Source: Bdellovibrionota bacterium (GTDB lineage Bacteria > Bdellovibrionota_C > UBA2361 > OMII01). From it: a stretch of 64,000 nt of DNA. Positions 1 to 64,000 of this stretch are shown here, one piece after another (within the stretch, counting starts at the first letter, position 1; each line of letters opens with the position of its first letter). Where the stretch lies: NCBI GenBank assembly GCA_044345405.1, contig JBIJBE010000017.1, positions 1-64,000 of the forward strand, given 5' to 3'. The position numbers and the translations under genes were made by a program. The notes under the pieces were generated by a model. The model was not told the origin of the DNA. It did no database searches and saw only the letters and a list, made by a program, of their open reading frames with translations.

Positions 1-173
1 TAACCTTAGTAGTCTAGGATAGTTAGATGTAATTGGTAAATAGGAAACCTGCTCAGCTCGAAGCCCGCAAGAGCCTAGAATAACTATATATTTTAAATAG
101 TTTTAGCCCCCATCCCGATTCGATGTGATTGAGGAGCGTAAATGCCCAATTTTTCGAGGTTTCAGGCGTGCGG

Positions 174-1271
174 TTACCGTGCCGAAACCACCCCCTGCGA
201 AACCGTCAATATGCGCAGGTCGGGGTTGTGGATAAGTTGTGGAGAAGGTCCCTCAGTGCCCGTAACGATTATCTGTCTCGGTTTGTTCAAAAGCGCTGAA
301 AACAGCCGCTCAGAGCGCGCTCTATCAAGCTCTGAATCAACATCATCGAGGATAACCACAGGGGACTCACCCGTAGCGGACTCAATCATCTCAATGACGC
401 CAAGTTTCATCGACAGCACCACGCTCCTCGTTTGTCCCTGAGAGGCGTAGGCTCGAGCATCAACTCCACCCAAGGTCACACTCACATCATCACGCTGCGC
501 GCCGAGGGTAGCGCTCCTCATCGCCATCTCGCGGGGGGCCGCGTTCTCAAAACGAGCGAGGATCTCCTCCTCCGAGAGAATCCTTCCATCCTGAAAGAAG
601 TCAGATTCGAGGGTCAGTTTGAGCTCTCCATCGGTGGGAGCGTAGAGTTTGTGAAACGCGCTTGACTTATCAGACAACAATTCCAAAAACTTAACTCGGT
701 TATCAACAATCTTTCCACATGAGGAAGCAAGGAGTTCGTTCCACGGCTTAAGGTGCCCGTATGTACATCCAGGTTGCTTCAGCACCGCGCTCTTGCTCGC
801 TAGAGCCCTCTGGTAGCCCATCAAGACCTTAATGAAGGGCGGGTTAAGGTCTACCATGTGTCGATCAAGAAACCGCCTCCTGCCCGCTGGAGAGCCTTTG
901 ACGAGGGAGAGATCCGCTGGGGAAAAGGCGATCACTCGAAGACGGCCGATCAGATCCGTCATCGACTCGAGATCTTTCCCGTTACTAACCGCCCTCCGTT
1001 CACCAGGGGTAAACACTAAACCTAGCTCTTCAGTTCCATGGGAGGTGCTCACGGTTCCGAAAATAGAACACTCCTTCTCTCCCCACTTTAAAAGTTCGCT
1101 CGAAGAGTTCGTGCGAAAGGAACGAGATCCCGAGAGGAGGTAGATCGCCTCAACAAGGTTCGTCTTACCGTTTCCGTTCAGACCGGAGATGTACACAGGT
1201 CCCGATCCGAGATCGATCGTTTGATCGGCGAGGTTTCGGAACTTGTAGGTTTTTAAACGAGAGACGTGCAA
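174..1271 (-). CDS. recF: DNA replication/repair protein RecF
   Basis: Walker A GLNGNGKTN, GSRSFRT, ASQGQTRS signature, LDDVDSELD; canonical position downstream of dnaN; TTG start. Confidence 0.97.
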   Translation of the reverse strand: MHVSRLKTYKFRNLADQTIDLGSGPVYISGLNGNGKTNLVEAIYLLSGSRSFRTNSSSELLKWGEKECSIFGTVSTSHGTEELGLVFTPGERRAVSNGKDLESMTDLIGRLRVIAFSPADLSLVKGSPAGRRRFLDRHMVDLNPPFIKVLMGYQRALASKSAVLKQPGCTYGHLKPWNELLASSCGKIVDNRVKFLELLSDKSSAFHKLYAPTDGELKLTLESDFFQDGRILSEEEILARFENAAPREMAMRSATLGAQRDDVSVTLGGVDARAYASQGQTRSVVLSMKLGVIEMIESATGESPVVILDDVDSELDRARSERLFSALLNKPRQIIVTGTEGPSPQLIHNPDLRILTVSQGVVSAR

Positions 1272-1306
1272 GGGGAGGGGGCTTTGGAGGAGGTAAGTAA
1301 ATAAAC

Positions 1307-1335
1307 ATCCCCCTACGCCAAGGGCTTCGGGGGAT
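1307..1335. repeat. Small imperfect palindromic element (ATCCCCC-TACGCC-AAGG-GCTTC-GGGGGAT)
   Basis: Hairpin in the dnaN-recF spacer; similar elements at 11639-11668 and 18841-18876. Confidence 0.5.
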
Positions 1336-1366
1336 AATTTTGCTGTGTTTTTAAATTTGGAAAAAA

Positions 1367-2530
1367 TTACTTATCCAAACGCAACGGCATCACGATACCG
1401 AAACACGATTCATCAGACTCAGCGTAGAACTTACCGGGACCGGTCTCCCCGTTTAGTTCAAGAACGAACGGTTGGTTCTCACCGATCGTGCCGAGCACAT
1501 CAATGATGTATCGAGCGTTGAATCCAACAGAGAAATCTTTTCCACTGTACTGAATCTCAAGTTCCTCTTGAGCCTCACCGAGTTCAGGTGAAGAGCTCGA
1601 GATACGAACCAAGTTCGTGAAGAAATCAAAACGCACGCCCTTGTTCTTGTCACTCACAACGAGCGACACACGCTTGAGCGCGTGCGCGAGCTGTGAGCTC
1701 AACACGGTAATCTTCTCACCTTTCTGCTTCGGAAGTACCTGCTCATAGTTCGGGAACTCACTATCAAGGAGTCGCACCACGAGTTTCCACGCTGGTCCCT
1801 CTACGACAAGGAATCCCTCACTAACATCAACACCAACGGGAACATCACCAACGGTCTCAAGAGCCTTACGAACCTCCGCAATCCCCTTGCGAGGAACGAT
1901 GACGTGATCAACTGAAGCGTTCGTTTTGCCGGTGCCCTTGTGGGAAAGTCCGGTAAAAGCTACGCCTTCGAGAGGCCGAGTGATCAACGCGAGTCGGTGA
2001 CCATCAGTCGCGACCATTCCGATTCCTGATGCCTTGCCATCTTTGGTGATCTCAAGACACACACCGTTCATGTTGTAACGCCCCTCATCAAGAGAAACCG
2101 CGTAGAGGGTCTTGTTGATCATCTCGATCAGGGTAGGGGCGGGTAATTTACATTTCGTTTTCAGCGCGAGCCCAGGTGGGACAGGATATTCCTCAGCGCC
2201 AACTCCAACTATCTTCATCTTTGAACTGCCAGCGACAACCTCGATCCGATCTCGATCAACCGATCGTATCGTGATCTCGCCATCGGGAAGCTCTCGAACG
2301 AGATCTCCAAACACCTTCGCGCTAACGGTGATTGATCCTTGCTTCTTAACGGAGGCTGACGAAGAAGCGATCGCTGTGATCTCAAGATCACTCGCTGTTA
2401 CCTTGAAGCTCTTATCCTCTGCCGCTAACAAGATGTTTCCAAGAATGGGCATCGTTGATTTCTTCTCTGCGATCGCGAGCGTTACATGAAGAAGCTTCGA
2501 AAGATCTGTTTTTGAAATTGTAATCTCCAT
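1367..2530 (-). CDS. dnaN: DNA polymerase III beta sliding clamp
   Basis: MPILGNILL, ASDLEI, VATDGHRLA, FPNYEQVLP, GFNARY, VMPLRL motifs; AGGGAG RBS; next to dnaA. Confidence 0.98.
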   Translation of the reverse strand: MEITISKTDLSKLLHVTLAIAEKKSTMPILGNILLAAEDKSFKVTASDLEITAIASSSASVKKQGSITVSAKVFGDLVRELPDGEITIRSVDRDRIEVVAGSSKMKIVGVGAEEYPVPPGLALKTKCKLPAPTLIEMINKTLYAVSLDEGRYNMNGVCLEITKDGKASGIGMVATDGHRLALITRPLEGVAFTGLSHKGTGKTNASVDHVIVPRKGIAEVRKALETVGDVPVGVDVSEGFLVVEGPAWKLVVRLLDSEFPNYEQVLPKQKGEKITVLSSQLAHALKRVSLVVSDKNKGVRFDFFTNLVRISSSSPELGEAQEELEIQYSGKDFSVGFNARYIIDVLGTIGENQPFVLELNGETGPGKFYAESDESCFGIVMPLRLDK

Positions 2531-2958
2531 GAGTCTCCCTATTGTTTCTTTATTTAATATAAATCTAGTGAATAATAGTAAGTCAGGCCCATTTCCGGGG
2601 ATAAGTTTCCTAACTATAAGTTTTTAAACTTTAAATTCCACTTAAAACGTGTTGGTAAGCTCTGCAAAATTTTTGAACTTACCCACAGCCAAATTTTATC
2701 TCCACAACGATCCCGATCTTCCCACCCCCCTCCACCAAGTTATCCACAGGGTTTTACCGGGTGGGTACGCTCGCTACGCATCGTCCTATGTGCGGCGTGC
2801 ACATCTTTACTGTCTCGCGCGCTTTCAAAGGGAAGAATTGTACGTGGATGACTGAAGGAACCTGTTGATAACCCGGGTGAAAACCTCTGAATTATCCACT
2901 TGGACACAAGGCGGTGAAAGTTGTTGGTAAGGTTAGTAACTACTTGTTTTTAGTAGCT
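2531..2958. promoter_or_regulatory. Probable oriC (dnaA-dnaN intergenic) with DnaA boxes and DNA-unwinding element
   Basis: Perfect TTATCCACA 2740-2748; near-boxes 2679-2687, 2863-2871, 2892-2900, 2650-2658, 2922-2930. Minus strand reads TTATCCCCG-GAAAT-GGGCC-TGACT-TACTATTATTCACTAG-ATTTATATTAAATAAAG just before dnaN. Confidence 0.85.
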
Positions 2959-4566
2959 TTAACCGAATAGTCTCTTCTCGATTTCTTCGACCAAAACCTT
3001 CACTTGGGCATCTGTGGATAACTTGCTCGATACAACCGTAGCGGCGTGGATAACGCTGGAGTGGTCTCGACCGCCAAAGTGCTCACCAATCTCAGGATAC
3101 GAGGCGGTAGTATGTTTTCGGCAGAGATACATGGCTATGTGGCGCGGGAACGAGAGGTTCTTCGTTCGTCGTTTCGAGATGATGTCGGCGACCTTTAGGT
3201 TGAAGTGCGCCGCTACCGCTTTCTTAATGTCATCAACGGAAACGTTTACAACCTTTGGCTGGAGCAGAGGCTTCAAAGCCATGCGCGCCATATCCATAGA
3301 GATGTCTACGTTTTGAATAGAGCTTACCGCGTGAAGGCGAGTGAGAGCCCCCTCAAGCTCACGAACGTTTGATGAGATCTTCTCTGCGATAAGGTGTCCG
3401 ACCTCTTCTGGAAGGTGGAAGTTCTCAAGGAGCGCCTTTTGCTTGAGGATCGCTACCCGAGTTTCGAAGTCTGGAGCCTGAAGGTCCGCGGTTAATCCCC
3501 ACGAGAAACGAGTTTGAAGGCGCTCTTCGATTCCCGGAATATCTGTTGGAATTTTGTCGGAGGTAATAACAATTTGACGCTTCGCGCTGTAGAGCGCGTT
3601 GAATGTATGGAAGAACTCCTCTTGAGTTCGCTCCTTACCAACGATGAACTGAATATCGTCGATGAGAAGAACATCCATCGTTCGAAGTCGGCGCTTGAAT
3701 TCCTCCATCTTCGCGTGGCGAAGGGCGAGAATGAGTTCGTTCGTGAACGTCTCTGAAGACATGTAGAGAACTCGCGCGAGGGGATTGCGTTGAAGAACCG
3801 CGTTTCCGATCGCGTGCAGGAGATGGGTCTTTCCAAGTCCAACACCACCGTAAATGAAGAGCGGATTGTAGCTCTGACCAGGCTTCTCAGCTACTCGCAT
3901 CGCGGCGGCGTGACAGAACTGATTACTGTTACCAACCACGAAATCTTGGAAGGTATAGCGAGGGTTAATATTGTTGAAAACCTCGCCCTCAACGGGAGGT
4001 TGCGCAGGAATTCCAGTTGGTTGAGCGGTTTGTTGTTCCTGTTGGCGAGGCTCCTCGACAGGGGTAGGACGAACTCGCTTAACGATGAACGGTGTCGCGG
4101 GACGACGGAGGCTTGATGAACCGTCAGAGTTGCTTGCGACAGGAGCCTCTCGCGGAACAATAGAGAGAATAATATCAGGAGCGTCGAGAAAGTGAGCTAA
4201 TCGCTCGCGCAAAGGGTCAGAATAATGCGCGATAACGTAGTTACAGATCAGCCGTGAAGGGCCTCGAACAGTAAATCTCTCAGGACTTGATTGCTCAACA
4301 TCTACTGAAAGGGGCTCGATGTACGCCGCGACGATGTGGGGATTAACTTCTGAGCAAACATCCGCTACCGCCAATGCCCAGCTCTGCTCTAGAGAGGCTT
4401 GCTCGATCGAGGAACTCGATACCGGGGAGGTTGGCATAATGGAATGAGAAACTGCGGAATAAGAAGCAGGGGAATGAGAACTAGAGAGTGTCTCCTCGTT
4501 AGAGGAGAGGGTTTCAGCGATAACGTCGCTCTGGCTAAATTTCTCTGGCGCCAGGTTGTCTACCAT
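2959..4566 (-). CDS. dnaA: Chromosomal replication initiator DnaA
   Basis: YNPLFIYGGVGLGKTHL, LLIDDIQF, QEEFFHTFN, NVRELEGAL, GGRDHSSVIHA; ATG at 4566 after GAGG (alternative GTG at 4575). Confidence 0.98.
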   Translation of the reverse strand: MVDNLAPEKFSQSDVIAETLSSNEETLSSSHSPASYSAVSHSIMPTSPVSSSSIEQASLEQSWALAVADVCSEVNPHIVAAYIEPLSVDVEQSSPERFTVRGPSRLICNYVIAHYSDPLRERLAHFLDAPDIILSIVPREAPVASNSDGSSSLRRPATPFIVKRVRPTPVEEPRQQEQQTAQPTGIPAQPPVEGEVFNNINPRYTFQDFVVGNSNQFCHAAAMRVAEKPGQSYNPLFIYGGVGLGKTHLLHAIGNAVLQRNPLARVLYMSSETFTNELILALRHAKMEEFKRRLRTMDVLLIDDIQFIVGKERTQEEFFHTFNALYSAKRQIVITSDKIPTDIPGIEERLQTRFSWGLTADLQAPDFETRVAILKQKALLENFHLPEEVGHLIAEKISSNVRELEGALTRLHAVSSIQNVDISMDMARMALKPLLQPKVVNVSVDDIKKAVAAHFNLKVADIISKRRTKNLSFPRHIAMYLCRKHTTASYPEIGEHFGGRDHSSVIHAATVVSSKLSTDAQVKVLVEEIEKRLFG

Positions 4567-4993
4567 GCCCCTCACTCGTTCTTAGGTCGCTGTTGACGCG
4601 AACTATCTACTCTCACCGATGCGAGTCGAATTTTTCGACGTGCGATTCGCGAGCGAATTGCTCACACCGCGCGAGTGACAAAGCGTTATAGTACGAGGAG
4701 AGAAAATTACAAGAATTTTGGTGACGAATTTTTACCACCGAGGGAACGGACGATGAGAATGATAACAAAGTAGATTTTAATTTCAAGTGGTTTAAACAAA
4801 GCGGAGGCGCATATTTCTATTGGCCTGCTTTGCTCCGTGACGCGATCGCTCAACTGGCGGATAGAGGTCGCTACATCTTGCGGCAGGGCTTAGGTCGGGC
4901 AATTGATATTTTAAAACGCGCCTGAGCCCGCACCACCAAGGGTTTGCCTTAATCGCCTAAATCTTATACAACAGGGGCGCTTAAAGGGTTGCA

Positions 4994-5722
4994 ATGGAAG
5001 CACATTATACATACCTACATTCACTGGGATTAACTGACCCCAACACCCAGAAATTCGTTACCGCATTGGCGCTTGGCTCCGCATTGCTTTTTGTTGGTGC
5101 CGCGAGCGCTCAAGCCCTTACCCGTCGTCGTAAGGTTCTCGGTGTTGAGCAAGGTGTTGTGCCCGAGAAAAAGATAACAACATCAGGTATTTTTGACCTC
5201 TTCATAGAGGGGTTTGTCTCCTTCCAGGACTCTATCCTTGGAAAGGAGGGGCGTAAGTACGTTCCTCTTACCGCGACTATCTTCCTCTACACGTTCGTTC
5301 TCAACATGATCGGATTGATTCCGGGCATGCCAGCGCCGACCACAACGGTGTGGATAACGGTTCCGCTTGGAATCTTCATCTTCTTTGCGTTCAACTTTTA
5401 CGGAATCAAAGAGCAGGGATTGTGGCCGTACCTCAAGCATTTCGCCGGTCCGGTCTGGTGGCTTGCGTGGTTCTTCCTTCCCCTTGAGATTATGGGAGCT
5501 TTCTTGCGAATCCTCACCATTAACCTCCGACTTTACTGGAATATTACAGCGGACCACATCGTTCTTGGTCTCTTCACTGAGCTCGTTCAGATCCTTATCC
5601 CCGTAGTATTCCTAGCGTTGGGCACCTTCGTATGCTTTATGCAGGCGTTTGTTCCAACAATCCTAACAATGATATATATATTGCTCGCGACTCAGCACGA
5701 AGAGAGCGAGGGGCATCACTAA
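4994..5722 (+). CDS. atpB: F0F1 ATP synthase subunit a
   Basis: NMIGLIPG, RILTINLRLYWNITADH with the essential Arg, MQAFV; hydrophobic. Confidence 0.95.
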   Translation: MEAHYTYLHSLGLTDPNTQKFVTALALGSALLFVGAASAQALTRRRKVLGVEQGVVPEKKITTSGIFDLFIEGFVSFQDSILGKEGRKYVPLTATIFLYTFVLNMIGLIPGMPAPTTTVWITVPLGIFIFFAFNFYGIKEQGLWPYLKHFAGPVWWLAWFFLPLEIMGAFLRILTINLRLYWNITADHIVLGLFTELVQILIPVVFLALGTFVCFMQAFVPTILTMIYILLATQHEESEGHH

Positions 5723-5764
5723 GATTTTGGTTTAGTTTTTCACTTTGGATGAAAAAAGAAGGAG

Positions 5765-6097
5765 ATGAGTAAAATGAAGGCAATCAAGAACATCGCATCG
5801 AAGAGCTTTTACGCTTTGGCCGCAATTGTGGCAGCTCTTATGCCAGTAGTTTCAGCTGTAGCTGAGGACGCTTCCGCTGGTCAGGCTTCAGCTCTTAAGC
5901 CTCTTGGCGCAGGTCTCGCAATCGGAATGGCTGTAGTAGGTGGCGCTCTTGGACAGGGCCGCGTTGTAGGCTCCATGCTTGAGTCTTTCGGACGTAACCC
6001 ATCTGTTGGTGGTAAGCTCCTCACTCCGATGATGATCGGAATGGTTCTTATCGAATCCCTCGTAATTCTCGCGTTCGTAATTGCATTCACTATGTAA
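5765..6097 (+). CDS. atpE: F0F1 ATP synthase subunit c with N-terminal signal-like extension
   Basis: GLAIGMAVVGGALGQG, GRNP loop, LIESL carboxylate; AAGGAG RBS. Confidence 0.95.
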   Translation: MSKMKAIKNIASKSFYALAAIVAALMPVVSAVAEDASAGQASALKPLGAGLAIGMAVVGGALGQGRVVGSMLESFGRNPSVGGKLLTPMMIGMVLIESLVILAFVIAFTM

Positions 6098-6127
6098 TTT
6101 ACGGCGCTCGTTTACGAGATGAGCTAG

Positions 6128-6157
6128 AAGGCTCCACCGCAAGGTGGGGCCTTTTTT
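6128..6157 (+). terminator. Rho-independent terminator of atpBE
   Basis: AAGGCTCCACC-GCAA-GGTGGGGCCTTTTTT. Confidence 0.85.
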
Positions 6158-6427
6158 ATTGCCTGGCGCTGGCTTTGACTAGGTACGAGGTGACACCTCT
6201 CCGAAGAGGCGTTTTCACCACGAGAACGGAGAGAACGATGAGGAGGGCGCATATGCGTATCCGGGGACTCTTTTGCCTCGCTGCACTCTTAGTGAGCATT
6301 CAACACAATTCCTCTCGATAGGTCTCTGTCCGAAGCGCACAGCTGGCCATCTCTGTTGGGTTGCCCGGTAGGGACTTTTATGGAGGTCGTCGGGAGAGGG
6401 GAATCGCCGATAACGCAACTCACACCC

Positions 6428-6746
6428 TGTGGATAACTCTGTGGGAAACTCTGTGGATATCCACAGGATAACTTGAGGGATACTCAAGTGACGACACCCC
6501 ACTATCTACTTTCAGTCGGTTATCTCATTCAAAGTTGCGCGCGATTCTCAACAGACTTTTCACAGGTGATAACAGGTTTTCCACAAAATTGTGGAAGATC
6601 TGTGGATAACCTTACTATCAACCTGGATTTATATATCTTTAGGCCGGTAGAGAGTTATCCACAGCGGGTGTGGATAAGTACCTTCTTCTGTGGGAAACGG
6701 TTGATGCTAACTCATTCAAATATTTTTACTTTCAGACAATAAAAAG
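6428..6746. promoter_or_regulatory. Dense DnaA-box cluster (second origin half or DnaA-titration site)
   Basis: Four perfect boxes (6428-6436, 6601-6609, 6655-6663, 6669-6677); near-perfect boxes at 6452-6460, 6457-6465, 6577-6585, 6440-6448, 6689-6697; AT-rich 6711-6746. Confidence 0.85.
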
Positions 6747-6806
6747 GGGATGGCGCCACTCTGGCCCATCCCCTTATCTCGGAGTCGCTTGTTTGAGCGG
6801 CGCGAG

Positions 6807-7760
6807 CTACTCGTGGAGGCTCTCGAGGTAGCGCTCGGCGCTAATTGCCGCCTGACATCCCGAGCCTGCCGCCGTGATCGCTTGTCGGAAGACGTGGTCC
6901 TGGACGTCTCCACTCACAAATACCCCAGGGACGTTGGTCTCAGGGGAATCAGACTTGTGAATAAGGTAGCCGTTCTCATCCATCTCCAGTTGTCCCTGGA
7001 AGAGGCTTGAGTTCGGAGTGTGTCCGATAGCGACGAAGAGGGCGTCCGCTGGGAGGGTTGAGCGCTCCTTAGTCTTCGTGTCCTCAAGAACGAGAGCGGT
7101 TACACCGTCCTTCTTAGAGCCCTCAACAGCGACAACACCCTTGTTCCACAAAACCTCGATCTTTGGGTTCGAGAGCACTCGGTCCTGCATAATCTTAGAG
7201 GCGCGAAGCGCGTCACGCCGGTGGATGAGGTAGAGCTTGCTTGCGAACCGGGTGAGGAAGGAGGCCTCCTCGCACGCCGAGTCTCCACCACCAACAACGG
7301 TGATGACCTTATTGCGGAAGAAGGCGCCGTCGCAGGTAGCGCACGTTGAAACGCCGTATCCGAGAAGCTCTCGCTCGTTCTGAGCGCCGATATACTTTGG
7401 AGCGGCGCCGGTTGAGATGATAAGAGAGTCGCAGGTGTAGGTCCCGGACTGTCCCTCAAGCTTGATGGGGCGTTGGGTAACATCGGCCTTAACGATGGTA
7501 TCAACGGCGATCGTGGTACCGAACCGCACCGCCTGCTTCTCCATGAGTTGCATGAGCTCTGGACCCATGATGCCATCCGGGAAGCCAGGGAAGTTCTCAA
7601 CATCGGTCGTGGTGGTTAGCTGCCCACCAGCGAGGGGACCGTGTATAAGAAGTGGGTTAAGGTTGGCGCGGGCGGTGTAGATGGCCGCCGTAAGACCAGC
7701 TGGACCAGAACCAAGAATGATTACCTTGTGGTGGTTAGGGTTGTTTGTAGAATCGCTCAT
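6807..7760 (-). CDS. trxB: Thioredoxin-disulfide reductase
   Basis: GSGPAG, GGQLTTTTDVENFPGFP, CATCDG redox motif, GGGDSACEEA, RQAITAAGSG. Confidence 0.97.
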   Translation of the reverse strand: MSDSTNNPNHHKVIILGSGPAGLTAAIYTARANLNPLLIHGPLAGGQLTTTTDVENFPGFPDGIMGPELMQLMEKQAVRFGTTIAVDTIVKADVTQRPIKLEGQSGTYTCDSLIISTGAAPKYIGAQNERELLGYGVSTCATCDGAFFRNKVITVVGGGDSACEEASFLTRFASKLYLIHRRDALRASKIMQDRVLSNPKIEVLWNKGVVAVEGSKKDGVTALVLEDTKTKERSTLPADALFVAIGHTPNSSLFQGQLEMDENGYLIHKSDSPETNVPGVFVSGDVQDHVFRQAITAAGSGCQAAISAERYLESLHE

Positions 7761-7790
7761 AGAAGATCAGCCTCAAAAACTACGGTCAAC

Positions 7791-9410
7791 ATGCGGAACC
7801 ATACTAAAATCACCAAACTTCTCATAGCAAATAGGGGCGAAATCGCGCGACGCGTCATAAAAGCTTGCTCAGAGATGGGAATTCGGTCGGTCCTCGTCGT
7901 GTCCGATGTCGATGCCGATTCACTGGCCTCGAAGGAGGCGACTGAGGTTGTTCGGATTGGTGGTCAGACAGCCGCCGACTCCTACCTAAATCAGACAAAG
8001 ATCATCGAGGCGGCTCAAGCAACGGGGGCCGAGGCCATTCATCCGGGCTATGGATTTCTATCAGAGAACGCCGAGTTCGCGGAGGCGGTGAGGAAAGCGG
8101 GGCTGATATTCGTTGGTCCTTCACCGGAGAGTATTCGAGCTCTTGGTGTGAAGACGACCGCCCGACGAACGGTCTCAGCGGCCGGAGTTCCGATCACTCC
8201 GGGAAGCGAGGGCGCTGAGACCGATGAGGCTCTTATCGCCGCCGCAATCCAAATAGGTTTTCCCGTTATTATCAAGGCGGCGGCTGGTGGTGGTGGTCGA
8301 GGGATGCGCATCGTTCGAGCGGTCGGTGAGATGAAGGAATCGATCGAGCGCGCGCGAGCTGAGGCGCAGAAGAACTTCGGTAGCCCAGAGGTATACTGTG
8401 AGAAATTTATCGAGGGACCGCGGCACGTCGAGGTGCAACTCTTCGGTGACCAACACGGAAATGTCGTGCACTTTGGAACCCGCGATTGCTCAGCGCAACG
8501 TCGACATCAAAAACTGGTAGAGGAGGCTCCGGCGCCCTTCCTTGATGATGATGTGAGGGAGAGAATTCATCAGGCCGCGGTGACAGCGGCGAAAACGGTC
8601 GGCTACTACAACGCGGGAACCGCGGAGTTTCTTGTATCAGGCCGTGATTTCTATTTCCTTGAGATCAACACGCGCATTCAGGTGGAGCATCCGATTACCG
8701 AGATCGTAACGGGCACAGACCTCGTTCACTTGCAGCTCCGTGTGGCGATGGGCGAGCAGTTGCCGATGCGTCAGAGCGATATTTCATTCACAGGGCACGC
8801 CATCGAGTTGCGGATTAACGCCGAGGATGTGTTCGAGGGGTTTCGTCCGGCCCTTGGGACGATCACGGAATGGAACCGCGGAGCATCTCAGTTCGTACGA
8901 GAGGATTATGGATACAGAGTGGGAGACTCAATCCCACCATTCTATGACTCTCTCGTGAGTAAGGTGATTGTGAAGGGTGAATCAAGGGCAGCGGCTCTCT
9001 TTAACGCCTTTCACTATCTCAAGAGCTATTCGGTTGTTGGACTCCCGACCACCACTCCATTTCACGCGTGGATTCTCGCGAACGTCGACTTTCAAACGAC
9101 AGGAATCGACATCGGGTATGTTGAGCGAACGTTCACCGCTGATGGCGCGCGTGAGGCGTTAGCGCTCCTTGAGACTGATACCGCTCACCGAGAGGGAGAG
9201 GGGAGCGCGAACTACACCGAGATAGTAGAGGTAGTAGGAGCGCAAGGAGCGCGGACGAAGGCAGAGCTCGTGCATGAGCCAGGAGGAACCTTCCTCGCGA
9301 TTCCACTGGAGGGCGAGAGCGCGCGTCGGGAGCAGTCGTTATGGTGTCGATCGAATTCGAGGGCGGACGCGTTGGCTGGGGTAGAGAGTGCTTTAAGGGG
9401 TGGCAGCTGA
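7791..9410 (+). CDS. accC: Biotin carboxylase (acyl-CoA carboxylase BC subunit) with C-terminal extension
   Basis: LIANRGEIA, HPGYGFLSEN, GGGGRGM, RDCSAQRRHQK, EINTRIQVEH; start placed at ATG 7791 because the upstream part of the listed ORF overlaps trxB. Confidence 0.9.
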   Translation: MRNHTKITKLLIANRGEIARRVIKACSEMGIRSVLVVSDVDADSLASKEATEVVRIGGQTAADSYLNQTKIIEAAQATGAEAIHPGYGFLSENAEFAEAVRKAGLIFVGPSPESIRALGVKTTARRTVSAAGVPITPGSEGAETDEALIAAAIQIGFPVIIKAAAGGGGRGMRIVRAVGEMKESIERARAEAQKNFGSPEVYCEKFIEGPRHVEVQLFGDQHGNVVHFGTRDCSAQRRHQKLVEEAPAPFLDDDVRERIHQAAVTAAKTVGYYNAGTAEFLVSGRDFYFLEINTRIQVEHPITEIVTGTDLVHLQLRVAMGEQLPMRQSDISFTGHAIELRINAEDVFEGFRPALGTITEWNRGASQFVREDYGYRVGDSIPPFYDSLVSKVIVKGESRAAALFNAFHYLKSYSVVGLPTTTPFHAWILANVDFQTTGIDIGYVERTFTADGAREALALLETDTAHREGEGSANYTEIVEVVGAQGARTKAELVHEPGGTFLAIPLEGESARREQSLWCRSNSRADALAGVESALRGGS

Positions 9411-9562
9411 CCCAGTGCGTCATGTTACAAAGAGAGCGGTTAGGACGGGAAGAGGGCCCGGGGAAAGTACACTCCTCTCACTACGCTCACCGTTATCTTT
9501 GCCATTAGAATTGACTACATGCCGCTCGTCGGTATGCTCAGAACATCTGGGATGTATGTAAG

Positions 9563-10537
9563 GTGTTACAGGTGAAGCGAACCATCACATGCGCACTACT
9601 GTTGATGATAGGTCTTTCGAGCGTTCAAGCGCGCGCGGATACCACCGTTCAGCAGAACCCCGGAGAGGTCGCTGAATTCGTTAATGGCATCATAAATGAA
9701 TCCGTAAACGCGAACACTCTCTTTGCCTCCCAAGAGTCGATCGCTACCGGTCGCTTCACCCAACGCCAAAACGGGCAACCGGATAAAGATTATACAACGA
9801 TTCGCTTGCCTGGTGAATTCGCGTTCGGCGATATCTCTGACACTGTGCGTCCCTTCGTCGAGGGGAACGGAGCCATGCTCAGAACCACAGCGGGGTACAA
9901 TCCTCCCGATACTCTCGGCGAGGCGGACTTCACCGTGACCTCACTCTTCGCGCTCTCAGCCGGAGCGGGGGTGTATATCAAACTCAGCGACTCCTGGACC
10001 CTGGCGCCGGCCGCGTCTCTTACCTACAGCCACATCAAGAATCGGTACGACTTTAATAATCTCTACAGTCAGACATACCTTCAGCAATATGAGAGCGATC
10101 TCTTTAACTGGGTCATGGACGTTTTAACGTACGCCCCTTCCTTGAAGCTCTTTTACCAGCGAGATATTGGGTTCGCTGTTTTGAACTATCAGATCTCCTA
10201 TGCATATCTCTTTAACGACACGATCAGTGACGACAGCCCCGCGATCGACGTGAATTCGAGTACCGGTCTGTGCAGTAACAGAATCGATCTCTTGATTCCG
10301 ACCGGCGCGGTTGTTCAAGCGTCCTCACTCTTTGTTCGTCCGATGTTTCAGTGGAGTAATGTCAGTGGAAACGCGGTCGCTGGACTGGGCTTACGAGATC
10401 TGTATGAGGTGGGCGCGGATCTTGTCGGAAAGGTTCTCGATACCGATTCGCTCATCTCAACTTTTACGGTCGGCGCGAGCTATGTAACGGGTGATAGCTT
10501 CGAGGGATACCACCTCGGCGTGGGAGTAGCGTTTTAG
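9563..10537 (+). CDS. Outer-membrane beta-barrel protein (solitary autotransporter-like barrel)
   Basis: Signal peptide (..VQARA), alternating beta-strand pattern, C-terminal GYHLGVGVAF ending in Phe. Confidence 0.65.
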   Translation: MLQVKRTITCALLLMIGLSSVQARADTTVQQNPGEVAEFVNGIINESVNANTLFASQESIATGRFTQRQNGQPDKDYTTIRLPGEFAFGDISDTVRPFVEGNGAMLRTTAGYNPPDTLGEADFTVTSLFALSAGAGVYIKLSDSWTLAPAASLTYSHIKNRYDFNNLYSQTYLQQYESDLFNWVMDVLTYAPSLKLFYQRDIGFAVLNYQISYAYLFNDTISDDSPAIDVNSSTGLCSNRIDLLIPTGAVVQASSLFVRPMFQWSNVSGNAVAGLGLRDLYEVGADLVGKVLDTDSLISTFTVGASYVTGDSFEGYHLGVGVAF

Positions 10538-10555
10538 TCAAAGGCGAGACACGAG

Positions 10556-11419
10556 ATGAGCGAGTCGGACACCGTCACGAAACTCAATTCCCTTATAGCG
10601 AAGGGGCCGCCCACAACTCTGGCATTTCAAAAGTTCGCGCTCGGGTACTTCAAGAAACATGGCCGAGACTTTCCGTGGCGTGAGACGAAGGACCCGTACA
10701 AGGTTCTCGTGAGCGAGGTAATGCTTCAACAGACTCAAACTGAACGTGTCGTGGTGAAGTACGCCGAGTTTCTTAAAGCGTTCCCAACGTGGAAGGCGTT
10801 AAGCGAGGCGACGCCAGCGGATGTTGTTAAGGTGTGGATGGGGCTCGGTTACTACCGGCGCGCGTTTAATTTGCATAAAGCGGCGCAGTGCGTAGTACAA
10901 GAGCATGGAGGTGTGCCACCACAAACAGCGGAAGGTTTAAGAAACTTACCGGGTGTTGGTCCTTATACAGCGGCGGCTGTCGCGGCATTTGCCTTCGGTG
11001 AGCCAGCGCCGATGATTGAGACCAATATTCGCTCCGTTTACTTGTACACATTTTATCCACAGGTGTGCGCGGTGAGCGACAAGCAGATTCTTCAAAAAGT
11101 TGAGGAGACCCTCTACAAACGAGATCCTCGTTCTTGGTTCTACGCGCTCATGGATCTCGGCGTTGAGCTGAAGAAACACACGAAAGGGATAAACCAACGA
11201 AGCAAACACCACGTGAAGCAATCTAAGTTTAATGGTTCGTTACGACAGGTGCGAGCGGCGGTGCTTCGCGCTATCGCTGAAGGGGAGAGTCTTCGACGCG
11301 CCGACATAGCGCGTAAGCTGTCATACGACACTGAAAAGATCGAAGCGGCGATCGCGGCGCTTCAGTCGGACGGATTGATAGAGAGTGTTCGGGGTGGGCG
11401 GTTCGCGATAGTTGGGTAG
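10556..11419 (+). CDS. mutY: A/G-specific adenine glycosylase, short Fe-S-less MutY type
   Basis: RDFPWR, VSEVMLQQT, WMGLGYYRRA, HhH LPGVGPYTA; no Cys cluster motif. Confidence 0.88.
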   Translation: MSESDTVTKLNSLIAKGPPTTLAFQKFALGYFKKHGRDFPWRETKDPYKVLVSEVMLQQTQTERVVVKYAEFLKAFPTWKALSEATPADVVKVWMGLGYYRRAFNLHKAAQCVVQEHGGVPPQTAEGLRNLPGVGPYTAAAVAAFAFGEPAPMIETNIRSVYLYTFYPQVCAVSDKQILQKVEETLYKRDPRSWFYALMDLGVELKKHTKGINQRSKHHVKQSKFNGSLRQVRAAVLRAIAEGESLRRADIARKLSYDTEKIEAAIAALQSDGLIESVRGGRFAIVG

Positions 11420-11448
11420 GAATCATTTCGGCGGACGGGGCGCACGAC

Positions 11449-11681
11449 GGGAGGGCGACCGTCCCCGGTCGCCGAAAAGTTGCGCATCGCGAAGGACCAT
11501 CGCCTCTCGCAACGCGGCGGTCAGGAATGACCGCCCTCCCGGATCACGGGCTCGCATAACGGGAGGGCGACCATTCCTGGTCGCCGAAAGGTTGCATATC
11601 GGTAACGGATTTCGCCCTACGCCACGCGGCGGTGAGGATCCCACTTCGCTACGCTACCAGAGACAAGCTGACCGCCCTCCC
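11449..11681. repeat. Two REPIN-like inverted pairs of 26-bp REP-like units
   Basis: GGGAGGGCGACC-N6-GGTCGCCG at 11449-11474 and 11561-11586; inverse units CGGCGGT(C/G)AGGA..TGACCGCCCTCCC at 11515-11540 and 11627-11681; lies between convergent genes. Confidence 0.8.
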
Positions 11682-11711
11682 AAAGGGCAACGTCGTCAGA
11701 GGAAATCGTTC

Positions 11712-12476
11712 CTATCCAAGCATTGAGGACTGCGTGGTTACATCGAGCGCGCCAGCGTGTTGTGTGAATTCGTTCTCCCACTGTGTGTGCGCTGAAAGAA
11801 TGGTCTTTGCGTACTGGAGGCTTTGCGTTGGAGGTTTAGCGCCGTTACGCATAGAGAGCGCCACGTTAGCTGGTCCCCAGTTGTAAGCGATGAGCACTCG
11901 CTCTCGATTCCCGTTGAACTTGCGCTCAAGATACTTGAGGTAGGCGATGCCGAGGCGGATGTTGGTAGCGGGATCGTGAAGGTCCTCGGACCGCTTGAGT
12001 TCTATCTTCTCTCGCTCTGATATGTACTTTCCGGTTGCTGGCATCAGTTGCATGAGCCCTTTTGCCCCGCGGGCCGATGTGGCTGAGTGGCGGAACATGC
12101 TCTCGGAACGGATTACAGCGGCGACAAAGAGAGGGTCGTAGCCAGCCTTCTCGCTCTCACTGACGATAATCCGCGCGAGGTCTTGGGTGTTCTGTTTGTT
12201 GGGGTTGTGTAACCTAATGATATTAGACACAAAAACGGCCTGCTGAGCTCGTCGTGTCGCCTTCATCTCCTGTAAGCGAGCCTCGTTCTGAACCGTGGAG
12301 GCGGCCTCTTGAGCGGCCCGATTGCTGAGGTTTTTTTGAGTCAGAAGGCAAACCAGGGTAACGTAGGAGGCGATTCCGGCGCACCGTGCTAACGCATTGA
12401 GGGTGTTTCGGAGGGTTGCTGACTTTTTACGGATAACTGCTTTTTTCATATCGGCTCTCGCCGTACCTTTAAACAT
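11712..12476 (-). CDS. Lytic transglycosylase (SLT domain), membrane anchored
   Basis: AVIRSES catalytic Glu, GAKGLMQLMPAT, AYNWGP; N-terminal hydrophobic anchor. Confidence 0.92.
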   Translation of the reverse strand: MFKGTARADMKKAVIRKKSATLRNTLNALARCAGIASYVTLVCLLTQKNLSNRAAQEAASTVQNEARLQEMKATRRAQQAVFVSNIIRLHNPNKQNTQDLARIIVSESEKAGYDPLFVAAVIRSESMFRHSATSARGAKGLMQLMPATGKYISEREKIELKRSEDLHDPATNIRLGIAYLKYLERKFNGNRERVLIAYNWGPANVALSMRNGAKPPTQSLQYAKTILSAHTQWENEFTQHAGALDVTTQSSMLG

Positions 12477-12669
12477 CTCGCCGCCGGTAAGGCGGAACGA
12501 GGTACCTCACAAGCTGGTGCCTCTTACATCCAGATGAGGGGTATGGCGGAAAGGGTTCCCCAGATGGCCTTGGAAGGGAGTGTCTGTTCAGCTAGGTAAG
12601 CCCTAACATGTTGTAAAGGCAGATCTATTTATTGATTTCGAGGGGCCGTTTCATCGGCGTACGTTGTTG

Positions 12670-14577
12670 ATGCATCGTTCTAAACATACACAAGTTGTGG
12701 TTGTAGGAGGGGGGCACGCCGGGATAGAGGCTGCCTACGCTTCGGCTCGGGCAGGGGTTCCTACCGTCCTTGTATCCCTGCGTCAGGATGGAATCGGTCA
12801 GATGTCCTGCAATCCAGCCATCGGAGGAGTGGGCAAGGGGCACCTGGTTAAGGAGCTCGACGCTCTCGGTGGCCTTATGGGGCGAGCCATCGACGCGACA
12901 GGTATTCAGTTTAAGACCCTGAATTCGAGCAAGGGAGCGGCTGCTCAGGCGACCCGCGCTCAGGCAGATCGAGATCTCTATAAGGGATGGGTTCAGCGAT
13001 TTCTCACTGGCGTTCCCAATCTGACCATCGTCGAAGGGGAGGCCGCGTCGGTTGAGGTCGAGGGCAATACCGTTGTCGGTGTTCGCCTCGCGGACGGTTC
13101 GTTCTTGAACGCGGGTGGAGTTGTTCTCACCACCGGAACCTTCCTTCGGGGGTTGATGCACACCGGCGACTCTCAGACCCAAGGTGGTCGCCTCGGTGAT
13201 AAGGCCTCAAACGATCTCAGTGATTCCCTTCGCTCCCTTGGCTTCTCGCTTGGAAGACTCAAGACCGGAACTCCTCCACGGCTTCGTCGTTCAACGATTA
13301 ACTTTGAGGGACTTGTTGAGCATCCAGGTGATACCCCACCACCGCCGTTCTCATTCATGACGAAGTCGATCAACCGCCAGCAGATCTCGTGTTGGCAGAC
13401 GACAACGAATGAAGAGATCCATGATCTGATTCGAGAGAATCGGGAGCACAGCCCGATGTTCAACGGACAAATTAAATCTGGCGGGCCTCGGTATTGTCCA
13501 TCGATCGAGGATAAGGTGTTTCGATTCGCCGATAAGAAGAGTCACCCCGTGTTTCTTGAGCCAGAGGGGTTCACCTCGGATATCGTGTATCCGAACGGGA
13601 TCTCCACATCGCTCCCATTCGATATTCAGCAATCGTTCATCCGAAAGATTAAGGGACTTGAGAACGTTGAGTTCTTAGCCCCCGGATACGCGGTTGAGTA
13701 CGATTTCGTGGATCCCCGAGAGCTGCTTCCAACCTATGAGACGAAAGGGATCTCGGGTCTCTACCTCGCGGGGCAGATAAACGGAACAAGTGGCTACGAA
13801 GAAGCAGGGGCGCAAGGTCTGATTGCGGGCGCGAATGCCGCTTTAAAGATTCTTGGCAAGGAGCCGCTCATCATCTCTCGAGGGCAGGGGTACATCGGCG
13901 TTATGACGGATGACCTCACAACAAACGGGGTCGATGAGCCGTATCGTATGTTCACCTCGCGCGCTGAATACCGTTTAATTCTGCGCGAAGATAACGCCGC
14001 CGCTCGCCTGTGCCCGATTGCCTTGCGGTATGGATTGTTGAACGAAGATCAACGCGCCGCGTTTGAGGAGCGACAGAGCGCCTATGAGCGGGCGACGACC
14101 TGGCTCTCAGCTACCTACGCCAAGCCAAGCGAGTCGACGAACGCGTGGCTTGAGCAAAAAGGCACCGCGACCCTTAAAGACCGAGCGTCGCTCGCCCAGC
14201 TCGTAAAACGACCGCAGCTTTCACTCGATGATATATTGGAACAGTTCCCTTACGACGAGGAGCTCTCAACCGATCTTCGCGCCGCGGTCGAGATCGAGTT
14301 TAAGTTTCGAGGATATCTCGATCGTCAGGAAGATGAGGTTCGGCACTTAAAGAAGATCGAGTCAGAGGTCATTCCGGCTGATTTCCCCTATGAACAGATT
14401 AAACAGCTCCGTCGAGAGGCTGTTGATAAGTTGCGTAAGCACCGTCCCGCATCTATCGGACAGGCTTCTCGTATCTCCGGAATGACACCGGCTACGATCT
14501 CTATCATCGCGATGTATCTGAAGCGATACAGAGAGGGGCTGTTTTGCGTCGAGTCTTCTGAAAGTTCGAGATCGTGA
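12670..14577 (+). CDS. mnmG: tRNA uridine-5-carboxymethylaminomethyl(34) synthesis enzyme MnmG (GidA)
   Basis: [66 protein letters not shown]. Confidence 0.98.
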
Positions 14578-14693
14578 CGAGGACAGACAGGAAGGCGTGA
14601 TTGAGTTTCTCTCGTGACGCGCTGGTTTGGAAGAAATGAGCCGAGCATACTGTCGCCCCTTTTTTATTATTTGTTAGTGGTACTGGTAGTTGT

Positions 14694-14969
14694 ATGGCGA
14701 ATGTCACCCCAGCTTTGCGGCATGTGAGGGTTCCGGAATTAGTTCTATCGCTCAGTATGGCGACGTTGAGTCTGCCGTTTTACCAGGCAGCCCGTGATCA
14801 GCGTAAGTTCGCGGACGATATCCAGCGAGAATATCCAAGTCAGAGTGAGTACATCCGAGCCAACGCCGAGCTCCCTCAGGCGCTTGGCAATACCCTGGCC
14901 GGCACCGCCGCTCTCGTGTTCCCATTCTGTTTTAAGAGGGGCAGGCGAAAAGAGGACGAACGGTCTTAG
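14694..14969 (+). CDS. Small hypothetical membrane protein
   Basis: 91-aa ATG ORF with two hydrophobic segments and a basic tail; no family recognised. Confidence 0.4.
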   Translation: MANVTPALRHVRVPELVLSLSMATLSLPFYQAARDQRKFADDIQREYPSQSEYIRANAELPQALGNTLAGTAALVFPFCFKRGRRKEDERS

Positions 14970-15195
14970 CGAGAGCAAAGCGGCGTTCGAAGCCAGGCAC
15001 GTCCGTATAGACGAGACTCGGAAGGGGAACTCTTGGTCGTGCGTAGATACGGTATCGCGATTGGCGGGGGCGTCTGTCAAAACGATGCTAGCGTAGTCGC
15101 CTTGATTCAAGGAGATGCTCGCGACGATTCGTTTCACTAGTCGCCAAGCGTGCGTCCCAAATTTTAAAAAGCGAAGTAACTTTTTAGACGAGGCG

Positions 15196-16752
15196 CTAGA
15201 GAGCCAGGAGGATCCGTTGAATCTCCATTGGATCGACCGGTTTTGTCAGATGTCGATCGAACCCCGCATCACGAGCTAAAGAGATATTCTGCTCGTCTCC
15301 CCAACCGGTGACGGCGATGAGCCGAGGCCTCGGCGTATCTTCCTCTGCTCGCAAGGTTCGGGCTACCTCATAACCGGTCATTCCGGGTAGTCCGATATCA
15401 AGGAATATCAGCTCTGGTTTAAAATCTTTCGCTGCTTGCAACGCTTCGGGCCCGTTATGGGCGACGTGCGTATCTTGTCCCAGCAAGGAGAGGAGATCTT
15501 TCAAGCTCTGCGCGATATCAACCTGGTCATCAACTACAAGCACTCGATGTGGGGCGCCGCGGAAGGGTTCGCTGACCCCGCTCTCAACATTGGTAGGAGT
15601 GGCGTCCGTGTGGGGCTTCTCTGTGTACGGAAGAGTTACGGTGAAGGTACTCCCCTTTCCGGGGCCGGGGCTCGTGGCTTCGATTGTACCGTTATGCATC
15701 TCCGTCAATCGTCGTGCCAAGGTCAATCCAATTCCAAGTCCCCCTTGAGATCTCGCGGCCAAGGGCTCGACCTGAGAGAACATATCAAAGACCTTCGTGA
15801 GCATCTGTGGTGAAAGCCCTATGCCGTTATCCTTAACTTCAATCTGAACGGTGTCGTTTTTATGGCGAGCCGTCAGCGTGATAGCGCCGCCACTCGGGGT
15901 ATATTTTGCCGCGTTGTTGAGGAGGTTGCTTATCACCTGCGCGAGTCGGACCGGATCCACATCAAGCGTGATAAGTTCCTCAGGCGCCGATATGGTAAGG
16001 GTGTGCTTCCCACTATCAAGTAAGGGCTTACTCGACTCTACCGCGTTCGAAAGAAGGAGCGTGAGAGGTGTCTTTTGCTTTTTAAGTTCGAGTTTTCCGC
16101 GAGTAATACGGGAGATGTCCAGGAGATCGTCGATAAGCCGCACGAGGTGCCTAACCTGTCGGTCCATCATCTCCAAGGTCTGTGTGGTAGGTTTGCCTGG
16201 CTGTGCTAGGCGCAGAATCTGTAAGCCTGTTCGAATAGGAGCGAGCGGGTTTCGGAGTTCATGAGCGAGGATGGCCAAAAACTCATTTTTTACCCTAGCC
16301 TCGTGCCGCAAAAGATCGACGAGGGTTTCTCGCTCCTGGAGGACGTCTCGAAGTATATATTGATTATGGCGCGCATGCAGGGCGATTCGGGTGATGCTCG
16401 CGAGGGTTTTTATTCCAACCGGACGCTCCACCAGCGTCGCGCCCAAGGGTAGCCCTTCCGAGATCTCATCCATGTGGGGTGATTCTCCGGATATGATAAT
16501 AGTTGGAATGGCTGACCATGTGGGTTGAGCGTGTAGGATCGAGAGTAATCGTGAATCGGTATCTAAGATGGTAGGGGGCTCCGAAAGGATAATAGCCGCC
16601 GCTCCCCGTTCAAGCTGATCGCAGAGCTGTGAATAACCCTCGCAAGGGGCTCCCTCGATTCCTAAGCTACCTAAGAGGTCCACGATTCGGGCCGCGTCTT
16701 GAGCCGACTCCACGCAGATGAGAACACGCTCCTCTAAGCTATACCGAGACAT
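15196..16752 (-). CDS. Hybrid sensor histidine kinase/response regulator
   Basis: H-box FLAILAHELRNPL, NLLNNAAKY, DNGIG, GLGIGL; C-terminal receiver (VVDD..FLDIGLP..TKP); degenerate N-terminal receiver; start overlaps the KaiC-like gene stop. Confidence 0.93.
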   Translation of the reverse strand: MSRYSLEERVLICVESAQDAARIVDLLGSLGIEGAPCEGYSQLCDQLERGAAAIILSEPPTILDTDSRLLSILHAQPTWSAIPTIIISGESPHMDEISEGLPLGATLVERPVGIKTLASITRIALHARHNQYILRDVLQERETLVDLLRHEARVKNEFLAILAHELRNPLAPIRTGLQILRLAQPGKPTTQTLEMMDRQVRHLVRLIDDLLDISRITRGKLELKKQKTPLTLLLSNAVESSKPLLDSGKHTLTISAPEELITLDVDPVRLAQVISNLLNNAAKYTPSGGAITLTARHKNDTVQIEVKDNGIGLSPQMLTKVFDMFSQVEPLAARSQGGLGIGLTLARRLTEMHNGTIEATSPGPGKGSTFTVTLPYTEKPHTDATPTNVESGVSEPFRGAPHRVLVVDDQVDIAQSLKDLLSLLGQDTHVAHNGPEALQAAKDFKPELIFLDIGLPGMTGYEVARTLRAEEDTPRPRLIAVTGWGDEQNISLARDAGFDRHLTKPVDPMEIQRILLAL

Positions 16753-18304
16753 CTTTGCTACGCCCCCGCGCGTTCGGGAACTCACCCTCAGAGGGGGAGA
16801 ATTCCGGCATGGTCGTATCTTCGTAGGGAATCACCGATGCCACCATTTTATGGCTGATTGGCTCGCCAACGATGATTCCGCCATCAGTGAAAGAAAACTG
16901 CCTCATCGTGTACTCATGCGCCCCCGTTCGGTTCTTCAACACGCGCAGCCCCCGTACGAGCTCACCGTTCGGCTGAAAATATCGAAATAAGAGAACGCTG
17001 TCGGCGAGATAACTGACGTTAAAGTCGGCGATATCGCCCCGTAGTATTCCGTGCTGAGCAACCACCATGATAGTGATAACATCTCTTTGATTGAGGTAGG
17101 AGATGAGCTCATGTAAATGAGCAGAGAGCGCGCGCTCCTCGGGCATCGCGTTGATATATCCGTTAAGACTGTCGATAACGACGATCGAAGCTCCCCCCTC
17201 CACGGCATCGCGAACCCCTTGCGCGAACGCTCCTGGAGTGAGCTCAGCGGGATCGACCTGTCGAGCGATCAATCTGCCATCTTCAAGATAGGGCCTGAGA
17301 GCCTCGCGCTCGCCAGCGAAGTTTAGCTTCTCTGAACGACCCAGGAAGGTGGGGAGGACCTCATCGAAGGTGTACACCGCCGCTTTGGTTCCCTGCTTGA
17401 GAGCGTTAGCCACGAACTGCATCGCAATGGTTGACTTTCCGACCCCTGAGGGGCCGATGAAAACCGCTGAGGTTCCAGTCGCAATTCCTCCTTTAAACAT
17501 CTTGTCGAGATTCGCGATCCCACATGAACGCACCCCTCTTTGAGAGAGTTGTGGATGCGCCGGTGATACGAGTCTGGGGTAAATGAACAAACCACCGGTG
17601 CGTATCTCATAGTCGTGAAAGCCCTCCTGGAAGTCGGCCGAGCGTACCTTGCCCACATAGAGCCTACGGCGCGCTCGCCCATAGAGGGGGAGCCTGGCCT
17701 CCAGCACGAGAGTCGCGCCCACTATGGACTGATGCGTATGAGGATCCGATTCAGAGATTTTATCGTCGAGCAGGAGAGTCGTCATTCCCCGCTCCTCTGA
17801 AAATTTCTTGAGGGAGAGGAGGTGCCGACGATATCGGAGGGGGGATCCAGCTAACATTCGAAGCTCTGAGAGTCCATCGAAGACAAGGTGAGAGGGGCTG
17901 ACCCGTTCAATCTCGGAGATGATAGTTTTGATCAAGTCCCCAAGCTCGGTCTCACTGGGGTCGAATATAGAGCGCTTGGTCTGCTCTACCGGGTTTAAGG
18001 AGCCCCGCACCAGATCGCTTAATTCTATCATGTCGAGCGACCACCCATGGGAAGCGCATATCATCTCCATATCACGGCGAGACTCGGTCAACGCGATGTA
18101 GAGGACTCGATCGCCGTCTTGAACTCGTTTGAGAAGGTACTGAAGGCCAACGGTGGTTTTTCCCGAGCCGGGTCCTCCCTGGAGGAGATAGAAGCCCCCT
18201 CTAAGAAATCCCCCTTTAAGGACGGTGTCTAATCCCGGAATTCCGGTGGAGATGTAGTTCGCCTTAAAGGCTCTAGGGTCCTGAATATTTGGTTCGTAGC
18301 TCAT
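16739..18304 (-). CDS. KaiC-like (RAD55/RecA superfamily) double-domain ATPase
   Basis: STGIPGLD, GGPGSGKT, second domain CGIANLD/GPSGVGKS, VIDSL, VSYLADSV, LKNR. Confidence 0.9.
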   Translation of the reverse strand: MSYEPNIQDPRAFKANYISTGIPGLDTVLKGGFLRGGFYLLQGGPGSGKTTVGLQYLLKRVQDGDRVLYIALTESRRDMEMICASHGWSLDMIELSDLVRGSLNPVEQTKRSIFDPSETELGDLIKTIISEIERVSPSHLVFDGLSELRMLAGSPLRYRRHLLSLKKFSEERGMTTLLLDDKISESDPHTHQSIVGATLVLEARLPLYGRARRRLYVGKVRSADFQEGFHDYEIRTGGLFIYPRLVSPAHPQLSQRGVRSCGIANLDKMFKGGIATGTSAVFIGPSGVGKSTIAMQFVANALKQGTKAAVYTFDEVLPTFLGRSEKLNFAGEREALRPYLEDGRLIARQVDPAELTPGAFAQGVRDAVEGGASIVVIDSLNGYINAMPEERALSAHLHELISYLNQRDVITIMVVAQHGILRGDIADFNVSYLADSVLLFRYFQPNGELVRGLRVLKNRTGAHEYTMRQFSFTDGGIIVGEPISHKMVASVIPYEDTTMPEFSPSEGEFPNARGRSKDVSV

Positions 18305-18840
18305 TGGCGATTCATCTCCGATGCGCATCACGGTCGACGCGATCAGAAGATCGCTCACTACGTTAGCGTTGAGCCGCGAGGGGCTGTTCTCTAGGGATAT
18401 TAAAACGGGGGAAGGATAGCGTGCGCGGATGGACTCGGTATGACGAGCCTCAGTTAGAACCGCTTTTCGTGCCTAAGTATGGCCGAGAGCTATCTCTATT
18501 CACCCTCTTACTCTAATATCTTTCGCCCACTGCTCCTTTAACGGAGCTGTCAGCGTGACAGCAGAGCTTGATAGTCGCCTCAACAAGAGGTTTACGAGGT
18601 GCGCACTCCACTTTAAGGAGAATATCAAGGAGCGAAGAGACGGTTATCAACCGACCTGGCACCCGCCAATTCCGACACCCATAGATACGTGTTTCTTGTT
18701 CGTTTAGATGCGTCTCGCGTTGAAGATCTAGTGCAAGATGGAGCATATCGAGGCGGCGATCTACGATGTGCAATTGCTACCCTCTTTGTCACCCCACCCT
18801 CGCTATGCTCGGGAGCCCCTCACAAGAGCGTGATGTTGAT

Positions 18841-18876
18841 TCCCCCGTCGCCCCAGCGGGGCTATGGGGGACAGGC
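18841..18876. repeat. Small imperfect palindromic element
   Basis: TCCCCC-GTCGCCCC-AGC-GGGGCTAT-GGGGGA-CAGGC; same architecture as 1307-1335. Confidence 0.5.
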
Positions 18877-18931
18877 TGTTGGGACTTGGGCGACCTCTCG
18901 CGGCTTTTTGATCGAAAATGTTGGAGCTAAG

Positions 18932-20068
18932 CTAACTCGTAATCTCCACAAACCTTCTAAGCGCCATTTCAAGAGGCATCACAGAGATGCCACCCTCGTA
19001 GTACTCCTCATTCCCAAGGTAGAGGAGGTGGCACTTGGCGGTTGGATAATCCTGCAAGAAGAGGTTTAGGCTCGCGGTGTCCTCGCTTCGCACGCGGTCG
19101 GCGTGCTTGAGTTCAAAAGCATGAATACCGCGGGGGCCGTAGAGCACAAAGTCCACCTCATTCTTTGCTTGAGTGCGCCAGTAGAAGATCGAGTATTCGA
19201 GGTTGTGGTACTCGTTCAACGCGCGTACCTGTTGGTAGAAGAGGGTCTCAACGCTTGCCCCGGGAGCAAGCTCAGGATGGTCGAGAGGCCCCTTGGGACG
19301 AATCGAGTTGAAGACGCCACTATCAAAGAAGAGAAATTTGGGATGAGCGATAAGTTTACGCTTCGCGCGTTTGCTGAATACGGGAAGTCGAACCGCAAGA
19401 AGGAGATCCTCTAAGATCGTGAAGTAATCTTGAATGACCTTCACGGAGATACTGCTCTCACGCGCTACCTCCGCCATCGTAAGCACTTCCGCTTGAGAAA
19501 ATGAGGCGACCTCGAGGAAACGACTGAACGCCGCGATGTTTCTGGTGAGCCCCTCTTGCTGAACCTCCTCTCTGAGATAGGTTGCCACGTAACTTGCAAG
19601 GTAAGCGGCGGGATCTTGTTCTGTGTATGCAGAGGGAAGTGAACCGAAGCGGAGTGAGTGTTGTAGTGAGAAGCTCTCTCCAAGCTCCTCAATCGTGAGT
19701 GGGTGCATAAACCGGGTAAGGGCGCGTCCCGCTAGAAGGTTAATCCCCCTACGACGGAGGGCGCGGGCGCTTGAGCCGGTCATGATGAAGCGAAGTTTCC
19801 GAGACTCGATCAGACGGTGCACCTCGTTAAGGAGCTCAGGGATGCGCTGCACCTCATCGAGAATAATCCAGCCGGAGTAGTCGCGGGGAATTCGTTCTCC
19901 GAGCCTTCCTGGGTCGGCGAGGAGTTGTGAATAGGTTCGAGCCTCAAGGAGGTCAAAGTAGAGGTCGTTCGGAAATGTTCGCCGCAGCCAGTCGGTTTTG
20001 CCTACGCCACGGGGTCCAAAGAGGAAGAAGCTCTTCTCATTTTGATAGGTTATAGACCTGGGAAACAT
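18932..20068 (-). CDS. AAA+ ATPase (AAA_14) with C-terminal DUF4143 domain
   Basis: GPRGVGKT, ILDEVQ, TGSS, LAGR, KFLFFDSG, EVDFV..FELK. Confidence 0.9.
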   Translation of the reverse strand: MFPRSITYQNEKSFFLFGPRGVGKTDWLRRTFPNDLYFDLLEARTYSQLLADPGRLGERIPRDYSGWIILDEVQRIPELLNEVHRLIESRKLRFIMTGSSARALRRRGINLLAGRALTRFMHPLTIEELGESFSLQHSLRFGSLPSAYTEQDPAAYLASYVATYLREEVQQEGLTRNIAAFSRFLEVASFSQAEVLTMAEVARESSISVKVIQDYFTILEDLLLAVRLPVFSKRAKRKLIAHPKFLFFDSGVFNSIRPKGPLDHPELAPGASVETLFYQQVRALNEYHNLEYSIFYWRTQAKNEVDFVLYGPRGIHAFELKHADRVRSEDTASLNLFLQDYPTAKCHLLYLGNEEYYEGGISVMPLEMALRRFVEITS

Positions 20069-20274
20069 AATCTCCTTTTATGATGCAAAAAAGGCCTTAA
20101 CAAGACCTAATTTGTAACATCCTGATAATATGGGATATGTTAAGGGTGCTGATAGGGGCACTCGCAAGCGAGGCCATCACCTGAAGAGGTGCCTACTTTT
20201 CCGCAACTCTCCCGAATCAGAAATCGAGCTTAAGGACGCAGTGCGCTCATGATGCTCGCGCAGTGAAGGGAGCC

Positions 20275-21684
20275 TTACTTTGCGGACTCCAGTTCCTTCC
20301 GACGTAGCTTCGCCCACCCCTCTTTGTTCTCTTGTTTGGCGCGGCCGATTCCGAGCGTGTCGGCGGGGACGTCGTGGGTAATGACTGAGCCAGCGGCAAC
20401 GAGCGCTCCGTCTCCGATCGTTACTGGTGCTACAAGGGCTGAGTTGCTTCCGATAAAGACCCCAGCTCCGATAGTTGTCTGTGCTTTCTTGTAGCCGTCG
20501 TAGTTACAGGTGATCGTGCCAGCGCCGATGTTGGAATCTTTGCCCACCACGCAATCACCGAGATAGGTGAGGTGGGAAGCCTTTGCTCCATCATGGAGTG
20601 TAGTGTTCTTTGTCTCAACGAAGTTGCCGATGCGGCAGTGTTCGCCGATCTTAGAGCCAGGTCGTACGTTCGCGAATGGTCCAACGCTCGCTTCTCTCCC
20701 AATCGTTGAACTCTCGACGTGAGAGCCTAGTTTAATAATCGCGTTCTCTGCGATGGTTGAATCCTTGATGATAGCTGTGCCCTCGACGATAGCGCCACTT
20801 CGGATCGTGGTAGACCCACGAAGTTGTACATTCGGTCCAATCTGAGCGCCTGGCGCTATGCTAACTGATGCGTCGATGAAGCAGCTCTTTGGATCAACGA
20901 AGGACACGCCATCAAGTTGAAGTCGCTTGATCTGACGTTGCGCAAGCACGTCGTTGACGAGAGAGAGTTCATACGGAGTGTTCACCCCCGCAGCCTCGGC
21001 CGCGTCCGCGAGCGGGAATGCCGCTACGGTTTGTCCCTCCTTGCACGCCTTCTCCACGATGTCGGTGAGGTAGTACTCCCCTTGAGCGTTATTGTTGGTG
21101 AGCGCCTCAACGGCAGGTTTAAGAAACGCTGAGTCCACAGCGTAGAAACCGGAGTTAACCTCGGAGACAAGGGCTTCCTCGGGGTTGCAATCTTTAGCCT
21201 CTGTGATTCGGAGGATATGCCCCTTCTCATCTCGAATCAGCTTGCCGTACCCGTTCGGGGGGGGCGCCTTGAACGAGAGCATCGTAAGGGTCGCTTTCTT
21301 AAAGGAATGGTATTGAGTGAAGAGCTGTAAGGTTTCGCTCGTGAAGAGGGGGTGGTCGGCGTAGGTGATAAGCACGGTGCCGGTGAAGCCTTGGAGAGCG
21401 GGAAGGGCGCATTTGACCGCGTGCCCTGTTCCGAGCTGCTCGTCCTGAATCGCTATCTCGATAGTGTGCCCTTTGGAGCTGGCGCTTGTCGCGAGGTAAG
21501 ACTTTAAAACCTCCTGTTTGTGGCCCGCCACGACGATAGTTCGCGAAGGTTTGAGTGGAGCAACCGCATCGAGGAGGTGGTCGATCAGGGCTTTTTCACG
21601 GGTTTGGGTTACAGCCTTGGGAAGGTCTCCGCCCATGCGTTTTCCCGCCCCAGCCGCCAAAATGATGCAACAAATCGTATCCAT
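20275..21684 (-). CDS. glmU: Bifunctional UDP-GlcNAc pyrophosphorylase/glucosamine-1-P acetyltransferase
   Basis: ILAAGAGKRM..PK, QLGTGHAV, EYYLTD, hexapeptide repeats, GNFVETK, HLTYLGD, TITCNYDG. Confidence 0.97.
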   Translation of the reverse strand: MDTICCIILAAGAGKRMGGDLPKAVTQTREKALIDHLLDAVAPLKPSRTIVVAGHKQEVLKSYLATSASSKGHTIEIAIQDEQLGTGHAVKCALPALQGFTGTVLITYADHPLFTSETLQLFTQYHSFKKATLTMLSFKAPPPNGYGKLIRDEKGHILRITEAKDCNPEEALVSEVNSGFYAVDSAFLKPAVEALTNNNAQGEYYLTDIVEKACKEGQTVAAFPLADAAEAAGVNTPYELSLVNDVLAQRQIKRLQLDGVSFVDPKSCFIDASVSIAPGAQIGPNVQLRGSTTIRSGAIVEGTAIIKDSTIAENAIIKLGSHVESSTIGREASVGPFANVRPGSKIGEHCRIGNFVETKNTTLHDGAKASHLTYLGDCVVGKDSNIGAGTITCNYDGYKKAQTTIGAGVFIGSNSALVAPVTIGDGALVAAGSVITHDVPADTLGIGRAKQENKEGWAKLRRKELESAK

Positions 21685-21917
21685 AGTGCTTCATACGGTA
21701 TCACGGTCTTGGAAGGAGAGACACGCCCCGAGTGAAGGACGTTCGCTCTGGATGAGATATCTTTCGGTTAAAGCCCCCTTATGCCCCTAAGCAAGGGATT
21801 CGCCCCGTTTTGGGGGATCCCATAGATGGCCGTCAGAGCGGGTGCAGTTTCGGTATCGAGCCCCTTTTACCCTCACCACTTCCTTGCTAATTATACGGGG
21901 CACCTTAGAGAGGCTTT

Positions 21918-23150
21918 ATGACAGTAAAAATTCACGTTGAAAATCCCGTAGTGGAGCTTGATGGCGACGAGATGACCCGCGTCATCTGGCAATACATTCG
22001 CGAGAAGCTCATCCTCCCCTTCCTCGACATCGACATTAAGTATTTCGACCTTTCGATGGAGAACCGAGACGCGACGAACGATCAGGTAACGATCGATTCC
22101 GCTGAGGCGATCAAGGAGTACGGTGTCGGCATCAAGTGCGCGACTATCACTCCTGATGAGGAGCGCGTGAAGGAGTTTAAGTTAAAGAAGATGTGGAAGT
22201 CGCCAAACGGCACTATCCGTAACATCATCGGCGGGACGGTATTCCGTGAGCCGATCATCTGTAAGAACGTTCCACGTCTCGTCCCTGGCTGGACGCAGTC
22301 GATCGTGGTTGGTCGTCACGCATTCGGCGATCAATACCGCGCCACAGACTTCAAGGTTCCTGGCAAAGGTAAGCTCACGATGAAGTTCCAGCCAGCCGAT
22401 GGCGGACAACCGATTGAGTACGAGGTGTTTGATTTCCCTTCAAGCGGAGTCGCGATGGGGATGTACAACCTCGATGAGTCTATCCAGAGCTTCGCGCGTA
22501 GTTGCTTGAACTACGGGCTCGCCAAGAAGCTTCCAACCTACCTTTCAACGAAGAACACTATCCTTAAAGCGTACGATGGACGCTTCAAGGATATCTTCCA
22601 AGCGGTGTATGACGCTGAGTTCAAAGAGGCCTTTACAAAAGCCGGTATCGAGTACCAGCACCGCCTGATCGATGACATGGTCGCGTACGCGATGAAGTCA
22701 AAGGGTGGATTCCTCTGGGCTTGTAAGAACTACGATGGCGATGTCCAGTCTGACTCGATCGCGCAAGGCTTCGGCTCCCTTGGTTTGATGACCTCAGTTC
22801 TTATGACCGAGGATGGTCGTACGATTGAGGCCGAAGCGGCTCACGGAACTGTGACCCGACACTTCCGCCTTCACCAGCAAGGAAAGGAGACCTCAACCAA
22901 TCCGATCGCGTCGATCTTCGCGTGGACAACGGGCCTAAAGTTCCGTGGACAGTTCGACGGTAATCACGCCCTCGTGAGCTTCGCGACCGCCCTGGAAGAG
23001 GTGTGTGTGGACGCTGTTGAGAGTGGCAAGATGACTAAGGACCTCGCGTTGTGCATCTACGGCGATGATCTGAAGCGTGAGCACTACTTGAGCACCGAGC
23101 AGTTCCTCGATGTTATCGCGCATAACCTCTCTAATAGGATCGCTCACTAA
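21918..23150 (+). CDS. icd: NADP-dependent isocitrate dehydrogenase (type II, eukaryote-like)
   Basis: [45 protein letters not shown]. Confidence 0.97.
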
Positions 23151-23163
23151 GAGCCGCGTTCAA

Positions 23164-23213
23164 AAAGGCAAAGGCCCCGAAGAGCTCGTGTGCTCTTCGG
23201 GGCCTTTGCCTTT
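23164..23213. terminator. Bidirectional terminator between icd and the convergent gene
   Basis: 22-bp perfect stem AAAGGCAAAGGCCCCGAAGAGC / GCTCTTCGGGGCCTTTGCCTTT. Confidence 0.85.
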
Positions 23214-23230
23214 GTATGGTCGGTTTAAGC

Positions 23231-23965
23231 TCAAAGACTCAAGTCGCTGATGATACGGTTGAGGGAACGACTATCAGCGAACGCTCCCTTTCGCTCAAGG
23301 TGGCGCTGCAACGACTCTTGTAGACGGCCTATCGCCTTCACATACGTGAGGTCCGTTGAACTGATCATAGTGCTCAACGCCCCAAAGGGGTCTTCACAGA
23401 ACATTGCGGCGATATACAACGCTACGGCTCCTTGGACGGTGCAGGACTTTGTCAAGTCGCATCCTACGCCGTCCCAGGCCTTGTAAGGCCCCTCTTCTTG
23501 CATATTTTGAGCGAGGTCAAGCAACAGCTCGGCCCTTCGCTTTGCAGCATGAGGCGATGAAGCGTTCAAAATACCCGCTGCATCAGTGAGTGTAGAGACC
23601 ATTTCCTGTAACCATTTGTCTTGGAACGTTTCCATCTCGGCGACCATCTCGTCGTCCGCGCCGACCGCTTTGTATGCGGCCTCCTTACCTTTGCTGTCGA
23701 TGAGGGTGACGATATCGGCAACGAGCTGCGCTACCTGCGTGTCGGCAAATTCCTCTCCGAGCTTAGCCTTCTCAACTTCCCACGTGAGGTAGCGGTCAAA
23801 AGCTCTTTCGAACACATGGAACAATGCCATTTGTTCGTTATCCGAGAGGGCCTCGATCTGAATTTGTGCAGGCTCAACAGATGGCATATTGGCTGAACCA
23901 CCAACATCTTCATGCTTGGCTAGCTTAGTGTTAACGTGCCCTCGTGTATCTTGGAACTGGACCAT
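23231..23965 (-). CDS. Hypothetical alpha-helical protein
   Basis: 244-aa ORF filling an intergenic space, acidic and helical composition; no family recognised. Confidence 0.7.
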   Translation of the reverse strand: MVQFQDTRGHVNTKLAKHEDVGGSANMPSVEPAQIQIEALSDNEQMALFHVFERAFDRYLTWEVEKAKLGEEFADTQVAQLVADIVTLIDSKGKEAAYKAVGADDEMVAEMETFQDKWLQEMVSTLTDAAGILNASSPHAAKRRAELLLDLAQNMQEEGPYKAWDGVGCDLTKSCTVQGAVALYIAAMFCEDPFGALSTMISSTDLTYVKAIGRLQESLQRHLERKGAFADSRSLNRIISDLSL

Positions 23966-24198
23966 ACATCACCCTTTGTTGCGTTACTGTGGTTGCGAGC
24001 AAAACAAACGCTCGGTATGGAGAGAGGGTGCCAGGGCGGTAGTTCTTACTCAAAGGCGAAGTGGGCGATTGTGGCCCATTTCTCAGGAAAAATGGCGGCT
24101 TTGTAAGGGGTTGGATAGCTGTTTTTATTTAGATCCAAATCTACTAAAAGTAGAAAGGCGCCCGTATCGCAAGGTGGCAAACCGCCTAAAAAGAGGAC

Positions 24199-24768
24199 CT
24201 ATCTGGCCTCAATCATCCCCGCGATCATCTCCACCGGCCGCTCCGTATCCCACCGTCGAGCGCCAACTAGTTTAGCGGTAGCTACGCCGGTATCGGGATC
24301 CTGAAAGGTTACTGGAACCCCCATACGGTCCAGGAAGATCGTTGTGGGAACCTCCTTAATAGAGAAGTACTGCTTCAAATCTCCCTGAGGGTCAACGATG
24401 ATGGGGAAGGGGAGCCCAAAACGGGTCGCGAAATTACGCGCTTCGAAGGGATCATTGTCGATCGAGACCCCGATGATCTGAAAGTCGGACCCTTTTAACG
24501 CCGCATCTAGGTTTCTGAGCGAGGGAGCTTCCCCCGCGCAGTCAGGACACCATGAGGCGAAGAAGTGGAGCAAGACTACCTTACCGCTATAGTTGGAGAG
24601 ACTTGCACGTGGTCCTTGAGCGGTCGGGAACTCTGTCTGAATGACCTCCTGCAGGCCCTGCGAATTAGGGTTTTGGGTGACTTGTGAGGAGGCACACCCG
24701 GCTAAAAAAGCGCTACTCAGGGCGATCCAGATGGTTGCGACTATTCTTTGAACGGAGCTATGGCGCAT
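24199..24768 (-). CDS. TlpA-family thiol-disulfide oxidoreductase lipoprotein
   Basis: Lipobox LAGC, GKVVLLHFFASWCPDC, VPTTIFLDR; start ATG 24768. Confidence 0.9.
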   Translation of the reverse strand: MRHSSVQRIVATIWIALSSAFLAGCASSQVTQNPNSQGLQEVIQTEFPTAQGPRASLSNYSGKVVLLHFFASWCPDCAGEAPSLRNLDAALKGSDFQIIGVSIDNDPFEARNFATRFGLPFPIIVDPQGDLKQYFSIKEVPTTIFLDRMGVPVTFQDPDTGVATAKLVGARRWDTERPVEMIAGMIEAR

Positions 24769-24775
24769 CGTTAGA

Positions 24776-25792
24776 TTACCTACAGGATAGTCCCGGCCCC
24801 CCAAGTGGCAACCGAGTAACTCTACCGGCTTCATCTCGAAGTGATACCGAGATCCTCTGCTCCTCGAAGCGTTCGGCCGGCAGAGGAATATACTCTCCTA
24901 CATAATGCCCGGGAGAGCGCTCGACAAGCGGAATATCGACAACCGCTGTCCCGATAGAGAACGTTCCGGTCTGAGAGGGGCTCCCAAGCGTGACGACGGT
25001 GATCTTGCCGCCAGGTCGGATCCTCCCGTTCTCTCCGTTATGAGCGGCTCCAATAATGGCAGGAGGCGCGACCTGTAGAAACTCGGGCCTAGCGTCGCGG
25101 CGTAGGGGGCGGATCGACTTCTCAACGACGTCATCTGCCAGGGCTGTTATGATCGAGTTATCCAGCCCTTTGATTGGCTCAAGAACTATGTTGGAGAACC
25201 CGGTTGGTCCCTTCGTGATTCCGCGACTGTCAGAGTCTTGAGCGTTTGTGGCGAAGAGAACTTTTTTGTTGTGAGCAGAGACGATCCTTAGGTCAATGGC
25301 GACGGTGCTAACCGACTGGATACCATAGTAGCTTCGGTCCCATTTGAGCACCTTTCCGTAGAGCACCGCATCGCAGGATAAAAGCTTCGAGCAAATTTCG
25401 TTTGGGTCTGCGGCAAAAACCTTATTCAGATCAAGCTCGACTGGCTTGGTTCCCGGAATGGTGAACCCGTTATGAATGAGCGCGGCCTCCACGAGCGCGG
25501 GCGTCAAGACATCGAGAGACGCCTTCGAGAGCTCGGTTTGTACCTGCGTCTGCACGAATTGAGCGGGTGTTTGCTTTAGCTTAGCTGAGACAAGCGCCAC
25601 GTTGTCGATGAGAAGATCCTCATCAGCCTGAACGAGCGCGCCTTTGTCATCTACCTGGGCAAACGGAAGGACGGCGATACGAATTGGCTCTGAGGGATTG
25701 AAGTTTAGGGTGTGCGAGTATGTGCCAGCGCATCCTGAGAGCGCAGCCAAGAGAAAAGCCACTCCCGTACGGTGAAACAGTGAATACGTCAT
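24776..25792 (-). CDS. Lipoprotein, DUF799/GNA1162-like N-domain plus C-terminal beta domain
   Basis: Lipobox LSGC, IAVLPF, DAVLYGKVLKWDRSY typical of this fold. Confidence 0.7.
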   Translation of the reverse strand: MTYSLFHRTGVAFLLAALSGCAGTYSHTLNFNPSEPIRIAVLPFAQVDDKGALVQADEDLLIDNVALVSAKLKQTPAQFVQTQVQTELSKASLDVLTPALVEAALIHNGFTIPGTKPVELDLNKVFAADPNEICSKLLSCDAVLYGKVLKWDRSYYGIQSVSTVAIDLRIVSAHNKKVLFATNAQDSDSRGITKGPTGFSNIVLEPIKGLDNSIITALADDVVEKSIRPLRRDARPEFLQVAPPAIIGAAHNGENGRIRPGGKITVVTLGSPSQTGTFSIGTAVVDIPLVERSPGHYVGEYIPLPAERFEEQRISVSLRDEAGRVTRLPLGGPGLSCR

Positions 25793-25795
25793 ACG

Positions 25796-26965
25796 CTATT
25801 TCGTGGCCTCCACCACAATTGGTTGAGAAGGAACTTGGCCCTTGCCGACGGCGAGGATCGCCACGGTGCTGGCTTGAGGGAGTTTAATCGAAGCTGTTCG
25901 TTGCTCCGAAACTTTCTGGTAAGGCCCCCCTGTCTGGGAGGCTTGGTAGATCAGTATCTTTTCAACACCGCAGTGAGGAATTGATGAGGAACAGCCCTTA
26001 CCTCGAGTGGAGTTGTCTTCGCCAACGGTCGTACACAAGACCTCAGCGCGACCGGTTTCGACCGTGGTAACTCTATCTTTAAGGGCGCACGGTGGCTCAG
26101 AAGGGATTGAGACCGCCTCGCGCGCTGAATTACCGAAGGCTGTTCGGAGCTCTATGGCCTCAGCTCCAACGCTCGGACCCGATACAAGCGAGGAAAATAC
26201 TCTGCAATAGCGTCCGGGCGAAACCTCTCGAAGTGGTGTGCGGGTAGTGCCAAGGAGGAGGTAGGCGAAGGAGTGAGGAGTTCCATGCGCGCACACCGTG
26301 TACGTCGAGGGGGAGGTCAATTCCGCGGTTGCCGGTGTCAGGGCGAGGCTAGTTGATTCCGGCCGGCCAGGCGATTCGGAGCTGCTCGGCGCGGGTAACT
26401 TTTCAACGACCTGATGAGCGAATCTTTCAGCGAGATCGTCGAATACTTCATCTCCACTGTGACGAATCTGCGAGAGTATTCCCTGAAATACCTGCCCGGA
26501 TTGGAGAAGAACTCCACCTGACTCATTCTCGGTGTGAGAAACGGAGATGAGTTGGGCATCTTTTGTATCAGTGATGGAAACTGAACCCTGCAGTTGATTG
26601 TAATAGCCAGCTATAAAATTATTACGGGAAAATGAATCAAGCTTCACGGTTACGAAGCCATCTATGAGATAGTTGCGAGCTATCTCGGAACGCTCGGGGC
26701 ACGAGGGCGCCGAGCACAGATTCGACATAATAGTCTGGTCAGCCACGAGGAAGTTTCTGTTTCGAAGCTCCTGCACTATAGCGTCATGCACGATATCGAC
26801 CCGTTCGCGGGGAATATCGCCGGAGTAGTCGGGTGGAAGTACCGCAAGGGCGAGGGGGAGGGAACCGCCTACTGGTAGTGAGGACGTTACTTTAGGCGCG
26901 CACGCTGTGAGTGTCAGCGAGATGAGAGCTAGGAGGATTTGGGTCGATCGTCGAACACTTTTCAT
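25796..26965 (-). CDS. Cys-rich lipoprotein, distant paralog of the adjacent DUF799-like protein
   Basis: Lipobox LTAC, LAVLPP, shared PLxExSPGxY motif, multiple Cys. Confidence 0.65.
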   Translation of the reverse strand: MKSVRRSTQILLALISLTLTACAPKVTSSLPVGGSLPLALAVLPPDYSGDIPRERVDIVHDAIVQELRNRNFLVADQTIMSNLCSAPSCPERSEIARNYLIDGFVTVKLDSFSRNNFIAGYYNQLQGSVSITDTKDAQLISVSHTENESGGVLLQSGQVFQGILSQIRHSGDEVFDDLAERFAHQVVEKLPAPSSSESPGRPESTSLALTPATAELTSPSTYTVCAHGTPHSFAYLLLGTTRTPLREVSPGRYCRVFSSLVSGPSVGAEAIELRTAFGNSAREAVSIPSEPPCALKDRVTTVETGRAEVLCTTVGEDNSTRGKGCSSSIPHCGVEKILIYQASQTGGPYQKVSEQRTASIKLPQASTVAILAVGKGQVPSQPIVVEATK

Positions 26966-27012
26966 CTCTCTACCCTTGCGGTTCTCTCCCGGTCTATTCG
27001 AAATTGGTACTA

Positions 27013-27447
27013 CTATTCGATAATGATGGAACCGCGAACACCCTGCGGTTGATTCTTCAGGCCCATGACGGTGAACGAATAGGTGCCACGGTCATGAAAA
27101 CACGAGCTCGCGAAGTCTTTGGGGGCTATCGGCTCCGTCGAGCGTATATTTCCGTTTTCATTAATCTTCAAGTTTCCTGATGAACAGTGTGTCGCGTGTT
27201 CGTGGTATTCAACCGAGATGGTAATGAGGGAGTCTGATGTGTCGTTCAGAAAGAACGCCATCTTATCATCTTTGCTCATTCTCATGGTTAATGGTGAGGC
27301 TCCCTGATCGGTTATGGTGATGATATGCCCGGTGCTTTCAGGGGGCATAGAAGAGTGCACGGGCTCCGCTTGCGAAGCGTCATAGGTTGGAAGGACGCAC
27401 AGAACCGCTGCTAGTATCAACGAAGGCAAGAAGTGGGAGCTGCGCAT
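27013..27447 (-). CDS. Secreted small beta-sandwich protein, cupredoxin-like
   Basis: Signal peptide; ITITDQGASP...FHDRGTYSF...GSIIIE strand pattern. Confidence 0.55.
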   Translation of the reverse strand: MRSSHFLPSLILAAVLCVLPTYDASQAEPVHSSMPPESTGHIITITDQGASPLTMRMSKDDKMAFFLNDTSDSLITISVEYHEHATHCSSGNLKINENGNIRSTEPIAPKDFASSCFHDRGTYSFTVMGLKNQPQGVRGSIIIE

Positions 27448-27561
27448 ACGGGTGATGTACCAGGGAAGCCCCCTTGGGACAACATGCTTATGCGATGCGG
27501 TGAGTTTCTCCCTCTCGAATAGCCGCCTTGGGTCCTTGCGGTCGCTCGGAGTCTCTCTTCA

Positions 27562-27897
27562 TTAATTAGAAGCGGTGTTTGAGGAGGTGTTTTGAGATTT
27601 TAGATTCGAAAGAAGGAAACCGGCATCCACTTTGATCATGAGTGACGATCCATGAACGAGGCTCGTGATACGCGATACCTCTTTCCAATCCTCGCGCGCG
27701 GACGCACGCTTGAGCTCCCCAAGGAGCGAGTGCTGTCGCCGGATGATCTCTTTGTACGAGGTAATTCGATTGAGAACGGCCTTATCTTGGACCTTGGCGG
27801 TTTTGATCGACTTGGCCGCGGCTTCTACAGCTTTCTCAAGATTTGAGAGGGCGTCGAACATGAATGAGAGAGGATGTGCTGTCATAAAAAACTTCAA
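27562..27897 (-). CDS. Small hypothetical helical protein
   Basis: 111-aa ORF, amphipathic helices; start uncertain. Confidence 0.55.
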   Translation of the reverse strand: MKFFMTAHPLSFMFDALSNLEKAVEAAAKSIKTAKVQDKAVLNRITSYKEIIRRQHSLLGELKRASAREDWKEVSRITSLVHGSSLMIKVDAGFLLSNLKSQNTSSNTASN

Positions 27898-28135
27898 AAA
27901 CCGAAAGACACCCCCTTATCTGACCAAGGGGCGCGGGTGCTTCAGGTGTAGCGAATATGGGCTTTCAACTAGTTGAAAGTATGAGGTTTTAATTTGGTAC
28001 GAGAGATGGGGAATAGCCGCCCCGTAGGCCAAGTCGACGTTGTATAAGGTACTTCGGCTAGCTGAAACGGTCATGTCACATACGAAGCTGATCTCTTCAT
28101 AACTGTTAATGAAGAGTTTTTTCGGGGTATGTGCC

Positions 28136-29002
28136 ATGAACGTTCGTAGCATTCTCACACTTTTGGCTTCTCTCCTCGTGACCGGCCACGCAGCCTTCGC
28201 GCAGACGGAACTCGCCCCGTACGAGATCATTCCAGATGGAAAGCAGTACGAGATACAGCTCGGACCTGATCAAATAAACCTTAAAACGCTCTCCGTATTT
28301 TTCGTTTCGACTGGCAACATGTCGAACGCGGTGCAGATTAACCTGACGGGCCCAGTTGGTATTCGTGGAACCGCTCGTGGTGGCTTTATCGGGGGCCTCG
28401 ACGCGGCGACCGCGCTCACGACAAGCAATCCAACGATCTCGTCGTACGGTATCCGAGCCTATGGTGTGAAGGATACGACGGAGAGCTTTGTAACCGCGTC
28501 TTCATACAACCCATACTATGGATATGTAGCGCCATGGTTTCATCTAACCAAAGACGCATGTGGAAGTAAGAGCGATCGCTACGTTGCGCAAATTAAGCTC
28601 GATCTCTCAGGTGTCGATCCCGCGTTGTATAGCCAGATCTTCTCAATCCAGATCTCTGTCAAAGAGCAGAAGTTTTCCCGAAAGCCGGTAGCATCTATCA
28701 AACCTTCCTCTGACGGAAAGTATTTTGGTGAGCCTATCTTGCTTATGAACACAGTTGGATACGGAAATGAGTTCGTAACTAAGAACACGTGGAGGGCCGG
28801 GCAGATAGTCGCGTCCGTTAAGATTCCTGTCGTTAAGTATGTGGGCTACATGGGCTACGGACTTTCCCTCATTCGAATCAAAAAGGTGTTGAAGGGCGGT
28901 AAGCACACATGGGATCTTACGAACGGTGGGGAGATATACGGAGTATGTCTTCAAGCCGTACGGAAGCGTCAGCGAGTGAACGGGTACCCCGGCGGTAAGT
29001 AA
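28136..29002 (+). CDS. Secreted hypothetical protein
   Basis: Signal peptide ending AFA-Q, beta-rich, basic C-terminal domain. Confidence 0.75.
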   Translation: MNVRSILTLLASLLVTGHAAFAQTELAPYEIIPDGKQYEIQLGPDQINLKTLSVFFVSTGNMSNAVQINLTGPVGIRGTARGGFIGGLDAATALTTSNPTISSYGIRAYGVKDTTESFVTASSYNPYYGYVAPWFHLTKDACGSKSDRYVAQIKLDLSGVDPALYSQIFSIQISVKEQKFSRKPVASIKPSSDGKYFGEPILLMNTVGYGNEFVTKNTWRAGQIVASVKIPVVKYVGYMGYGLSLIRIKKVLKGGKHTWDLTNGGEIYGVCLQAVRKRQRVNGYPGGK

Positions 29003-29007
29003 CCGCG

Positions 29008-32000
29008 CTAGGCGGCGCGGTCCGCCAGAAGCTCCGAGTGCATCGCAATTCGCTCCTTGAGCGCCGCGCCCCATGGGGTCTTCGCCGTCACTAATCCGTG
29101 CGGAACTCCCTCGTAGACGATCGTGCCTCCAGCGGCGCCCGCCTCGGGACCAAGCTCAATAACCCAATCGGATTGGGTGATCATATCGGCGTCGTGCTCA
29201 ATGACGATAACCGAATTGCCCTGGTCAACGAGAGCGTGAAGTCCTTTAAGCAGAAGATCCACATCGAGGCGATGAAGGCCAGTGGTTGGCTCATCGAGGA
29301 TGTAGAGTGTGTGCCCTTTGCGAGATTGATGCAGCTCGGAGACGAGCTTTAATCGCTGACTCTCACCACCGGAGAGGGTTGATGACGGTTGCCCAAGGGT
29401 GAGGTATCCGAGCCCAAGATCGCAGGCGAGCTTGCACACCTGATGAATCTTTCGGTGATTGATAAAGAAGGTGCGAGCCTCATCAAAGGTGAGTTGAAGA
29501 GATCGGCTGATTGAGAGGTCGCGGAACTTAACCGTATCCGCCTCAGGTGTGAAGCGGCTTCCCATACAACTTTCGCATTCCACTTTCGCCTCAGCGAGGA
29601 AGCTCATCTCAAGTGTGAGTTGTCCCTGCCCCTTACACGTTGGGCATCGTCCTTTGCCGGTGTTGTGAGAGAAGAAGCTCGGTCCCCACCCGCGAGATTT
29701 CGCCTCAAGTGTCTCGGCGAATACCTTACGAATCTCATCCCATATTCCAAGGTATGAAGCCGGAGTCGATCGCGAGGTCTTTCCGATCGGCTGTTGATCG
29801 ACGATCAGGAACCTATCGATCTTTACCGAGGTCTCAACCGAACCGTGGCGTCCGTCAAACGCCCCCTTCTTGTCAGCGCCTCCGTCGAGCGCTTCTCCGA
29901 TCACGCCGTGAACCAGGGAGCTCTTTCCGGCCCCGGACACTCCGGCGACAGTAACAAGGCTGCGCAACGGAACCGTAACATCGAGGGACTTAAGGTTGTT
30001 CTTGGTCGCCCCACGAATGGTCAGCTTCTCTTGTGAGGTAAGGATCTCTTTGTTGATATGCAGCTCTCGGGTAAGCGCCAGCCCGGTGAGTGACTTCTTT
30101 GAAGCTACGGCGTCGTTCACGGAACCTTGGAATACTATCTCGCCACCGTGGGTCCCAGCTCCTGGTCCTACATCAATGATCTCCTCAGCCGCGCGAATGT
30201 TATCGATCTCGTGCTCAATTTGAATCACGGTGTTCCCGCGGTCCTTTAATTCAACGAGCTTTCCGATGAGTCTCTTGTTATCCGCGGGATGGAGCCCGGC
30301 GCTCGGCTCATCGAAGATGTAGGTAACGCCGCAGAGCGGAGAGCCGATAGCGGTGCCAAGGCGCAGTCGTTGCAACTCACCGTTGGAGAGGGTCGCGCAC
30401 TCGCGGTTAAGCGAGAGGTGGTCGAGTCCAAGATGAGTAAGGGTATCGAGCTTGCCGTTCAGCTCTTGCACAATAGGGTCCGCGATAAACGAGAGTGACG
30501 TATCCGCGGATATCTTTTTGAGCGCCTTTCGCAGATGAACGGAGGAGAGCGCCGTAAGTTCAAAGATGTTCTTGTCGAGGAGGCGGATATTTCGCCCGAT
30601 CTCGTTGATGCGAGAGCCGTTACACGTTGGACATACCTTGTTTCGAACGCTTCCGTAGCCATCACACTTAGGACATCGTCCTCGTCGCGAGTTGAAGGAG
30701 AGATCCTCGGGGTCAGGTTTAAAGAACCCGCGCTGACAGATACGGCATGTTCGTTCCGAACTGAACACGCGTTCTCCTGTCGGGCCGACTACAATCACCG
30801 TGCCGCCACCGATACTGAGCGCCTGTTGAACTCCCTCAGTGATGAGATCAACGGGCATGGTCTTGGCGTTAAAGCGAGCTGTTACGTAATCGATAGAGTG
30901 GATCTTTGTTTTGGCGAGTCCTTCGTCAACGAACTTAGAGGGGGGCGCTATCACATCATCAACCCGAACCTCAGAGATCTCAGTTTCGATCGCGCGTTGA
31001 AACACCGCGCGGTGGTGTCCCTTCTTGTTGTTAATCACTGGTGCCAAGAGGCGGATGCTTCCCGAGTAGGCGGACTTAATGTGCTGCGCTATCTGTTCCG
31101 CTGAAAGGGGGGAGATCGACTCCTCAGGGTGATCGGGGCAGTACTGAATACCGATCTTAGCGAAGAGGAGACGTAGGAAATTATACACCTCGCTCATCGT
31201 TGAGACGGTTGAGAGCGCCGAGGGCTGGAAGGTGTGCTGGTACACACAGATAGTTGGTTGAACGTGGGAGATGTCATCGATCGCGGGCTTCTTCAACTCT
31301 TTGATGAATTGGCGAGCGTAGGGAGAGAGACAATCGAGGTATCGTCGTTGGCCCTCAGCATAGAGGATATCCTTCGCGATAGTTGACTTACCCGAACCCG
31401 ACACACCGGTGAGGGTTATGAGTGAATTAAGCGGGATTGAGACGTTAATATCTTTAAGATTGTGCTCCTTCGCTCCTCGGATGTGGATGTGGGTCGCGGG
31501 AGTTTTTGCTGCGCGCTTGTTCGGTCGAGCTTTGCTCTTCGTTGCTCGAGTCTTTTGAGGCCGAGCGTACTGCTTCGCGAACTGCGCGAGGTAGTGCGCC
31601 GTGAGGCTCTTTCGACCTGTGGCGCCGATCGGATCTCTGACGAACTCAGCGGGCGTGCCAACTTTCATAATCTCACCACCCTTAGTGCCACCTTCGGGAC
31701 CAAGGTCGATGACCCAATCGGCGGCGGCGATGAGGCGCAGGTTGTGCTCAACGCAAAAAATAGAGTGTCCTTGCTGCCTGAGATAGTGGAAGAGTTCAAT
31801 CAAGCGCTCGACATCCCGCACGTGGAGTCCCGTGGTTGGCTCATCAAAGAGAAAGAGCGAGGTGCCTCGTGACCCTTCCATAATGTGAGGGACAAGCTTC
31901 AAGCGCTGCGCCTCTCCACCGGAGAGGTCGCTCAACGGGTGCCCGAGGGTTATGTGCCCAAGTCCAAGCTGCGAGAGTACTTTGCAGACGCTTGAGATGA

Positions 32001-34392
32001 GGAGGTCCTTATCGAAGAATTCGCGACAGGCGTCGACGCTCATCGAGAGGATCTCGTGGACGTTTCGTCCATGGTACTTTACTTCAAGAACTGAGGCTTG
32101 AAAGCGCATCCCGAGGCACGACTCGCACTCCATGAAGACGTCGCTGAGGAACTGCATATCCTCACGAATGAATCCGGCGCCCTCACACGCGGGACACCGC
32201 CCGCCCGCGACGTTAAACGAGAAAGATGACTTGGAGAGCCCGCGGGCTTTGGCTTCATCGGTTGAAGCTAACAGGTCTCGGACGCGGTCCCACATCTTCG
32301 TGTAGGTGGCGATATTGGCGCGTGGTGTTTTTGAAAGTGGGGACTGATCGATGAGGAGGACCTGTCGGACGTGGTGGAATCCAGTGACCTGCGCGTCGAC
32401 CGTGCTCTCGCCTGGAATGACACCGGTGTACAGTTCGTAGGCGTTTTCGATTACCTCTTTCAGGAGTGAGCTCTTTCCGCTACCCGAAACACCCGTGAGG
32501 CATACGAACGATTCGAGCGGAATATCGACCGCGAGAGACTTTAAATTTCTATTGCGAGCGTTTCGAATCTCAAGTCGCTTCGCGAAGAGTGGTGGCGAGT
32601 CGTTTAAGTCAAATGGCCGCATCCCCAGCCCCTGCCACTCCTCTTGAGGGCCGCAGAAGGTAACCTCGCCACCTTTCTCGCCCGCCTCAGGCCCTAGCTC
32701 AACGATGGTATCGGCAGCCTCAAGGCAATCGGGATCGTGCTCTACGACCGTGAGAGAGTTGCCACGGTCGGTGAGATCATGGAGCGCTTTAATAAGCTCC
32801 TCTGTGTCACGGGCGTGGAGACCAACAGAGGGCTCGTCCAACACGAAGTGGGTTGAGATGAGATTGCTTCCAACCGCGGATACAAGATTTACTCTTTGCG
32901 TCTCACCGCCGGAGAGTGTGCGAGAGAGTCGATCGAGGGAGAGGTAGGGGAGCCCAAGCGACACGAGGTAGTCCAGTCGACTCGAGATATTTTTAAACAC
33001 CTCCGCTAACTGTCGTGGGAGGCGCTTCGCTTCCTTTAAGGATTTTTGAAGTGAGGTGAACCACGGCGAGAGTTCGTCGAGGGGCATCGAGGAGACCTCG
33101 GCAATCGTTCTCCCATCGATCTTATAGGCGAGGGCGTCCGATTTAAGGCGGGTGCCTCCACAAACGGAGCATTCAACCTGCCCCCGATATCGGGCGAGGA
33201 AGACGCGCACGTGCATCTTGTACTTCTTTCGCTCTAGCCACTGAAACCACGGATTGATGCCGATGTAGGTCCGGGACTTGTGGTTAAAGATCTGATCCTG
33301 TTGCTCCTTTGAGAGCGATGCCCACGGCGCGTCGATCGGGATCCCCTCGCTCTTACAAAAGGAGAGGAGCCTTCGATGCTCATCAGAAGCGGAAGGCCCC
33401 TTCCAACACTCAACAGCGTAGCTCGCGATAGACTTGCTATGGTCAGGTACGCACTTGTGAGGATCGATAACGAGCACCTTCCCGAACCCGTTACACTCGG
33501 GGCACGCTCCGATCGGGTGATTGTAGGAGAAGAGTGAGGGGCGAGGACGCTCAATCGAAACCTCCCCATCGCCGCAGTGATAGGTGTTCTTAAAGATGTG
33601 GGTCTCGTAGCGTTGATGTGGTTCGTGCGCGGTACCGGAAACCGGAACGCGAAGCCACGGGCGAGCGGAGCGAGTTCGTACCTCGATCGCCTCTACGGTG
33701 CCGTTTCCTAACGCGAAACATTGCTCGAGGGATTCTCTGACCCGCTCAGGTGTGAATGAGGAGCTCGAACAACGGTCGAGAATGATCGAGACCTCCTTGA
33801 GCTTCTTAAGGGGAGGGGTATCCTCAAGATTCTCCAGGTTGCCCTTCTTTTTATCAAAGTACCGTGAGTATCCGAGCATCTGGAGTCGCTCGAGGACCTC
33901 TTTTGAGTTCTTAACCTTGAGACCCAGGAGAAAGGTGGAATCTCGTTTCGTCTCGACCCATTTCGCAAGGAGCGAGGTGAGGGACGAGGCATCCCACCGA
34001 GAGAGCTCAAGACCACACTCTGGACACACCGGTGTCGCGACGTTGCTCCACACAATTTTAAGAAAATCGTTGATGTCGGTCATCGAGCCGACCGTGGACC
34101 GAGAGTTGACGATCCGTGTGCGTTGTTGAATGGCGATGGCTGGTCGAACGTTCTCGATCAGGTCCACCTTGGGACGTTTGACCTTATCAAAGAATTGCCT
34201 GGTGTAAGGAGAGAAGGTTTCGATGTACCGCCGTTGTCCCTCAGCGTATATAGTGTCGAAGGCGAGCGATGATTTACCAGAGCCGGAGAGTCCGGTTATC
34301 CCGACAAACGTATCGTGTGGCAGGTCGAGGTTGAGAGCTTTAAGATTGTTCTCTCGGGCCTGTCGTATGGTGAGTTTTGAGCGAGACGACAT
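29008..34392 (-). CDS. uvrA: Double-length (tandem fused) excinuclease ABC subunit UvrA
   Basis: Two UvrA modules (each with YAEGQRRY); four Walker A ([16 protein letters not shown] x2, GVSGAGKS), four ABC signatures, CxxC zinc fingers; 1794 aa. Confidence 0.95.
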
Positions 34393-34457
34393 ACGCGCAA
34401 TCTAACTCGCGAAGAGCACTCGCCGCAACGATTCGAGGCCCTTTTACGATAAAAGTG

Positions 34458-35690
34458 ATGCGCATGGTTTCGAGGCACATATTCAACAGTTCGCTGAAGG
34501 TGCTTACACCTGTCTTCCGGGTACCTATGGGATTGGCGGCAGTGTTGTGCCTCTTGATGGGACCGATCGCGACGGCCGAGCCACATATGTGCGGTATAAC
34601 TGAGAGCGCGCTTAAGGAAGCCGCGAAGCTCCGCGCGCTTTCCCCGAAACATCCGGTCCCATGTGTTGTGCGTTCGCGTCCGGAGATCGAGGTGTTTCTT
34701 CGAGACACCATCGCTAAGAAGTTTCCGAAGGAGACCTTGGCGATGGAGCAGCTTTGGTACCAAGCTATTGGTATCGTGCCGGATGACTACCCCTACGAGA
34801 AAGAGATTGTGCAGGCTTATGTGCAGCAAATCGGTGGCTATTACGATCCTGACAGGAAGGAGTTCGTGATGCTCGATTCTATGCCCGAAAAGCTTCAAGT
34901 TCCGGTAGCTGTTCATGAGCTCATCCATGCGTTGCAGGACCAGAAGTTCGGGCTCTCTCACTTTCTTGATCCTAAGGAGCGAGAGAGCGACGATCTCATG
35001 GCTCGAGCCGCTCTCGTTGAGGGGGACGCTACCGCAATCATGCAGGAATTTATGACCAGCAAATCGAGCAGGTCGCCAAAAGGTCTTTCAGAGGTCACCT
35101 TGCCAGAGTCCGTCGCCAAGATTCCTGAAGCCTTGGAGCGAATCCTGCTTTTTCCCTATCTTGACGGCCTAACGTTTGTTCGTCACGTGCAACGGTTCGG
35201 TGGGATTTCGGCCATAAACGCGGCTTTTTCTAATCCGCCCAAGACATCTCGAGAGGTTCTCCATCCAGAGCAGTATGTGCATCGCTCGTTCAAGCCAGAG
35301 GAGCTTCCGCGCGAGGATGTTGAACGCCCCATTGAAAAGGCCTCCCCCATCTACGCCGATACGGTGGGAGAGTTCGCGGTGTCCGCGCTCTTAAGTACCG
35401 CCTTGTCATCGAAGCACAGGGGCGCCGCATGCGCGGAAGGATGGCGAAGGGATAGAGTTATAATCTTTAAGGGAGATAGCGATACGAGATTCGTCTCGTG
35501 GATGAGTGAGTGGGATTCTAAGGATGAATCGACCGAATTCTATGAGTGTTATCGGGAGATGATAAAGGCTCGGTATCAAAAAGATGTTGGCGGCGAGTTT
35601 GTTTCCGTTTCTCCCGCAAAAGCTATCAAGATATCTCGCTCCGAACGTCGGGTGTCGGTGTTGGTAGCGCTCGGTTCAAGCGCTAAGTAA
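34458..35690 (+). CDS. Secreted zincin-type metallopeptidase
   Basis: GGYYDP, AVHELIHALQDQ (HEXXH), ALVEGDAT, FPYLDG, EVLHPEQY; start uncertain (34458/34464/34527). Confidence 0.8.
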   Translation: MRMVSRHIFNSSLKVLTPVFRVPMGLAAVLCLLMGPIATAEPHMCGITESALKEAAKLRALSPKHPVPCVVRSRPEIEVFLRDTIAKKFPKETLAMEQLWYQAIGIVPDDYPYEKEIVQAYVQQIGGYYDPDRKEFVMLDSMPEKLQVPVAVHELIHALQDQKFGLSHFLDPKERESDDLMARAALVEGDATAIMQEFMTSKSSRSPKGLSEVTLPESVAKIPEALERILLFPYLDGLTFVRHVQRFGGISAINAAFSNPPKTSREVLHPEQYVHRSFKPEELPREDVERPIEKASPIYADTVGEFAVSALLSTALSSKHRGAACAEGWRRDRVIIFKGDSDTRFVSWMSEWDSKDESTEFYECYREMIKARYQKDVGGEFVSVSPAKAIKISRSERRVSVLVALGSSAK

Positions 35691-35776
35691 ACGGTTCTCA
35701 CAAGGAGGGGGCTATGCTTCTCTTTATCTCCCTTGAGCGATACATGGTGACGGACGTAGTTACTCCGCACGCTCGA

Positions 35777-36010
35777 CTAATCTAGCAACGTATTGAAACC
35801 TATCCGAGCCTTCCTTTTTGGTAGGCGAAGCTCTCCGAGAGGGTGCCTATCGTTATTGGGTTCCGTTGAGGTGTTTGCCGCGTCGATAGGTACGGGAGGT
35901 GACGGTGAGTAGCGAGGTGAGGGCTCTAACATATCGGACCAAAGTCCGTAGATGTCGCTATCTTGCCCGATTGGAGCAGGAGCTGCTGAGAGCGTTTTTT
36001 GTGTATTCAT
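35777..36010 (-). CDS. Small Pro-rich hypothetical protein
   Basis: ATG preceded by GGGAGAGGA RBS; 77 aa. Confidence 0.5.
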   Translation of the reverse strand: MNTQKTLSAAPAPIGQDSDIYGLWSDMLEPSPRYSPSPPVPIDAANTSTEPNNDRHPLGELRLPKRKARIGFNTLLD

Positions 36011-36102
36011 GATGTAGTCCTCTCCCTGTGGTTAGGAAACCGTAGCATGGAAAGCTTATTTCAAAGTCTCGGATAGTAGCGACGGATTGATAAATGCGGC
36101 AA

Positions 36103-36142
36103 TGAAAGGGGGGAAAGGGGGCCGTCCCCTTTCCCCACTTTC
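36103..36142. repeat. GC-rich palindrome (REP-like or terminator-like)
   Basis: GAAAGGGGGGAAAGGGG-GCCGT-CCCCTTTCCCCACTTTC. Confidence 0.5.
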
Positions 36143-36365
36143 TGACGCCCGAAGTTGCCATCTCAAGACGCACGGACACCTGCACAAGTCGACAGGGCTA
36201 GAAAGGAAAGTCGCTCATAGAGGGCTGCAACACGAAAAAGGCAGATAGTCATGACTGACACACATTTCCCTTCGTAGGTGGGGAAAATTTCATAAAGCCC
36301 GCGCAACTTTCGCCGCGCGCTACCGATTGTCAGCCATCACCCGTTAATAATCTTCGGAGTCCCTT

Positions 36366-37271
36366 ATGAATACCGTATTCACCGTCACTACTCTCTTTTC
36401 ACTCCTGCTCAGCTTCGCGCGCTCTCCGGTAAGTCTTGATGTCGAACGCACGGTCTCAAAGCGGGAGATGCAGCTCATCTTAGCGGCCTTTGAGGTGGAT
36501 GGCCCGGGGATGACAAAGCAGGAAGCGGAGTTCGCTCGCGCGGCTTTGTTTAAGGCACGCCGCTCCTTGAGCCCTGAGGCGCAATCAGCGGCCGATCTAT
36601 GGCTCGCGAAATCAACGAGTGCCGAGAGCGTTAAGTCACTACCCGTGCGTAGGGTTGAGGCATTTCGCCTTACCTCTGCTTGGTTGCGTGAGATGCGCGG
36701 AACCCAGAGATTGACCGAAGGCGATGCTGGCCTCTTGCTCTCCATACTCGGCTCTAAGCCGAATCCGGTTCGTGCCTATGAGCTGTCCCTGTGGGCTGCT
36801 CGTGAGCCGCTCACCTCTGATGCCAGGGTCGCGGTTGAGCGCTGGATAGCTCGGAGCATCCCTGACTATGGAAACATCCCAGTGGTAAGGGTCATTTCGC
36901 CCGCTATCGAGGGGCTTCAGTGGATGAGCGAGTCTGATTTTCCGATAGGGGTAGTGTGTTTTCCAAAGACTCATCTCTGGCCCCTTACCAAGGCGCAGAT
37001 GCAGAGGCAACTTGGGGAGCCACCTGCGGTGCCAAGCACCGTGAGGTCGATAAGTCAGCTCTTTGGTTGGGTCTCAACGGCGTTACTGGATAGCGATGCG
37101 GCAGAGAGAGCGCGTGCGAAGCGCTTTGATACACTCCGTCGCGTCCTTCAGGAGAACCTTACGTCGATAAGGGCCTACACCTTTGGAGAGATCGACCAGG
37201 ATCTCTTGATTCTCGGAGAATCCAAGGAGAACAGGATATGTGGTATCGTTACTCGGGTTGTGGAGACCTAG
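36366..37271 (+). CDS. Nuclease A inhibitor (NuiA)-family domain protein with N-terminal signal/helical extension
   Basis: C-terminal domain EGLQWMSESDFPI ... GEIDQDLLILG...GIVTRVVET matches the NuiA pattern; hydrophobic N-terminus. Confidence 0.75.
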   Translation: MNTVFTVTTLFSLLLSFARSPVSLDVERTVSKREMQLILAAFEVDGPGMTKQEAEFARAALFKARRSLSPEAQSAADLWLAKSTSAESVKSLPVRRVEAFRLTSAWLREMRGTQRLTEGDAGLLLSILGSKPNPVRAYELSLWAAREPLTSDARVAVERWIARSIPDYGNIPVVRVISPAIEGLQWMSESDFPIGVVCFPKTHLWPLTKAQMQRQLGEPPAVPSTVRSISQLFGWVSTALLDSDAAERARAKRFDTLRRVLQENLTSIRAYTFGEIDQDLLILGESKENRICGIVTRVVET

Positions 37272-37362
37272 GGACGCGAGGCAAAACCTCCTATTCTCCC
37301 TCGTTAACGTGCTCGAGAACGTGACCGTACTCGAACCTCAAACTAAAAATCCCCAAGGCCTT

Positions 37363-37414
37363 TGGTGCACCCTACTTTATCGGATCGCCTATCCTCAAAA
37401 AGTAGGGTGTGCCA
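37363..37414. repeat. Inverted-repeat mini element
   Basis: TGGTGCACCCTACTTT-N20-AAAGTAGGGTGTGCCA. Confidence 0.65.
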
Positions 37415-37463
37415 GGGGGCATGACCGGGGCATTCTCGCCTCCGCTTGATCCCCTTGTTAGCC
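37413..37463 (-). other. attC site, truncated at R'
   Basis: Minus strand GGCTAAC-AAGGGGATCAAGCGGAGGC-GAGAAT-GCCCCGGTCATGCCCCCT then runs into the IR element. Confidence 0.6.
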
Positions 37464-37519
37464 TATGACGAAACATTTTCGTAGATCTCCCGATATCTCC
37501 ATTGTTTGGAGAAGCTACC

Positions 37520-38008
37520 GTGACCGATCGAATTGAATCTCTCATTTACATTATCCGAGAGGAGCGGGTGATGATGGATCAGGATTTAGCAGCGCTCTAT
37601 GAAGTTGAGACCAAGGCTCTCGTCCAAGCTGTTCAACGAAACATTAAGCGATTTCCCCCTGATTTTATGTTTCAGTTATCCTTTCAGGAGTTTACAGCTT
37701 TGAGGTCACAAATTGTGACCTCAAAGGGGCGAGGAGGACGGCGAACAGCCCCGTACGCATTCACCGAACATGGCGTCGCTATGCTCTCAAGTGTGCTGCG
37801 GAGCGAGCGTGCAGTGGAGATAAACATCCAAGTCATATGAGCATTTGTCAAACTTCGACAACTTGTCGCCTCAAATGCAGAGTTGACCGGCCGATTGAAA
37901 CGTCTCGAGCAAAACTATGATGCGCAATTCAAGGTCGTTTTCGACGCGATCCGGCAGCTCATGAGCGAAACGACACACGTGCCACCGAAGAGAAGAATCG
38001 GATTCTAG
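37520..38008 (+). pseudogene. ORF6N-domain DNA-binding protein with internal nonsense codon
   Basis: [50 protein letters not shown]; in-frame TGA at 37838-37840 where I-R-AFV is expected; frame continues AFVKLRQ...KRRIGF to TAG 38008. Confidence 0.85.
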
Positions 38009-38010
38009 AA

Positions 38011-38217
38011 TTATCGAGATGGGCGCTCCTCCGAAAGCGCTCGCAGAATCGAGAGTAACCATGGGGAGAGAAAAAATCCCGTCGGCGGCACCAGCGCGTC
38101 TATGAGTGGGCGATCGGAAACAATGACTACCAACACGAAAATCATAGTCACATAGGCGATACCCGTGATGGAGAGCCACCGCTCACGGCTTGTCTCCCAT
38201 GCCTTATTCGACTCCAC
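38011..38217 (-). CDS. Small hypothetical membrane ORF (possible cassette remnant)
   Basis: 68 aa, GTG start, hydrophobic segments; lies inside the array. Confidence 0.3.
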   Translation of the reverse strand: MESNKAWETSRERWLSITGIAYVTMIFVLVVIVSDRPLIDALVPPTGFFLSPWLLSILRALSEERPSR

Positions 38218-38341
38218 TCGTTAATTGCGATTGCATATAGCGGTAAGTTCTTTCTCAACATCAGCGAGCCGCTCTAGGAGCTTGCGTCGTTCGATGGCGT
38301 CTTGCTGGACGGTTTTGTTACTGATGGGTGAGTTGCTTTGG

Positions 38342-38397
38342 GGATAACGGCGAAAATCTGCGGCGCTGCATTCGCCCGCAGGATTTGATTGTTATCC
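38342..38397 (-). other. attC site (56 bp)
   Basis: Minus strand GGATAAC-AATC-AAATC(C)TGCGG-GCG..CG-CCGCA-GATTT-TCGCC-GTTATCC, with an extra unpaired base in L''. Confidence 0.8.
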
Positions 38398-38443
38398 ACT
38401 ATTAAAGGCGAAACTTTCAATCGTTTTTCACGATTACGTATGT

Positions 38444-38950
38444 ATGGAGCACAAAATTGAATCAAAAATCATTACCATCAAGGGACAGCGCGTCATCCTC
38501 GATAGCGACTTAGCTCAGTTATATGGGGTCAGCACGATGCGTCTCAATGAACAGGTTACTCGAAATCTTCGCCGATTCCCGAGTGACTTCATGTTTTCAC
38601 TGTCGTTCCAGGAGTTTAAAGACTTGATATCGCAAAATGCGATATCAAGTTCTCGACACGGTGGGAGAAGAAAACCACCTCGATTCTTCACCGAATACGG
38701 CGCAGTAATGGCAGCCAATGTGCTGAATAGTGATGTCGCGATTGATGCGAGCATCATGATAGTCAGAGTGTTTATAAGATTAAAAGCAATCGCGCAGGAA
38801 CACGCAGACCTCAAAGCCAGGTTGCAGATGTTGGAGCAGAGGGTTGCCAAGGGATTTTCCGAGCATGCCGAGGAGCTTCAAGAAATTAGATTTGCGCTAG
38901 CAAAACTTGAGGAGCCACCGGAACCTCGGAAGAGGCGGCTCGGATTCTAG
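38444..38950 (+). CDS. ORF6N-domain DNA-binding protein
   Basis: IKGQRVILDSDLAQLYGV, RNLRRFPSDFMF, FTEYGAVMAANVLNS, C-terminal coiled coil and RRLGF. Confidence 0.92.
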   Translation: MEHKIESKIITIKGQRVILDSDLAQLYGVSTMRLNEQVTRNLRRFPSDFMFSLSFQEFKDLISQNAISSSRHGGRRKPPRFFTEYGAVMAANVLNSDVAIDASIMIVRVFIRLKAIAQEHADLKARLQMLEQRVAKGFSEHAEELQEIRFALAKLEEPPEPRKRRLGF

Positions 38951-39048
38951 AATTAGGTGAAGGTTTGCGCGGCGAGTTTCGCACAAGAACCTACCTAGTC
39001 AAAAAGGATATCTAAAGGAGCAAAATCCTGTGCACTTAATTGTTATCC
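38951..39048 (-). other. attC site with non-canonical R'
   Basis: Minus strand GGATAAC-AATTAAGTGCACAGGATTTTGC ... GCAAACCTTCACCTAATT followed by CTAG instead of GTT. Confidence 0.55.
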
Positions 39049-39423
39049 CGCCTTCGTGTCTTGACTAAAGACATTCTTCCAGTGCCCGTCAGCGTTTTGC
39101 CAAAGAGAGCTGATATACATTTTCTCCGGCACACTATCTGAGGAGCCGTTCGCTCGCACCCAAACAGCGAGGTACAGGAGCATAACTAACGACTCAGATA
39201 AGACTAGAATTTGTGGATCTCGAATTTCGTATCGCCGCGCCAAAGGCCCGTTTCGCAGGGGCGCACAGTGAGCCTGTTTCCCGGTAAAGCCAGTCGAATA
39301 AACTCCGATAAAGTTATCTGCCAGCACTCGCGCATCAGCTTCGGCGTCTCCAGCGACAAAGGCATCCCAAACTTGGGATTCGAGAGCGATGAATTGATCA
39401 ACTGTTAATCGTTGTGGCTGCAT
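39043..39423 (-). CDS. NTF2-like/SnoaL-like (DUF4440) cassette protein
   Basis: ALESQVWDAF..GDAEAD..LADNFIG, SSLW..DGHWKNVFSQDT; stop lies in attC R''. Confidence 0.85.
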   Translation of the reverse strand: MQPQRLTVDQFIALESQVWDAFVAGDAEADARVLADNFIGVYSTGFTGKQAHCAPLRNGPLARRYEIRDPQILVLSESLVMLLYLAVWVRANGSSDSVPEKMYISSLWQNADGHWKNVFSQDTKAG

Positions 39424-39439
39424 TTTGGCTCGCGAAGTG

Positions 39440-39533
39440 GGATTACGTTTCAAACAACTTGCCGACCTTTAACTCGTCTCACTTATCACCAAGCTATTCA
39501 ATGGGTCGGCTCAGTTGCTTTGCCTGGTTATCT
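39440..39533 (-). other. attC site (94 bp), R' mutated to GTA
   Basis: Minus strand AGATAAC-CAGGCAAAGCAACTGAGCCGACC ... GGTCGGCAAGTTGTTTGAAAC-GTAATCC. Confidence 0.75.
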
Positions 39534-40001
39534 CCCATTCGTGCGGCGAATTTTCGTTCCCACCTGGCCTAACGACATAAACAAAATTCCACCTGCAAAA
39601 AATAAAGCAAAAGTTGGGAGAATGAATTCTCTTTCCGGTTGCCTAAGATAATTGGGATTATCTGGCAAATACGAAAATTCAATTTTTGCGCCTTCTGTTA
39701 ACCAGTCAGATCCAAGCAAAGTTCCTGTTTGTAGACGTCCAGAGGTATCTTGAAACTCCACCGTATAAAGTGGCCTTCGGATTATTCGTGGGCCGCCAAA
39801 GTGTCCTCGCATCATGCTGTATTTGCCAACCACACCAGGAGGGCTACCGATATCGTTTTCCTTGATTTGAAAGGAACGAACAGTTCCACGGGTAGTAACC
39901 GCATGTCGTACAAAATTGTAGTAATCAAAAAGAAAGTATAGCGAATAACCTAACGAAACTGCGCCTATTAGAATTAAAGCTAAGCGAATTAATTTTATCA
40001 T
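39528..40001 (-). CDS. DUF3592-like membrane protein (cassette)
   Basis: N- and C-terminal TM helices, TRGTV, YTVEF, YLPDNP; low GC; stop lies in attC R''. Confidence 0.75.
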   Translation of the reverse strand: MIKLIRLALILIGAVSLGYSLYFLFDYYNFVRHAVTTRGTVRSFQIKENDIGSPPGVVGKYSMMRGHFGGPRIIRRPLYTVEFQDTSGRLQTGTLLGSDWLTEGAKIEFSYLPDNPNYLRQPEREFILPTFALFFAGGILFMSLGQVGTKIRRTNGR

Positions 40002-40036
40002 TTAACGCAGGTTATACACTGGCAGGCAATTTAGGG

Positions 40037-40129
40037 AGATAACTTTGCGCGGAGCACGGCGAGCCACTCCACAATTTAAATTACATACTCACTTCGCGGG
40101 CTCGCCTGTGTTCCCGCGCTTGGTTAGGC
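40037..40129 (-). other. attC site (93 bp)
   Basis: Minus strand GCCTAAC-CAA-GCGCGG-GAACAC-A-GGCGAGCC ... GGCTCGCC-GTG-CT-CCGCGC-AAA-GTTATCT. Confidence 0.85.
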
Positions 40130-40483
40130 ATCATCTGCTCCTTCTAACTCTTCGGGCTCGAACTTGTCAGTGCCCATAACACGACCAAAAGCAGAGCCAG
40201 TGGGCGCCTGAAGAAATGGAATGATGGCAGGATCATAATTGCAAAGAGTGTTCACCTCATAAATCGCAAAGTGATCTGGGTTGTCTGAATACTCCTGCGA
40301 CTCGTCACCGGCGAAGAACCTCCAGCCACTGTCATTTTCTTTGTCGGGCTGCTCTCGGTACATGTAGCCAATCCGCGCGCCGTCCACCGTGATGCGGTCT
40401 GACGCGTAGCAGCCGCCCATGTTCGGAATGAGTCTCTGAATCTGGTCGCCTGGAATCTTAAAAGCTTTATCGAGCGGATTCAT
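40124..40483 (-). CDS. DUF2185-domain (putative immunity-type) cassette protein
   Basis: GGCYASDRI, GYMYRE, DSGWRFFAGDE, NTLCNYDPAIIPFL. Confidence 0.85.
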   Translation of the reverse strand: MNPLDKAFKIPGDQIQRLIPNMGGCYASDRITVDGARIGYMYREQPDKENDSGWRFFAGDESQEYSDNPDHFAIYEVNTLCNYDPAIIPFLQAPTGSAFGRVMGTDKFEPEELEGADDA

Positions 40484-40735
40484 ACTAAGATGCCTAACAT
40501 AGGTATTGTGCAGATCCGGCGATCTAGCACGTTACGTGTCAGTAATAGGGTACGGCACCTCGCATCTCTACCTCAACCACAATTAATTCTTCATAATTGC
40601 AGCCGGTTAAGGCGGTCCTCTCTTTCAGGCCTATCCGGTGTGTACGTCGAGTGAGGTAGATCACCGGATCGGCGATTGCATGAAACGCGATCGTTTCGAA
40701 CTCCTATTGAGTAAAACCAGTTCCTCGACGGAAGT

Positions 40736-42109
40736 CTAAAACTCCCCGCACTCACAACGAAGCGCCTCTTCAAGTTGCGGAAGGATATAGGTGTAGCCTG
40801 AATCAACCAACGCTCGTGGAGCCACTCGACAACTCGCAAGGAGCACCGCGTCAGCCACTTCGCCGAACATCAATCGCAATATAGCGGCGGGCACTGGAGC
40901 GATGGTGGGTCTTCGCAAGACCTTGCCAAGGGTCTTCGTGAATTCTCGATTTGTTACAGGCTCTGGCGCCACGGCGTTAAACGCGCCACGCATCGAAGAT
41001 GTGTAGATAGCGTGCTCAAAGATTCCGAGGAGATCTTGAAGCGCTATCCAACTCATGTACTGGCGCCCACTGCCAAGAACGCCCCCCGCGCCAAGTTTAA
41101 AAATCGGAAGCATCTGTTTAAGAGCGCCGCCGGCGGCGTTAAGAACGGTGCCGATCCGAATGTGAACCAGTCTTGTTGAATCGTGGATATTGTCTCGAGA
41201 GCTTGCCTCCCACGCTTTGCATGTCTCAGCAAGAAAGCCGGATCCTGCAGGTGACCGTTCATCGGCAACTGTTTCTCCCGTATCGCCGTAGTAGCCTATC
41301 GCGGAGGCCATAATCACAACCTCAGGCTTACGCTCTAGTTGGGCGATAGTTTTGCAGAGAAGCGCTGATGACTTTGTGCGGCTCTCAAGGATCCTTCGCT
41401 TATACTCTGGGGTCCATCGATGCCCGACGAGGCTCTCTCCGCCGAGATGAATCACGACATCCACTCCCTCAAACACAGAAGGATCGAGCACGTGTCGATC
41501 TGGGTCCCAACTCCTCTCTTCAGGATAGCGAGCGGGGTGACGAACAAGCCGCCGAACGGTGTGGCCAGCGGTTGAGAGGAATGCGCACAGCGCTGATCCT
41601 ATGAATCCGGAGGAGCCGCTTACCAAGATGGTCTTACGAGGAGCGTCTTTGAAGCGCGCGTGCAGATCCAAATCATTCTGTAGAATCATGTGACGGTATC
41701 GAAATAGACGATTCAGCTCTCGGATAACGAGCGGTTTCGCCAAACCGATACCATAGGGAAGAGCGAAGTGTATCTCGTCGCGCATGCAGCACGATCGTTC
41801 GTTGTTCGCGATGAAGCGGTGGTAGTGCTTCCACGATCGAAAGGGACCCCGCACCTGCTCGTCACAAAACTGCTCGTTCTCACGGTATTCCCGATGAATG
41901 AGCCTCCAAGAGATGCCGAGTGGACCCAGCACTGGTATCTTGATGTGGACCGGAGAACCGTCACGGAGAGACTCAGGAGGCTGAATCACCCGGACGGGAC
42001 GCCACGGAGGATTGAATCGCTCAAAGGCGCCGGTTCGCGTGTGCCAGGCGAAAACCTCCGTTGGAGAGTGAGGAAGAACACTTTCCCGGCAAAACGAAGG
42101 ATTTTTCAA
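40736..42109 (-). CDS. TIGR01777-family NAD-dependent epimerase/oxidoreductase with N-terminal SRPBCC domain
   Basis: FAWHTR..FCDEQVRGPFRSWKHYH; SGSSGFIG, ASAIGYYG, GSGRQYMSWI, NAVAPEPVTN. Confidence 0.9.
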   Translation of the reverse strand: MKNPSFCRESVLPHSPTEVFAWHTRTGAFERFNPPWRPVRVIQPPESLRDGSPVHIKIPVLGPLGISWRLIHREYRENEQFCDEQVRGPFRSWKHYHRFIANNERSCCMRDEIHFALPYGIGLAKPLVIRELNRLFRYRHMILQNDLDLHARFKDAPRKTILVSGSSGFIGSALCAFLSTAGHTVRRLVRHPARYPEERSWDPDRHVLDPSVFEGVDVVIHLGGESLVGHRWTPEYKRRILESRTKSSALLCKTIAQLERKPEVVIMASAIGYYGDTGETVADERSPAGSGFLAETCKAWEASSRDNIHDSTRLVHIRIGTVLNAAGGALKQMLPIFKLGAGGVLGSGRQYMSWIALQDLLGIFEHAIYTSSMRGAFNAVAPEPVTNREFTKTLGKVLRRPTIAPVPAAILRLMFGEVADAVLLASCRVAPRALVDSGYTYILPQLEEALRCECGEF

Positions 42110-42114
42110 GATCG

Positions 42115-42546
42115 TTATCCTACTACGCGCTTCGCGATCTCGCTTGCGCTCTTGCCGTCGTATTGGCCAGCGTAGTTGTCTTTGAGATGTTTCATCACCA
42201 CGTTGAGCGCGAGGCCGGGCGTGTTCTCTTTGAGAGTGACGAGGATCTTTTCAAGCTCTTCCGCGGAGAGTTGTTTCGGTAAGAACTCTTCGAGGATAGC
42301 GATCTCAGCCTCAAGTTTAGCTTTCTGCTCAGCTCGGCCCGCTTGCTCTTCAAATTGAATCGCCTCTTGGCGTTTCTTGACCTCACGTTGCACGATTTGA
42401 AGACTCTCAGTAGCTCCGAGCTCATCAACGGATTTTTGCATCTCTTCGTACTGCATCTCACTGAGCACTGAACGGATAGTTTCAAGTCGCAACTTGTCTT
42501 GAGCTTTCATGGCGCTTTTGAGCGCTTCCTTGAGAGTGGCTTTCAT
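42115..42546 (-). CDS. GatB/YqeY domain protein
   Basis: LKSAMKAQDK.RLETIR, KKRQEAI, EIAILEEFLPKQLS, DGK; start ATG 42546. Confidence 0.9.
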   Translation of the reverse strand: MKATLKEALKSAMKAQDKLRLETIRSVLSEMQYEEMQKSVDELGATESLQIVQREVKKRQEAIQFEEQAGRAEQKAKLEAEIAILEEFLPKQLSAEELEKILVTLKENTPGLALNVVMKHLKDNYAGQYDGKSASEIAKRVVG

Positions 42547-42587
42547 GGTGTGTGGTCTTATCCTTAAGGTTTCAAAACGGCAACCGA

Positions 42588-42992
42588 CTACTTCTTGCGA
42601 TATCCCTCGATGAACTCCTGGAGCTTCTTCGCCGTCTCGGCGCTGATGAGATGCTCCGTTTTGCACGAGTCTATCTCAGCTTGCTCTGGTCGTACGTTGA
42701 GTATATTCGCCAAAAAATCGTACAAGATGTTCTTTCTCATGAGCACAGCCCGAGCTACGGCTTCGCCCTCCTCGGAAAGCGCGAGAAACTTGTTCTCGTC
42801 CTCAAGAATAAGGTTCTTCGCCTTGAGAGACTTTAAGTTGATGGAGGCGCTTCCCGTGGTGATGTTAAGCTCCCGAGCGACGTCCGTTACACGGGCGTAC
42901 CCGCGCTTCTCTCGCAGCTCAAGGATCGCGAGAAGATGATGAGCGGCGCTGTGGGTAATATTGTTCTCTTCGAACTTCTTCCAAATATCCAT
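42588..42992 (-). CDS. DtxR/MntR-family metal-dependent transcriptional regulator
   Basis: ARVTDVARELNIT..SAS wHTH, LSEEG, CKTEHLIS; GAGGTAAGG RBS. Confidence 0.9.
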   Translation of the reverse strand: MDIWKKFEENNITHSAAHHLLAILELREKRGYARVTDVARELNITTGSASINLKSLKAKNLILEDENKFLALSEEGEAVARAVLMRKNILYDFLANILNVRPEQAEIDSCKTEHLISAETAKKLQEFIEGYRKK

Positions 42993-43059
42993 TACCTTAC
43001 CTCTTCACTAAGGACCCTCCGAACTTGTTGTGCCGGAGGGGCGATGGTTTCGTGGAGAT

Positions 43060-43091
43060 CTATAGTTGATAAATCTACTCAACTATAGTTG
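43060..43091. promoter_or_regulatory. Palindromic putative operator between the regulator and the sco-cox operon
   Basis: CTATAGTTGA-N9-TCAACTATAG plus overlapping CAACTATAGTTG palindrome. Confidence 0.6.
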
Positions 43092-43239
43092 GGAGAGTAC
43101 TAAGGGGGGTTATGCATGTCAAACATTTGTTGGTGTGTGGATAATGATGGTTTGGTGAGAGTTATGTTGGGTATAAAGAGCCGATTAGACCGGCCAGTTG
43201 GTTGAAAAGATTTTGTATTTAGCCGATGATTTAGGGACC

Positions 43240-44088
43240 ATGGCAACCTATGGCCCCACCCTCACTGCATACGCCAGACGCACCATTCTCGTTATGGCTC
43301 TGTGCTGCTGTGCGGTGTTCCTTGCTCCGATGAGGGCGCAGGCGATTGAAGATCCTGGCGCTATGGCCGCGCAAGATGTTGGTATATTTACACAATTAGG
43401 GACTCAGGTTGATCTCAATCGACCATTCACGGATGTTAACGGCGTTACAAAGCCGCTGAAGGATTTCGCACTTCCGGGGAAGCCCATCGTAATCGCTCCC
43501 GTCTACTACAAGTGTCCGCGGTTGTGCGGTCTCCTCCTGAACGGAGTGTATGACCTCCTTAATGAGCTTCCGTTGAAGCTATCCAACGATTACTCGGTTC
43601 TGGTGGTTGGGTTTGACCCAACCGAGACCCCGACAGACGCCAAAGCGGTGATGGATAAATTTAACGCGCGACTGGAGGGTGATGCTCTCAAGGGGAGCGG
43701 GGCGATACACTATGTAGTGGGAACGCCGGAGAACGTCTCGGCGCTCATGAACGAACTAGGGTTTAAGTTCGTGAAAGATGGAGTAGATTTTGCTCACTCG
43801 GCGGCGGTTATGATATTGACCTCAAGTGGCCTCATCTCGCAATATTTCACCGGGATAATGTTCCCGTCGTGGGATGTGCGCCTCTCGCTAGTCGAAGCCT
43901 CTAAAGGTGGTATCGGTACCGCTATAGATCATTTTTTGCTCTACTGCTTCCGATTTGATGCCGTCAAAGGTAGATACACGTGGGCGGTTATAGGTTTGCT
44001 TCGAGTTGGAGGCGCGCTTACGCTCATCGGTCTCGGTCTTGTGTATTATTTCTTTGTCAGGAATCGCCGAGGTTCCGCAGCAAGCTAG
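43240..44088 (+). CDS. SCO1/SenC-family copper chaperone
   Basis: YYKCPRLC (CxxxC), FAHSA His, C-terminal TM helix. Confidence 0.9.
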   Translation: MATYGPTLTAYARRTILVMALCCCAVFLAPMRAQAIEDPGAMAAQDVGIFTQLGTQVDLNRPFTDVNGVTKPLKDFALPGKPIVIAPVYYKCPRLCGLLLNGVYDLLNELPLKLSNDYSVLVVGFDPTETPTDAKAVMDKFNARLEGDALKGSGAIHYVVGTPENVSALMNELGFKFVKDGVDFAHSAAVMILTSSGLISQYFTGIMFPSWDVRLSLVEASKGGIGTAIDHFLLYCFRFDAVKGRYTWAVIGLLRVGGALTLIGLGLVYYFFVRNRRGSAAS

Positions 44089-44130
44089 TGAGACCGGAAG
44101 GATTTTTTAGGAGTAACGATAGAGACTGGT

Positions 44131-45435
44131 ATGTTGGGACTGTTAGGACAGCAAGGCTCTGACTTTGCACACAAAGTAGATTACGCCCACGATGTAGTTA
44201 CGATCATCTCCGTCATCTGCACGGTAGCGATCGTAGGCGTAATGTTATACTTCGCCGTTATCTACCGTCAGCGTGATGGCAAGGACCACGAGACTCCACG
44301 CATCGAGGGTAACAACACCCTTGAGATTATATGGACTGTTTTTCCGACCCTCGTATGTATCTGGGTCGCTTGGCTCGGATACGATTCCTTCGTGGCTCTT
44401 CGCACTCCTCCAGCGAACGCGATGGAGGTTAACGTTACGGGTCGTAAGTGGGCCTGGGATTTCACCTATAAGAACGGTAAGAAAACGACAGGCGAGCTCG
44501 TTGTTCCTGTCGATGAGCCAGTCAAGCTTGTCATGACCGCCAAAGATGTTCTTCACTCGTTCTTTGTGCCGGTGATGCGAACCAAGGCAGACGTTATTCC
44601 AGGTCGCTACACCTATGAGTGGTTCCGTCCGATTCAAACCGGAGACTTCCAGGTTTTCTGTACTGAGTACTGTGGAAACGAGCACTCAAAGATGTTGGCT
44701 CGCCTCAAGGTTCTTCCAAAGGCTGAGTTCGAGCGATGGCTCGCTGATGACAGCGAAGCTCGCAAGCTAGCTTCGCTCAAGCCTTCAGATCGAGGTAAAG
44801 AGCTGTACGTTTCGAAGCAGTGTGTAACGTGTCACAGCTTGGATGGTTCTCAACGAGTAGGTCCGTCCTGGCTCAAGATCTTCGGCAAGGAAGGTAAACT
44901 CGCGGACGGTTCGACCTATAAAGTTGATGAGAACTACATCCGTGAGTCGATCCTTCAGCCTCAGGCCAAAGTTGTTCAAGGGTACCCAGCGATGGGCATG
45001 CCGAGCTACCAAGGGCAGCTCTCGGATGATGATATCACCGGCCTCATCGAGTTCATGAAGACCCTCGATGGAACTCAGAAAGTTGAGGTTGCGCCAGCTC
45101 TTCCGAAGAAGAGCGCCGCGTCCACAGCTGGCATGACACCGGCTGAGCGAGGAAAAGCTCTCGTGAACGATTCGGGCAACCTCTGTGCCACATGTCACAG
45201 CATCGATGGCTCAGCGATGGTCGGTCCATCCTTCAAGGGTCTCTACGGACGTAAGGAGAAGCTCTCTGATGGTAGCGAAGTTACCGTCGATGACGCCTAC
45301 ATTAAGGAGTCGATCTACAAGCCGATGGCTAAGATCGTCCAAGGATACGGTCCGGTAATGCCAGCTATGTACGAGGGCAAGCTCTCGGATCAAGACGTGG
45401 CGGATATCACTGAGTACTTAAAGACGCTCAAATAA
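44131..45435 (+). CDS. coxB: Cytochrome c oxidase subunit II with two fused cytochrome c domains
   Basis: LEIIWT, DVLHSF, CuA motif CTEYCGNEHSKM, two CxxCH (CVTCH, CATCH). Confidence 0.95.
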   Translation: MLGLLGQQGSDFAHKVDYAHDVVTIISVICTVAIVGVMLYFAVIYRQRDGKDHETPRIEGNNTLEIIWTVFPTLVCIWVAWLGYDSFVALRTPPANAMEVNVTGRKWAWDFTYKNGKKTTGELVVPVDEPVKLVMTAKDVLHSFFVPVMRTKADVIPGRYTYEWFRPIQTGDFQVFCTEYCGNEHSKMLARLKVLPKAEFERWLADDSEARKLASLKPSDRGKELYVSKQCVTCHSLDGSQRVGPSWLKIFGKEGKLADGSTYKVDENYIRESILQPQAKVVQGYPAMGMPSYQGQLSDDDITGLIEFMKTLDGTQKVEVAPALPKKSAASTAGMTPAERGKALVNDSGNLCATCHSIDGSAMVGPSFKGLYGRKEKLSDGSEVTVDDAYIKESIYKPMAKIVQGYGPVMPAMYEGKLSDQDVADITEYLKTLK

Positions 45436-45447
45436 AGGGTAGTAACT

Positions 45448-47073
45448 ATGGCAGCGCACGCATCAGCAGCAGTAAACGAGGAATTAAACTACCTCAATTG
45501 GCAGAAGGGTATCTGGTCATGGCTTACATCCACTGACCACAAGCGAATTTGCTTCCTGTACCTTTACGCGATCATCTTCTTCTTCCTTGCGGGCGGCATT
45601 GCCGCTCTCTTGGTTCGAACTGAGTTGGCGTTCGCAGGACCAACGATCATTACGGACCCGCACACCTACAACGTACTCTTCACGATGCACGGGGTGTTCA
45701 TGATCTTCCTCTTCGTCGTTCCGGGAATTCCCGCGACACTTGGAAACTTCCTTATTCCGCTCATGATCGGAGCCAAGGATGTGGCGTTCCCTCGTCTCAA
45801 TCTCTTCAGCTGGTACGTGTACATGATCGGCGCAGCTATCGGAGCTGTCGCGATGTTCAACCCAATCGATACTGGATGGACCTTCTACGCGCCCTACAGC
45901 ACGACGACCGGGACCTCCGTAAGCTTGATGGTTTTCGCCGCGTTCGTGCTCGGGTTCTCATCGATCCTTACCGGACTTAACTTCATCGTTACGATCCACC
46001 AGCTTCGCGCCCCTGGCATGACCTGGATGCGACTACCAGTATTCATCTGGGCATCCTACGCGACCGCGGTTATTCAGACGGTTGCGACCCCGGTAGTGGG
46101 AATGACCCTCCTCCTTATCATCGCTGAGCGCGCGTTCGGTGCTGGTATTTTCGATCCATCGAAGGGTGGTGACCCAGTACTTATGGAACATCTCTTCTGG
46201 TTCTACTCTCACCCAGTAGTATACATCATGGTGCTTCCAGCGTTCGGCGTGGTTGGAGAGATCATCCCGGTGTTCTCACGTAAGCCGCTCTTCGGATACA
46301 AGATGGTGGTGGTATCCTCGATGGCTATCGCCGCGGTTGGATTCATCGTGTGGGCTCACCACATGTTCGTAGCGGGCATCTCGGACTTCTCGGCTAAGTT
46401 CTTCTCGATCGTAACCTTCCTCGTAGCTATCCCGACCGCCATTAAGGTGTTCAACTGGGTGAGCACGATGTACAAGGGGTCGATCTCCTTCAAGACGCCG
46501 ATGCTCTACGCGATGGCGTTCGTGTTCCTCTTCATGGTAGCGGGAACAACCGGTATCTATCTCGCGATGCTTGGAGTTGACGTGTACTACCACGATACGT
46601 ATTTCGTTGTGGCGCACTTCCACTACACCATTCAGGGTGGAGCGGTAATCGGACTCATCGCAGCGCTTCACTTCTGGTTCCCGAAGATGACGGGCAAGAT
46701 GTACAACGAAACCGTTTCGAAGTTCGCGTTCGCTGCGCTCTTCATCGGATTTAACCTCACGTTCATTCCGCAGTTCATCCTCGGAATGAATGGTATGCCT
46801 CGTCGATATTACGACTACCCAGTTGAGTATCAGACGTTGCACACCATTTCGACGTTAGGAGCGTACCTCAACGGCTTCGGCTATAGTTTCGCGCTTGTGA
46901 ACCTTCTTTGGACCGCGCTGTTCGGGAAGGTGAAGGCTCCCCGCAATCCGTACAACTCTCATGGCTTAGAGTGGCAGACTCAGTCACCTCCTATTCACGA
47001 GAACTTCGCGGAGATCCCAGTTGTGACCGAGGAGCCGTACAGCTACGGAACGCCCACAGGACGTGGCCACTAA
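45448..47073 (+). CDS. coxA: Cytochrome c oxidase subunit I (A2 type)
   Basis: TDHKRI, FPRLN, GWTFY, FWFYSHPVVY, VWAHHM, VVAHFHY, GMPRR. Confidence 0.97.
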   Translation: MAAHASAAVNEELNYLNWQKGIWSWLTSTDHKRICFLYLYAIIFFFLAGGIAALLVRTELAFAGPTIITDPHTYNVLFTMHGVFMIFLFVVPGIPATLGNFLIPLMIGAKDVAFPRLNLFSWYVYMIGAAIGAVAMFNPIDTGWTFYAPYSTTTGTSVSLMVFAAFVLGFSSILTGLNFIVTIHQLRAPGMTWMRLPVFIWASYATAVIQTVATPVVGMTLLLIIAERAFGAGIFDPSKGGDPVLMEHLFWFYSHPVVYIMVLPAFGVVGEIIPVFSRKPLFGYKMVVVSSMAIAAVGFIVWAHHMFVAGISDFSAKFFSIVTFLVAIPTAIKVFNWVSTMYKGSISFKTPMLYAMAFVFLFMVAGTTGIYLAMLGVDVYYHDTYFVVAHFHYTIQGGAVIGLIAALHFWFPKMTGKMYNETVSKFAFAALFIGFNLTFIPQFILGMNGMPRRYYDYPVEYQTLHTISTLGAYLNGFGYSFALVNLLWTALFGKVKAPRNPYNSHGLEWQTQSPPIHENFAEIPVVTEEPYSYGTPTGRGH

Positions 47074-47109
47074 GAGATTAAGAAAGGTTTACTATTAGAC
47101 AGGGATGTT

Positions 47110-47772
47110 ATGAGTGCAGTCGCCCATCCAATCGTTGATCACAACGTACCCGCGGGGGATCCCCCACATATCCATCACATGGATACGCAGACAGCGTACG
47201 GAGCCGCAAAGCTCGGTATGTGGCTCTTCCTCGGAACAGAAATCCTTCTTTTCGCGGTGATGTTCTGTAGCTTCGCGGTCATGCGGTACTACCATTTGGC
47301 TGAGTTCCATGACGCGAGTAAGCACCTTAACCTTTGGGCTGGTGGTTTCAACACTATCGTACTCCTGATCTCCAGCTTCACCGCAGCGGTTGCCGTAACG
47401 AAGGCTCAAAAAGGTGACAACGCAGGCGTCGTAAAGAACTTCGGCATCAGTATCGTCTGCGGACTTATCTTCCTTTGCGTAAAGGGATATGAGTACTTCG
47501 AGAAGGCGCATCACGGAATGTTCCCATTCGTGTGGAACTCAGACTTCTACCACTACAAGAACTTCCTTGGCCTCTACTTCTGCATGTCAGGGCTTCATGC
47601 TCTTCACGTGATTATCGGTATGGCGCTCCTGTACTGGTACGGAGTTCGGCCAGCGATGAACAATCGATTTTCTGGGAAGTATTACACCCCGGTTGAACTC
47701 GGCGCCCTCTATTGGCACTTGGTAGACCTCATCTGGATCTACCTCTTCCCGCTCCTCTACTTAGTTGGATAG
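47110..47772 (+). CDS. coxC: Cytochrome c oxidase subunit III
   Basis: GMWLFLGTE, NTIVLLISS, GLHALHV, YWHLVDLIW. Confidence 0.95.
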   Translation: MSAVAHPIVDHNVPAGDPPHIHHMDTQTAYGAAKLGMWLFLGTEILLFAVMFCSFAVMRYYHLAEFHDASKHLNLWAGGFNTIVLLISSFTAAVAVTKAQKGDNAGVVKNFGISIVCGLIFLCVKGYEYFEKAHHGMFPFVWNSDFYHYKNFLGLYFCMSGLHALHVIIGMALLYWYGVRPAMNNRFSGKYYTPVELGALYWHLVDLIWIYLFPLLYLVG

Positions 47773-47790
47773 CTCTAGGAGATTCTACAC

Positions 47791-48177
47791 ATGGCACATT
47801 CACACTCACATTCGCACGGTCACGAGGAGATCGGTCACGTAGTTCCTGAGAGCACCTTCCTCAAGGTTCTCATCGCCCTCCTTGTGCTCACCGTTGTCAC
47901 GGTACTTGCCGCACAGGTAGATCTTGGTAAGTGGAACATTGTAGGCGCTCTCGTGATTGCTTCGATCAAGGCGAGCCTTGTTATCGCGATCTTCATGCAC
48001 GGTAAGTACGAGAACAAGATTATCTGGACCTACATACTGATTCCGTTCATTTTGCTCGCTATCATGATCGGCGGCATCTTCACGGACGATCCGTTCCGCT
48101 CTCATCCGCTTCCGTTCGGCGCTCAAGGGCAGCAGGCTGCCGCCCCAGCGGCTCCGAGCGCCTCGGCGCATCACTAA
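47791..48177 (+). CDS. coxD: Cytochrome c oxidase subunit IV (CtaF/COX4_pro)
   Basis: Three TM helices, IASIKASLV..FMH motif, His-rich N-terminus. Confidence 0.88.
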   Translation: MAHSHSHSHGHEEIGHVVPESTFLKVLIALLVLTVVTVLAAQVDLGKWNIVGALVIASIKASLVIAIFMHGKYENKIIWTYILIPFILLAIMIGGIFTDDPFRSHPLPFGAQGQQAAAPAAPSASAHH

Positions 48178-48197
48178 TAGCACGGTTGATAATTGTG

Positions 48198-48234
48198 AAA
48201 GCGGCGCGTGGGGAGACTCACGCGCCGCTTTTTT
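48198..48234 (+). terminator. Terminator of the cox operon
   Basis: AAAGCGGCGCGTG-loop-CACGCGCCGCTTTTTT. Confidence 0.85.
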
Positions 48235-48284
48235 GTATGTACACCACACGCGATCGGCCTGAAATTTATACGGGTAGAGTTACG

Positions 48285-48411
48285 GTGACTGTTCGAGTTT
48301 CAAGTGGCTCAAAGCGGATATTCCTCCGCGGCTCGCCACGGAGATGTTCGTACGTAAGCCACGGGGCTTTTCTTGCTAATGCAGGAGGGGTGGTAACACC
48401 TCTCCTTTTTT
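48285..48411 (+). ncRNA. Candidate small structured RNA
   Basis: Long imperfect hairpin 48304-48362 followed by its own terminator; no convincing ORF; 5' end is a guess. Confidence 0.35.
48383..48411 (+). terminator. Orphan rho-independent terminator
   Basis: AGGAGGGGTG-GTAA-CACCTCTCCT-TTTTT. Confidence 0.75.
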
Positions 48412-48751
48412 ATGTGCTCGAATAACTCGCGGCCTCGAACACAACCAAGGAACCGAAAGGTATCTCTACCTTCCCGCACACGATTAAGCCGGGGGGCCTA
48501 CCCACCGCGCAGGCTCGATAAGGTTGGCGCGGCCTGTGATCAGCGTCCTAGCTTTACGGCCCCATATCTTAGAAAAGGGGATTTTTGATGAGAGGTAACG
48601 CCGATAGGTGATTGTAATGCCCCAATATCGTGTTTGGTATTAGGGTCTTAGCTCATCCTTAAGAACTCCTGGTTTTTAGCCGATATCCCCGGAAGTTGAT
48701 TCGGCTCGCAAAGCTTTGCTACAAGATTGCTCCGGAACTGGGAACGCATCG

Positions 48752-49594
48752 ATGAGAACGCTTTTAACCACCTTTGTTGTTCTGTGTTGTGCGCTATGCG
48801 CGCCAGTGATGTCGCACGCATGTCCTCTTATCTCCGGATTGCCTGACTACAACTGTGACGGTGAGCTCGTCATCTCCGTTGTCGGAGATAGTCTCGTGTA
48901 TGGGACCGGCGATACTCGCAACGATGGATATGGTGGCTACGTCCTTCGCGCCCAGGAATCGTTGCCAGGAATTACCATCCACAATTTCGGATATCCCGGA
49001 GTGACGACGATCGCGCTCATCGCCAAAATCAAGAGAGCCTTCGGGAAAAGAGGCTTAAGCCCTCTCGCTGAGGCGATGGTGAAATCTGACTTTATCGTCA
49101 TCGATGTTGGTAGAAACGATGAGTGGTCTGAGTCGTACGCTGAGACTGCCGCCGCTCTTAAACGGTTGCGTGTAGATATTGAGGATGATGTGAGGGAGGT
49201 CTCAGGCCACAAGCCCCTTGTAGTAACCGCGGTGCTCATGATCACCCGAAAGCTCAAAAAGGGGGCGTGGATAGCTGAGTTGAATCGATACATCTCGGCC
49301 TCGAACTCGGTATCGACTCCCGCCGATCTTCGCTTTGACTCTGTCCCATGGAGGCTCTGCGGCCCTGACCGTATTCATCCAACCTCGAAGGGTTACGACC
49401 GCCTCGCTGGAAACTTTATCAAGTATATTACCCGGACGTATCCCGAACATGTTCAGAGATTGCGCAAAGATAGGGACCTCGACGGGCTCTACGATATCTT
49501 TGAGGCGAGTCGATTTGGGACCGATCCCCTTAAGCCCGATACCGACGGGGATGGTCTTCTTGACGGATTCGATCCAAATCCGCTCAATCCATAA
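48752..49594 (+). CDS. Secreted SGNH/GDSL hydrolase with C-terminal Ca-binding (DxDxDG) repeat
   Basis: GDSL, GRND, DRIHP; DRDLDGL..GTDP..DTDGDG. Confidence 0.9.
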   Translation: MRTLLTTFVVLCCALCAPVMSHACPLISGLPDYNCDGELVISVVGDSLVYGTGDTRNDGYGGYVLRAQESLPGITIHNFGYPGVTTIALIAKIKRAFGKRGLSPLAEAMVKSDFIVIDVGRNDEWSESYAETAAALKRLRVDIEDDVREVSGHKPLVVTAVLMITRKLKKGAWIAELNRYISASNSVSTPADLRFDSVPWRLCGPDRIHPTSKGYDRLAGNFIKYITRTYPEHVQRLRKDRDLDGLYDIFEASRFGTDPLKPDTDGDGLLDGFDPNPLNP

Positions 49595-49694
49595 CGGTGT
49601 GTGCGACGTCGGCCGTTGTTATGCCCCTCCGATCTTTACTGCTCTCAAACTTCAGTCCAAGATATAAGGTATACGGTCGCGTTCGGAGTTTTCG

Positions 49695-50417
49695 ATGATC
49701 CGCTGGAACCTAATTCTTTCTCTGATCTTTCTCTCTATCGTTTCCCGATCTGACCGGTCTTTTGCTCAGGGTGCGCCTCTCTCAGACCGCAACAACGATG
49801 GGCAGATCGAGGTCATCGCGTTCGGAGATAGCATCACCTACGGCGTAGGTGACGGGACGGAGCCCGGGCAATACGTAAGCCAGATAGGTGAGGTGGGAGA
49901 CCCTCGGGGCTATCCTCTTAGGCTCTCCTCGTTACTGGGAGTTTCTGTTCTCAACGCGGGAATTCCAGGTGAGACGGTTATCGGTATACCTGGCGGCCGA
50001 GTCGCGGGAGTTGTCCGGTTTCCTGAGGTTGTTGTTGGCGGCACCGCGGACCTGGTTATTATCTTAGAGGGGATCAACGACGCTCGTTACGATATCTCGG
50101 CGACGGAGCTTGAAGCCGGGTATCAAAAGATGATCAACGTGGCGCGAGCCGACAATAAAAACGTCACCATCGCGACCCTCTTACCTACAACTGTTGAGCG
50201 TGGGATCTTAGCCCCGACCGCCGCGCTCTACTCCCAGACTATTCGAGGGCTCGGCGCGATGAATGGAATCCTCGTTATCGATCTTGAGCAGGACTTTTTG
50301 CGAGACTGTCCCGATCTCTCAACGTGTCCGTACTACAATCTTCCAGAAGGGCTCCACCCGAATACCCTAGGCTACGACGCTATTACTACGATGATCGCGA
50401 CGGCACTACAGCGCTAG
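49695..50417 (+). CDS. Secreted SGNH/GDSL hydrolase
   Basis: GDSITYG, NAGIPG, EGIND, EGLHPN. Confidence 0.9.
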   Translation: MIRWNLILSLIFLSIVSRSDRSFAQGAPLSDRNNDGQIEVIAFGDSITYGVGDGTEPGQYVSQIGEVGDPRGYPLRLSSLLGVSVLNAGIPGETVIGIPGGRVAGVVRFPEVVVGGTADLVIILEGINDARYDISATELEAGYQKMINVARADNKNVTIATLLPTTVERGILAPTAALYSQTIRGLGAMNGILVIDLEQDFLRDCPDLSTCPYYNLPEGLHPNTLGYDAITTMIATALQR

Positions 50418-51250
50418 GCCGGCGTTTCATCCTTACCATCAAGGATTCCGTCGCCGTCTGTGTCAGGATTAGAGGGAGAGGTTCCGTATCGTTCGACCTC
50501 GTACTCGTCGTACAAACCGTCATCGTCGTTATCTTGTCGAAAGATCTCCACGTGCTTCGGAAGAGTTTCGGTGAGATATGTGTACAGGATCTTAGCGATT
50601 GCGTCGTAGCCAAGAGAGCTTGGGTGAACGCGGTCAATAAGGAGTTTCTTACTCACCGAGTTAAACCGAAGATCTCCGGGGGGGAGCGACTTGCTGTTAG
50701 CAGCTATGTATTTATTGAGCTCTAGTATCCATGCGCCCTGTCCAGTTCGGTTCGCTCCCATGAGTTGCGCCGTTACGACCAGAGGTTTGTGTCCCGATGC
50801 TGAATTAACTTCAGTTTGAATCAGCTCACGAAGACGCTTTAAATTTCTCCACGTAACGATCGCGGGTCGGAATTTCCACCAATCGTTTCTGCCGATGTCG
50901 AGGATGATGATATCCGCGTTCGTCAAGCTTGACGCGAAGGTGGTATCGCCCACGCCATTGAATGAATCCTGTATGACGCCTAAAACTCGTCGCGCCTCCT
51001 CTCCGGGAGTACCTCGATTGTCAAAGGTCGCTTTCGGAAACTTTTGAGCTATCCGTAGGACATACCCACCCTTGCCACCATTTCGGACGTCGCCAACTCC
51101 GTACACCACGCTGTCTCCAACGACAACAACTTGCGCGGTGCCATCACAATTAATATCTGGTAATCCACCGACAGCGGGACACGCGAAGCAACGACTTGAT
51201 GAGAACGCGAGAAAGGCGAAAAGCGCGAGTGAGTTGCGGAGATGTAGCAT
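50414..51250 (-). CDS. Secreted SGNH/GDSL hydrolase with C-terminal Ca-binding repeat (paralog of 48752)
   Basis: GDSV, GRND, DRVHP; DNDDDGL..GTSP..DTDGDG. Confidence 0.9.
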   Translation of the reverse strand: MLHLRNSLALFAFLAFSSSRCFACPAVGGLPDINCDGTAQVVVVGDSVVYGVGDVRNGGKGGYVLRIAQKFPKATFDNRGTPGEEARRVLGVIQDSFNGVGDTTFASSLTNADIIILDIGRNDWWKFRPAIVTWRNLKRLRELIQTEVNSASGHKPLVVTAQLMGANRTGQGAWILELNKYIAANSKSLPPGDLRFNSVSKKLLIDRVHPSSLGYDAIAKILYTYLTETLPKHVEIFRQDNDDDGLYDEYEVERYGTSPSNPDTDGDGILDGKDETPA

Positions 51251-51439
51251 GGGAAGCCCTGTTATCGTCAGTACTCCTCAAAATGTACCGGGTATTCCAT
51301 TCCGGAACAACACTCCCCTCTTTTTAGGGGGTTATGCTTGGTCGAAACCGGCACCACCTGCTCGTTTGTAGGTAGAGGTCGGGCGCCCTAGGTATGCCCG
51401 CATCGCCGCTGAGGAGGAGCTTGAGATTACGTGTGAGCG

Positions 51440-51946
51440 CTACTCAGGGAGCTCCACAAATTCCACAGCGCCGGTTTCGGGCTGCAGAAACGCGATCGTA
51501 TACCTATCCGCCGAGAAGAGCGCGCCAGGGTTAATAATTCGGGTTCTTCCCACAACCTCGTCTCGAGGAATGTGTGTGTGTCCGTGAAGTACGTAATCGT
51601 ATTGTTGTGTGGCGACCGCCTCATCGATTACCCGCATGCTCGTTCCGTGGTTTACGAAAAAGGTCTTTCCGGCGTGCTCGAAGGTAAGCGTGTCGTCTAT
51701 CTGCGAGAAGCCAAGCTCCCCACATTTCTTCTTTAAACCGGAGCGCTCCCCGTCGTTGTTTCCAAAGACGAGCTTGAGCGGCAAGCCAGCGAATCGCTCA
51801 AGAACAGGAGGGGAGATGATATCACCGCAGTGAATGACGAGAGATGGTGAACGTTCTTTAAAAACCGTAACGGCTTTTAAAATCATTCGAACGTCTTCGT
51901 GCGTGTCAGATACGATGCCAACGAGGGTATTCATAGGTGAGACCAT
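51440..51946 (-). CDS. YfcE/MJ0936-family metallophosphoesterase
   Basis: SDTH, HCGD, GNND, HG, GHTH, NPG motifs. Confidence 0.92.
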   Translation of the reverse strand: MVSPMNTLVGIVSDTHEDVRMILKAVTVFKERSPSLVIHCGDIISPPVLERFAGLPLKLVFGNNDGERSGLKKKCGELGFSQIDDTLTFEHAGKTFFVNHGTSMRVIDEAVATQQYDYVLHGHTHIPRDEVVGRTRIINPGALFSADRYTIAFLQPETGAVEFVELPE

Positions 51947-51961
51947 AACGTAAGAGAGAGA

Positions 51962-52639
51962 TTACGGAAACTGCGCAAGCCCGTGGAGATGGGCTATGAG
52001 GTACTGCTTCGATTGTTGGTTCCCATCATGCCACTCCCTGGTCGCGTCTCCCATGTGGGAACAGATGCGGGGGAGGTGCTTAAGCTGAAAACCCTGCTCG
52101 AGGCACCGGGCTGAGTGCATGACGTCGCAGTAGTTGAACGGGTAATCACCGGAGTAGGGGTTCTGCTTCATGTAGTCCGTAAAAGCGATGAACACCGCGC
52201 CTTGCACATGAAAGTGCTTCTCCTCGCTCAAGTGGTTGGGCCACGGGGTCACGGTGCCAGCGATACGATAGCCGGCGTCGTAATCGTCATCTGAGAGGTT
52301 GCCGATCAGATACTGAAGCCATCTCGGGTCGTAGATGTAGGTATCGTTGGCGCACAGGTAGACGAGCCACTTTGAGTCAGCCACCTCGATAGCCTTGTTA
52401 GTCGCTTGGGCGAGTTGGCCCTCGTTATTATTCTCGATGTAGGTGATTGCGCACAGCTCCGCGTTTTCTTGCACGAACTCCGCCACATCGCGCTTGAGCT
52501 CTGGATCGGTATTGTTGTCCACGACGATAATCTCAACCCGCGAGAGGTCGTATCGGGTTCGGATGACGATCTGGTTGAACACCCGCTTGAAGAGGTCGTT
52601 GTTTTCAAATGGACAGAGGACTATTGAAACGTCTTTCAT
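51962..52639 (-). CDS. Glycosyltransferase family 2 (GT-A) protein
   Basis: VSIVL, EIIVVDN, NNEG..A.NKAI, degenerate DxD (AND). Confidence 0.8.
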   Translation of the reverse strand: MKDVSIVLCPFENNDLFKRVFNQIVIRTRYDLSRVEIIVVDNNTDPELKRDVAEFVQENAELCAITYIENNNEGQLAQATNKAIEVADSKWLVYLCANDTYIYDPRWLQYLIGNLSDDDYDAGYRIAGTVTPWPNHLSEEKHFHVQGAVFIAFTDYMKQNPYSGDYPFNYCDVMHSARCLEQGFQLKHLPRICSHMGDATREWHDGNQQSKQYLIAHLHGLAQFP

Positions 52640-52792
52640 AGGAGGGGATGCCTCAATTCAACTAGTTAGTGTATCGGCGAAATGGGAGGGTTGCTTGAGG
52701 TGCCTCAACGGGCAACTTACCGTGTTGTAAATACTTGATAGTAGTTAAGTTTTCCGGTCGATTGTCGTTACTCTCCCTACACCAGGCGACCT

Positions 52793-53374
52793 ATGGACCA
52801 GCGAGAAGCGATCCTGAAAACCATCCCAACGTCGTGGCGAGAGCACGCGCCCTTCGCGCAGTGGCTCGTTCGTCGAACGCTCCCATGCTCAATCGTCGAC
52901 CTCGGCGTAGACTACGGCTTCTCCACATTCACCTTCGCTCTACCGGGAATAGGGCATGTGTGCGGCATCGATTCGTTTGAGGGGGATTCTCAGGCGGGCG
53001 AGCGGAACACCGAGATATTTGTTCGTGCCAAACGTGGAGAGCTCAATTTGACGAATTGCTCGATCCTAAGGGGATACTTTGATGAGGTCGCCACAACCTG
53101 GACAACTCCGATCGATATCCTTCATATCGATGGATTCCACGCCTATGACGCGGTTAAGAAAGATTACGAAACGTGGACGAGGTTCTTAAAGCCGAATGGG
53201 GTAGTGCTCATGCACGATACCTGCGTGCTGAATTATGGGGTTAAAGACCTCTATCATGAGATAGATATTCCCAAGGTTAACTTCGGTCACTGTTATGGGC
53301 TTGGCGTGATATCCCGAGATGAGAAGCTCCTCGAAGAAATTAAAGAGATCTTCGGCGACAAGCTGATCGCATAA
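52793..53374 (+). CDS. Class I SAM-dependent methyltransferase (Methyltransf_24-like)
   Basis: VDLGVDYGFS, GIDSFEGD, IDILHIDGFHAY, GVVLMHD. Confidence 0.9.
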   Translation: MDQREAILKTIPTSWREHAPFAQWLVRRTLPCSIVDLGVDYGFSTFTFALPGIGHVCGIDSFEGDSQAGERNTEIFVRAKRGELNLTNCSILRGYFDEVATTWTTPIDILHIDGFHAYDAVKKDYETWTRFLKPNGVVLMHDTCVLNYGVKDLYHEIDIPKVNFGHCYGLGVISRDEKLLEEIKEIFGDKLIA

Positions 53375-53453
53375 TCGACCTCTCCTACTACCCCTTCCCC
53401 CGCAAACTACGCTAGGATCACCTTGTTAACGTTGTTGTAGTAGGGAGGTCGCC

Positions 53454-53849
53454 ATGACCACAGCGCTTATTATACTCGCCGGATGTGCCCTCGTTCTCGT
53501 TCCAACCCTTCTCTTCGTCGTACTCGTCCAGCCGATCTGGGCCTTCGTTGAGGTGTGTGGAACATCCCTCCTGGGGCGGGGCGGTAAGATACTTTGGCTT
53601 CTCGCTCTCCTTATCTTCACCGTCATCGGTAGTATTCCGTACGCGCTTTTTGTCTCCACCTCCGCGGCGCTACGGCAAGTCACCCTCGTATGTCTGTTGC
53701 TTATGGGAGTTGTCGCCGGTATCGGATACGGCGTCGTGCAGTACAATCCTCACCTCAAGGACCAGGTTATGCAGCAGGTCAATGAAGCTCGAGGCGCCTA
53801 CTCCCACGTGAAAGATATCTCCGAGCTCGCGAAGCGCGTAACATGGTAG
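53454..53849 (+). CDS. Small membrane protein (PLDc N-terminal-like hairpin)
   Basis: IWAFVEV..KILWLL..IGSIPY pattern; GGAGG RBS. Confidence 0.65.
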   Translation: MTTALIILAGCALVLVPTLLFVVLVQPIWAFVEVCGTSLLGRGGKILWLLALLIFTVIGSIPYALFVSTSAALRQVTLVCLLLMGVVAGIGYGVVQYNPHLKDQVMQQVNEARGAYSHVKDISELAKRVTW

Positions 53850-53859
53850 TATAGGGCGT

Positions 53860-55335
53860 ATGCCAAAGAGTCACTTCTCGATCGATAGAGTTACCTCTCT
53901 CTCAAATGTTCCTAAAGGTGGACGGATTCACGTTATCGGTGTTGCCGGCGTCGCTATGGCACAGCTTGCGGTTGAGCTTACGAAACAGGGATTTCTCGTC
54001 TCTGGGAGTGACAAAGATTTCTACGAACCGATGGGAAGTTTCCTTAGAAACTCATCGGTCACCCTGTTTAAGGGATACGCCGCGACGAATGTCCCATCGT
54101 CGGTAGATCTCGTGGTCATCGGCAACGCTGTCAGCTACGAAAACGTTGAGGTAGGAGTTGTTGAGGAGCGAAACCTTCCTTACTCATGTTTCCCGCGAAT
54201 GCTGCATGAGACGATTATCGACGGAAAACGCTCTATCGTTGTGACCGGCACCCACGGTAAATCCACCACAACAGCGCTTATCGCCTCGACACTTTTAAAA
54301 TTAGGAGGCGACCCTAGTTACTTCGTTGGTGGCATCGCGCAGGACCTCCCGATGAGTCTCGCCCGTGGGGATGGCGCATACAGCGTGGTTGAAGGGGATG
54401 AGTACGATAGCGCCTTCTTCGCGAAGGTTCCAAAGTTCTCCTTCTATCATCCCGATATCTGCGTCATTAACGCGATCGAGTATGATCACGCCGATATCTA
54501 CGCGGATGTTGAGAGTATCATACGGGTCTTTCGTGAGATGGTGGTCACGATGCCCGCTCACGGCACCGTGCTGTGTTGCACCGATTATCCACATGTAAAA
54601 AACCTTGTGGACGAATTAAAGGGAAAGGTCGCAAGTCGCATCGTCACGTTTGGAACCTCACCTGGCGCTGATATCTCTATCCTTCGACGAGAACAGGTTG
54701 GACTCTCTCAACGCGTTACCGCTCGCAGTGAAACGCATGGTGAGTTTACCTTCTCGATTCCGATGAGCGGCGTCTATAACGCGAAGAACGCGCTTGTCAC
54801 GATCGTGGTCGCGATGATGAGTGGGTACTCTTTGGAGAAAGCAACTGCAGCGGTCGCGACCTTCAAATCCGTGAAGCGGCGACAAGAGGTGCGTTACGAT
54901 AAGCACGGCGTAACCCTGATAGAGGACTTCGCGCACCATCCGACCGCGGTTCACGAAACGCTCTCAGGTATTCGCGAGGCGTTTCCAGGAAGAAAGATAT
55001 GGGGCGTATTCGAGCCACGGTCGAACACCAGTCGCCGAAAAGTGTTCCAAGAGCCGTACGTCTCAGCGTTCAAGAACGCTGATGAGGTCGTGTTGTGTCA
55101 GGTCGTCTCTCGCGAGATCGACACCAATCAAGAGTTACTTGATGTTGATACGTTAAGCGCGAAGATAGGGGAGGGTGGCACATCCTCTCGCGCGCTCCCT
55201 GATCCGAAAGCGATTGAGCAGTTTCTTCTCGCTCAGGTTGGCTCGAATGATGTCATCGTGGTGATGTCGAACGGATCATTTGGTGGGCTTCCGCAGTCTC
55301 TTGAGAACGGGCTCACAGCCCGTTTCGGTCGGTAA
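53860..55335 (+). CDS. mpl: Murein peptide ligase (Mpl/MurC family)
   Basis: IHVIGVAGVAM, VSGSD..YEPM, GTHGKSTT, EGDEYDSAFF..KF, DFAHHPTA, FEPRSNT, MSNGSFGG are Mpl-type. Confidence 0.88.
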   Translation: MPKSHFSIDRVTSLSNVPKGGRIHVIGVAGVAMAQLAVELTKQGFLVSGSDKDFYEPMGSFLRNSSVTLFKGYAATNVPSSVDLVVIGNAVSYENVEVGVVEERNLPYSCFPRMLHETIIDGKRSIVVTGTHGKSTTTALIASTLLKLGGDPSYFVGGIAQDLPMSLARGDGAYSVVEGDEYDSAFFAKVPKFSFYHPDICVINAIEYDHADIYADVESIIRVFREMVVTMPAHGTVLCCTDYPHVKNLVDELKGKVASRIVTFGTSPGADISILRREQVGLSQRVTARSETHGEFTFSIPMSGVYNAKNALVTIVVAMMSGYSLEKATAAVATFKSVKRRQEVRYDKHGVTLIEDFAHHPTAVHETLSGIREAFPGRKIWGVFEPRSNTSRRKVFQEPYVSAFKNADEVVLCQVVSREIDTNQELLDVDTLSAKIGEGGTSSRALPDPKAIEQFLLAQVGSNDVIVVMSNGSFGGLPQSLENGLTARFGR

Positions 55336-55613
55336 TTCACCCTCCTCCCGCACACTCTCAAAACGTCAGAAACGGACACATTCGGGTCGATCAGGCCAGG
55401 AGGCTCCGCGGGCCGGACAGGCTCGATCGGTCGTTCGCTAGCATAAGGGGTGCGCGCCCCCTATAGTTTCCTCCCATGAGTCGCTCCACGAGGAGGACCT
55501 CATAGTCACAATCTCATACGGGTAGAGAACTCAACACAAAAGGTTTTGTGCGAACTCCCCATCGCTCGGTGCGGTGAAGAAAAGCACATCAACAAAAAGG
55601 AAACCCGTTACAC

Positions 55614-56942
55614 ATGAACCAGTACATTGGACTCGTTGGTCTGTGCGCGGTCATAGCGTTTTGCTATGGCCTCTCACGGAATAGGCGTAAGATCGATTGG
55701 AAGCTCGTTGCCTATGGCATCGGACTTCAAATCCTTCTCGCATTTGTCGTGTTGAAGACCGCTCCTGGCCGAGCGACCTTCGACTATTTAAATGACGGCT
55801 TTGACGCGTTGATGAGTCAGTCGAAAGAGGGCGCGAGCTTTCTCTTCGGCGGTCTCACCGAGCAGTCGATTCCCGTCACGGACGCGCAAGACGCAAAAAC
55901 TGGAGGTCTTATCCGGTTAGGCGCGTCCTTCGCGTTCGCAGTGCTTCCAAGTGTCATCTTTTTCTCATGTTTGATGGCTATCCTGTACCATGTCGGTCTT
56001 ATGCACCGCATCGTGTATTGGATGGCTCTTCTGATGAAGAAAACGCTTAAGACAAGTGGCGCTGAGTCACTGTCTGCGGCGGCTAATATCTTTGTTGGGC
56101 AAACAGAAGCTCCGCTTCTGATCCGGCCCTACTTGGAGAAGATGACTCGCAGCGAGATCCTCGCTGTGATGATCGGTGGTATGGCAAATATCGCTGGAGG
56201 GGTGTTGGCGGCGTACGTGAGTATGTTGTCGGACAAGTTCCCCGATATCGCAGGGCATCTCATCGCGGGAAGTATCATGTCAGCGCCAGCATCGTTGGTA
56301 TTGGCAAAGATCTTACTTCCCGAGGAGGAGGTGCCTGAGACCGCGGGTAACGTCGACTCGCAGTTCGTTCGCATCGACGCGAACGTCATTGACGCCGCGA
56401 CGCGTGGCGCGAGTGAGGGGTTGACCCTTGCTCTCAACATCGCCGCGCAGCTCCTGTGCGCGATCGCGTTGGTAGCTCTTGGTAATTCGATGTGGGGCGG
56501 GATCTGTCACTGGGCAACCGGTATGACAGGTTACAGCCTAAGTCACGTCGATACATTCCAAGAGGTACTTGGGTACGCATTCGCTCCGGTCGCTTGGTTG
56601 CTCGGCATTCCTGGACAGGATTGCCTCGTGGCCGGCAAGCTCCTTGGGGAAAAGACGATCCTCAATGAGTTTGTGGCGTACGCCCATATGGGGGATTACC
56701 TTCACGGGAAACCCTTAATGGACGGAGTGCCGGTGCAAGAGCTAACGGAACGCACGAAGATCATCCTGAGCTATGCCCTCTGCGGCTTCGCTAACATCGG
56801 ATCGATCGGAGTATTGGTAGGAGGCATGGGCGCGCTTATGCCGAGTCGTAGAGGTGATATCGCTCGCTTGGGCCTTCTGGCACTCGTTGGCGGCACCTGT
56901 TCCACCTTCATGACAGCTATTATCGCTGGCTTGATCGTGTGA
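55614..56942 (+). CDS. nupC: Concentrative nucleoside transporter (NupC/CNT)
   Basis: AANIFVGQTEAPL, IAGGV, NEFVAY, YALCGFANIGSIG. Confidence 0.93.
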   Translation: MNQYIGLVGLCAVIAFCYGLSRNRRKIDWKLVAYGIGLQILLAFVVLKTAPGRATFDYLNDGFDALMSQSKEGASFLFGGLTEQSIPVTDAQDAKTGGLIRLGASFAFAVLPSVIFFSCLMAILYHVGLMHRIVYWMALLMKKTLKTSGAESLSAAANIFVGQTEAPLLIRPYLEKMTRSEILAVMIGGMANIAGGVLAAYVSMLSDKFPDIAGHLIAGSIMSAPASLVLAKILLPEEEVPETAGNVDSQFVRIDANVIDAATRGASEGLTLALNIAAQLLCAIALVALGNSMWGGICHWATGMTGYSLSHVDTFQEVLGYAFAPVAWLLGIPGQDCLVAGKLLGEKTILNEFVAYAHMGDYLHGKPLMDGVPVQELTERTKIILSYALCGFANIGSIGVLVGGMGALMPSRRGDIARLGLLALVGGTCSTFMTAIIAGLIV

Positions 56943-57066
56943 CTAAAACGGAGCGGAGGTTCTTTTTGAAGTTTTCGAAGAGTTCTCTCCCTCCCTTTCC
57001 TGACTTTAAAAATAAGGTATGACCTCTGTGAAGCGCATCGCAACGTGGGTGGCGGTCAACCGGGTC

Positions 57067-57678
57067 TTAGTAGGCGTGATAGAAACGGTTCGGAACGCTC
57101 TGCTTGGGGGCCGTCGAGGCATTTCGGTATATGACGTACTTCGCGGCGTCATAGATAGAGCCCTCGAGTTCGGACGCGAGCGCGTTGAGTGCGAAGATAG
57201 TCGCGGCGATGCTTACAAAGTGGATTACCAAACTCCCCCATGTTTCTTTAAGATTCGCGAGGCTCCATCGCCACACGACCCCTGGAACGATGACATAGAG
57301 TACAATCGTCAGGAGCCCTCCTTGATTGGGGCTATCTCCATACATGGTGAGCCACAAGTGCATGTAGCTTAGAAGCGTGGTTAAGGCTGATAGGTAGAGG
57401 AGGGCGACCAGTAGTCGAACCGGTAGAGTGGCTGACGCGGTATTTCCGGTCGTCGAGATGATGACAAGACAAGCTCCAAAAAAGGCACATAGGCCGAAGA
57501 CTTTCATTTCCCAACTGGTCATAGCTTTATGAAGAAGGGAGTCGTTCTCGGATTGTTGGCGAATCTGATTGATAGTGTTGACCTTTCTCTGCTCGCCTCG
57601 AATACGGTTCTTATCAACACAGCTTCGACAGAGGAGGCCGACTGTCGCGGGTTCGGCGTGGCAGCTATGGCATTTCAT
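57067..57678 (-). CDS. Membrane protein with N-terminal zinc-finger-like motif
   Basis: CHSC..LCRSC followed by about four TM helices. Confidence 0.7.
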   Translation of the reverse strand: MKCHSCHAEPATVGLLCRSCVDKNRIRGEQRKVNTINQIRQQSENDSLLHKAMTSWEMKVFGLCAFFGACLVIISTTGNTASATLPVRLLVALLYLSALTTLLSYMHLWLTMYGDSPNQGGLLTIVLYVIVPGVVWRWSLANLKETWGSLVIHFVSIAATIFALNALASELEGSIYDAAKYVIYRNASTAPKQSVPNRFYHAY

Positions 57679-58215
57679 ACGGTCTCCGGAGCGATGTCTC
57701 TAGTGGGAACTGAGGCAAGTAGCGGTATAGCTGTGGCGAAGATTTCATGTCGGGCCTGCGAACAATCCCCAGCATTTCTTCGTCATCGCGGGGATGCTTC
57801 TTGAGTTCTTGAGGACTTTTAGGTGCCTAAAATCGCTAAGGCCTCGTTCTCAGGAGTACTTCAACGCGCTCCTTCCTAACACCAATACGGCGCCGCCGAT
57901 TGCAGGCGCTCCACTGGCATGCGGTCGGAGGGGCTGAAAGCATTCGACATCAGGACGGACTAAATGTCCTTTTCGTTGAGGGAAAACGCGACGCGGTGAT
58001 TCGACGTTGTTCCACTTTAGGTGGAATATGGGTCCATTTCTATTTTAGCGCCACCCACATTGGTACTCTTCTTCCGCTTACTTGGCGTTGTCGCGTTGCC
58101 TCGCTGACAGCTTGAAGCACCCAGATAGGTACAAGGCGGTTTGTATTCGAGCGCTAAAGCGGCGCTCATGTTTTTCTGGCTTTTTGATTCAGAAAACCCA
58201 GCGAATCGAACTGCC

Positions 58216-58352
58216 TGCTATAGTTCTTTAAAAAACTGGCTAGGGAAGAAGGGATTCAGTGGTGTTCACTGATTGCTTCAGGGTCGGCGGAACTGTCAAG
58301 GTGATAGTTCGTTTTGATCCGAAAGCTTCTACTGAATGAAAGGAATTCAGTA
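58216..58352 (+). promoter_or_regulatory. Extended -10 promoter and structured leader of the SPFH gene
   Basis: TGcTATAGT at 58216-58224; hairpins at 58281-58320 and 58330-58352 (SD-like GAAAGGA in the loop). Confidence 0.45.
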
Positions 58353-60401
58353 ATGAGTACTTCCGTTGTGTCTGTGGTGGCAATCAGCGTCCCGGTCGCT
58401 CTCGTTGCGCTCTGGTGGTTGTTGTCGTGGAGAAATATCCACGGCAACGAGATCGGGCTCGTGGAGAAGCGGTTCGGGAGGCGTCGCCTTCCGAGCGGGG
58501 ACCTGATTGCGCTCGATGGTGAGTGCGGCTACGAGGGGGAGATCCTCTCACCCGGGTGGCAGTGGGTCCCATTGTTCATCAAGACCGTCACTCGGCATCC
58601 TGCCGTAGAGATCGGTCCCGATCAGCAGGGGCTCGTCATCGCCCAAGTGGGCGAACCCCTTCCTGTGGGCTCTCGAGTCGCGATCTCCAAGCCGGAGTTC
58701 GGCGACTATCAGGATGTCACTGTCTTCCTGAAAAATGGAGGGCAGAAGGGAAAGCAGTCGATGGTTCTTCGGCCAGGAGTCTACCGGATTCATCCGGTGG
58801 CGTTTCTGGTCATGACCGGAGATCGAGTGTACGGCCTTCCGATGGACCCCCAGCTCGCAAAGAAGGGGGCCGACGTCGCGGACTTCGGGCTTAGCCCGGA
58901 GGACCTCAAGCCAGTTATCATCAGGGCCGAGGCCCTGGCGGTTACGGGCGATGAGGACCACGACGACCCGCGCAGGCGGGCCGGGAGCGGACGCAAGTTC
59001 GCGATCAACAAGATGGGCGTCGTCACCTCGCATGAGGGACCGGCTCTCCAGGGCGGGCAGCTTGCCTGTCGCTTGGGAGGCTGGGACGACGTCTTGACCG
59101 TGCCCAATCCGAAGGACCGGATCAACGCGATCTTGTCCTCCCAAAACACGCAGCACAAGGCCTATCAGGACTTTGCTGCGTTCCTTGCGGCTGGAGGCCA
59201 AACTGGTCTGCAGCACGATGTCCTCACTGAGGGCACCTACTACCTGAACCCATGGCTCGTTCGGGTGGAGCAGCTCCCCGTTCTCCACGTGTTGGAGGGC
59301 GAGGTGGCTGTCGTCAAGAGCAAGGTGGGAGCGGTCGACACCGACATCTCGGGTGCCGAATTCAAGTTCGGCTCCATCGTGATGCCGGGTCACCGCGGAT
59401 TGTGGTGCGAAGCGATTCGCACCGGCTCGTGGCTCATCAACACCAGGTGTTATGAGACCACGATCGTGCCGACGAAGATCCTGACGCTCTATTGGGCGGA
59501 CGGATTGAACGCGGCGGGTAAGCTCGACCAGGAACTCAAGACTATCAAGGCGAAGAGCCGAGACGGTTTCGAGTTCCAGCTTGAGCTCCAGGTGCAGATC
59601 CACATCTCCGATGTGAATGCTCCTCGAGTGATCTCCATGGTCGGATCGGTGGAGAACCTCGTCAATGAGGTCCTCCAGTCGGCTGTCGGCAACTACTTCC
59701 GGAACCGAGTGCAGTCGATGCAAGCGACCGCATTCATCCAGGAGCGCGAGAAGGTGCAAGAGGAAGCCCTCAAGTACATCCGCGAGAAGTTGACGGACTA
59801 CCAGGTGGAAACCCTGGGGGTCTTCCTCCAGGACATCCGCTTCCCCGAGGAGCTCGCCAGCGTCCTGAAGCAGCGAGAGATCGCGGCACAGGAGGTGGAG
59901 ACCTTCGAGAAGCAGCGCGCTGCCCAAGAGCAGCGCATCCTGACGGAGGCCGCCAAGGGTAAGGCGGAGCAGCAAGCTGCTCTCGCCGAGTCCGAGGTTG
60001 CGATCGCGATTCGCAAGAACCAGGCCGAAGCTCGCAAAGCGGAGGCCGCGGGTCAAGCGTTCGCGACGAAGGAGCTCGGTGAAGGTGAGGCGGCGTCCAT
60101 CAAGGCGCGAGGTCTCGCCGAAGCCGCGGCTACGGAGGCGCAGGGCTTGGCTCTCGCCGCAGGTCTCGATGCTCAGCGAAAGGCCGTCGGTGAGGCGGCA
60201 ACGATGCTGGTCAACGTGATCAAGGCAGTGGCCGAGGGCAACGTCAAGATCACACCGGACGTCCAGGTCTCGGGTGAAGGCGACAGTAGCGGTGGTTTGA
60301 TGGCGTTGGTGATGGCACAGGTTGCGAAGGGCATGAGCCCCACGCCTGTCGTCCCCACGTCGTCGTCGACCACCGATACCGTTCCGGCCTCTGCTGAGTA
60401 A
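58353..60401 (+). CDS. SPFH/band-7 (flotillin-like) membrane protein with long N-terminal region
   Basis: N-terminal TM, repeated G.Q..vL.PG.Y units, SRDGF..LQVQIHI, VGNYFRN, Ala/Glu-rich coiled coil; visibly higher GC. Confidence 0.88.
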   Translation: MSTSVVSVVAISVPVALVALWWLLSWRNIHGNEIGLVEKRFGRRRLPSGDLIALDGECGYEGEILSPGWQWVPLFIKTVTRHPAVEIGPDQQGLVIAQVGEPLPVGSRVAISKPEFGDYQDVTVFLKNGGQKGKQSMVLRPGVYRIHPVAFLVMTGDRVYGLPMDPQLAKKGADVADFGLSPEDLKPVIIRAEALAVTGDEDHDDPRRRAGSGRKFAINKMGVVTSHEGPALQGGQLACRLGGWDDVLTVPNPKDRINAILSSQNTQHKAYQDFAAFLAAGGQTGLQHDVLTEGTYYLNPWLVRVEQLPVLHVLEGEVAVVKSKVGAVDTDISGAEFKFGSIVMPGHRGLWCEAIRTGSWLINTRCYETTIVPTKILTLYWADGLNAAGKLDQELKTIKAKSRDGFEFQLELQVQIHISDVNAPRVISMVGSVENLVNEVLQSAVGNYFRNRVQSMQATAFIQEREKVQEEALKYIREKLTDYQVETLGVFLQDIRFPEELASVLKQREIAAQEVETFEKQRAAQEQRILTEAAKGKAEQQAALAESEVAIAIRKNQAEARKAEAAGQAFATKELGEGEAASIKARGLAEAAATEAQGLALAAGLDAQRKAVGEAATMLVNVIKAVAEGNVKITPDVQVSGEGDSSGGLMALVMAQVAKGMSPTPVVPTSSSTTDTVPASAE

Positions 60402-60450
60402 TGTGATTCGACAGAATTAATTCCTCGTAGAAAGTAGGTGAACACGTTCA

Positions 60451-60548
60451 GGCAGGTTATATACAGAGGATTTCCTTTACGGATTTTCTTAAGGCTATAA
60501 CCTGCCATCAAAGGGCTTTTGTCACAAACAAGCCTTTTGATGGCAGGT
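60451..60548. repeat. Two overlapping inverted repeats
   Basis: GGCAGGTTATA (60451-60461)/TATAACCTGCC (60496-60506) and 19-bp stem 60500-60518/60530-60548. Confidence 0.7.
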
Positions 60549-60660
60549 ACATGCCTTGCATGGTTTTCGACAATTGTTTCCAGTATTGAATCCCTTCTTT
60601 CGTAATCAGTATGAGCTGCAGAAGGCAAAGTCGTGACTGACAAGAGTTTCCCATTACGCG

Positions 60661-61371
60661 TCATTTCACGTAAAAGACGCTCTCCAGCCCAGGGGCCTGA
60701 GGATGAGATAGTACGAGCCGAATCTCGCTGCATCCCCCATTAATCGCGGCGCTTAGATCGAGGGTGACCTTACCGTCCGCGCTCGCCTGAGCCGTTGTAA
60801 GGGTGGTGACCGCGCCAGCGCATTTCGCTACGACCGCTCCGTTAAAGTCATACAAGGTAAGCTCTTTCGAGGCTATCGTGATGGTAGCTGGACATGGGAC
60901 TTGGTCGTTATCGCCAACCACGATGAGCTCATCGCCAGAGGCCGAAAGATTTGAACAGAGGTTCTGTTCGCTGACTTGAGCCTCAAACTGTAATTCCGAT
61001 TCAAGTCCTTCGCCTGTGGCCGCTAACTTCGTCGACAGGGTTCCTGGTCCCTGCTGCAGTCGCCGCATCGTTGTGCTTCCAACCCCAACTACATCTATCA
61101 CTAAGGAGCTCTCGCTCGCAGGCAATACCATGTCGAAATCGCCGTCCGAGTTGGTGCCTGAATTCCTGAGGTCCTCTCCCGATGTTCCTGATGACACGGT
61201 CATGGAGAGAAACGGGGCGCGATCTCCGTTTGACTGCTCAGCGTATCCCGCGAGTTTCACTGAGTCAGTAGATGACGTGCCTGTTGTGCCTCCTCCGCAC
61301 GAGGTGATCGCGAAAGTAACGAGAGTCAGCGCGAATATTTTCGCAGCATGGTGAGCTATTGTGGCGTACAT
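60661..61371 (-). CDS. Hypothetical lipoprotein
   Basis: Lipobox ITSC-GGGTTGT; overlaps the stop of the upstream DUF6502 gene. Confidence 0.75.
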   Translation of the reverse strand: MYATIAHHAAKIFALTLVTFAITSCGGGTTGTSSTDSVKLAGYAEQSNGDRAPFLSMTVSSGTSGEDLRNSGTNSDGDFDMVLPASESSLVIDVVGVGSTTMRRLQQGPGTLSTKLAATGEGLESELQFEAQVSEQNLCSNLSASGDELIVVGDNDQVPCPATITIASKELTLYDFNGAVVAKCAGAVTTLTTAQASADGKVTLDLSAAINGGCSEIRLVLSHPQAPGLESVFYVK

Positions 61372-62204
61372 CGCTTTCTCCCTCTTTTTCTTGGCACTAT
61401 CGCTTTCGGCGCCTGAATAGGCTCCGCGTATGAAAAACTCGTCACGGCTACCCGAGCTCTCTCGTCGGATTGGCTAACTGCTCCCGATGAATCTCTGTCA
61501 AATTGAGCGAGATACTCGCGCATTCGGGACTGGAACTCGGCGCCCTGTTTCAGGATCCATCTCCTGATTTCAGGAAGAGCGTTTGGATCTATATTATCGT
61601 ATGCCGTGCGCAAATGGAGGTTCGGATCTCTGTCTCGATTTGTGACGTTAGCCTCGATCGCTGACGCAAGGTCTCCTGCATCGAGACTGAGGAGGTCTAA
61701 TCCGTACTGGTGATCCTCTCGTGGGGTGTACTCCTGTACTCTCAGCCGCACAAGATTCCCCACGTATTCGATAGCGCCGATCCTCTCAAGCTCAAAGAGA
61801 ATTGGATAATGGGTAACCTCCTTACTCACGTCCGCTACGAGCCGCGCGAATTCGCTTGAAAGTCCCTCGTGCGTCAGATCTCTCGGTGTCCCTTCCGCGG
61901 TTCGATACCGTTTAGAGGATGCCCACAAACCGAGAACTCGATTCAAGATATCGTGCGCTGCTCGGTCGGGTCGTTCGCCGGTAAGTAAACGCGATACCTC
62001 ACTACGGTGTAGTCCCGTCATCACACTGACCTTGCTGACGCTGAACGCCCCTTGAGCTTCGTGAATCTCGTGCTGCGCTTCATGAACAAAGGACTGGCGA
62101 AGTATCTCCTCAACCTGACTTGAACGAACCCCTCTCTTAAGACACCATCGCACAAGGGGCCGCAGAAGTGCTCGAATGTATGCGGGGGGATCAAAAGAGC
62201 TCAA
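61356..62204 (-). CDS. DUF6502-family protein (putative HTH)
   Basis: LLRPLVRWCL..GV, SKVSVMTGLHRSEVSRL, RVLGLW, F..LV..VSK, LFELERIG; TTG start. Confidence 0.8.
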   Translation of the reverse strand: MSSFDPPAYIRALLRPLVRWCLKRGVRSSQVEEILRQSFVHEAQHEIHEAQGAFSVSKVSVMTGLHRSEVSRLLTGERPDRAAHDILNRVLGLWASSKRYRTAEGTPRDLTHEGLSSEFARLVADVSKEVTHYPILFELERIGAIEYVGNLVRLRVQEYTPREDHQYGLDLLSLDAGDLASAIEANVTNRDRDPNLHLRTAYDNIDPNALPEIRRWILKQGAEFQSRMREYLAQFDRDSSGAVSQSDERARVAVTSFSYAEPIQAPKAIVPRKRGRKRCTPQ

Positions 62205-62355
62205 AACGAATACCTGAAATCTTAAGGACTACGCTTACCTGTCAATATTTTACAGTATTTCTTGACAAGGAGAAAGAGGATCCTTCAATATGCTGCTATA
62301 AAGTAACAGTATATAGTGTTTTACGAGATTTAGTTTGAAGATAAAGGGTAGGTAT

Positions 62356-63051
62356 ATGAAACAAATGAAATATCTTGTTTTGGCGCTGACGGCGCTCTTT
62401 GGGACTGCGCATAGCGCAATGGCAGCCGATGTTCGCGTTATCCACGGTATCAACGGAAAGGACCTTGGGTTAGCCCAGGAGCTTCCGGTCGATATCTCAG
62501 TAAACGGAGCCTGCGCTCTCAAAGGAGTTACTTTTAAGAAATCAACTAAGGTGGAGCTTGGTGCTGGCGACTACACGGTTCGGGTATTTGTAGCCACAGG
62601 AAGTTGCGCAGGCACTCCGGTAATCGAGAAGACGGTAACGATCTCCCAAGCGGCCGAAAACGAGGCGTTCTCCCTGGTCGCAAGCCTCTCGAGTAACGGC
62701 ACCCCGCAGCTCGCTGTTTTCCAGAATACCGGAACATCTATTCTTATGCCCGGCGTAGTAGTTCGACACCTCGCTAAAACTGGGGCGGTTCGGGTGCGAG
62801 TGTCGCTCAGCGAGCGTGGAGCTAGATTGCCTACGTCGGTCGCGACTATTCGAAATGGTCAGGAGACAACAGACATGGTGCTTGGCGCGACCTCGGTACG
62901 GTATACCGTTTCACTAGAGCCCCGCTCGGCTAAGCGAGTGAAATTGCCAGCGCAAGATGTGCGCCGGTCGTATGGAATCCTCTACGTGGTAGGCTCATCG
63001 CAGAGCGGATTCTCAGTTATCTCAGAAACGATAAAGATCCCAAGAAAATAA
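62356..63051 (+). CDS. Secreted DUF4397-like protein
   Basis: Signal peptide AMA-A, VRVIHGI, PVDISVNG, AGDYTVRV, VVVRHLA. Confidence 0.7.
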   Translation: MKQMKYLVLALTALFGTAHSAMAADVRVIHGINGKDLGLAQELPVDISVNGACALKGVTFKKSTKVELGAGDYTVRVFVATGSCAGTPVIEKTVTISQAAENEAFSLVASLSSNGTPQLAVFQNTGTSILMPGVVVRHLAKTGAVRVRVSLSERGARLPTSVATIRNGQETTDMVLGATSVRYTVSLEPRSAKRVKLPAQDVRRSYGILYVVGSSQSGFSVISETIKIPRK

Positions 63052-63131
63052 CGCACCGTGATGGCAATGTGGTGTCAGTCATGACTTTCCGACTTTTAAA
63101 AAGTGTGAAAGTTGTGACTGACACGAGTTGC

Positions 63132-64000
63132 CTAGCACGAATACGGAGCCGCCGATTGCGGGCGCTCCACCAACATTCGATCAAGCGACTCAAGTCGTTC
63201 TACATCGAGATACACAACATCACCTATCCGTTCGAGCTTCCCTTCTGCGAGGATGATTGAGCTTCTCATCGTGATCGTTTGATTCGCTTCAAAGAGCGCG
63301 GGACGAATAATAAGGTTCGCTGTTCCCGTTTCATCCTCAAGGGTAATAAAGACAACTCCCTTCGCAGTTCCTGGGCGCTGCCTCGTGGTAACGAGTCCGG
63401 CGGTTGCGACACGAGTTCCTACTCGTATGCCGTGTTTAGATTGAAGACGCTCTGATGTGTACGCTTTTTTGTGGGTGAGGTGCTCTCGGAGAAACATCAG
63501 CGGATGCGCTTTCAACGAGAGCCCCGTTGTCGCGTAGTCATCGAACATATCCCGTTGCGCGGTTGGTGTTGGAAGCGCTTTTTCGTGCCCAGAGGAGCGC
63601 TTCGTAAAGAGCGCGTCCATGGGGGCAGGGTGTGAGGCGAGCGCGCTGATGTTCCAGTGCGCGGGACGGCGTGTGAGTTCAACGGATCCAAAGGCGTCTG
63701 CTTTCGCCAAGGTTCGAAGGGTTGATTTGGAAACGTTAATATCTCGTGACCAGAGTGAGTCGATCGAATCGAATTGTCCCGTTTGTTCAACTGAGTCAGC
63801 GATAGCTTCGGCGTGGTCACGCCGAAGCCCTGAGATGAGTCTCAGTCCTAGCCTAACTTCGCCGCTGTCTTGTGCGGTATACGACATCGCGCAATTCCAA
63901 CTACTTCGATTCGCGTCGATAGGGGCGAATGGTACGCCGTGTCGCTGCGCGTCCTGAACGATTTGGGATGGCGCGTAGAATCCCATCGGCTGGCTATTGA
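63132..64000 (-). CDS. dnaE2: Error-prone DNA polymerase DnaE2, 3' part (truncated by the window edge)
   Basis: QPMGFYAPSQIVQDAQRHG, VRLGL, DYATTGLSLKAHP, RQRPGTAKGVVFITLEDETG. Confidence 0.92.
   Translation of the reverse strand, partial: NSQPMGFYAPSQIVQDAQRHGVPFAPIDANRSSWNCAMSYTAQDSGEVRLGLRLISGLRRDHAEAIADSVEQTGQFDSIDSLWSRDINVSKSTLRTLAKADAFGSVELTRRPAHWNISALASHPAPMDALFTKRSSGHEKALPTPTAQRDMFDDYATTGLSLKAHPLMFLREHLTHKKAYTSERLQSKHGIRVGTRVATAGLVTTRQRPGTAKGVVFITLEDETGTANLIIRPALFEANQTITMRSSIILAEGKLERIGDVVYLDVERLESLDRMLVERPQSAAPYSC

Follow-up and report, generated by a model that had tools for sequence, protein, structure and literature searches.

The window, which is the whole 64,000-nt stretch of DNA analysed here and lies on contig C5 of genome G000, carries a minus-strand array of gene cassettes behind an attI head (40496–40672) with no integrase gene beside it. 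This is probably the array of a second chromosomal integron that lost its intI, persisting as a cassette array without an adjacent integrase gene (CALIN) that kept its head and is likely served in trans. On this explanation, an ancestor of three or more species in an uncultured freshwater Bdellovibrionota genus would have lost intI by deletion. The head, consisting of the attI GTT, two dyads and a promoter-like element, would have survived the deletion, with minus-strand ORF and attC cassettes behind it. The IntI encoded on contig C49, the only intact one in the genome, would most likely act in trans, inserting and excising cassettes at 40496–40498. A first-pass annotation had already called the region a CALIN, and this designation was borne out; its sequence observations were confirmed in part and its interpretation was supported in part.

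Cassettes and attC sites of the array

Cassette A (40043–40497, minus strand, 455 nt) contains an Imm33-domain ORF (40483–40124; Pfam Imm33, E 2.1e-34) and attC_A (40129–40037; R'' GCCTAAC, R' GTTATCT). Cassette B (39446–40042, minus strand, GC 0.42) encodes a 157-aa predicted membrane protein (40001–39528), for which Pfam, NCBIfam and PADLOC searches all gave no match, followed by attC_B (39533–39440; R'' AGATAAC), whose R' is mutated to GTAATCC. Cassette C (39006–39445, minus strand) carries a DUF4440 ORF (ATG 39423 to 39043; Pfam DUF4440, E 3.6e-16) and a short degenerate attC with R'' GGATAAC (39048–39042), ending in GATATCC (39012–39006). In cassette D (38342–39005, minus strand) an ORF6N-domain gene lies antisense (38444–38950, plus strand; Pfam ORF6N, E 3.8e-30; PADLOC PDC-S05, E 1.8e-46), with attC_D at 38397–38342. 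Further inward are a unit with a 68-aa ORF (38009–38341, minus strand; ORF 38217–38011, without match in Pfam, NCBIfam or PADLOC), in which an attC is not supported, and a distal unit (37413–38008, minus strand) with an R''-like GGCTAAC (37463–37457) and a second antisense ORF6N gene (37502–38008, plus strand; Pfam, E 9.5e-35). The latter gene is interrupted by a TGA at 37838–37840; position 37838 is A in metagenome contigs of runs X22 and X19 and R in G020. All six ORF6N copies of G000 (6/6) lie within or beside arrays. The adjoining stretch 36272–37412 carries a NuiA-like gene (36366–37271, plus strand; Pfam NuiA, E 1.5e-23) and belongs to a lineage-specific insert shared with G020.

Sites were regarded as attC when an R'' box RYYYAAC and an R' box GTTRRRY enclosed an imperfect hairpin of ~55–140 nt with extrahelical bases on the bottom-strand 3' arm. 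Hairpins were calculated as DNA folds of the plus strand, which is the bottom strand, each against 200 shuffles. Three sites were well supported: 40037–40129 (attC_A; −20.1 kcal/mol, z −3.67, shuffles as good 0/200), 39440–39533 (attC_B, folded over 39440–39534; z −2.68, 1/200) and 38342–38397 (attC_D; z −2.44, 3/200). Their extrahelical bases lie mostly on the canonical bottom-strand 3' arm. attC_A (93 nt) and attC_D (56 nt) possess all the defining features, and attC_B (94 nt) all save the R' box. Besides 38342–38397, the first-pass annotation had listed 37413–37463 and 38260–38322 as attC-like; these two fold no better than shuffles (z −0.16, 73/200 as good, and z −0.25, 76/200, respectively). 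The same holds for 38009–38062, and a hairpin was not supported 3' of the third ORF either (38951–39049; z −1.2, 23/200).

Two covariance models were built, R1 from seven attC sites adjoining intI (G000-C49, G024 and G003) and R2 from two intI-adjacent sites (G003 and G019); being so small, they give rough E-values and are distinct from the attC model of IntegronFinder. R1 matched 38342–38397 on the minus strand with 33.3 bits (E 1.4e-5; plus strand 10.5 bits). The best R2 match in the window was 40037–40129, minus strand (22 bits, E 3e-5), followed by 11417–11485 (18.5 bits), which is probably false; in a genome-wide R2 search the window site was absent from the list. attC_B and the distal sites were matched by neither model. 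A CALIN should have two or more attC sites near each other on the same strand, and 38342–38397 and 40037–40129 form such a pair, as judged with the models built here. The first-pass annotation had said that a lack of covariance-model matches, together with an identical gene order without cassette variation, would speak against its reading; models from intI-adjacent sites do match, and cassettes vary among relatives.

All sequence strings quoted in that annotation (10/10) are present where it had placed them. The ORFs 40483–40124, 40001–39528 and 39453/39423–39043 all stop (TAA) within an RYYYAAC-type box (3/3), and local GC is lower, as claimed, with 0.42–0.50 in four units vs 0.53 across the window. 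The complementarity of cassette ends was likewise reproduced for GATGCCTAAC (40489–40498) vs GTTAGGCATC (40123–40132; 10/10), GGGAGATAAC (40034–40043) vs GTTATCTCCC (39527–39536; 10/10) and GTGGGATTAC (39437–39446) vs GTTATCCCGC (39042–39051; 8/10). By itself, such complementarity is weak evidence, because the 3.59-Mb genome holds 121 distinct perfect 10-nt GTT...AAC inverted pairs at 200–1500 nt spacing, about one per 30 kb; it convinces only together with ORF tiling, hairpins, model matches and the comparison of relatives. The same frequency of pairs could be taken to mean that the end complementarity is chance and that the hairpins represent common terminators or some other family of repeats, with no integron present. 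A simple AAC...hairpin...GTT scan, which returned 1013 matches across the whole genome, and the lack of any Rfam match in the array region point the same way. This interpretation is barely credible, however: models trained on sites adjoining intI in relatives match two sites in the expected orientation, the head shows homology to an attI linked to intI, and both the synteny breaks and the ends of a cassette-sized deletion coincide with crossover points.

The attI head and the integrase on contig C49

The orphan attI head (40496–40672, minus strand) is homologous to the intI–attI intergenic region of the one complete integron in the genome, which lies on C49. Mean column identity over 40440–40740 (minus strand) is 73%, and the two heads are almost identical over the last ~37 nt, from ~AACGTGCTAGATC to the GTT. 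All on the minus strand, the head comprises dyad O1 (40670–40657), a conserved block TACACACCGGA (40644–40634), a −35-like TTGAGG (40576–40571), a −10-like TACCCT (40552–40547), dyad O2 (TAGATCGCCGGATC, 40526–40513) and the GTT crossover (40498–40496). O1 is an inverted copy of O2, and both dyads are of the AGATC-N4-GATCT type. An alignment of 27 head copies from 12 genomes shows these blocks conserved at ≥70%. Among 28 fetched copies, a full intI adjoins the sequence upstream in 6, a remnant in 4 and none in 18 (of these 18, 15 have 1.1 kb or more of upstream sequence), and in all copies (28/28) similarity is lost directly beyond the GTT. In the window, C49 and G015, the letters that come next show complementarity to the first cassette's R''. 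The first-pass annotation had taken 40492–40536 for a degenerate attC; this segment does fold (z −2.27) but is part of the attI head, matching the C49 intI–attI region. The TTGAGG-18 nt-TACCCT element is conserved and directed into the array, and its conservation suggests a working Pc promoter; a sigma-70 consensus scan of 37300–40800 found no promoter.

A junction (40673–40735) connects the head to the stop codon of an epimerase-fusion gene, and intI would be expected to start here. From the GTT to this stop codon there are 238 nt, and the intI reading frame of a complete integron is gone. With the C49 IntI as query, tblastn returned nothing similar in the 2200 nt that lie upstream of the window attI, nor upstream of the head in G020 and G015, and TIGR02249 found nothing on C5, so that intI is absent within ~4 kb of the array. 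The junction sequence 3' of the epimerase stop codon is common to the window, G020 and G015. In G015 a CAT start codon and ~5 codons are kept, which, read by eye, may be a remnant of intI; in G011 a longer intI remnant occurs at the same locus. Loss of intI, one of two origins put forward in the first-pass annotation, is thereby favoured, as attI, the intergenic region and apparent first intI codons are still at the locus.

The statement of that annotation that there is no integrase applies to contig C5 but not to the genome. TIGR02249 matches in G000 were confined to C49, C7 and C8, and the C49 gene is the only full one (437.7 bits, cut-off 265; positions 1–315, stop-free). Its product aligns end-to-end with VchIntIA (PDB 2A3V; E 3.4e-84, residues 10–326), including the inserted segment at ~residues 205–235 and the C-terminal YTHV motif, and is predicted from these similarities to be a full-length tyrosine recombinase with the IntI-specific extra domain, that is, an integron integrase. 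The C49 array has six clear attC sites and shows complementary cassette ends as in the window. The C49 IntI is proposed as the enzyme acting on the window head because the attI of the C49 integron is almost identical to that head.

G000 is a draft of 85 contigs, and rearrangement can yield an integron plus a CALIN, as noted in portions of Cury et al. 2016 (PMC4889954). The window array and C49 might accordingly be one single element parted by rearrangement or assembly, with no separate head. This is highly improbable: each locus has a whole ~180-nt head, the copies differ (the 73% identity given above), the head motif occurs at exactly two places in G000, and the window head lies mid-contig beside the epimerase gene, a position conserved in G020, G015 and G011.

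Cassette variation between species and within lake water

In three other species (G020, G015 and G011) such an integrase-less head stands beside the same epimerase gene, and the first cassette is different in each. The GTT is followed by AGGCATC in the window, by ATACGTC in G020, by AGGGTTC in G015 and by ATGCAGC in G011. Compared with G020, whose epimerase shares 96% aa identity, DNA homology ends at 40495 and restarts at 38008, the replaced stretch consisting of other cassettes (4.4 kb in G020, 2.5 kb in the window); compared with G015, homology ends at 40493. The distal segment 36271–38008 is 96.2% identical to that of G020, the chromosomal flanks 86–92%. In more distant members of the genus, the interval from the peptidase or uvrA-like gene to the epimerase gene was free of any insert as large as an array.

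Variation was also found in lake water. In a contig of run X22 (1616 nt, depth 12.3), 40039 is fused directly to 40495, with 4 ambiguous letters; the 455 nt left out are exactly cassette A, between two AAC boxes. This contig is ~97–99% identical to the window, and only 4 nt are shared at the joint. Further contigs of X22, X19 and X14 enter unlike sequence at 40494–40496. Capture in trans, the other origin suggested in the first-pass annotation, or excision in trans is likely in view of these attI-adjacent cassettes varying both between species and within the lake population.

That annotation had also supposed that mutated R' boxes froze the array. Two internal boxes are indeed altered in their GTT triplet, to GTA (GTAATCC, 39446–39440) and GAT (GATATCC, 39012–39006), which would presumably block recombination there, and the distal units are without recognisable attC hairpins. 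Because of the mutated triplets and the lost distal hairpins, the inner part of the array is probably fixed. Freezing would thus apply at most to the inner junctions and not to the first cassette, which is polymorphic in the population. The alternative that the whole is a frozen relic, a true array no longer recombining since the loss of intI, would have the differences pre-date that loss or stem from homologous recombination, gene conversion from the C49 integron or slippage. An old polymorphism, or a rare slippage event at the shared TAAC, could account for the cassette A indel, and the differences between species could have come about by homologous recombination with imported DNA. The mutated R' boxes of attC_B and the cassette C site, the distal sites that fail to fold, the nonsense codon in one ORF6N gene and the distal segment common to G020 at 96% identity fit such a relic. 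It is nevertheless unlikely, since the junction without intI is present in three species (flanks 83–92% identical), yet their first cassettes differ directly after the GTT, a closely related contig lacks precisely the 455-nt cassette A with 4 nt shared at the joint, and the same genome has an intact IntI with a near-identical attI.

Known integrons and further heads in the genus

A CALIN still carrying its head shares with the CALINs of Cury et al. 2016 (PMC4889954, available portions) several attC sites and cassettes without intI nearby, and a complete integron elsewhere in the genome. According to the same portions, loss of the integrase from one of several integrons is a possible origin of CALINs, and their cassettes are possibly mobilised by an integrase located elsewhere. 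In the example described there, a CALIN separated from its integron, Pc no longer reaches the cassettes, whereas the window array keeps its own attI and promoter-like element and could receive cassettes, not only donate them. In Xanthomonas (10.1101/2025.06.18.660453, in part), an ancient chromosomal platform likewise sits at a conserved locus, there often with an inactivated integrase, and CALINs occupy conserved positions distant from intI. According to that source, lineages without integrase have fixed arrays, pv. citri genomes all having the same two cassettes; here, in contrast, the first cassette varies following loss of the integrase, and up to seven places per genome bin carry heads. 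An attI-bearing CALIN is not described in the portions of that study considered.

The C49 IntI aligns with that of the Vibrio cholerae chromosomal integron, and attC bulges lie on the canonical arm, as there. Antisense cassettes with toxin–antitoxin genes are typical of Vibrio arrays, and antisense cassettes with their own genes (toxin–antitoxin-like pairs, ORF6N) occur in the arrays described here. Unlike the V. cholerae integron, these arrays are short, their attC sites are heterogeneous rather than one VCR-like family, and more than one attI head is found per genome. The attI1 site of class 1 integrons has accessory IntI-binding repeats, DR1 and DR2. Like attI1, the heads combine a GTT crossover after conserved repeats within ~180 nt, a divergent intI and a Pc (here putative) in the same region; unlike it, they show no sequence similarity to attI1 and carry two inverted 14-nt dyad copies ~145 nt apart.

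Of 35 genomes, 13 contain the head motif, at 30 places in total (reversed control: 0). G000 has one intI and two heads, and G010 one intI and five head-motif places, all on contigs of 46–172 kb. The maximum of the genus is seven, in G024 with one full intI; all relatives are metagenome-assembled, and where a bin has several heads (G024, G002), mixed strains could be part of the cause. Heads appear to arise by integrase deletion; in at least one instance, the tandem heads on contig C194 of G024, an attC may instead have recombined with a site internal to a head. A distributed integron, in which one integrase gene serves several promoter-equipped attI heads around the chromosome, is a real, if tentative, possibility for this genus. 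Cassette expression could then proceed from several first positions simultaneously. In the accessible parts of the CALIN literature, integrase-less arrays are treated mainly as cassette reservoirs of unknown expression. An integrase-less array with a working docking site, and perhaps a promoter, would amount to a second active expression slot and change both the number of genes an integron tries at once and how genome surveys should count integrons.

Such heads go unseen because current software recognises attI of classes 1–3 only, the attI search of IntegronFinder being so restricted (PMC4889954, as far as its available text goes). A literature search found no paper on orphan attI sites. With one integrase and two heads, the locus is a natural experiment on a trans-acting integrase, and it also offers a single-cassette population variant and two internal attC sites with GTT point mutations. 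The antisense ORF6N genes, which accompany all these arrays, might belong to the system, and their products could be phage-defence cargo or DNA-binding proteins for the head dyads. A strong attC in G015 (L007, 785–840) is oriented opposite to its array, at odds with the proposed picture. The R1 matches in the G020 and G011 arrays lie on the expected strand, and in 20 further head loci all R1 matches (23/23) are downstream of a head and on the same strand as that head.

Cassette array and attC sites

Three consecutive minus-strand ORFs, encoding an Imm33-domain protein (40483-40124), a 157-aa protein of no family (40001-39528) and a DUF4440 protein (39423-39043), have their TAA stop codon within an RYYYAAC-type box, as the first-pass annotation had read. 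Every sequence string quoted there was found at its window coordinates, and the reported complementarity of the cassette ends was reproduced at 10/10, 10/10 and 8/10 positions for the three units; the start of each unit is complementary to its end, which fits former circles. Perfect GTT…AAC 10-mer pairs at a spacing of 200-1500 nt were counted 121 times (distinct pairs) in the genome, approximately one per 30 kb, so that end complementarity taken alone is weak evidence. Candidate attC sites were judged by folding of the bottom strand (the window plus strand) against 200 shuffles per site. Folds better than expected were obtained for 40037-40129 (z −3.67, 0/200 shuffles as good), 39440-39534 (z −2.68, 1/200) and 38342-38397 (z −2.44, 3/200), and the bulged bases of these three sites lie mostly on the canonical arm. 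The folds of 38951-39049 and 38009-38062 were not better than shuffles (200 per site), and the same was true of 37413-37463 and 38260-38322, which had been proposed as attC-like and are not retained.

Two covariance models were trained only on attC sites adjoining intI and lying outside the window: R1 on seven 56-57-nt sites from contig C49 of the same draft genome (G000) and from the congeneric metagenome-assembled genomes G024 and G003, and R2 on a pair of long sites, taken from G003 and G019. R1 gave the proposed attC-like site at 38342-38397, already supported by its fold, a minus-strand score of 33.3 bits (E 1.4e-5) and a plus-strand score of 10.5 bits. The best R2 match in an unfiltered search of the window was 40037-40129 on the minus strand (22 bits, E 3e-5); E-values of both models are rough. 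This site was absent from the output of a filtered R2 search of the whole genome, which listed only a 16.9-bit match on contig C60, for which reason R2 was treated as modest evidence. The site closing cassette B (39446..40042), attC_B, and the distal sites were matched by neither model. A further R2 match in the window, a GC-rich hairpin at 11417-11485 (plus strand, 18.5 bits) far from any cassette, is probably a false positive of the two-sequence model. A simple scan for AAC…hairpin…GTT with a duplex energy ≤ −14 gave 1013 matches genome-wide, both strands alike, and was dropped as too unspecific; MAFFT alignments of mixed-length attC sites (A1, A3, A5, A6) were inconsistent with the structure and kept out of the models. 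Rfam gave no match at E ≤ 0.1 over 35000-42500, and NCBIfam yielded no names for the cassette proteins.

The GTT triplet of the R' box is essential for cleavage. attC_B terminates in GTAATCC and the short site past the DUF4440 gene in GATATCC; since both mutations fall in this triplet, these two junctions are probably frozen. The distal units, which have no supported hairpin, are probably frozen as well; a search for the distal end of the array, and for a clean R' where the distal ORF6N unit starts, found neither. The earlier description of a frozen array holds at most for the inner part; the first cassette is polymorphic.

The attI head and the integrase gene

On the minus strand, 40496-40672 can be aligned with the segment that separates intI from the first cassette in the complete integron on C49, which identifies as attI what had been annotated as a degenerate attC (40492-40536). 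Over the last 60 nt the two heads are nearly identical from AACGTGCTAGATC to GTT; past GTT they diverge, each into its own first cassette. Among 35 genomes of the genus, 13 carry the motif GATCNNNGGATCTGCACAATACNTATGTT (≤3 mismatches), with 30 occurrences in total and 0 for the reversed control. In all 28 head copies fetched, similarity stops exactly past GTT, followed by letters resembling cassette starts (ATCC, ATGC, AGGC, AGCC and similar). An alignment of 27 copies delimited a conserved block of ~180 nt containing an outer dyad (GATCCGGTGATCTA), a conserved block (TACACACCGGA), TTGAG-18 nt-TAYCCT-like hexamers directed into the array, an inner dyad that is an inverted copy of the outer one, and GTT as its end. 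In G000 the TAGATC-N4-GATC dyad is present twice per head in both heads and elsewhere only at scattered single places, which argues for a head-specific element; a global regulon box (e.g. a LexA box) was rejected on the same ground. From their conservation, the hexamers may be a promoter pointing into the array; a sigma-70 consensus scan of 37300-40800 detected no promoter-like site, whereas shuffled sequence gave 3.7 on average. Two contigs from the RNA library of metatranscriptome run X24 lie on 39462-39690 and 40218-40432, but do not demonstrate transcription because this library may contain DNA.

Across 20 further head loci, all R1 matches with E ≤ 0.1 (23/23) lie downstream of a head and on its strand, at least one being present in 13 of the loci. 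G010 has one intI and five head-motif places, on contigs of 46-172 kb, and G024 seven such places and one full intI. Some of this multiplicity could reflect mixed strains, the genomes being metagenome bins, but the G010 copies lie inside large contigs.

The integrase model TIGR02249 has one full-length match in the genome, on C49 (437.7 bits, cut-off 265), and none on the window contig C5, so that the reported absence of an integrase applies to C5 and not to the genome. The C49 IntI aligns end to end with VchIntIA (PDB 2A3V; E 3.4e-84). Its gene is followed on the right by a textbook array in which six attC sites (57-96 nt) are clear; the first cassette of this array encodes an Imm33 protein 47% identical to that of the window, and distal cassettes contain antisense ORF6N genes.

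DNA upstream of each fetched head was searched with the C49 IntI by tblastn. A full intI was found in 6 of the 28 copies and remnants in 4 (residues 1-22, 11-39, 9-90 and 1-117), while 18 had no IntI similarity, 15 of these with ≥1.1 kb of sequence upstream. In this last group is the window head, which adjoins a polyketide-cyclase/epimerase fusion gene (40736-42109) whose stop codon lies 238 nt from GTT. The sequence of this junction is the same in G020 and G015, in agreement with the proposal that the array was left after intI loss; the G015 junction keeps a CAT start codon and ~5 codons that by eye look like the beginning of intI. No array-sized insert was found between the neighbouring genes in the more distant genus members G024, G009 and G001, and 35.7-40.7 kb is therefore regarded as a lineage-specific integron that lost intI later.

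Probable cassette turnover after integrase loss

The strain comparison that had been suggested as a check revealed differing cassette content. Relative to G020, the flanks show 86-92% DNA identity and the epimerase 96% protein identity; homology ends at 40495 and restarts at 38008, and between these points G020 carries 4.4 kb of other cassettes, with several antisense ORF6N genes among them and R1 matches on the expected strand. Homology with G015 ends at 40493; the ends of the first G015 cassette are likewise complementary at 10/10 positions. The window and G020 share the distal part (36271-38008) at 96% identity; a shared distal part with differing head-proximal cassettes is the polarity expected if insertion takes place at attI.

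Public lake-water metagenomes gave the most direct evidence of turnover. A contig from run X22 (1616 nt, depth 12.3) joins 40039 to 40495, and the 455 nt skipped, with 4 letters of ambiguity at the joint, are exactly cassette A (40043..40497, Imm33), from the AAC of the attC_A R' to the AAC of attI. Outside the joint, 5 mismatches to the window were counted over 946 letters of this contig, and 22 mismatches and one gap over 669. Further contigs of runs X22, X19 and X14 match the head and continue into unlike sequence from 40494-40496, one of them being the C49 junction. As the intI-less junction is common to species 83-92% identical and the cassette A difference occurs between near-identical strains, cassette movement at this head post-dates the loss of its integrase gene.

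An integron would thus have been inserted in this lineage and later lost intI while retaining its complete attI head, at which the C49 IntI, the simplest enzyme to propose, would move cassettes in trans. The earlier reading of the array as a CALIN is right in kind, and the element fits the definition of Cury et al. 2016 (PMC4889954); more interesting than this status is that a complete attI head was kept and the first cassette is still exchanged. Among the scenarios in that paper, a CALIN arises when one of several integrons loses its integrase, and CALIN cassettes are used by an integrase encoded elsewhere; the example given there of a CALIN separated from its integron is said to lie out of range of Pc, and the attI search was limited to classes 1-3. 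A Xanthomonas preprint (10.1101/2025.06.18.660453) reports CALINs that occupy conserved loci apart from intI, arrays fixed following integrase loss, and CALINs that can be mobilised in trans; unlike the window array, none headed by its own attI is mentioned in its main account, and supplements might list some. In the main texts of open-access articles, full-text searches for orphan, multiple or additional attI, for integrons in Bdellovibrionota and for ORF6N with integrons found nothing on the subject.

Antisense ORF6N genes and outlying sites

Each of the six ORF6N-domain (PF10543) genes in the genome is located within or beside integron cassettes, including those at window 37502-38008 and 38444-38950, C49:23796-26075 and C21:24434-24958, and the gene is antisense to the array in 5/5 with cassette context read (two in the window, two on C49, one on C21). 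Syntenic arrays hold four more in G020 and two in G011. These genes match the PADLOC candidate defence family PDC-S05 (E ~1e-46), one representative of which, said to bear a RhuM domain, is reported in a preprint to give E. coli protection from T7, T5 and T4 (10.1101/2024.09.26.614923). The distal window gene is interrupted by a TGA at 37838-37840; position 37838 is T in the window and A in X22 and X19 contigs, and G020 has arginine there, so that the break is recent and strain-specific. An X19 contig joins the two paralogues (window 38649/37697) with 10 other letters between; it may represent a recombinant, or else a third paralogue carried by another genome.

Outside both arrays, an attC-type site at C21:23976-24031 (R1 40.3 bits) lies directly past a ~167-aa ORF (acetyltransferase by eye), with the antisense ORF6N gene 400 nt away, and another lies at C36:504-556 (R1 25.2 bits); both look like small head-less CALINs. 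Locus L028 (G024:C194) has two heads in tandem, at 1114 and 4056, 3 kb apart. The second is without the outer dyad and begins directly past the GTT of an attC-like site, as if recombination of an attC with an internal site of a head had transferred a partial head (promoter and attI). In L007 (G015:C336), a strong attC at 785-840 (R1 59.1 bits) runs against the direction of the array, on the other strand, and adjoins a plus-strand pair of small ORFs, a toxin-antitoxin pair by eye; it may reflect an inversion or a second, converging array. G020 has ~1.5 kb of extra DNA (L005, G020:C271, 13213-14725) at the point equivalent to window 36271-36273, just past the NuiA-like gene. At window 29008-34392, a 1794-aa reading frame comprises two UvrA-like halves, an unusually long fused form.

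Follow-up and report, generated by a model that had tools for sequence, protein, structure and literature searches.

The two ORF6N genes in the window (the whole stretch of 64,000 nucleotides that was analysed, positions 1 to 64,000 of contig JBIJBE010000017.1 of a Bdellovibrionota bacterium) are probably ordinary integron cassettes, carried backwards and partly fused to their neighbours, and not a cassette parasite. Positions 37421 to about 40495 would form a small integron cassette cluster with the minus strand as top strand and no integrase on its own contig. Each ORF6N gene would be the backwards passenger of one cassette, with its own attC 37-55 nt ahead of the start codon and its stop codon at the cassette's other end, where the 3'-side attC appears to be missing or decayed, which would have fused the gene to a neighbour gene. 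The 16-mer shared by both 3' ends is, in our judgement, quite likely mostly the family's conserved last codons with their stop codon rather than a special insertion site. It would be made up of conserved C-terminal family codons, (K/R)R[I/L]GF, of the TAG stop used by all GF-ending members in the genus, and of a 5-nt stretch coinciding in this genome only.

The ORF6N genes and their products

Gene 1 (37502..38008, + strand) and gene 2 (38444..38950, + strand) both match the ORF6N family PF10543 (119.2 and 104.5 bits, respectively; gathering cut-off 27.8). Furthermore, both proteins match three PDC-S05 profiles of PADLOC nearly over the full length (E 1.8e-46 for gene 2 and 4.4e-55 for gene 1, residues 2-156 and 7-150, respectively). 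They are clearly divergent, as had been noted originally, with 42% identity over 165 residues. Gene 2 is intact and codes for 168 aa; it matches an anti-repressor family in PHROG (E 5e-22), and its predicted structure (pLDDT 82) combines an alpha/beta domain at the N-terminus with long helices and a tail of low confidence. Nothing passed E <= 0.001 in a Foldseek search against the PDB (its weak best-ranked entries were Ski/Dachshund and MarR/MerR DNA-binding domains), a PDB sequence search returned nothing below E 0.6, and no Rfam family reached its threshold in the window. Judged by their sequences, the two products are predicted DNA-binding-type, phage anti-repressor-like proteins, and a role in defence may be suggested from the PDC-S05 match alone.

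Gene 1 is a pseudogene. It contains an in-frame TGA at 37838-37840, which the original prediction had missed; the orthologues in four genomes (G076, G089, G086, G103) have R at this position, and the copy in a fifth genome, G079, carries three other nonsense codons. An alternative genetic code was considered for this TGA and rejected, as TGA ends 18% of long ORFs and the orthologues read R.

Cassette organization of the locus

Both ORF6N genes are indeed on the + strand, opposite to the array, and each has an R'' box upstream of its start; the distance is 37 or 55 nt for gene 1, depending on which of its two candidate starts is taken, and 46 nt for gene 2 (ATG at 38444). Such a backwards layout would imply a promoter of the gene's own; a promoter scan for sigma-70-like sites ahead of either ORF6N gene found none (0 sites versus 2.0 expected).

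An attC site was recognized by its boxes (RYYYAAC ... GTTRRRY) and by an imperfect hairpin with extrahelical bases on the AAC arm, the position of these bases being the top-strand rule given in PMC5027507. All these features are present at 38342-38397 on the minus strand, the intact 56-nt attC of the gene 2 cassette. This site scored 48.3 bits on the minus strand versus 15.9 on the plus strand with our attC model R1, to whose training set it belonged; its DNA fold has z = -2.4, and on the AAC arm the extrahelical C comes after 3 bp and ahead of a stem of 6 bp. The R' crossover of this attC (G at 38348) also marks where the gene 1 cassette starts. Weaker or partial sites are found at 37415-37464 and 39452-39520. 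A working attC is not present between every pair of neighbours in the window array.

The site at 37415..37464 (- strand) is the truncated attC of the gene 1 cassette, with the R'' box GGCTAAC at 37458-37464. It matches R1 over model positions 8-49 (24.6 bits, E 5e-4) and has a stem with extrahelical C and A, but in this genome it lacks the R' box and the spacer. To the left of the border at 37421, complete sites of 56 nt with AAC-GTTGCT are found at four loci (L049, L050, L051, L053); that part is absent from the window and from G079. The gene 1 unit is present in five other genomes, where homology breaks at 37421 and 38348 with different R' partners beyond (for L051 and L053, homology ends at 38348 and 38349), i.e., it has been exchanged between genomes with borders at the G/TT crossover. 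By this comparison gene 1 is a predicted member of a two-gene cassette with ordinary crossover borders. The second member is the remnant of a small convergent gene (38011..38320, - strand) of about 104 aa; a coiled coil and hydrophobic segments are predicted in its product, and no Pfam, PHROG, PADLOC or NCBIfam family match was obtained. A TAA at 38221-38223 truncates the window copy to a 68-aa ORF (38011-38217), and the gene is intact (104-112 aa) in G086, G089 and G095. There is no attC between this ORF and gene 1. Both gene 1 and its partner, with their nonsense codons, are decaying. It counts against our reading that the window and G079 cease to be homologous precisely at the gene 1 stop codon (38008).

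On the other side of gene 2 lies the DUF4440 gene (39043..39453, - strand, i.e., in array direction; PF14534 E 4e-16), which is now joined to gene 2. The degenerate attC of its cassette (38956..39048, - strand) has an R'' box, GGATAAC at 39042-39048, within which DUF4440 has its stop codon. The original prediction placed the second copy of the 16-mer exactly at the position expected for the GTT of this neighbouring attC; a better reading is that an R' remnant, GGTGAAG at 38956-38962, follows directly after the 16-mer, reading on the top strand CTTCACC versus the expected GTTCACC. At the homologous place a related locus, L055, has GGTGAAC. Most likely, as far as these alignments indicate, gene 2 still has, 5 bases beyond its stop codon, an R' box in mutated form; the placement is set mainly by one relative, L055, and a competing alignment takes GGTGA as the attC spacer and leaves the site without an R' box. 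No attC-like hairpin is formed by the degenerate site (z -0.6 to -1.1 in the window, +1.4 in L055), and R1 gave nearby only a weak alternative match at 39006-39048 (10.1 bits, E 2.9). The adjacency of gene 2 and DUF4440 is kept in L055. In G086, a DUF218 gene takes the place of DUF4440, and the homology with the window ends at 38961; the 3'-side attC of gene 2 is decayed in both of these contexts, which again counts against our reading. A metagenome scan with gene 2 yielded one close relative, L135 (79% identity), whose protein has 5 residues beyond GF and whose TAA lies inside the R' box GCG-TAA-C; the other 79 loci were distant.

The rest of the array (39452..40495, - strand) comprises an attC-like 69-nt site (39452-39520), a 157-aa ORF (39528-40001) and an Imm33 gene (40124-40483). 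G079 has both array flanks in common with the window (33005-38008 and 40495-46000) and other cassettes in between, with synteny resuming at 40495.

Integrase and orientation of ORF6N genes in the genus

A predicted integron integrase is encoded on another contig of the assembly (C49:17636-18586; TIGR02249, 437.7 bits, cut-off 265) and not on contig C5, which carries the window. The + strand array beside this integrase holds three minus-strand ORF6N genes, and two of its attC sites that were outside the training set scored 43.8 and 22.6 bits on the + strand. The same integron also holds a backwards HigB/HigA pair.

The suggested inverted orientation of ORF6N genes near attC sites proved to be general. 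It applies to 5/5 ORF6N genes that this genome has in arrays. R1 found a match at 20 of the 28 genus loci searched, and the attC strand was opposite to the ORF6N gene in every case (20/20). R1 was built from 56-57-nt attC sites only and misses longer ones, and its silence at the remaining 8/28 loci is therefore weak evidence. Genomes of the genus have up to 8 ORF6N matches each, full genes and fragments taken together. In a scan of a genome collection, 80 loci were kept (73 with a usable ORF), and R1, a narrow model, matched at L055 only, which is uninformative on integron linkage in other phyla.

A rather unlikely but more far-reaching possibility is that ORF6N genes form a mirror-image cassette lineage, in which the attC precedes the gene and the stop codon falls at or within the R' crossover, and that this lineage was captured by a bacterial integron from a phage cassette pool. 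The GF-TAG end would then be under nucleotide-level selection, and changes of the stop codon would repeatedly weld genes to their upstream neighbours, since such changes can destroy the crossover where the coding end overlaps the R' box. A possible example is found in the integron on C49, where GGA-TAA-C has become GGA-TAG-C and GTT has been turned into GCT.

The shared 16-mer

The identical 16 bp TCGGATTCTAGAATTA at both ORF6N 3' ends (37998-38013 and 38940-38955, + strand) were confirmed. These are the only matches in the window with up to 3 mismatches allowed, and the only exact copies in the whole 3.59-Mb assembly (85 contigs). As described originally, the 16-mer reaches 5 nt beyond the TAG stop and contains the palindrome TTCTAGAA, which extends in full to the 10-mer ATTCTAGAAT. 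Copy 1 reads (A)TC GGA TTC, TAG and then AATTA, and copy 2 (C)TC GGA TTC, TAG and then the linker AATTA.

The original prediction had named codon constraint (xGF-stop) as a possible source of the 16-mer. This holds for the 11 bases that code for the conserved C-terminus [I/L]GF and the TAG stop, but leaves over the five post-stop bases AATTA. G167 and F168 are conserved at >=90% (64 sequences, many phyla), GF is located <=12 residues from the C-terminal end in 54/73 loci, and K(K/R)xxIGF is present in all six ORF6N copies of this genome. Among 22 genus genes ending with GF-stop, xTC is used in 17, GGA in 15 and TTC in 10, and the stop codon is TAG in 22/22; from these codon frequencies, a second gene shares the coding 11-mer with a probability of about 0.24. 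Random pairs of post-stop pentamers from this genome agree completely with p = 0.0013 and at >=4/5 positions with p = 0.019, so that exact identity is unlikely for one pre-named pair. For the complete 16/16 identity of this pair we estimate p roughly 3e-4, which counts against our reading, as does the occurrence of the pentamers AATTA, AGTTA and AGCCx in both ORF6N subfamilies.

The exact pentamer identity hangs on a single A/G position that differs in orthologues. The gene 2 orthologues in G086 and L055 have AGTTA rather than AATTA, and those of gene 1 have AATTA, AGTTA, AATCA or AGCCC. As claimed, copy 1 directly adjoins the stop codon of the ORF 38011-38217 on the minus strand (2 nt separate the two stops). 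Its TTA is the TAA stop of this ORF, and the convergent stop is retained as TAA or TGA in gene 1 orthologues despite the pentamer change (AGTTA, AATCA, AATTA-A). The pentamer of gene 1 would hold the stop codon of the convergent small gene of the same cassette, and that of gene 2 would be a linker preceding the point-mutated R' box. A simple local duplication, the other source mentioned in the original prediction, is excluded as a recent event because the two genes belong to separate deep clades (100/100 support).

Alternative explanations of the junction

The proposal that the ORF6N 3' end is a non-canonical recombination site, by which the units insert beside cassettes and lock them as parasite or regulator, now seems most improbable. 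It would account for the lack of a working 3'-side attC in both window genes, for the varied partners (either a small membrane ORF or one with a zinc ribbon beside the gene 1 subfamily, DUF4440 or DUF218 beside that of gene 2), for the one homology break exactly at a stop codon and for the invariant TAG of the 22 GF-ending genes. However, other ORF6N cassettes have ordinary R' boxes at the stop codon, within about 1 nt of it or over it (e.g., TAG-G-GAATAAC, TAG-TAGCAAC, GGA-TAA-C), and copy 1 lies inside the gene 1 cassette, which moves by the ordinary crossovers at 38348 and 37421. The expected enrichment of GGATTCTAGAATTA at ORF6N 3' ends was not observed either: in 124 genomes of the phylum it occurs there only in this genome and in two gene 1 orthologues. 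The 14-mer core was found in 7/124 of these genomes including this one, with four matches not at ORF6N genes (a reversed control pattern also gave four) and none at the ends of any other ORF6N subfamily, i.e., it does not recur at independent junctions beyond descent. Nor do the units look like mobile elements, as Pfam detects ORF6N only and no recombinase, transposase or intron is encoded. In addition, gene 1 and its partner are both decaying. Of the supposed locking, it stands that both genes are joined to a neighbour without a working attC between them, but not that ORF6N is the cause; it is best read as decay or loss of attC sites.

The joined state could also have arisen by deletion of the R' box beside gene 2 and of the whole attC beside gene 1, with AATTA as leftover spacer and the 16-mer as the scar where R' should be, the cassettes being fused. 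AATTA does follow R'' boxes in attC sites of the genus (GGATAAC-AATTA in G077_a and G079_a; L010 8138-8149), GGTGA-AGGTTTGCGCGGCG after the 16-mer resembles the spacer and L' of the neighbouring attC, GGCGA-AAATCTGCGGCG, and the end of the small ORF, CGATAAT, resembles an R'' box in top-strand reading. Yet AATTA is an R''-side spacer, whereas R'-side spacers beside other ORF6N stops are G-rich (GTCTC, GTTTC, GGGCG); moreover, in L055 a proper AAC is found 5 nt beyond this point, orthologues differ in the pentamer, and two precise, independent deletions would be needed, all of which makes this explanation unlikely. The two 3' ends, which lie 942 bp from each other, could also have become identical here by gene conversion over a short tract. 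AATTA in the window gene 2, versus AGTTA in its orthologues, equals the pentamer of gene 1, and the gene 1 copy in G079 is a mosaic in its last 60 nt, with 8/19 of the differences from the window located there and the last 45 nt matching the G103 allele at 100%. The gene 2 pentamer is equally well explained by one G-to-A change, the flanking identity (26/32 nt only) is short for homologous exchange, and in G086 the ends differ at 2/16 positions though the genes are adjacent there too; we thus regard conversion as very unlikely and retain ordinary backwards, partly fused cassettes as the preferred reading.

Comparison with known systems

With no new entry site and no cassette parasite at the locus, two modest results are left: the locus is an example of a coding end overlapping a recombination site and leading to fused cassettes, and ORF6N / PDC-S05, a phage-defence candidate family, is a recurrent integron cassette in one Bdellovibrionota genus.

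In mobile resistance integrons, fused cassettes are known in which two genes share one attC after loss of the attC between them. Similarly, the small ORF travels together with gene 1 in a single unit whose outer borders are ordinary, and only a decayed attC separates DUF4440 and gene 2. In contrast to the fused cassettes of resistance integrons, the second gene here is convergent and not in tandem, and the same ORF6N subfamilies occur with different partner genes. Like IS1111-attC elements and group IIC-attC introns, the ORF6N units sit in cassette arrays beside attC, but they have no transposase, reverse transcriptase or intron RNA (Pfam, Rfam), and elsewhere ORF6N genes are bounded by ordinary attC sites.

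A further likeness is to the backwards toxin-antitoxin (TA) cassettes of sedentary chromosomal integrons (Vibrio cholerae), as the ORF6N gene is opposite to the attC top strand and, lying among forward cassettes, must be expressed independently of Pc. TA cassettes are described in 10.1101/2022.08.03.502626 as carrying a promoter of their own, and the preprint also shows how they are oriented within the array. Unlike them, ORF6N is a single gene and no toxin-antitoxin pair, and its promoter scan was empty.

As to defence, 10.1101/2024.07.02.601686 reports that anti-phage systems make up many of the cassettes in sedentary chromosomal integrons; the words ORF6N and PDC are absent from its main text. 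Among the literature matches listed, no related study on ORF6N with integrons and none on PDC-S05 about integrons was present, and within these matches we did not find ORF6N / PDC-S05 named in connection with integrons as stores of defence genes. The one report of phage protection concerns another representative: according to 10.1101/2024.09.26.614923, one PDC-S05 representative reduced the plating of T7 and T5 about 1000-fold; the tested representative is listed there with a Virulence_RhuM domain and may be another subtype. The backwards ORF6N cassettes described here fit the recent view that chromosomal integrons store defence genes.

Orientation of the ORF6N genes

The source genome carries an integron integrase on contig C49 (TIGR02249, 437.7 bits; cut-off 265), and a profile search of its contigs found none on the contig of the window. 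The C49 array adjoins this integrase and is divergent from it; its genes are on the + strand, and an attC follows each. A covariance model (R1) was trained on 11 short attC sites from the genus, which were oriented by the rule described in PMC5027507: in the top strand, the AAC arm carries the extrahelical bases. On C49, R1 scored well on the + strand only, with 43.8 and 22.6 bits for two sites outside the training set. In the window, the attC at 38342-38397, itself a training site, scored 48.3 bits on the minus strand vs 15.9 on the plus strand; a partial attC (37415-37456, 24.6 bits) and a weak match (39006-39048, 10.1 bits, E 2.9) also lie on the minus strand. As these matches favour the minus strand, the window array reads in that direction, in agreement with the original prediction. 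Note that isolated GGATAAC...GTTATCC and GCATAAC...GTTATGG pairs are found far from the array (6604-6660 and 49589-49624), with weak attC-model scores (~12 bits, E 0.6-0.8).

The source genome has six ORF6N genes: two in the window, three minus-strand genes in the C49 array, and one on contig C21, near which no attC was seen. ORF6N matches are present in 27 of 35 genomes of the genus (up to 8 per genome, many of them fragments). R1 matched at E ≤ 0.05 in 20 of 28 genus loci, leaving 8 without a match; at each of the 20, every site scored better on the strand opposite the locus-defining ORF6N gene. Because five of these loci hold training sites and related genomes do not count independently, the predicted inverted orientation is to be read as a consistent pattern rather than as a statistical test. 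An ORF6N gene has its own attC ~37-55 nt upstream of its start and its stop at the opposite cassette border.

In the C49 region (C49:16000-34000, locus L010), intI (1634-2662, minus strand) is followed by the cassettes, the first an Imm33 gene; among them are a HigB/HigA pair and the three ORF6N genes, all backwards. The window array has an Imm33 gene as well (40124-40483).

The two genes and their C-termini

Gene 1 (37502-38008, +) and gene 2 (38444-38950, +) encode ORF6N proteins (PF10543, 119.2 and 104.5 bits) of 42% identity. Recent duplication is excluded as the origin of the pair, which falls into two deep clades (support 100/100). Gene 1 is a pseudogene, disrupted by an in-frame TGA (37838-37840) where orthologues from congeneric species have arginine. 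Its 96% identical counterpart at the corresponding chromosomal site of the related genome G079 (locus L054, 11476-11982) has three different nonsense codons; gene 1 has decayed independently in the two lineages.

K(K/R)xxIGF occurs close to the C-terminus in all six ORF6N copies of the source genome. Among 64 sequences drawn from many phyla, conservation of G167 and F168 is at least 90%. Of 73 loci, 54 have GF among the final 12 residues, but in only three is GF the exact protein end. Across many phyla, the family conserves a basic stretch and then IGF behind a low-complexity linker, with a few residues left to the C-terminus (L055-L134). For gene 2, AlphaFold (alignment of 64 sequences, pLDDT 82) predicts an alpha/beta domain at the N-terminus, a long helix (97-137) and a second helix, with KRRLGF placed in a low-confidence tail. 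Foldseek with this model gave weak matches only, to DNA-binding domains.

The shared 16-mer

Both genes do end, as predicted, in TCGGATTCTAGAATTA (37998-38013 and 38940-38955), which has no further match in the window allowing up to 3 mismatches and no other exact match in the assembly (3.59 Mb, 85 contigs). Each copy comprises the last codons of the gene, its TAG stop and 5 bases beyond. Among the 22 genus genes with a GF terminus (L010, L016-L048), the stop is TAG in all, vs 43% of long ORFs genome-wide, which may reflect descent or constraint beside the R' box. The glycine and phenylalanine codons beside this TAG vary: glycine is GGA in 15/22, phenylalanine TTC in 10/22, and the preceding codon is xTC in 17/22. 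From these counts (n=22), the coding 11 bases are a common variant (frequency ~0.24).

The pentamer after the stop is not conserved: gene 1 orthologues have AATTA in 6 of 10 cases (otherwise AGTTA, AATCA or AGCCC), and relatives of gene 2 have AGTTA (G086, L055) or AGCCA (G098). For two random post-stop pentamers of the genome, identity has p = 0.0013 and agreement at 4 or more of 5 bases p = 0.019. The 14-mer GGATTCTAGAATTA is present in 7 of 124 phylum genomes, including the source genome; of the matches elsewhere, two are gene 1 orthologues and four lie in unrelated places, and the reversed pattern likewise gave 4 matches. The expected enrichment at ORF6N ends was thus not found. The 16-mer consists of conserved end codons and a 5-base coincidence in one genome; its meaning is ordinary.

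Borders of the gene 1 cassette

Homology of the window to five other genomes starts at 37421 each time; to the left, those genomes have differing R' partners and then AAC-GTTGCT. At 37421, then, gene 1's own 56-nt attC has its ordinary crossover. In two of the five, homology breaks off at 38348/38349, which is the crossover base of attC 38342-38397. Since the breaks fall there, the mobile unit extends from 38347 down to 37421 and contains a small minus-strand gene and gene 1, convergent, with the first 16-mer copy inside it rather than at a border. A 25-nt inverted repeat, between a NuiA-like gene and the left end of the array (37354-37423), has its right edge at the 37421 homology border.

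The small gene (38011-38320; also L049 8753-9067) encodes ~104 aa with a predicted coiled coil and hydrophobic segments, for which no known family was found. It is intact in G086, G089 and G095 but interrupted in the window by TAA (38221-38223), as gene 1 is by TGA; the gene 1 cassette is decaying. The TTA of the 16-mer is the stop codon of the small gene, kept as TAA or TGA in orthologues with a varying pentamer; the final ~10 codons of this gene differ strongly from species to species. In G079, L054 7065-11475 (contig C271) is the chromosomal site of the window array with other cassettes inside. These include an ORF6N copy truncated at its 5' end, and a zinc-ribbon-like ORF that stops ~10 nt from the stop of gene 1.

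The gene 2 junction and the entry of ORF6N genes

The DUF4440 gene to the right of gene 2 ends in GGA-TAA-C, the R'' box 39042-39048. Gene 2 ends in TAG-AATTA-GGTGAAG, and its relative L055 (88% identical over 38335-39405) in TAG-AGTTA-GGTGAAC; G086 carries a DUF218 gene where the window has DUF4440, and its homology to the window ends at 38961. We therefore read 38956-38962 as the R' box, directly after the 16-mer and 5 bases past the stop, with a probably mutated crossover base (top strand CTT for GTT). The 16-mer had been placed at the GTT position of the neighbouring attC itself; this would fit a rival alignment, which we consider improbable, with GGTGA as spacer and no R' box. Neither the window nor L055 has an attC-like fold here, so the attC is decayed under either alignment.

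The 16-mer had further been proposed as a non-canonical entry site. Other ORF6N stops adjoin ordinary R' boxes (TAG-G-GAATAAC, TAG-TAGCAAC, TAG-G-GCTAAC and others), which indicates that these genes enter arrays as ordinary cassettes, and copy 1 is internal to its cassette; the proposal does not hold. In some cassettes the stop falls inside the R' box, as GGA-TAA-C in G079 (L054 8872-8927). The C49 counterpart (L010 8187-8193, R' of the preceding attC) has GGA-TAG-C, so that the box reads GCTATCC rather than GTTATCC, with GCT in place of the crossover GTT. HigA on C49, also backwards, has its end within an R' box as well. A site whose crossover overlaps or adjoins a coding end can be disabled by small changes. 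We give a small probability to some role of the junction itself, for which speak the homology with G079 that stops exactly at the gene 1 stop (38008), with a different convergent ORF beyond, the decay of the attC 3' of gene 2 in two different contexts, and the invariant TAG. The locus is a decaying cassette cluster without integrase, in which both ORF6N genes are backwards and each is fused to the gene beside it.

Both proteins match PHROG anti-repressor families and, nearly full length, three PADLOC PDC-S05 profiles (E 1e-46 to 1e-55). Chromosomal integrons are reported to carry anti-phage cassettes (10.1101/2024.07.02.601686); ORF6N and PDC are absent from the main text of that report, and its supplements or those of the report cited next may list the family. 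One PDC-S05 representative, described with a RhuM domain, is reported to protect E. coli against T7 and T5 (10.1101/2024.09.26.614923).
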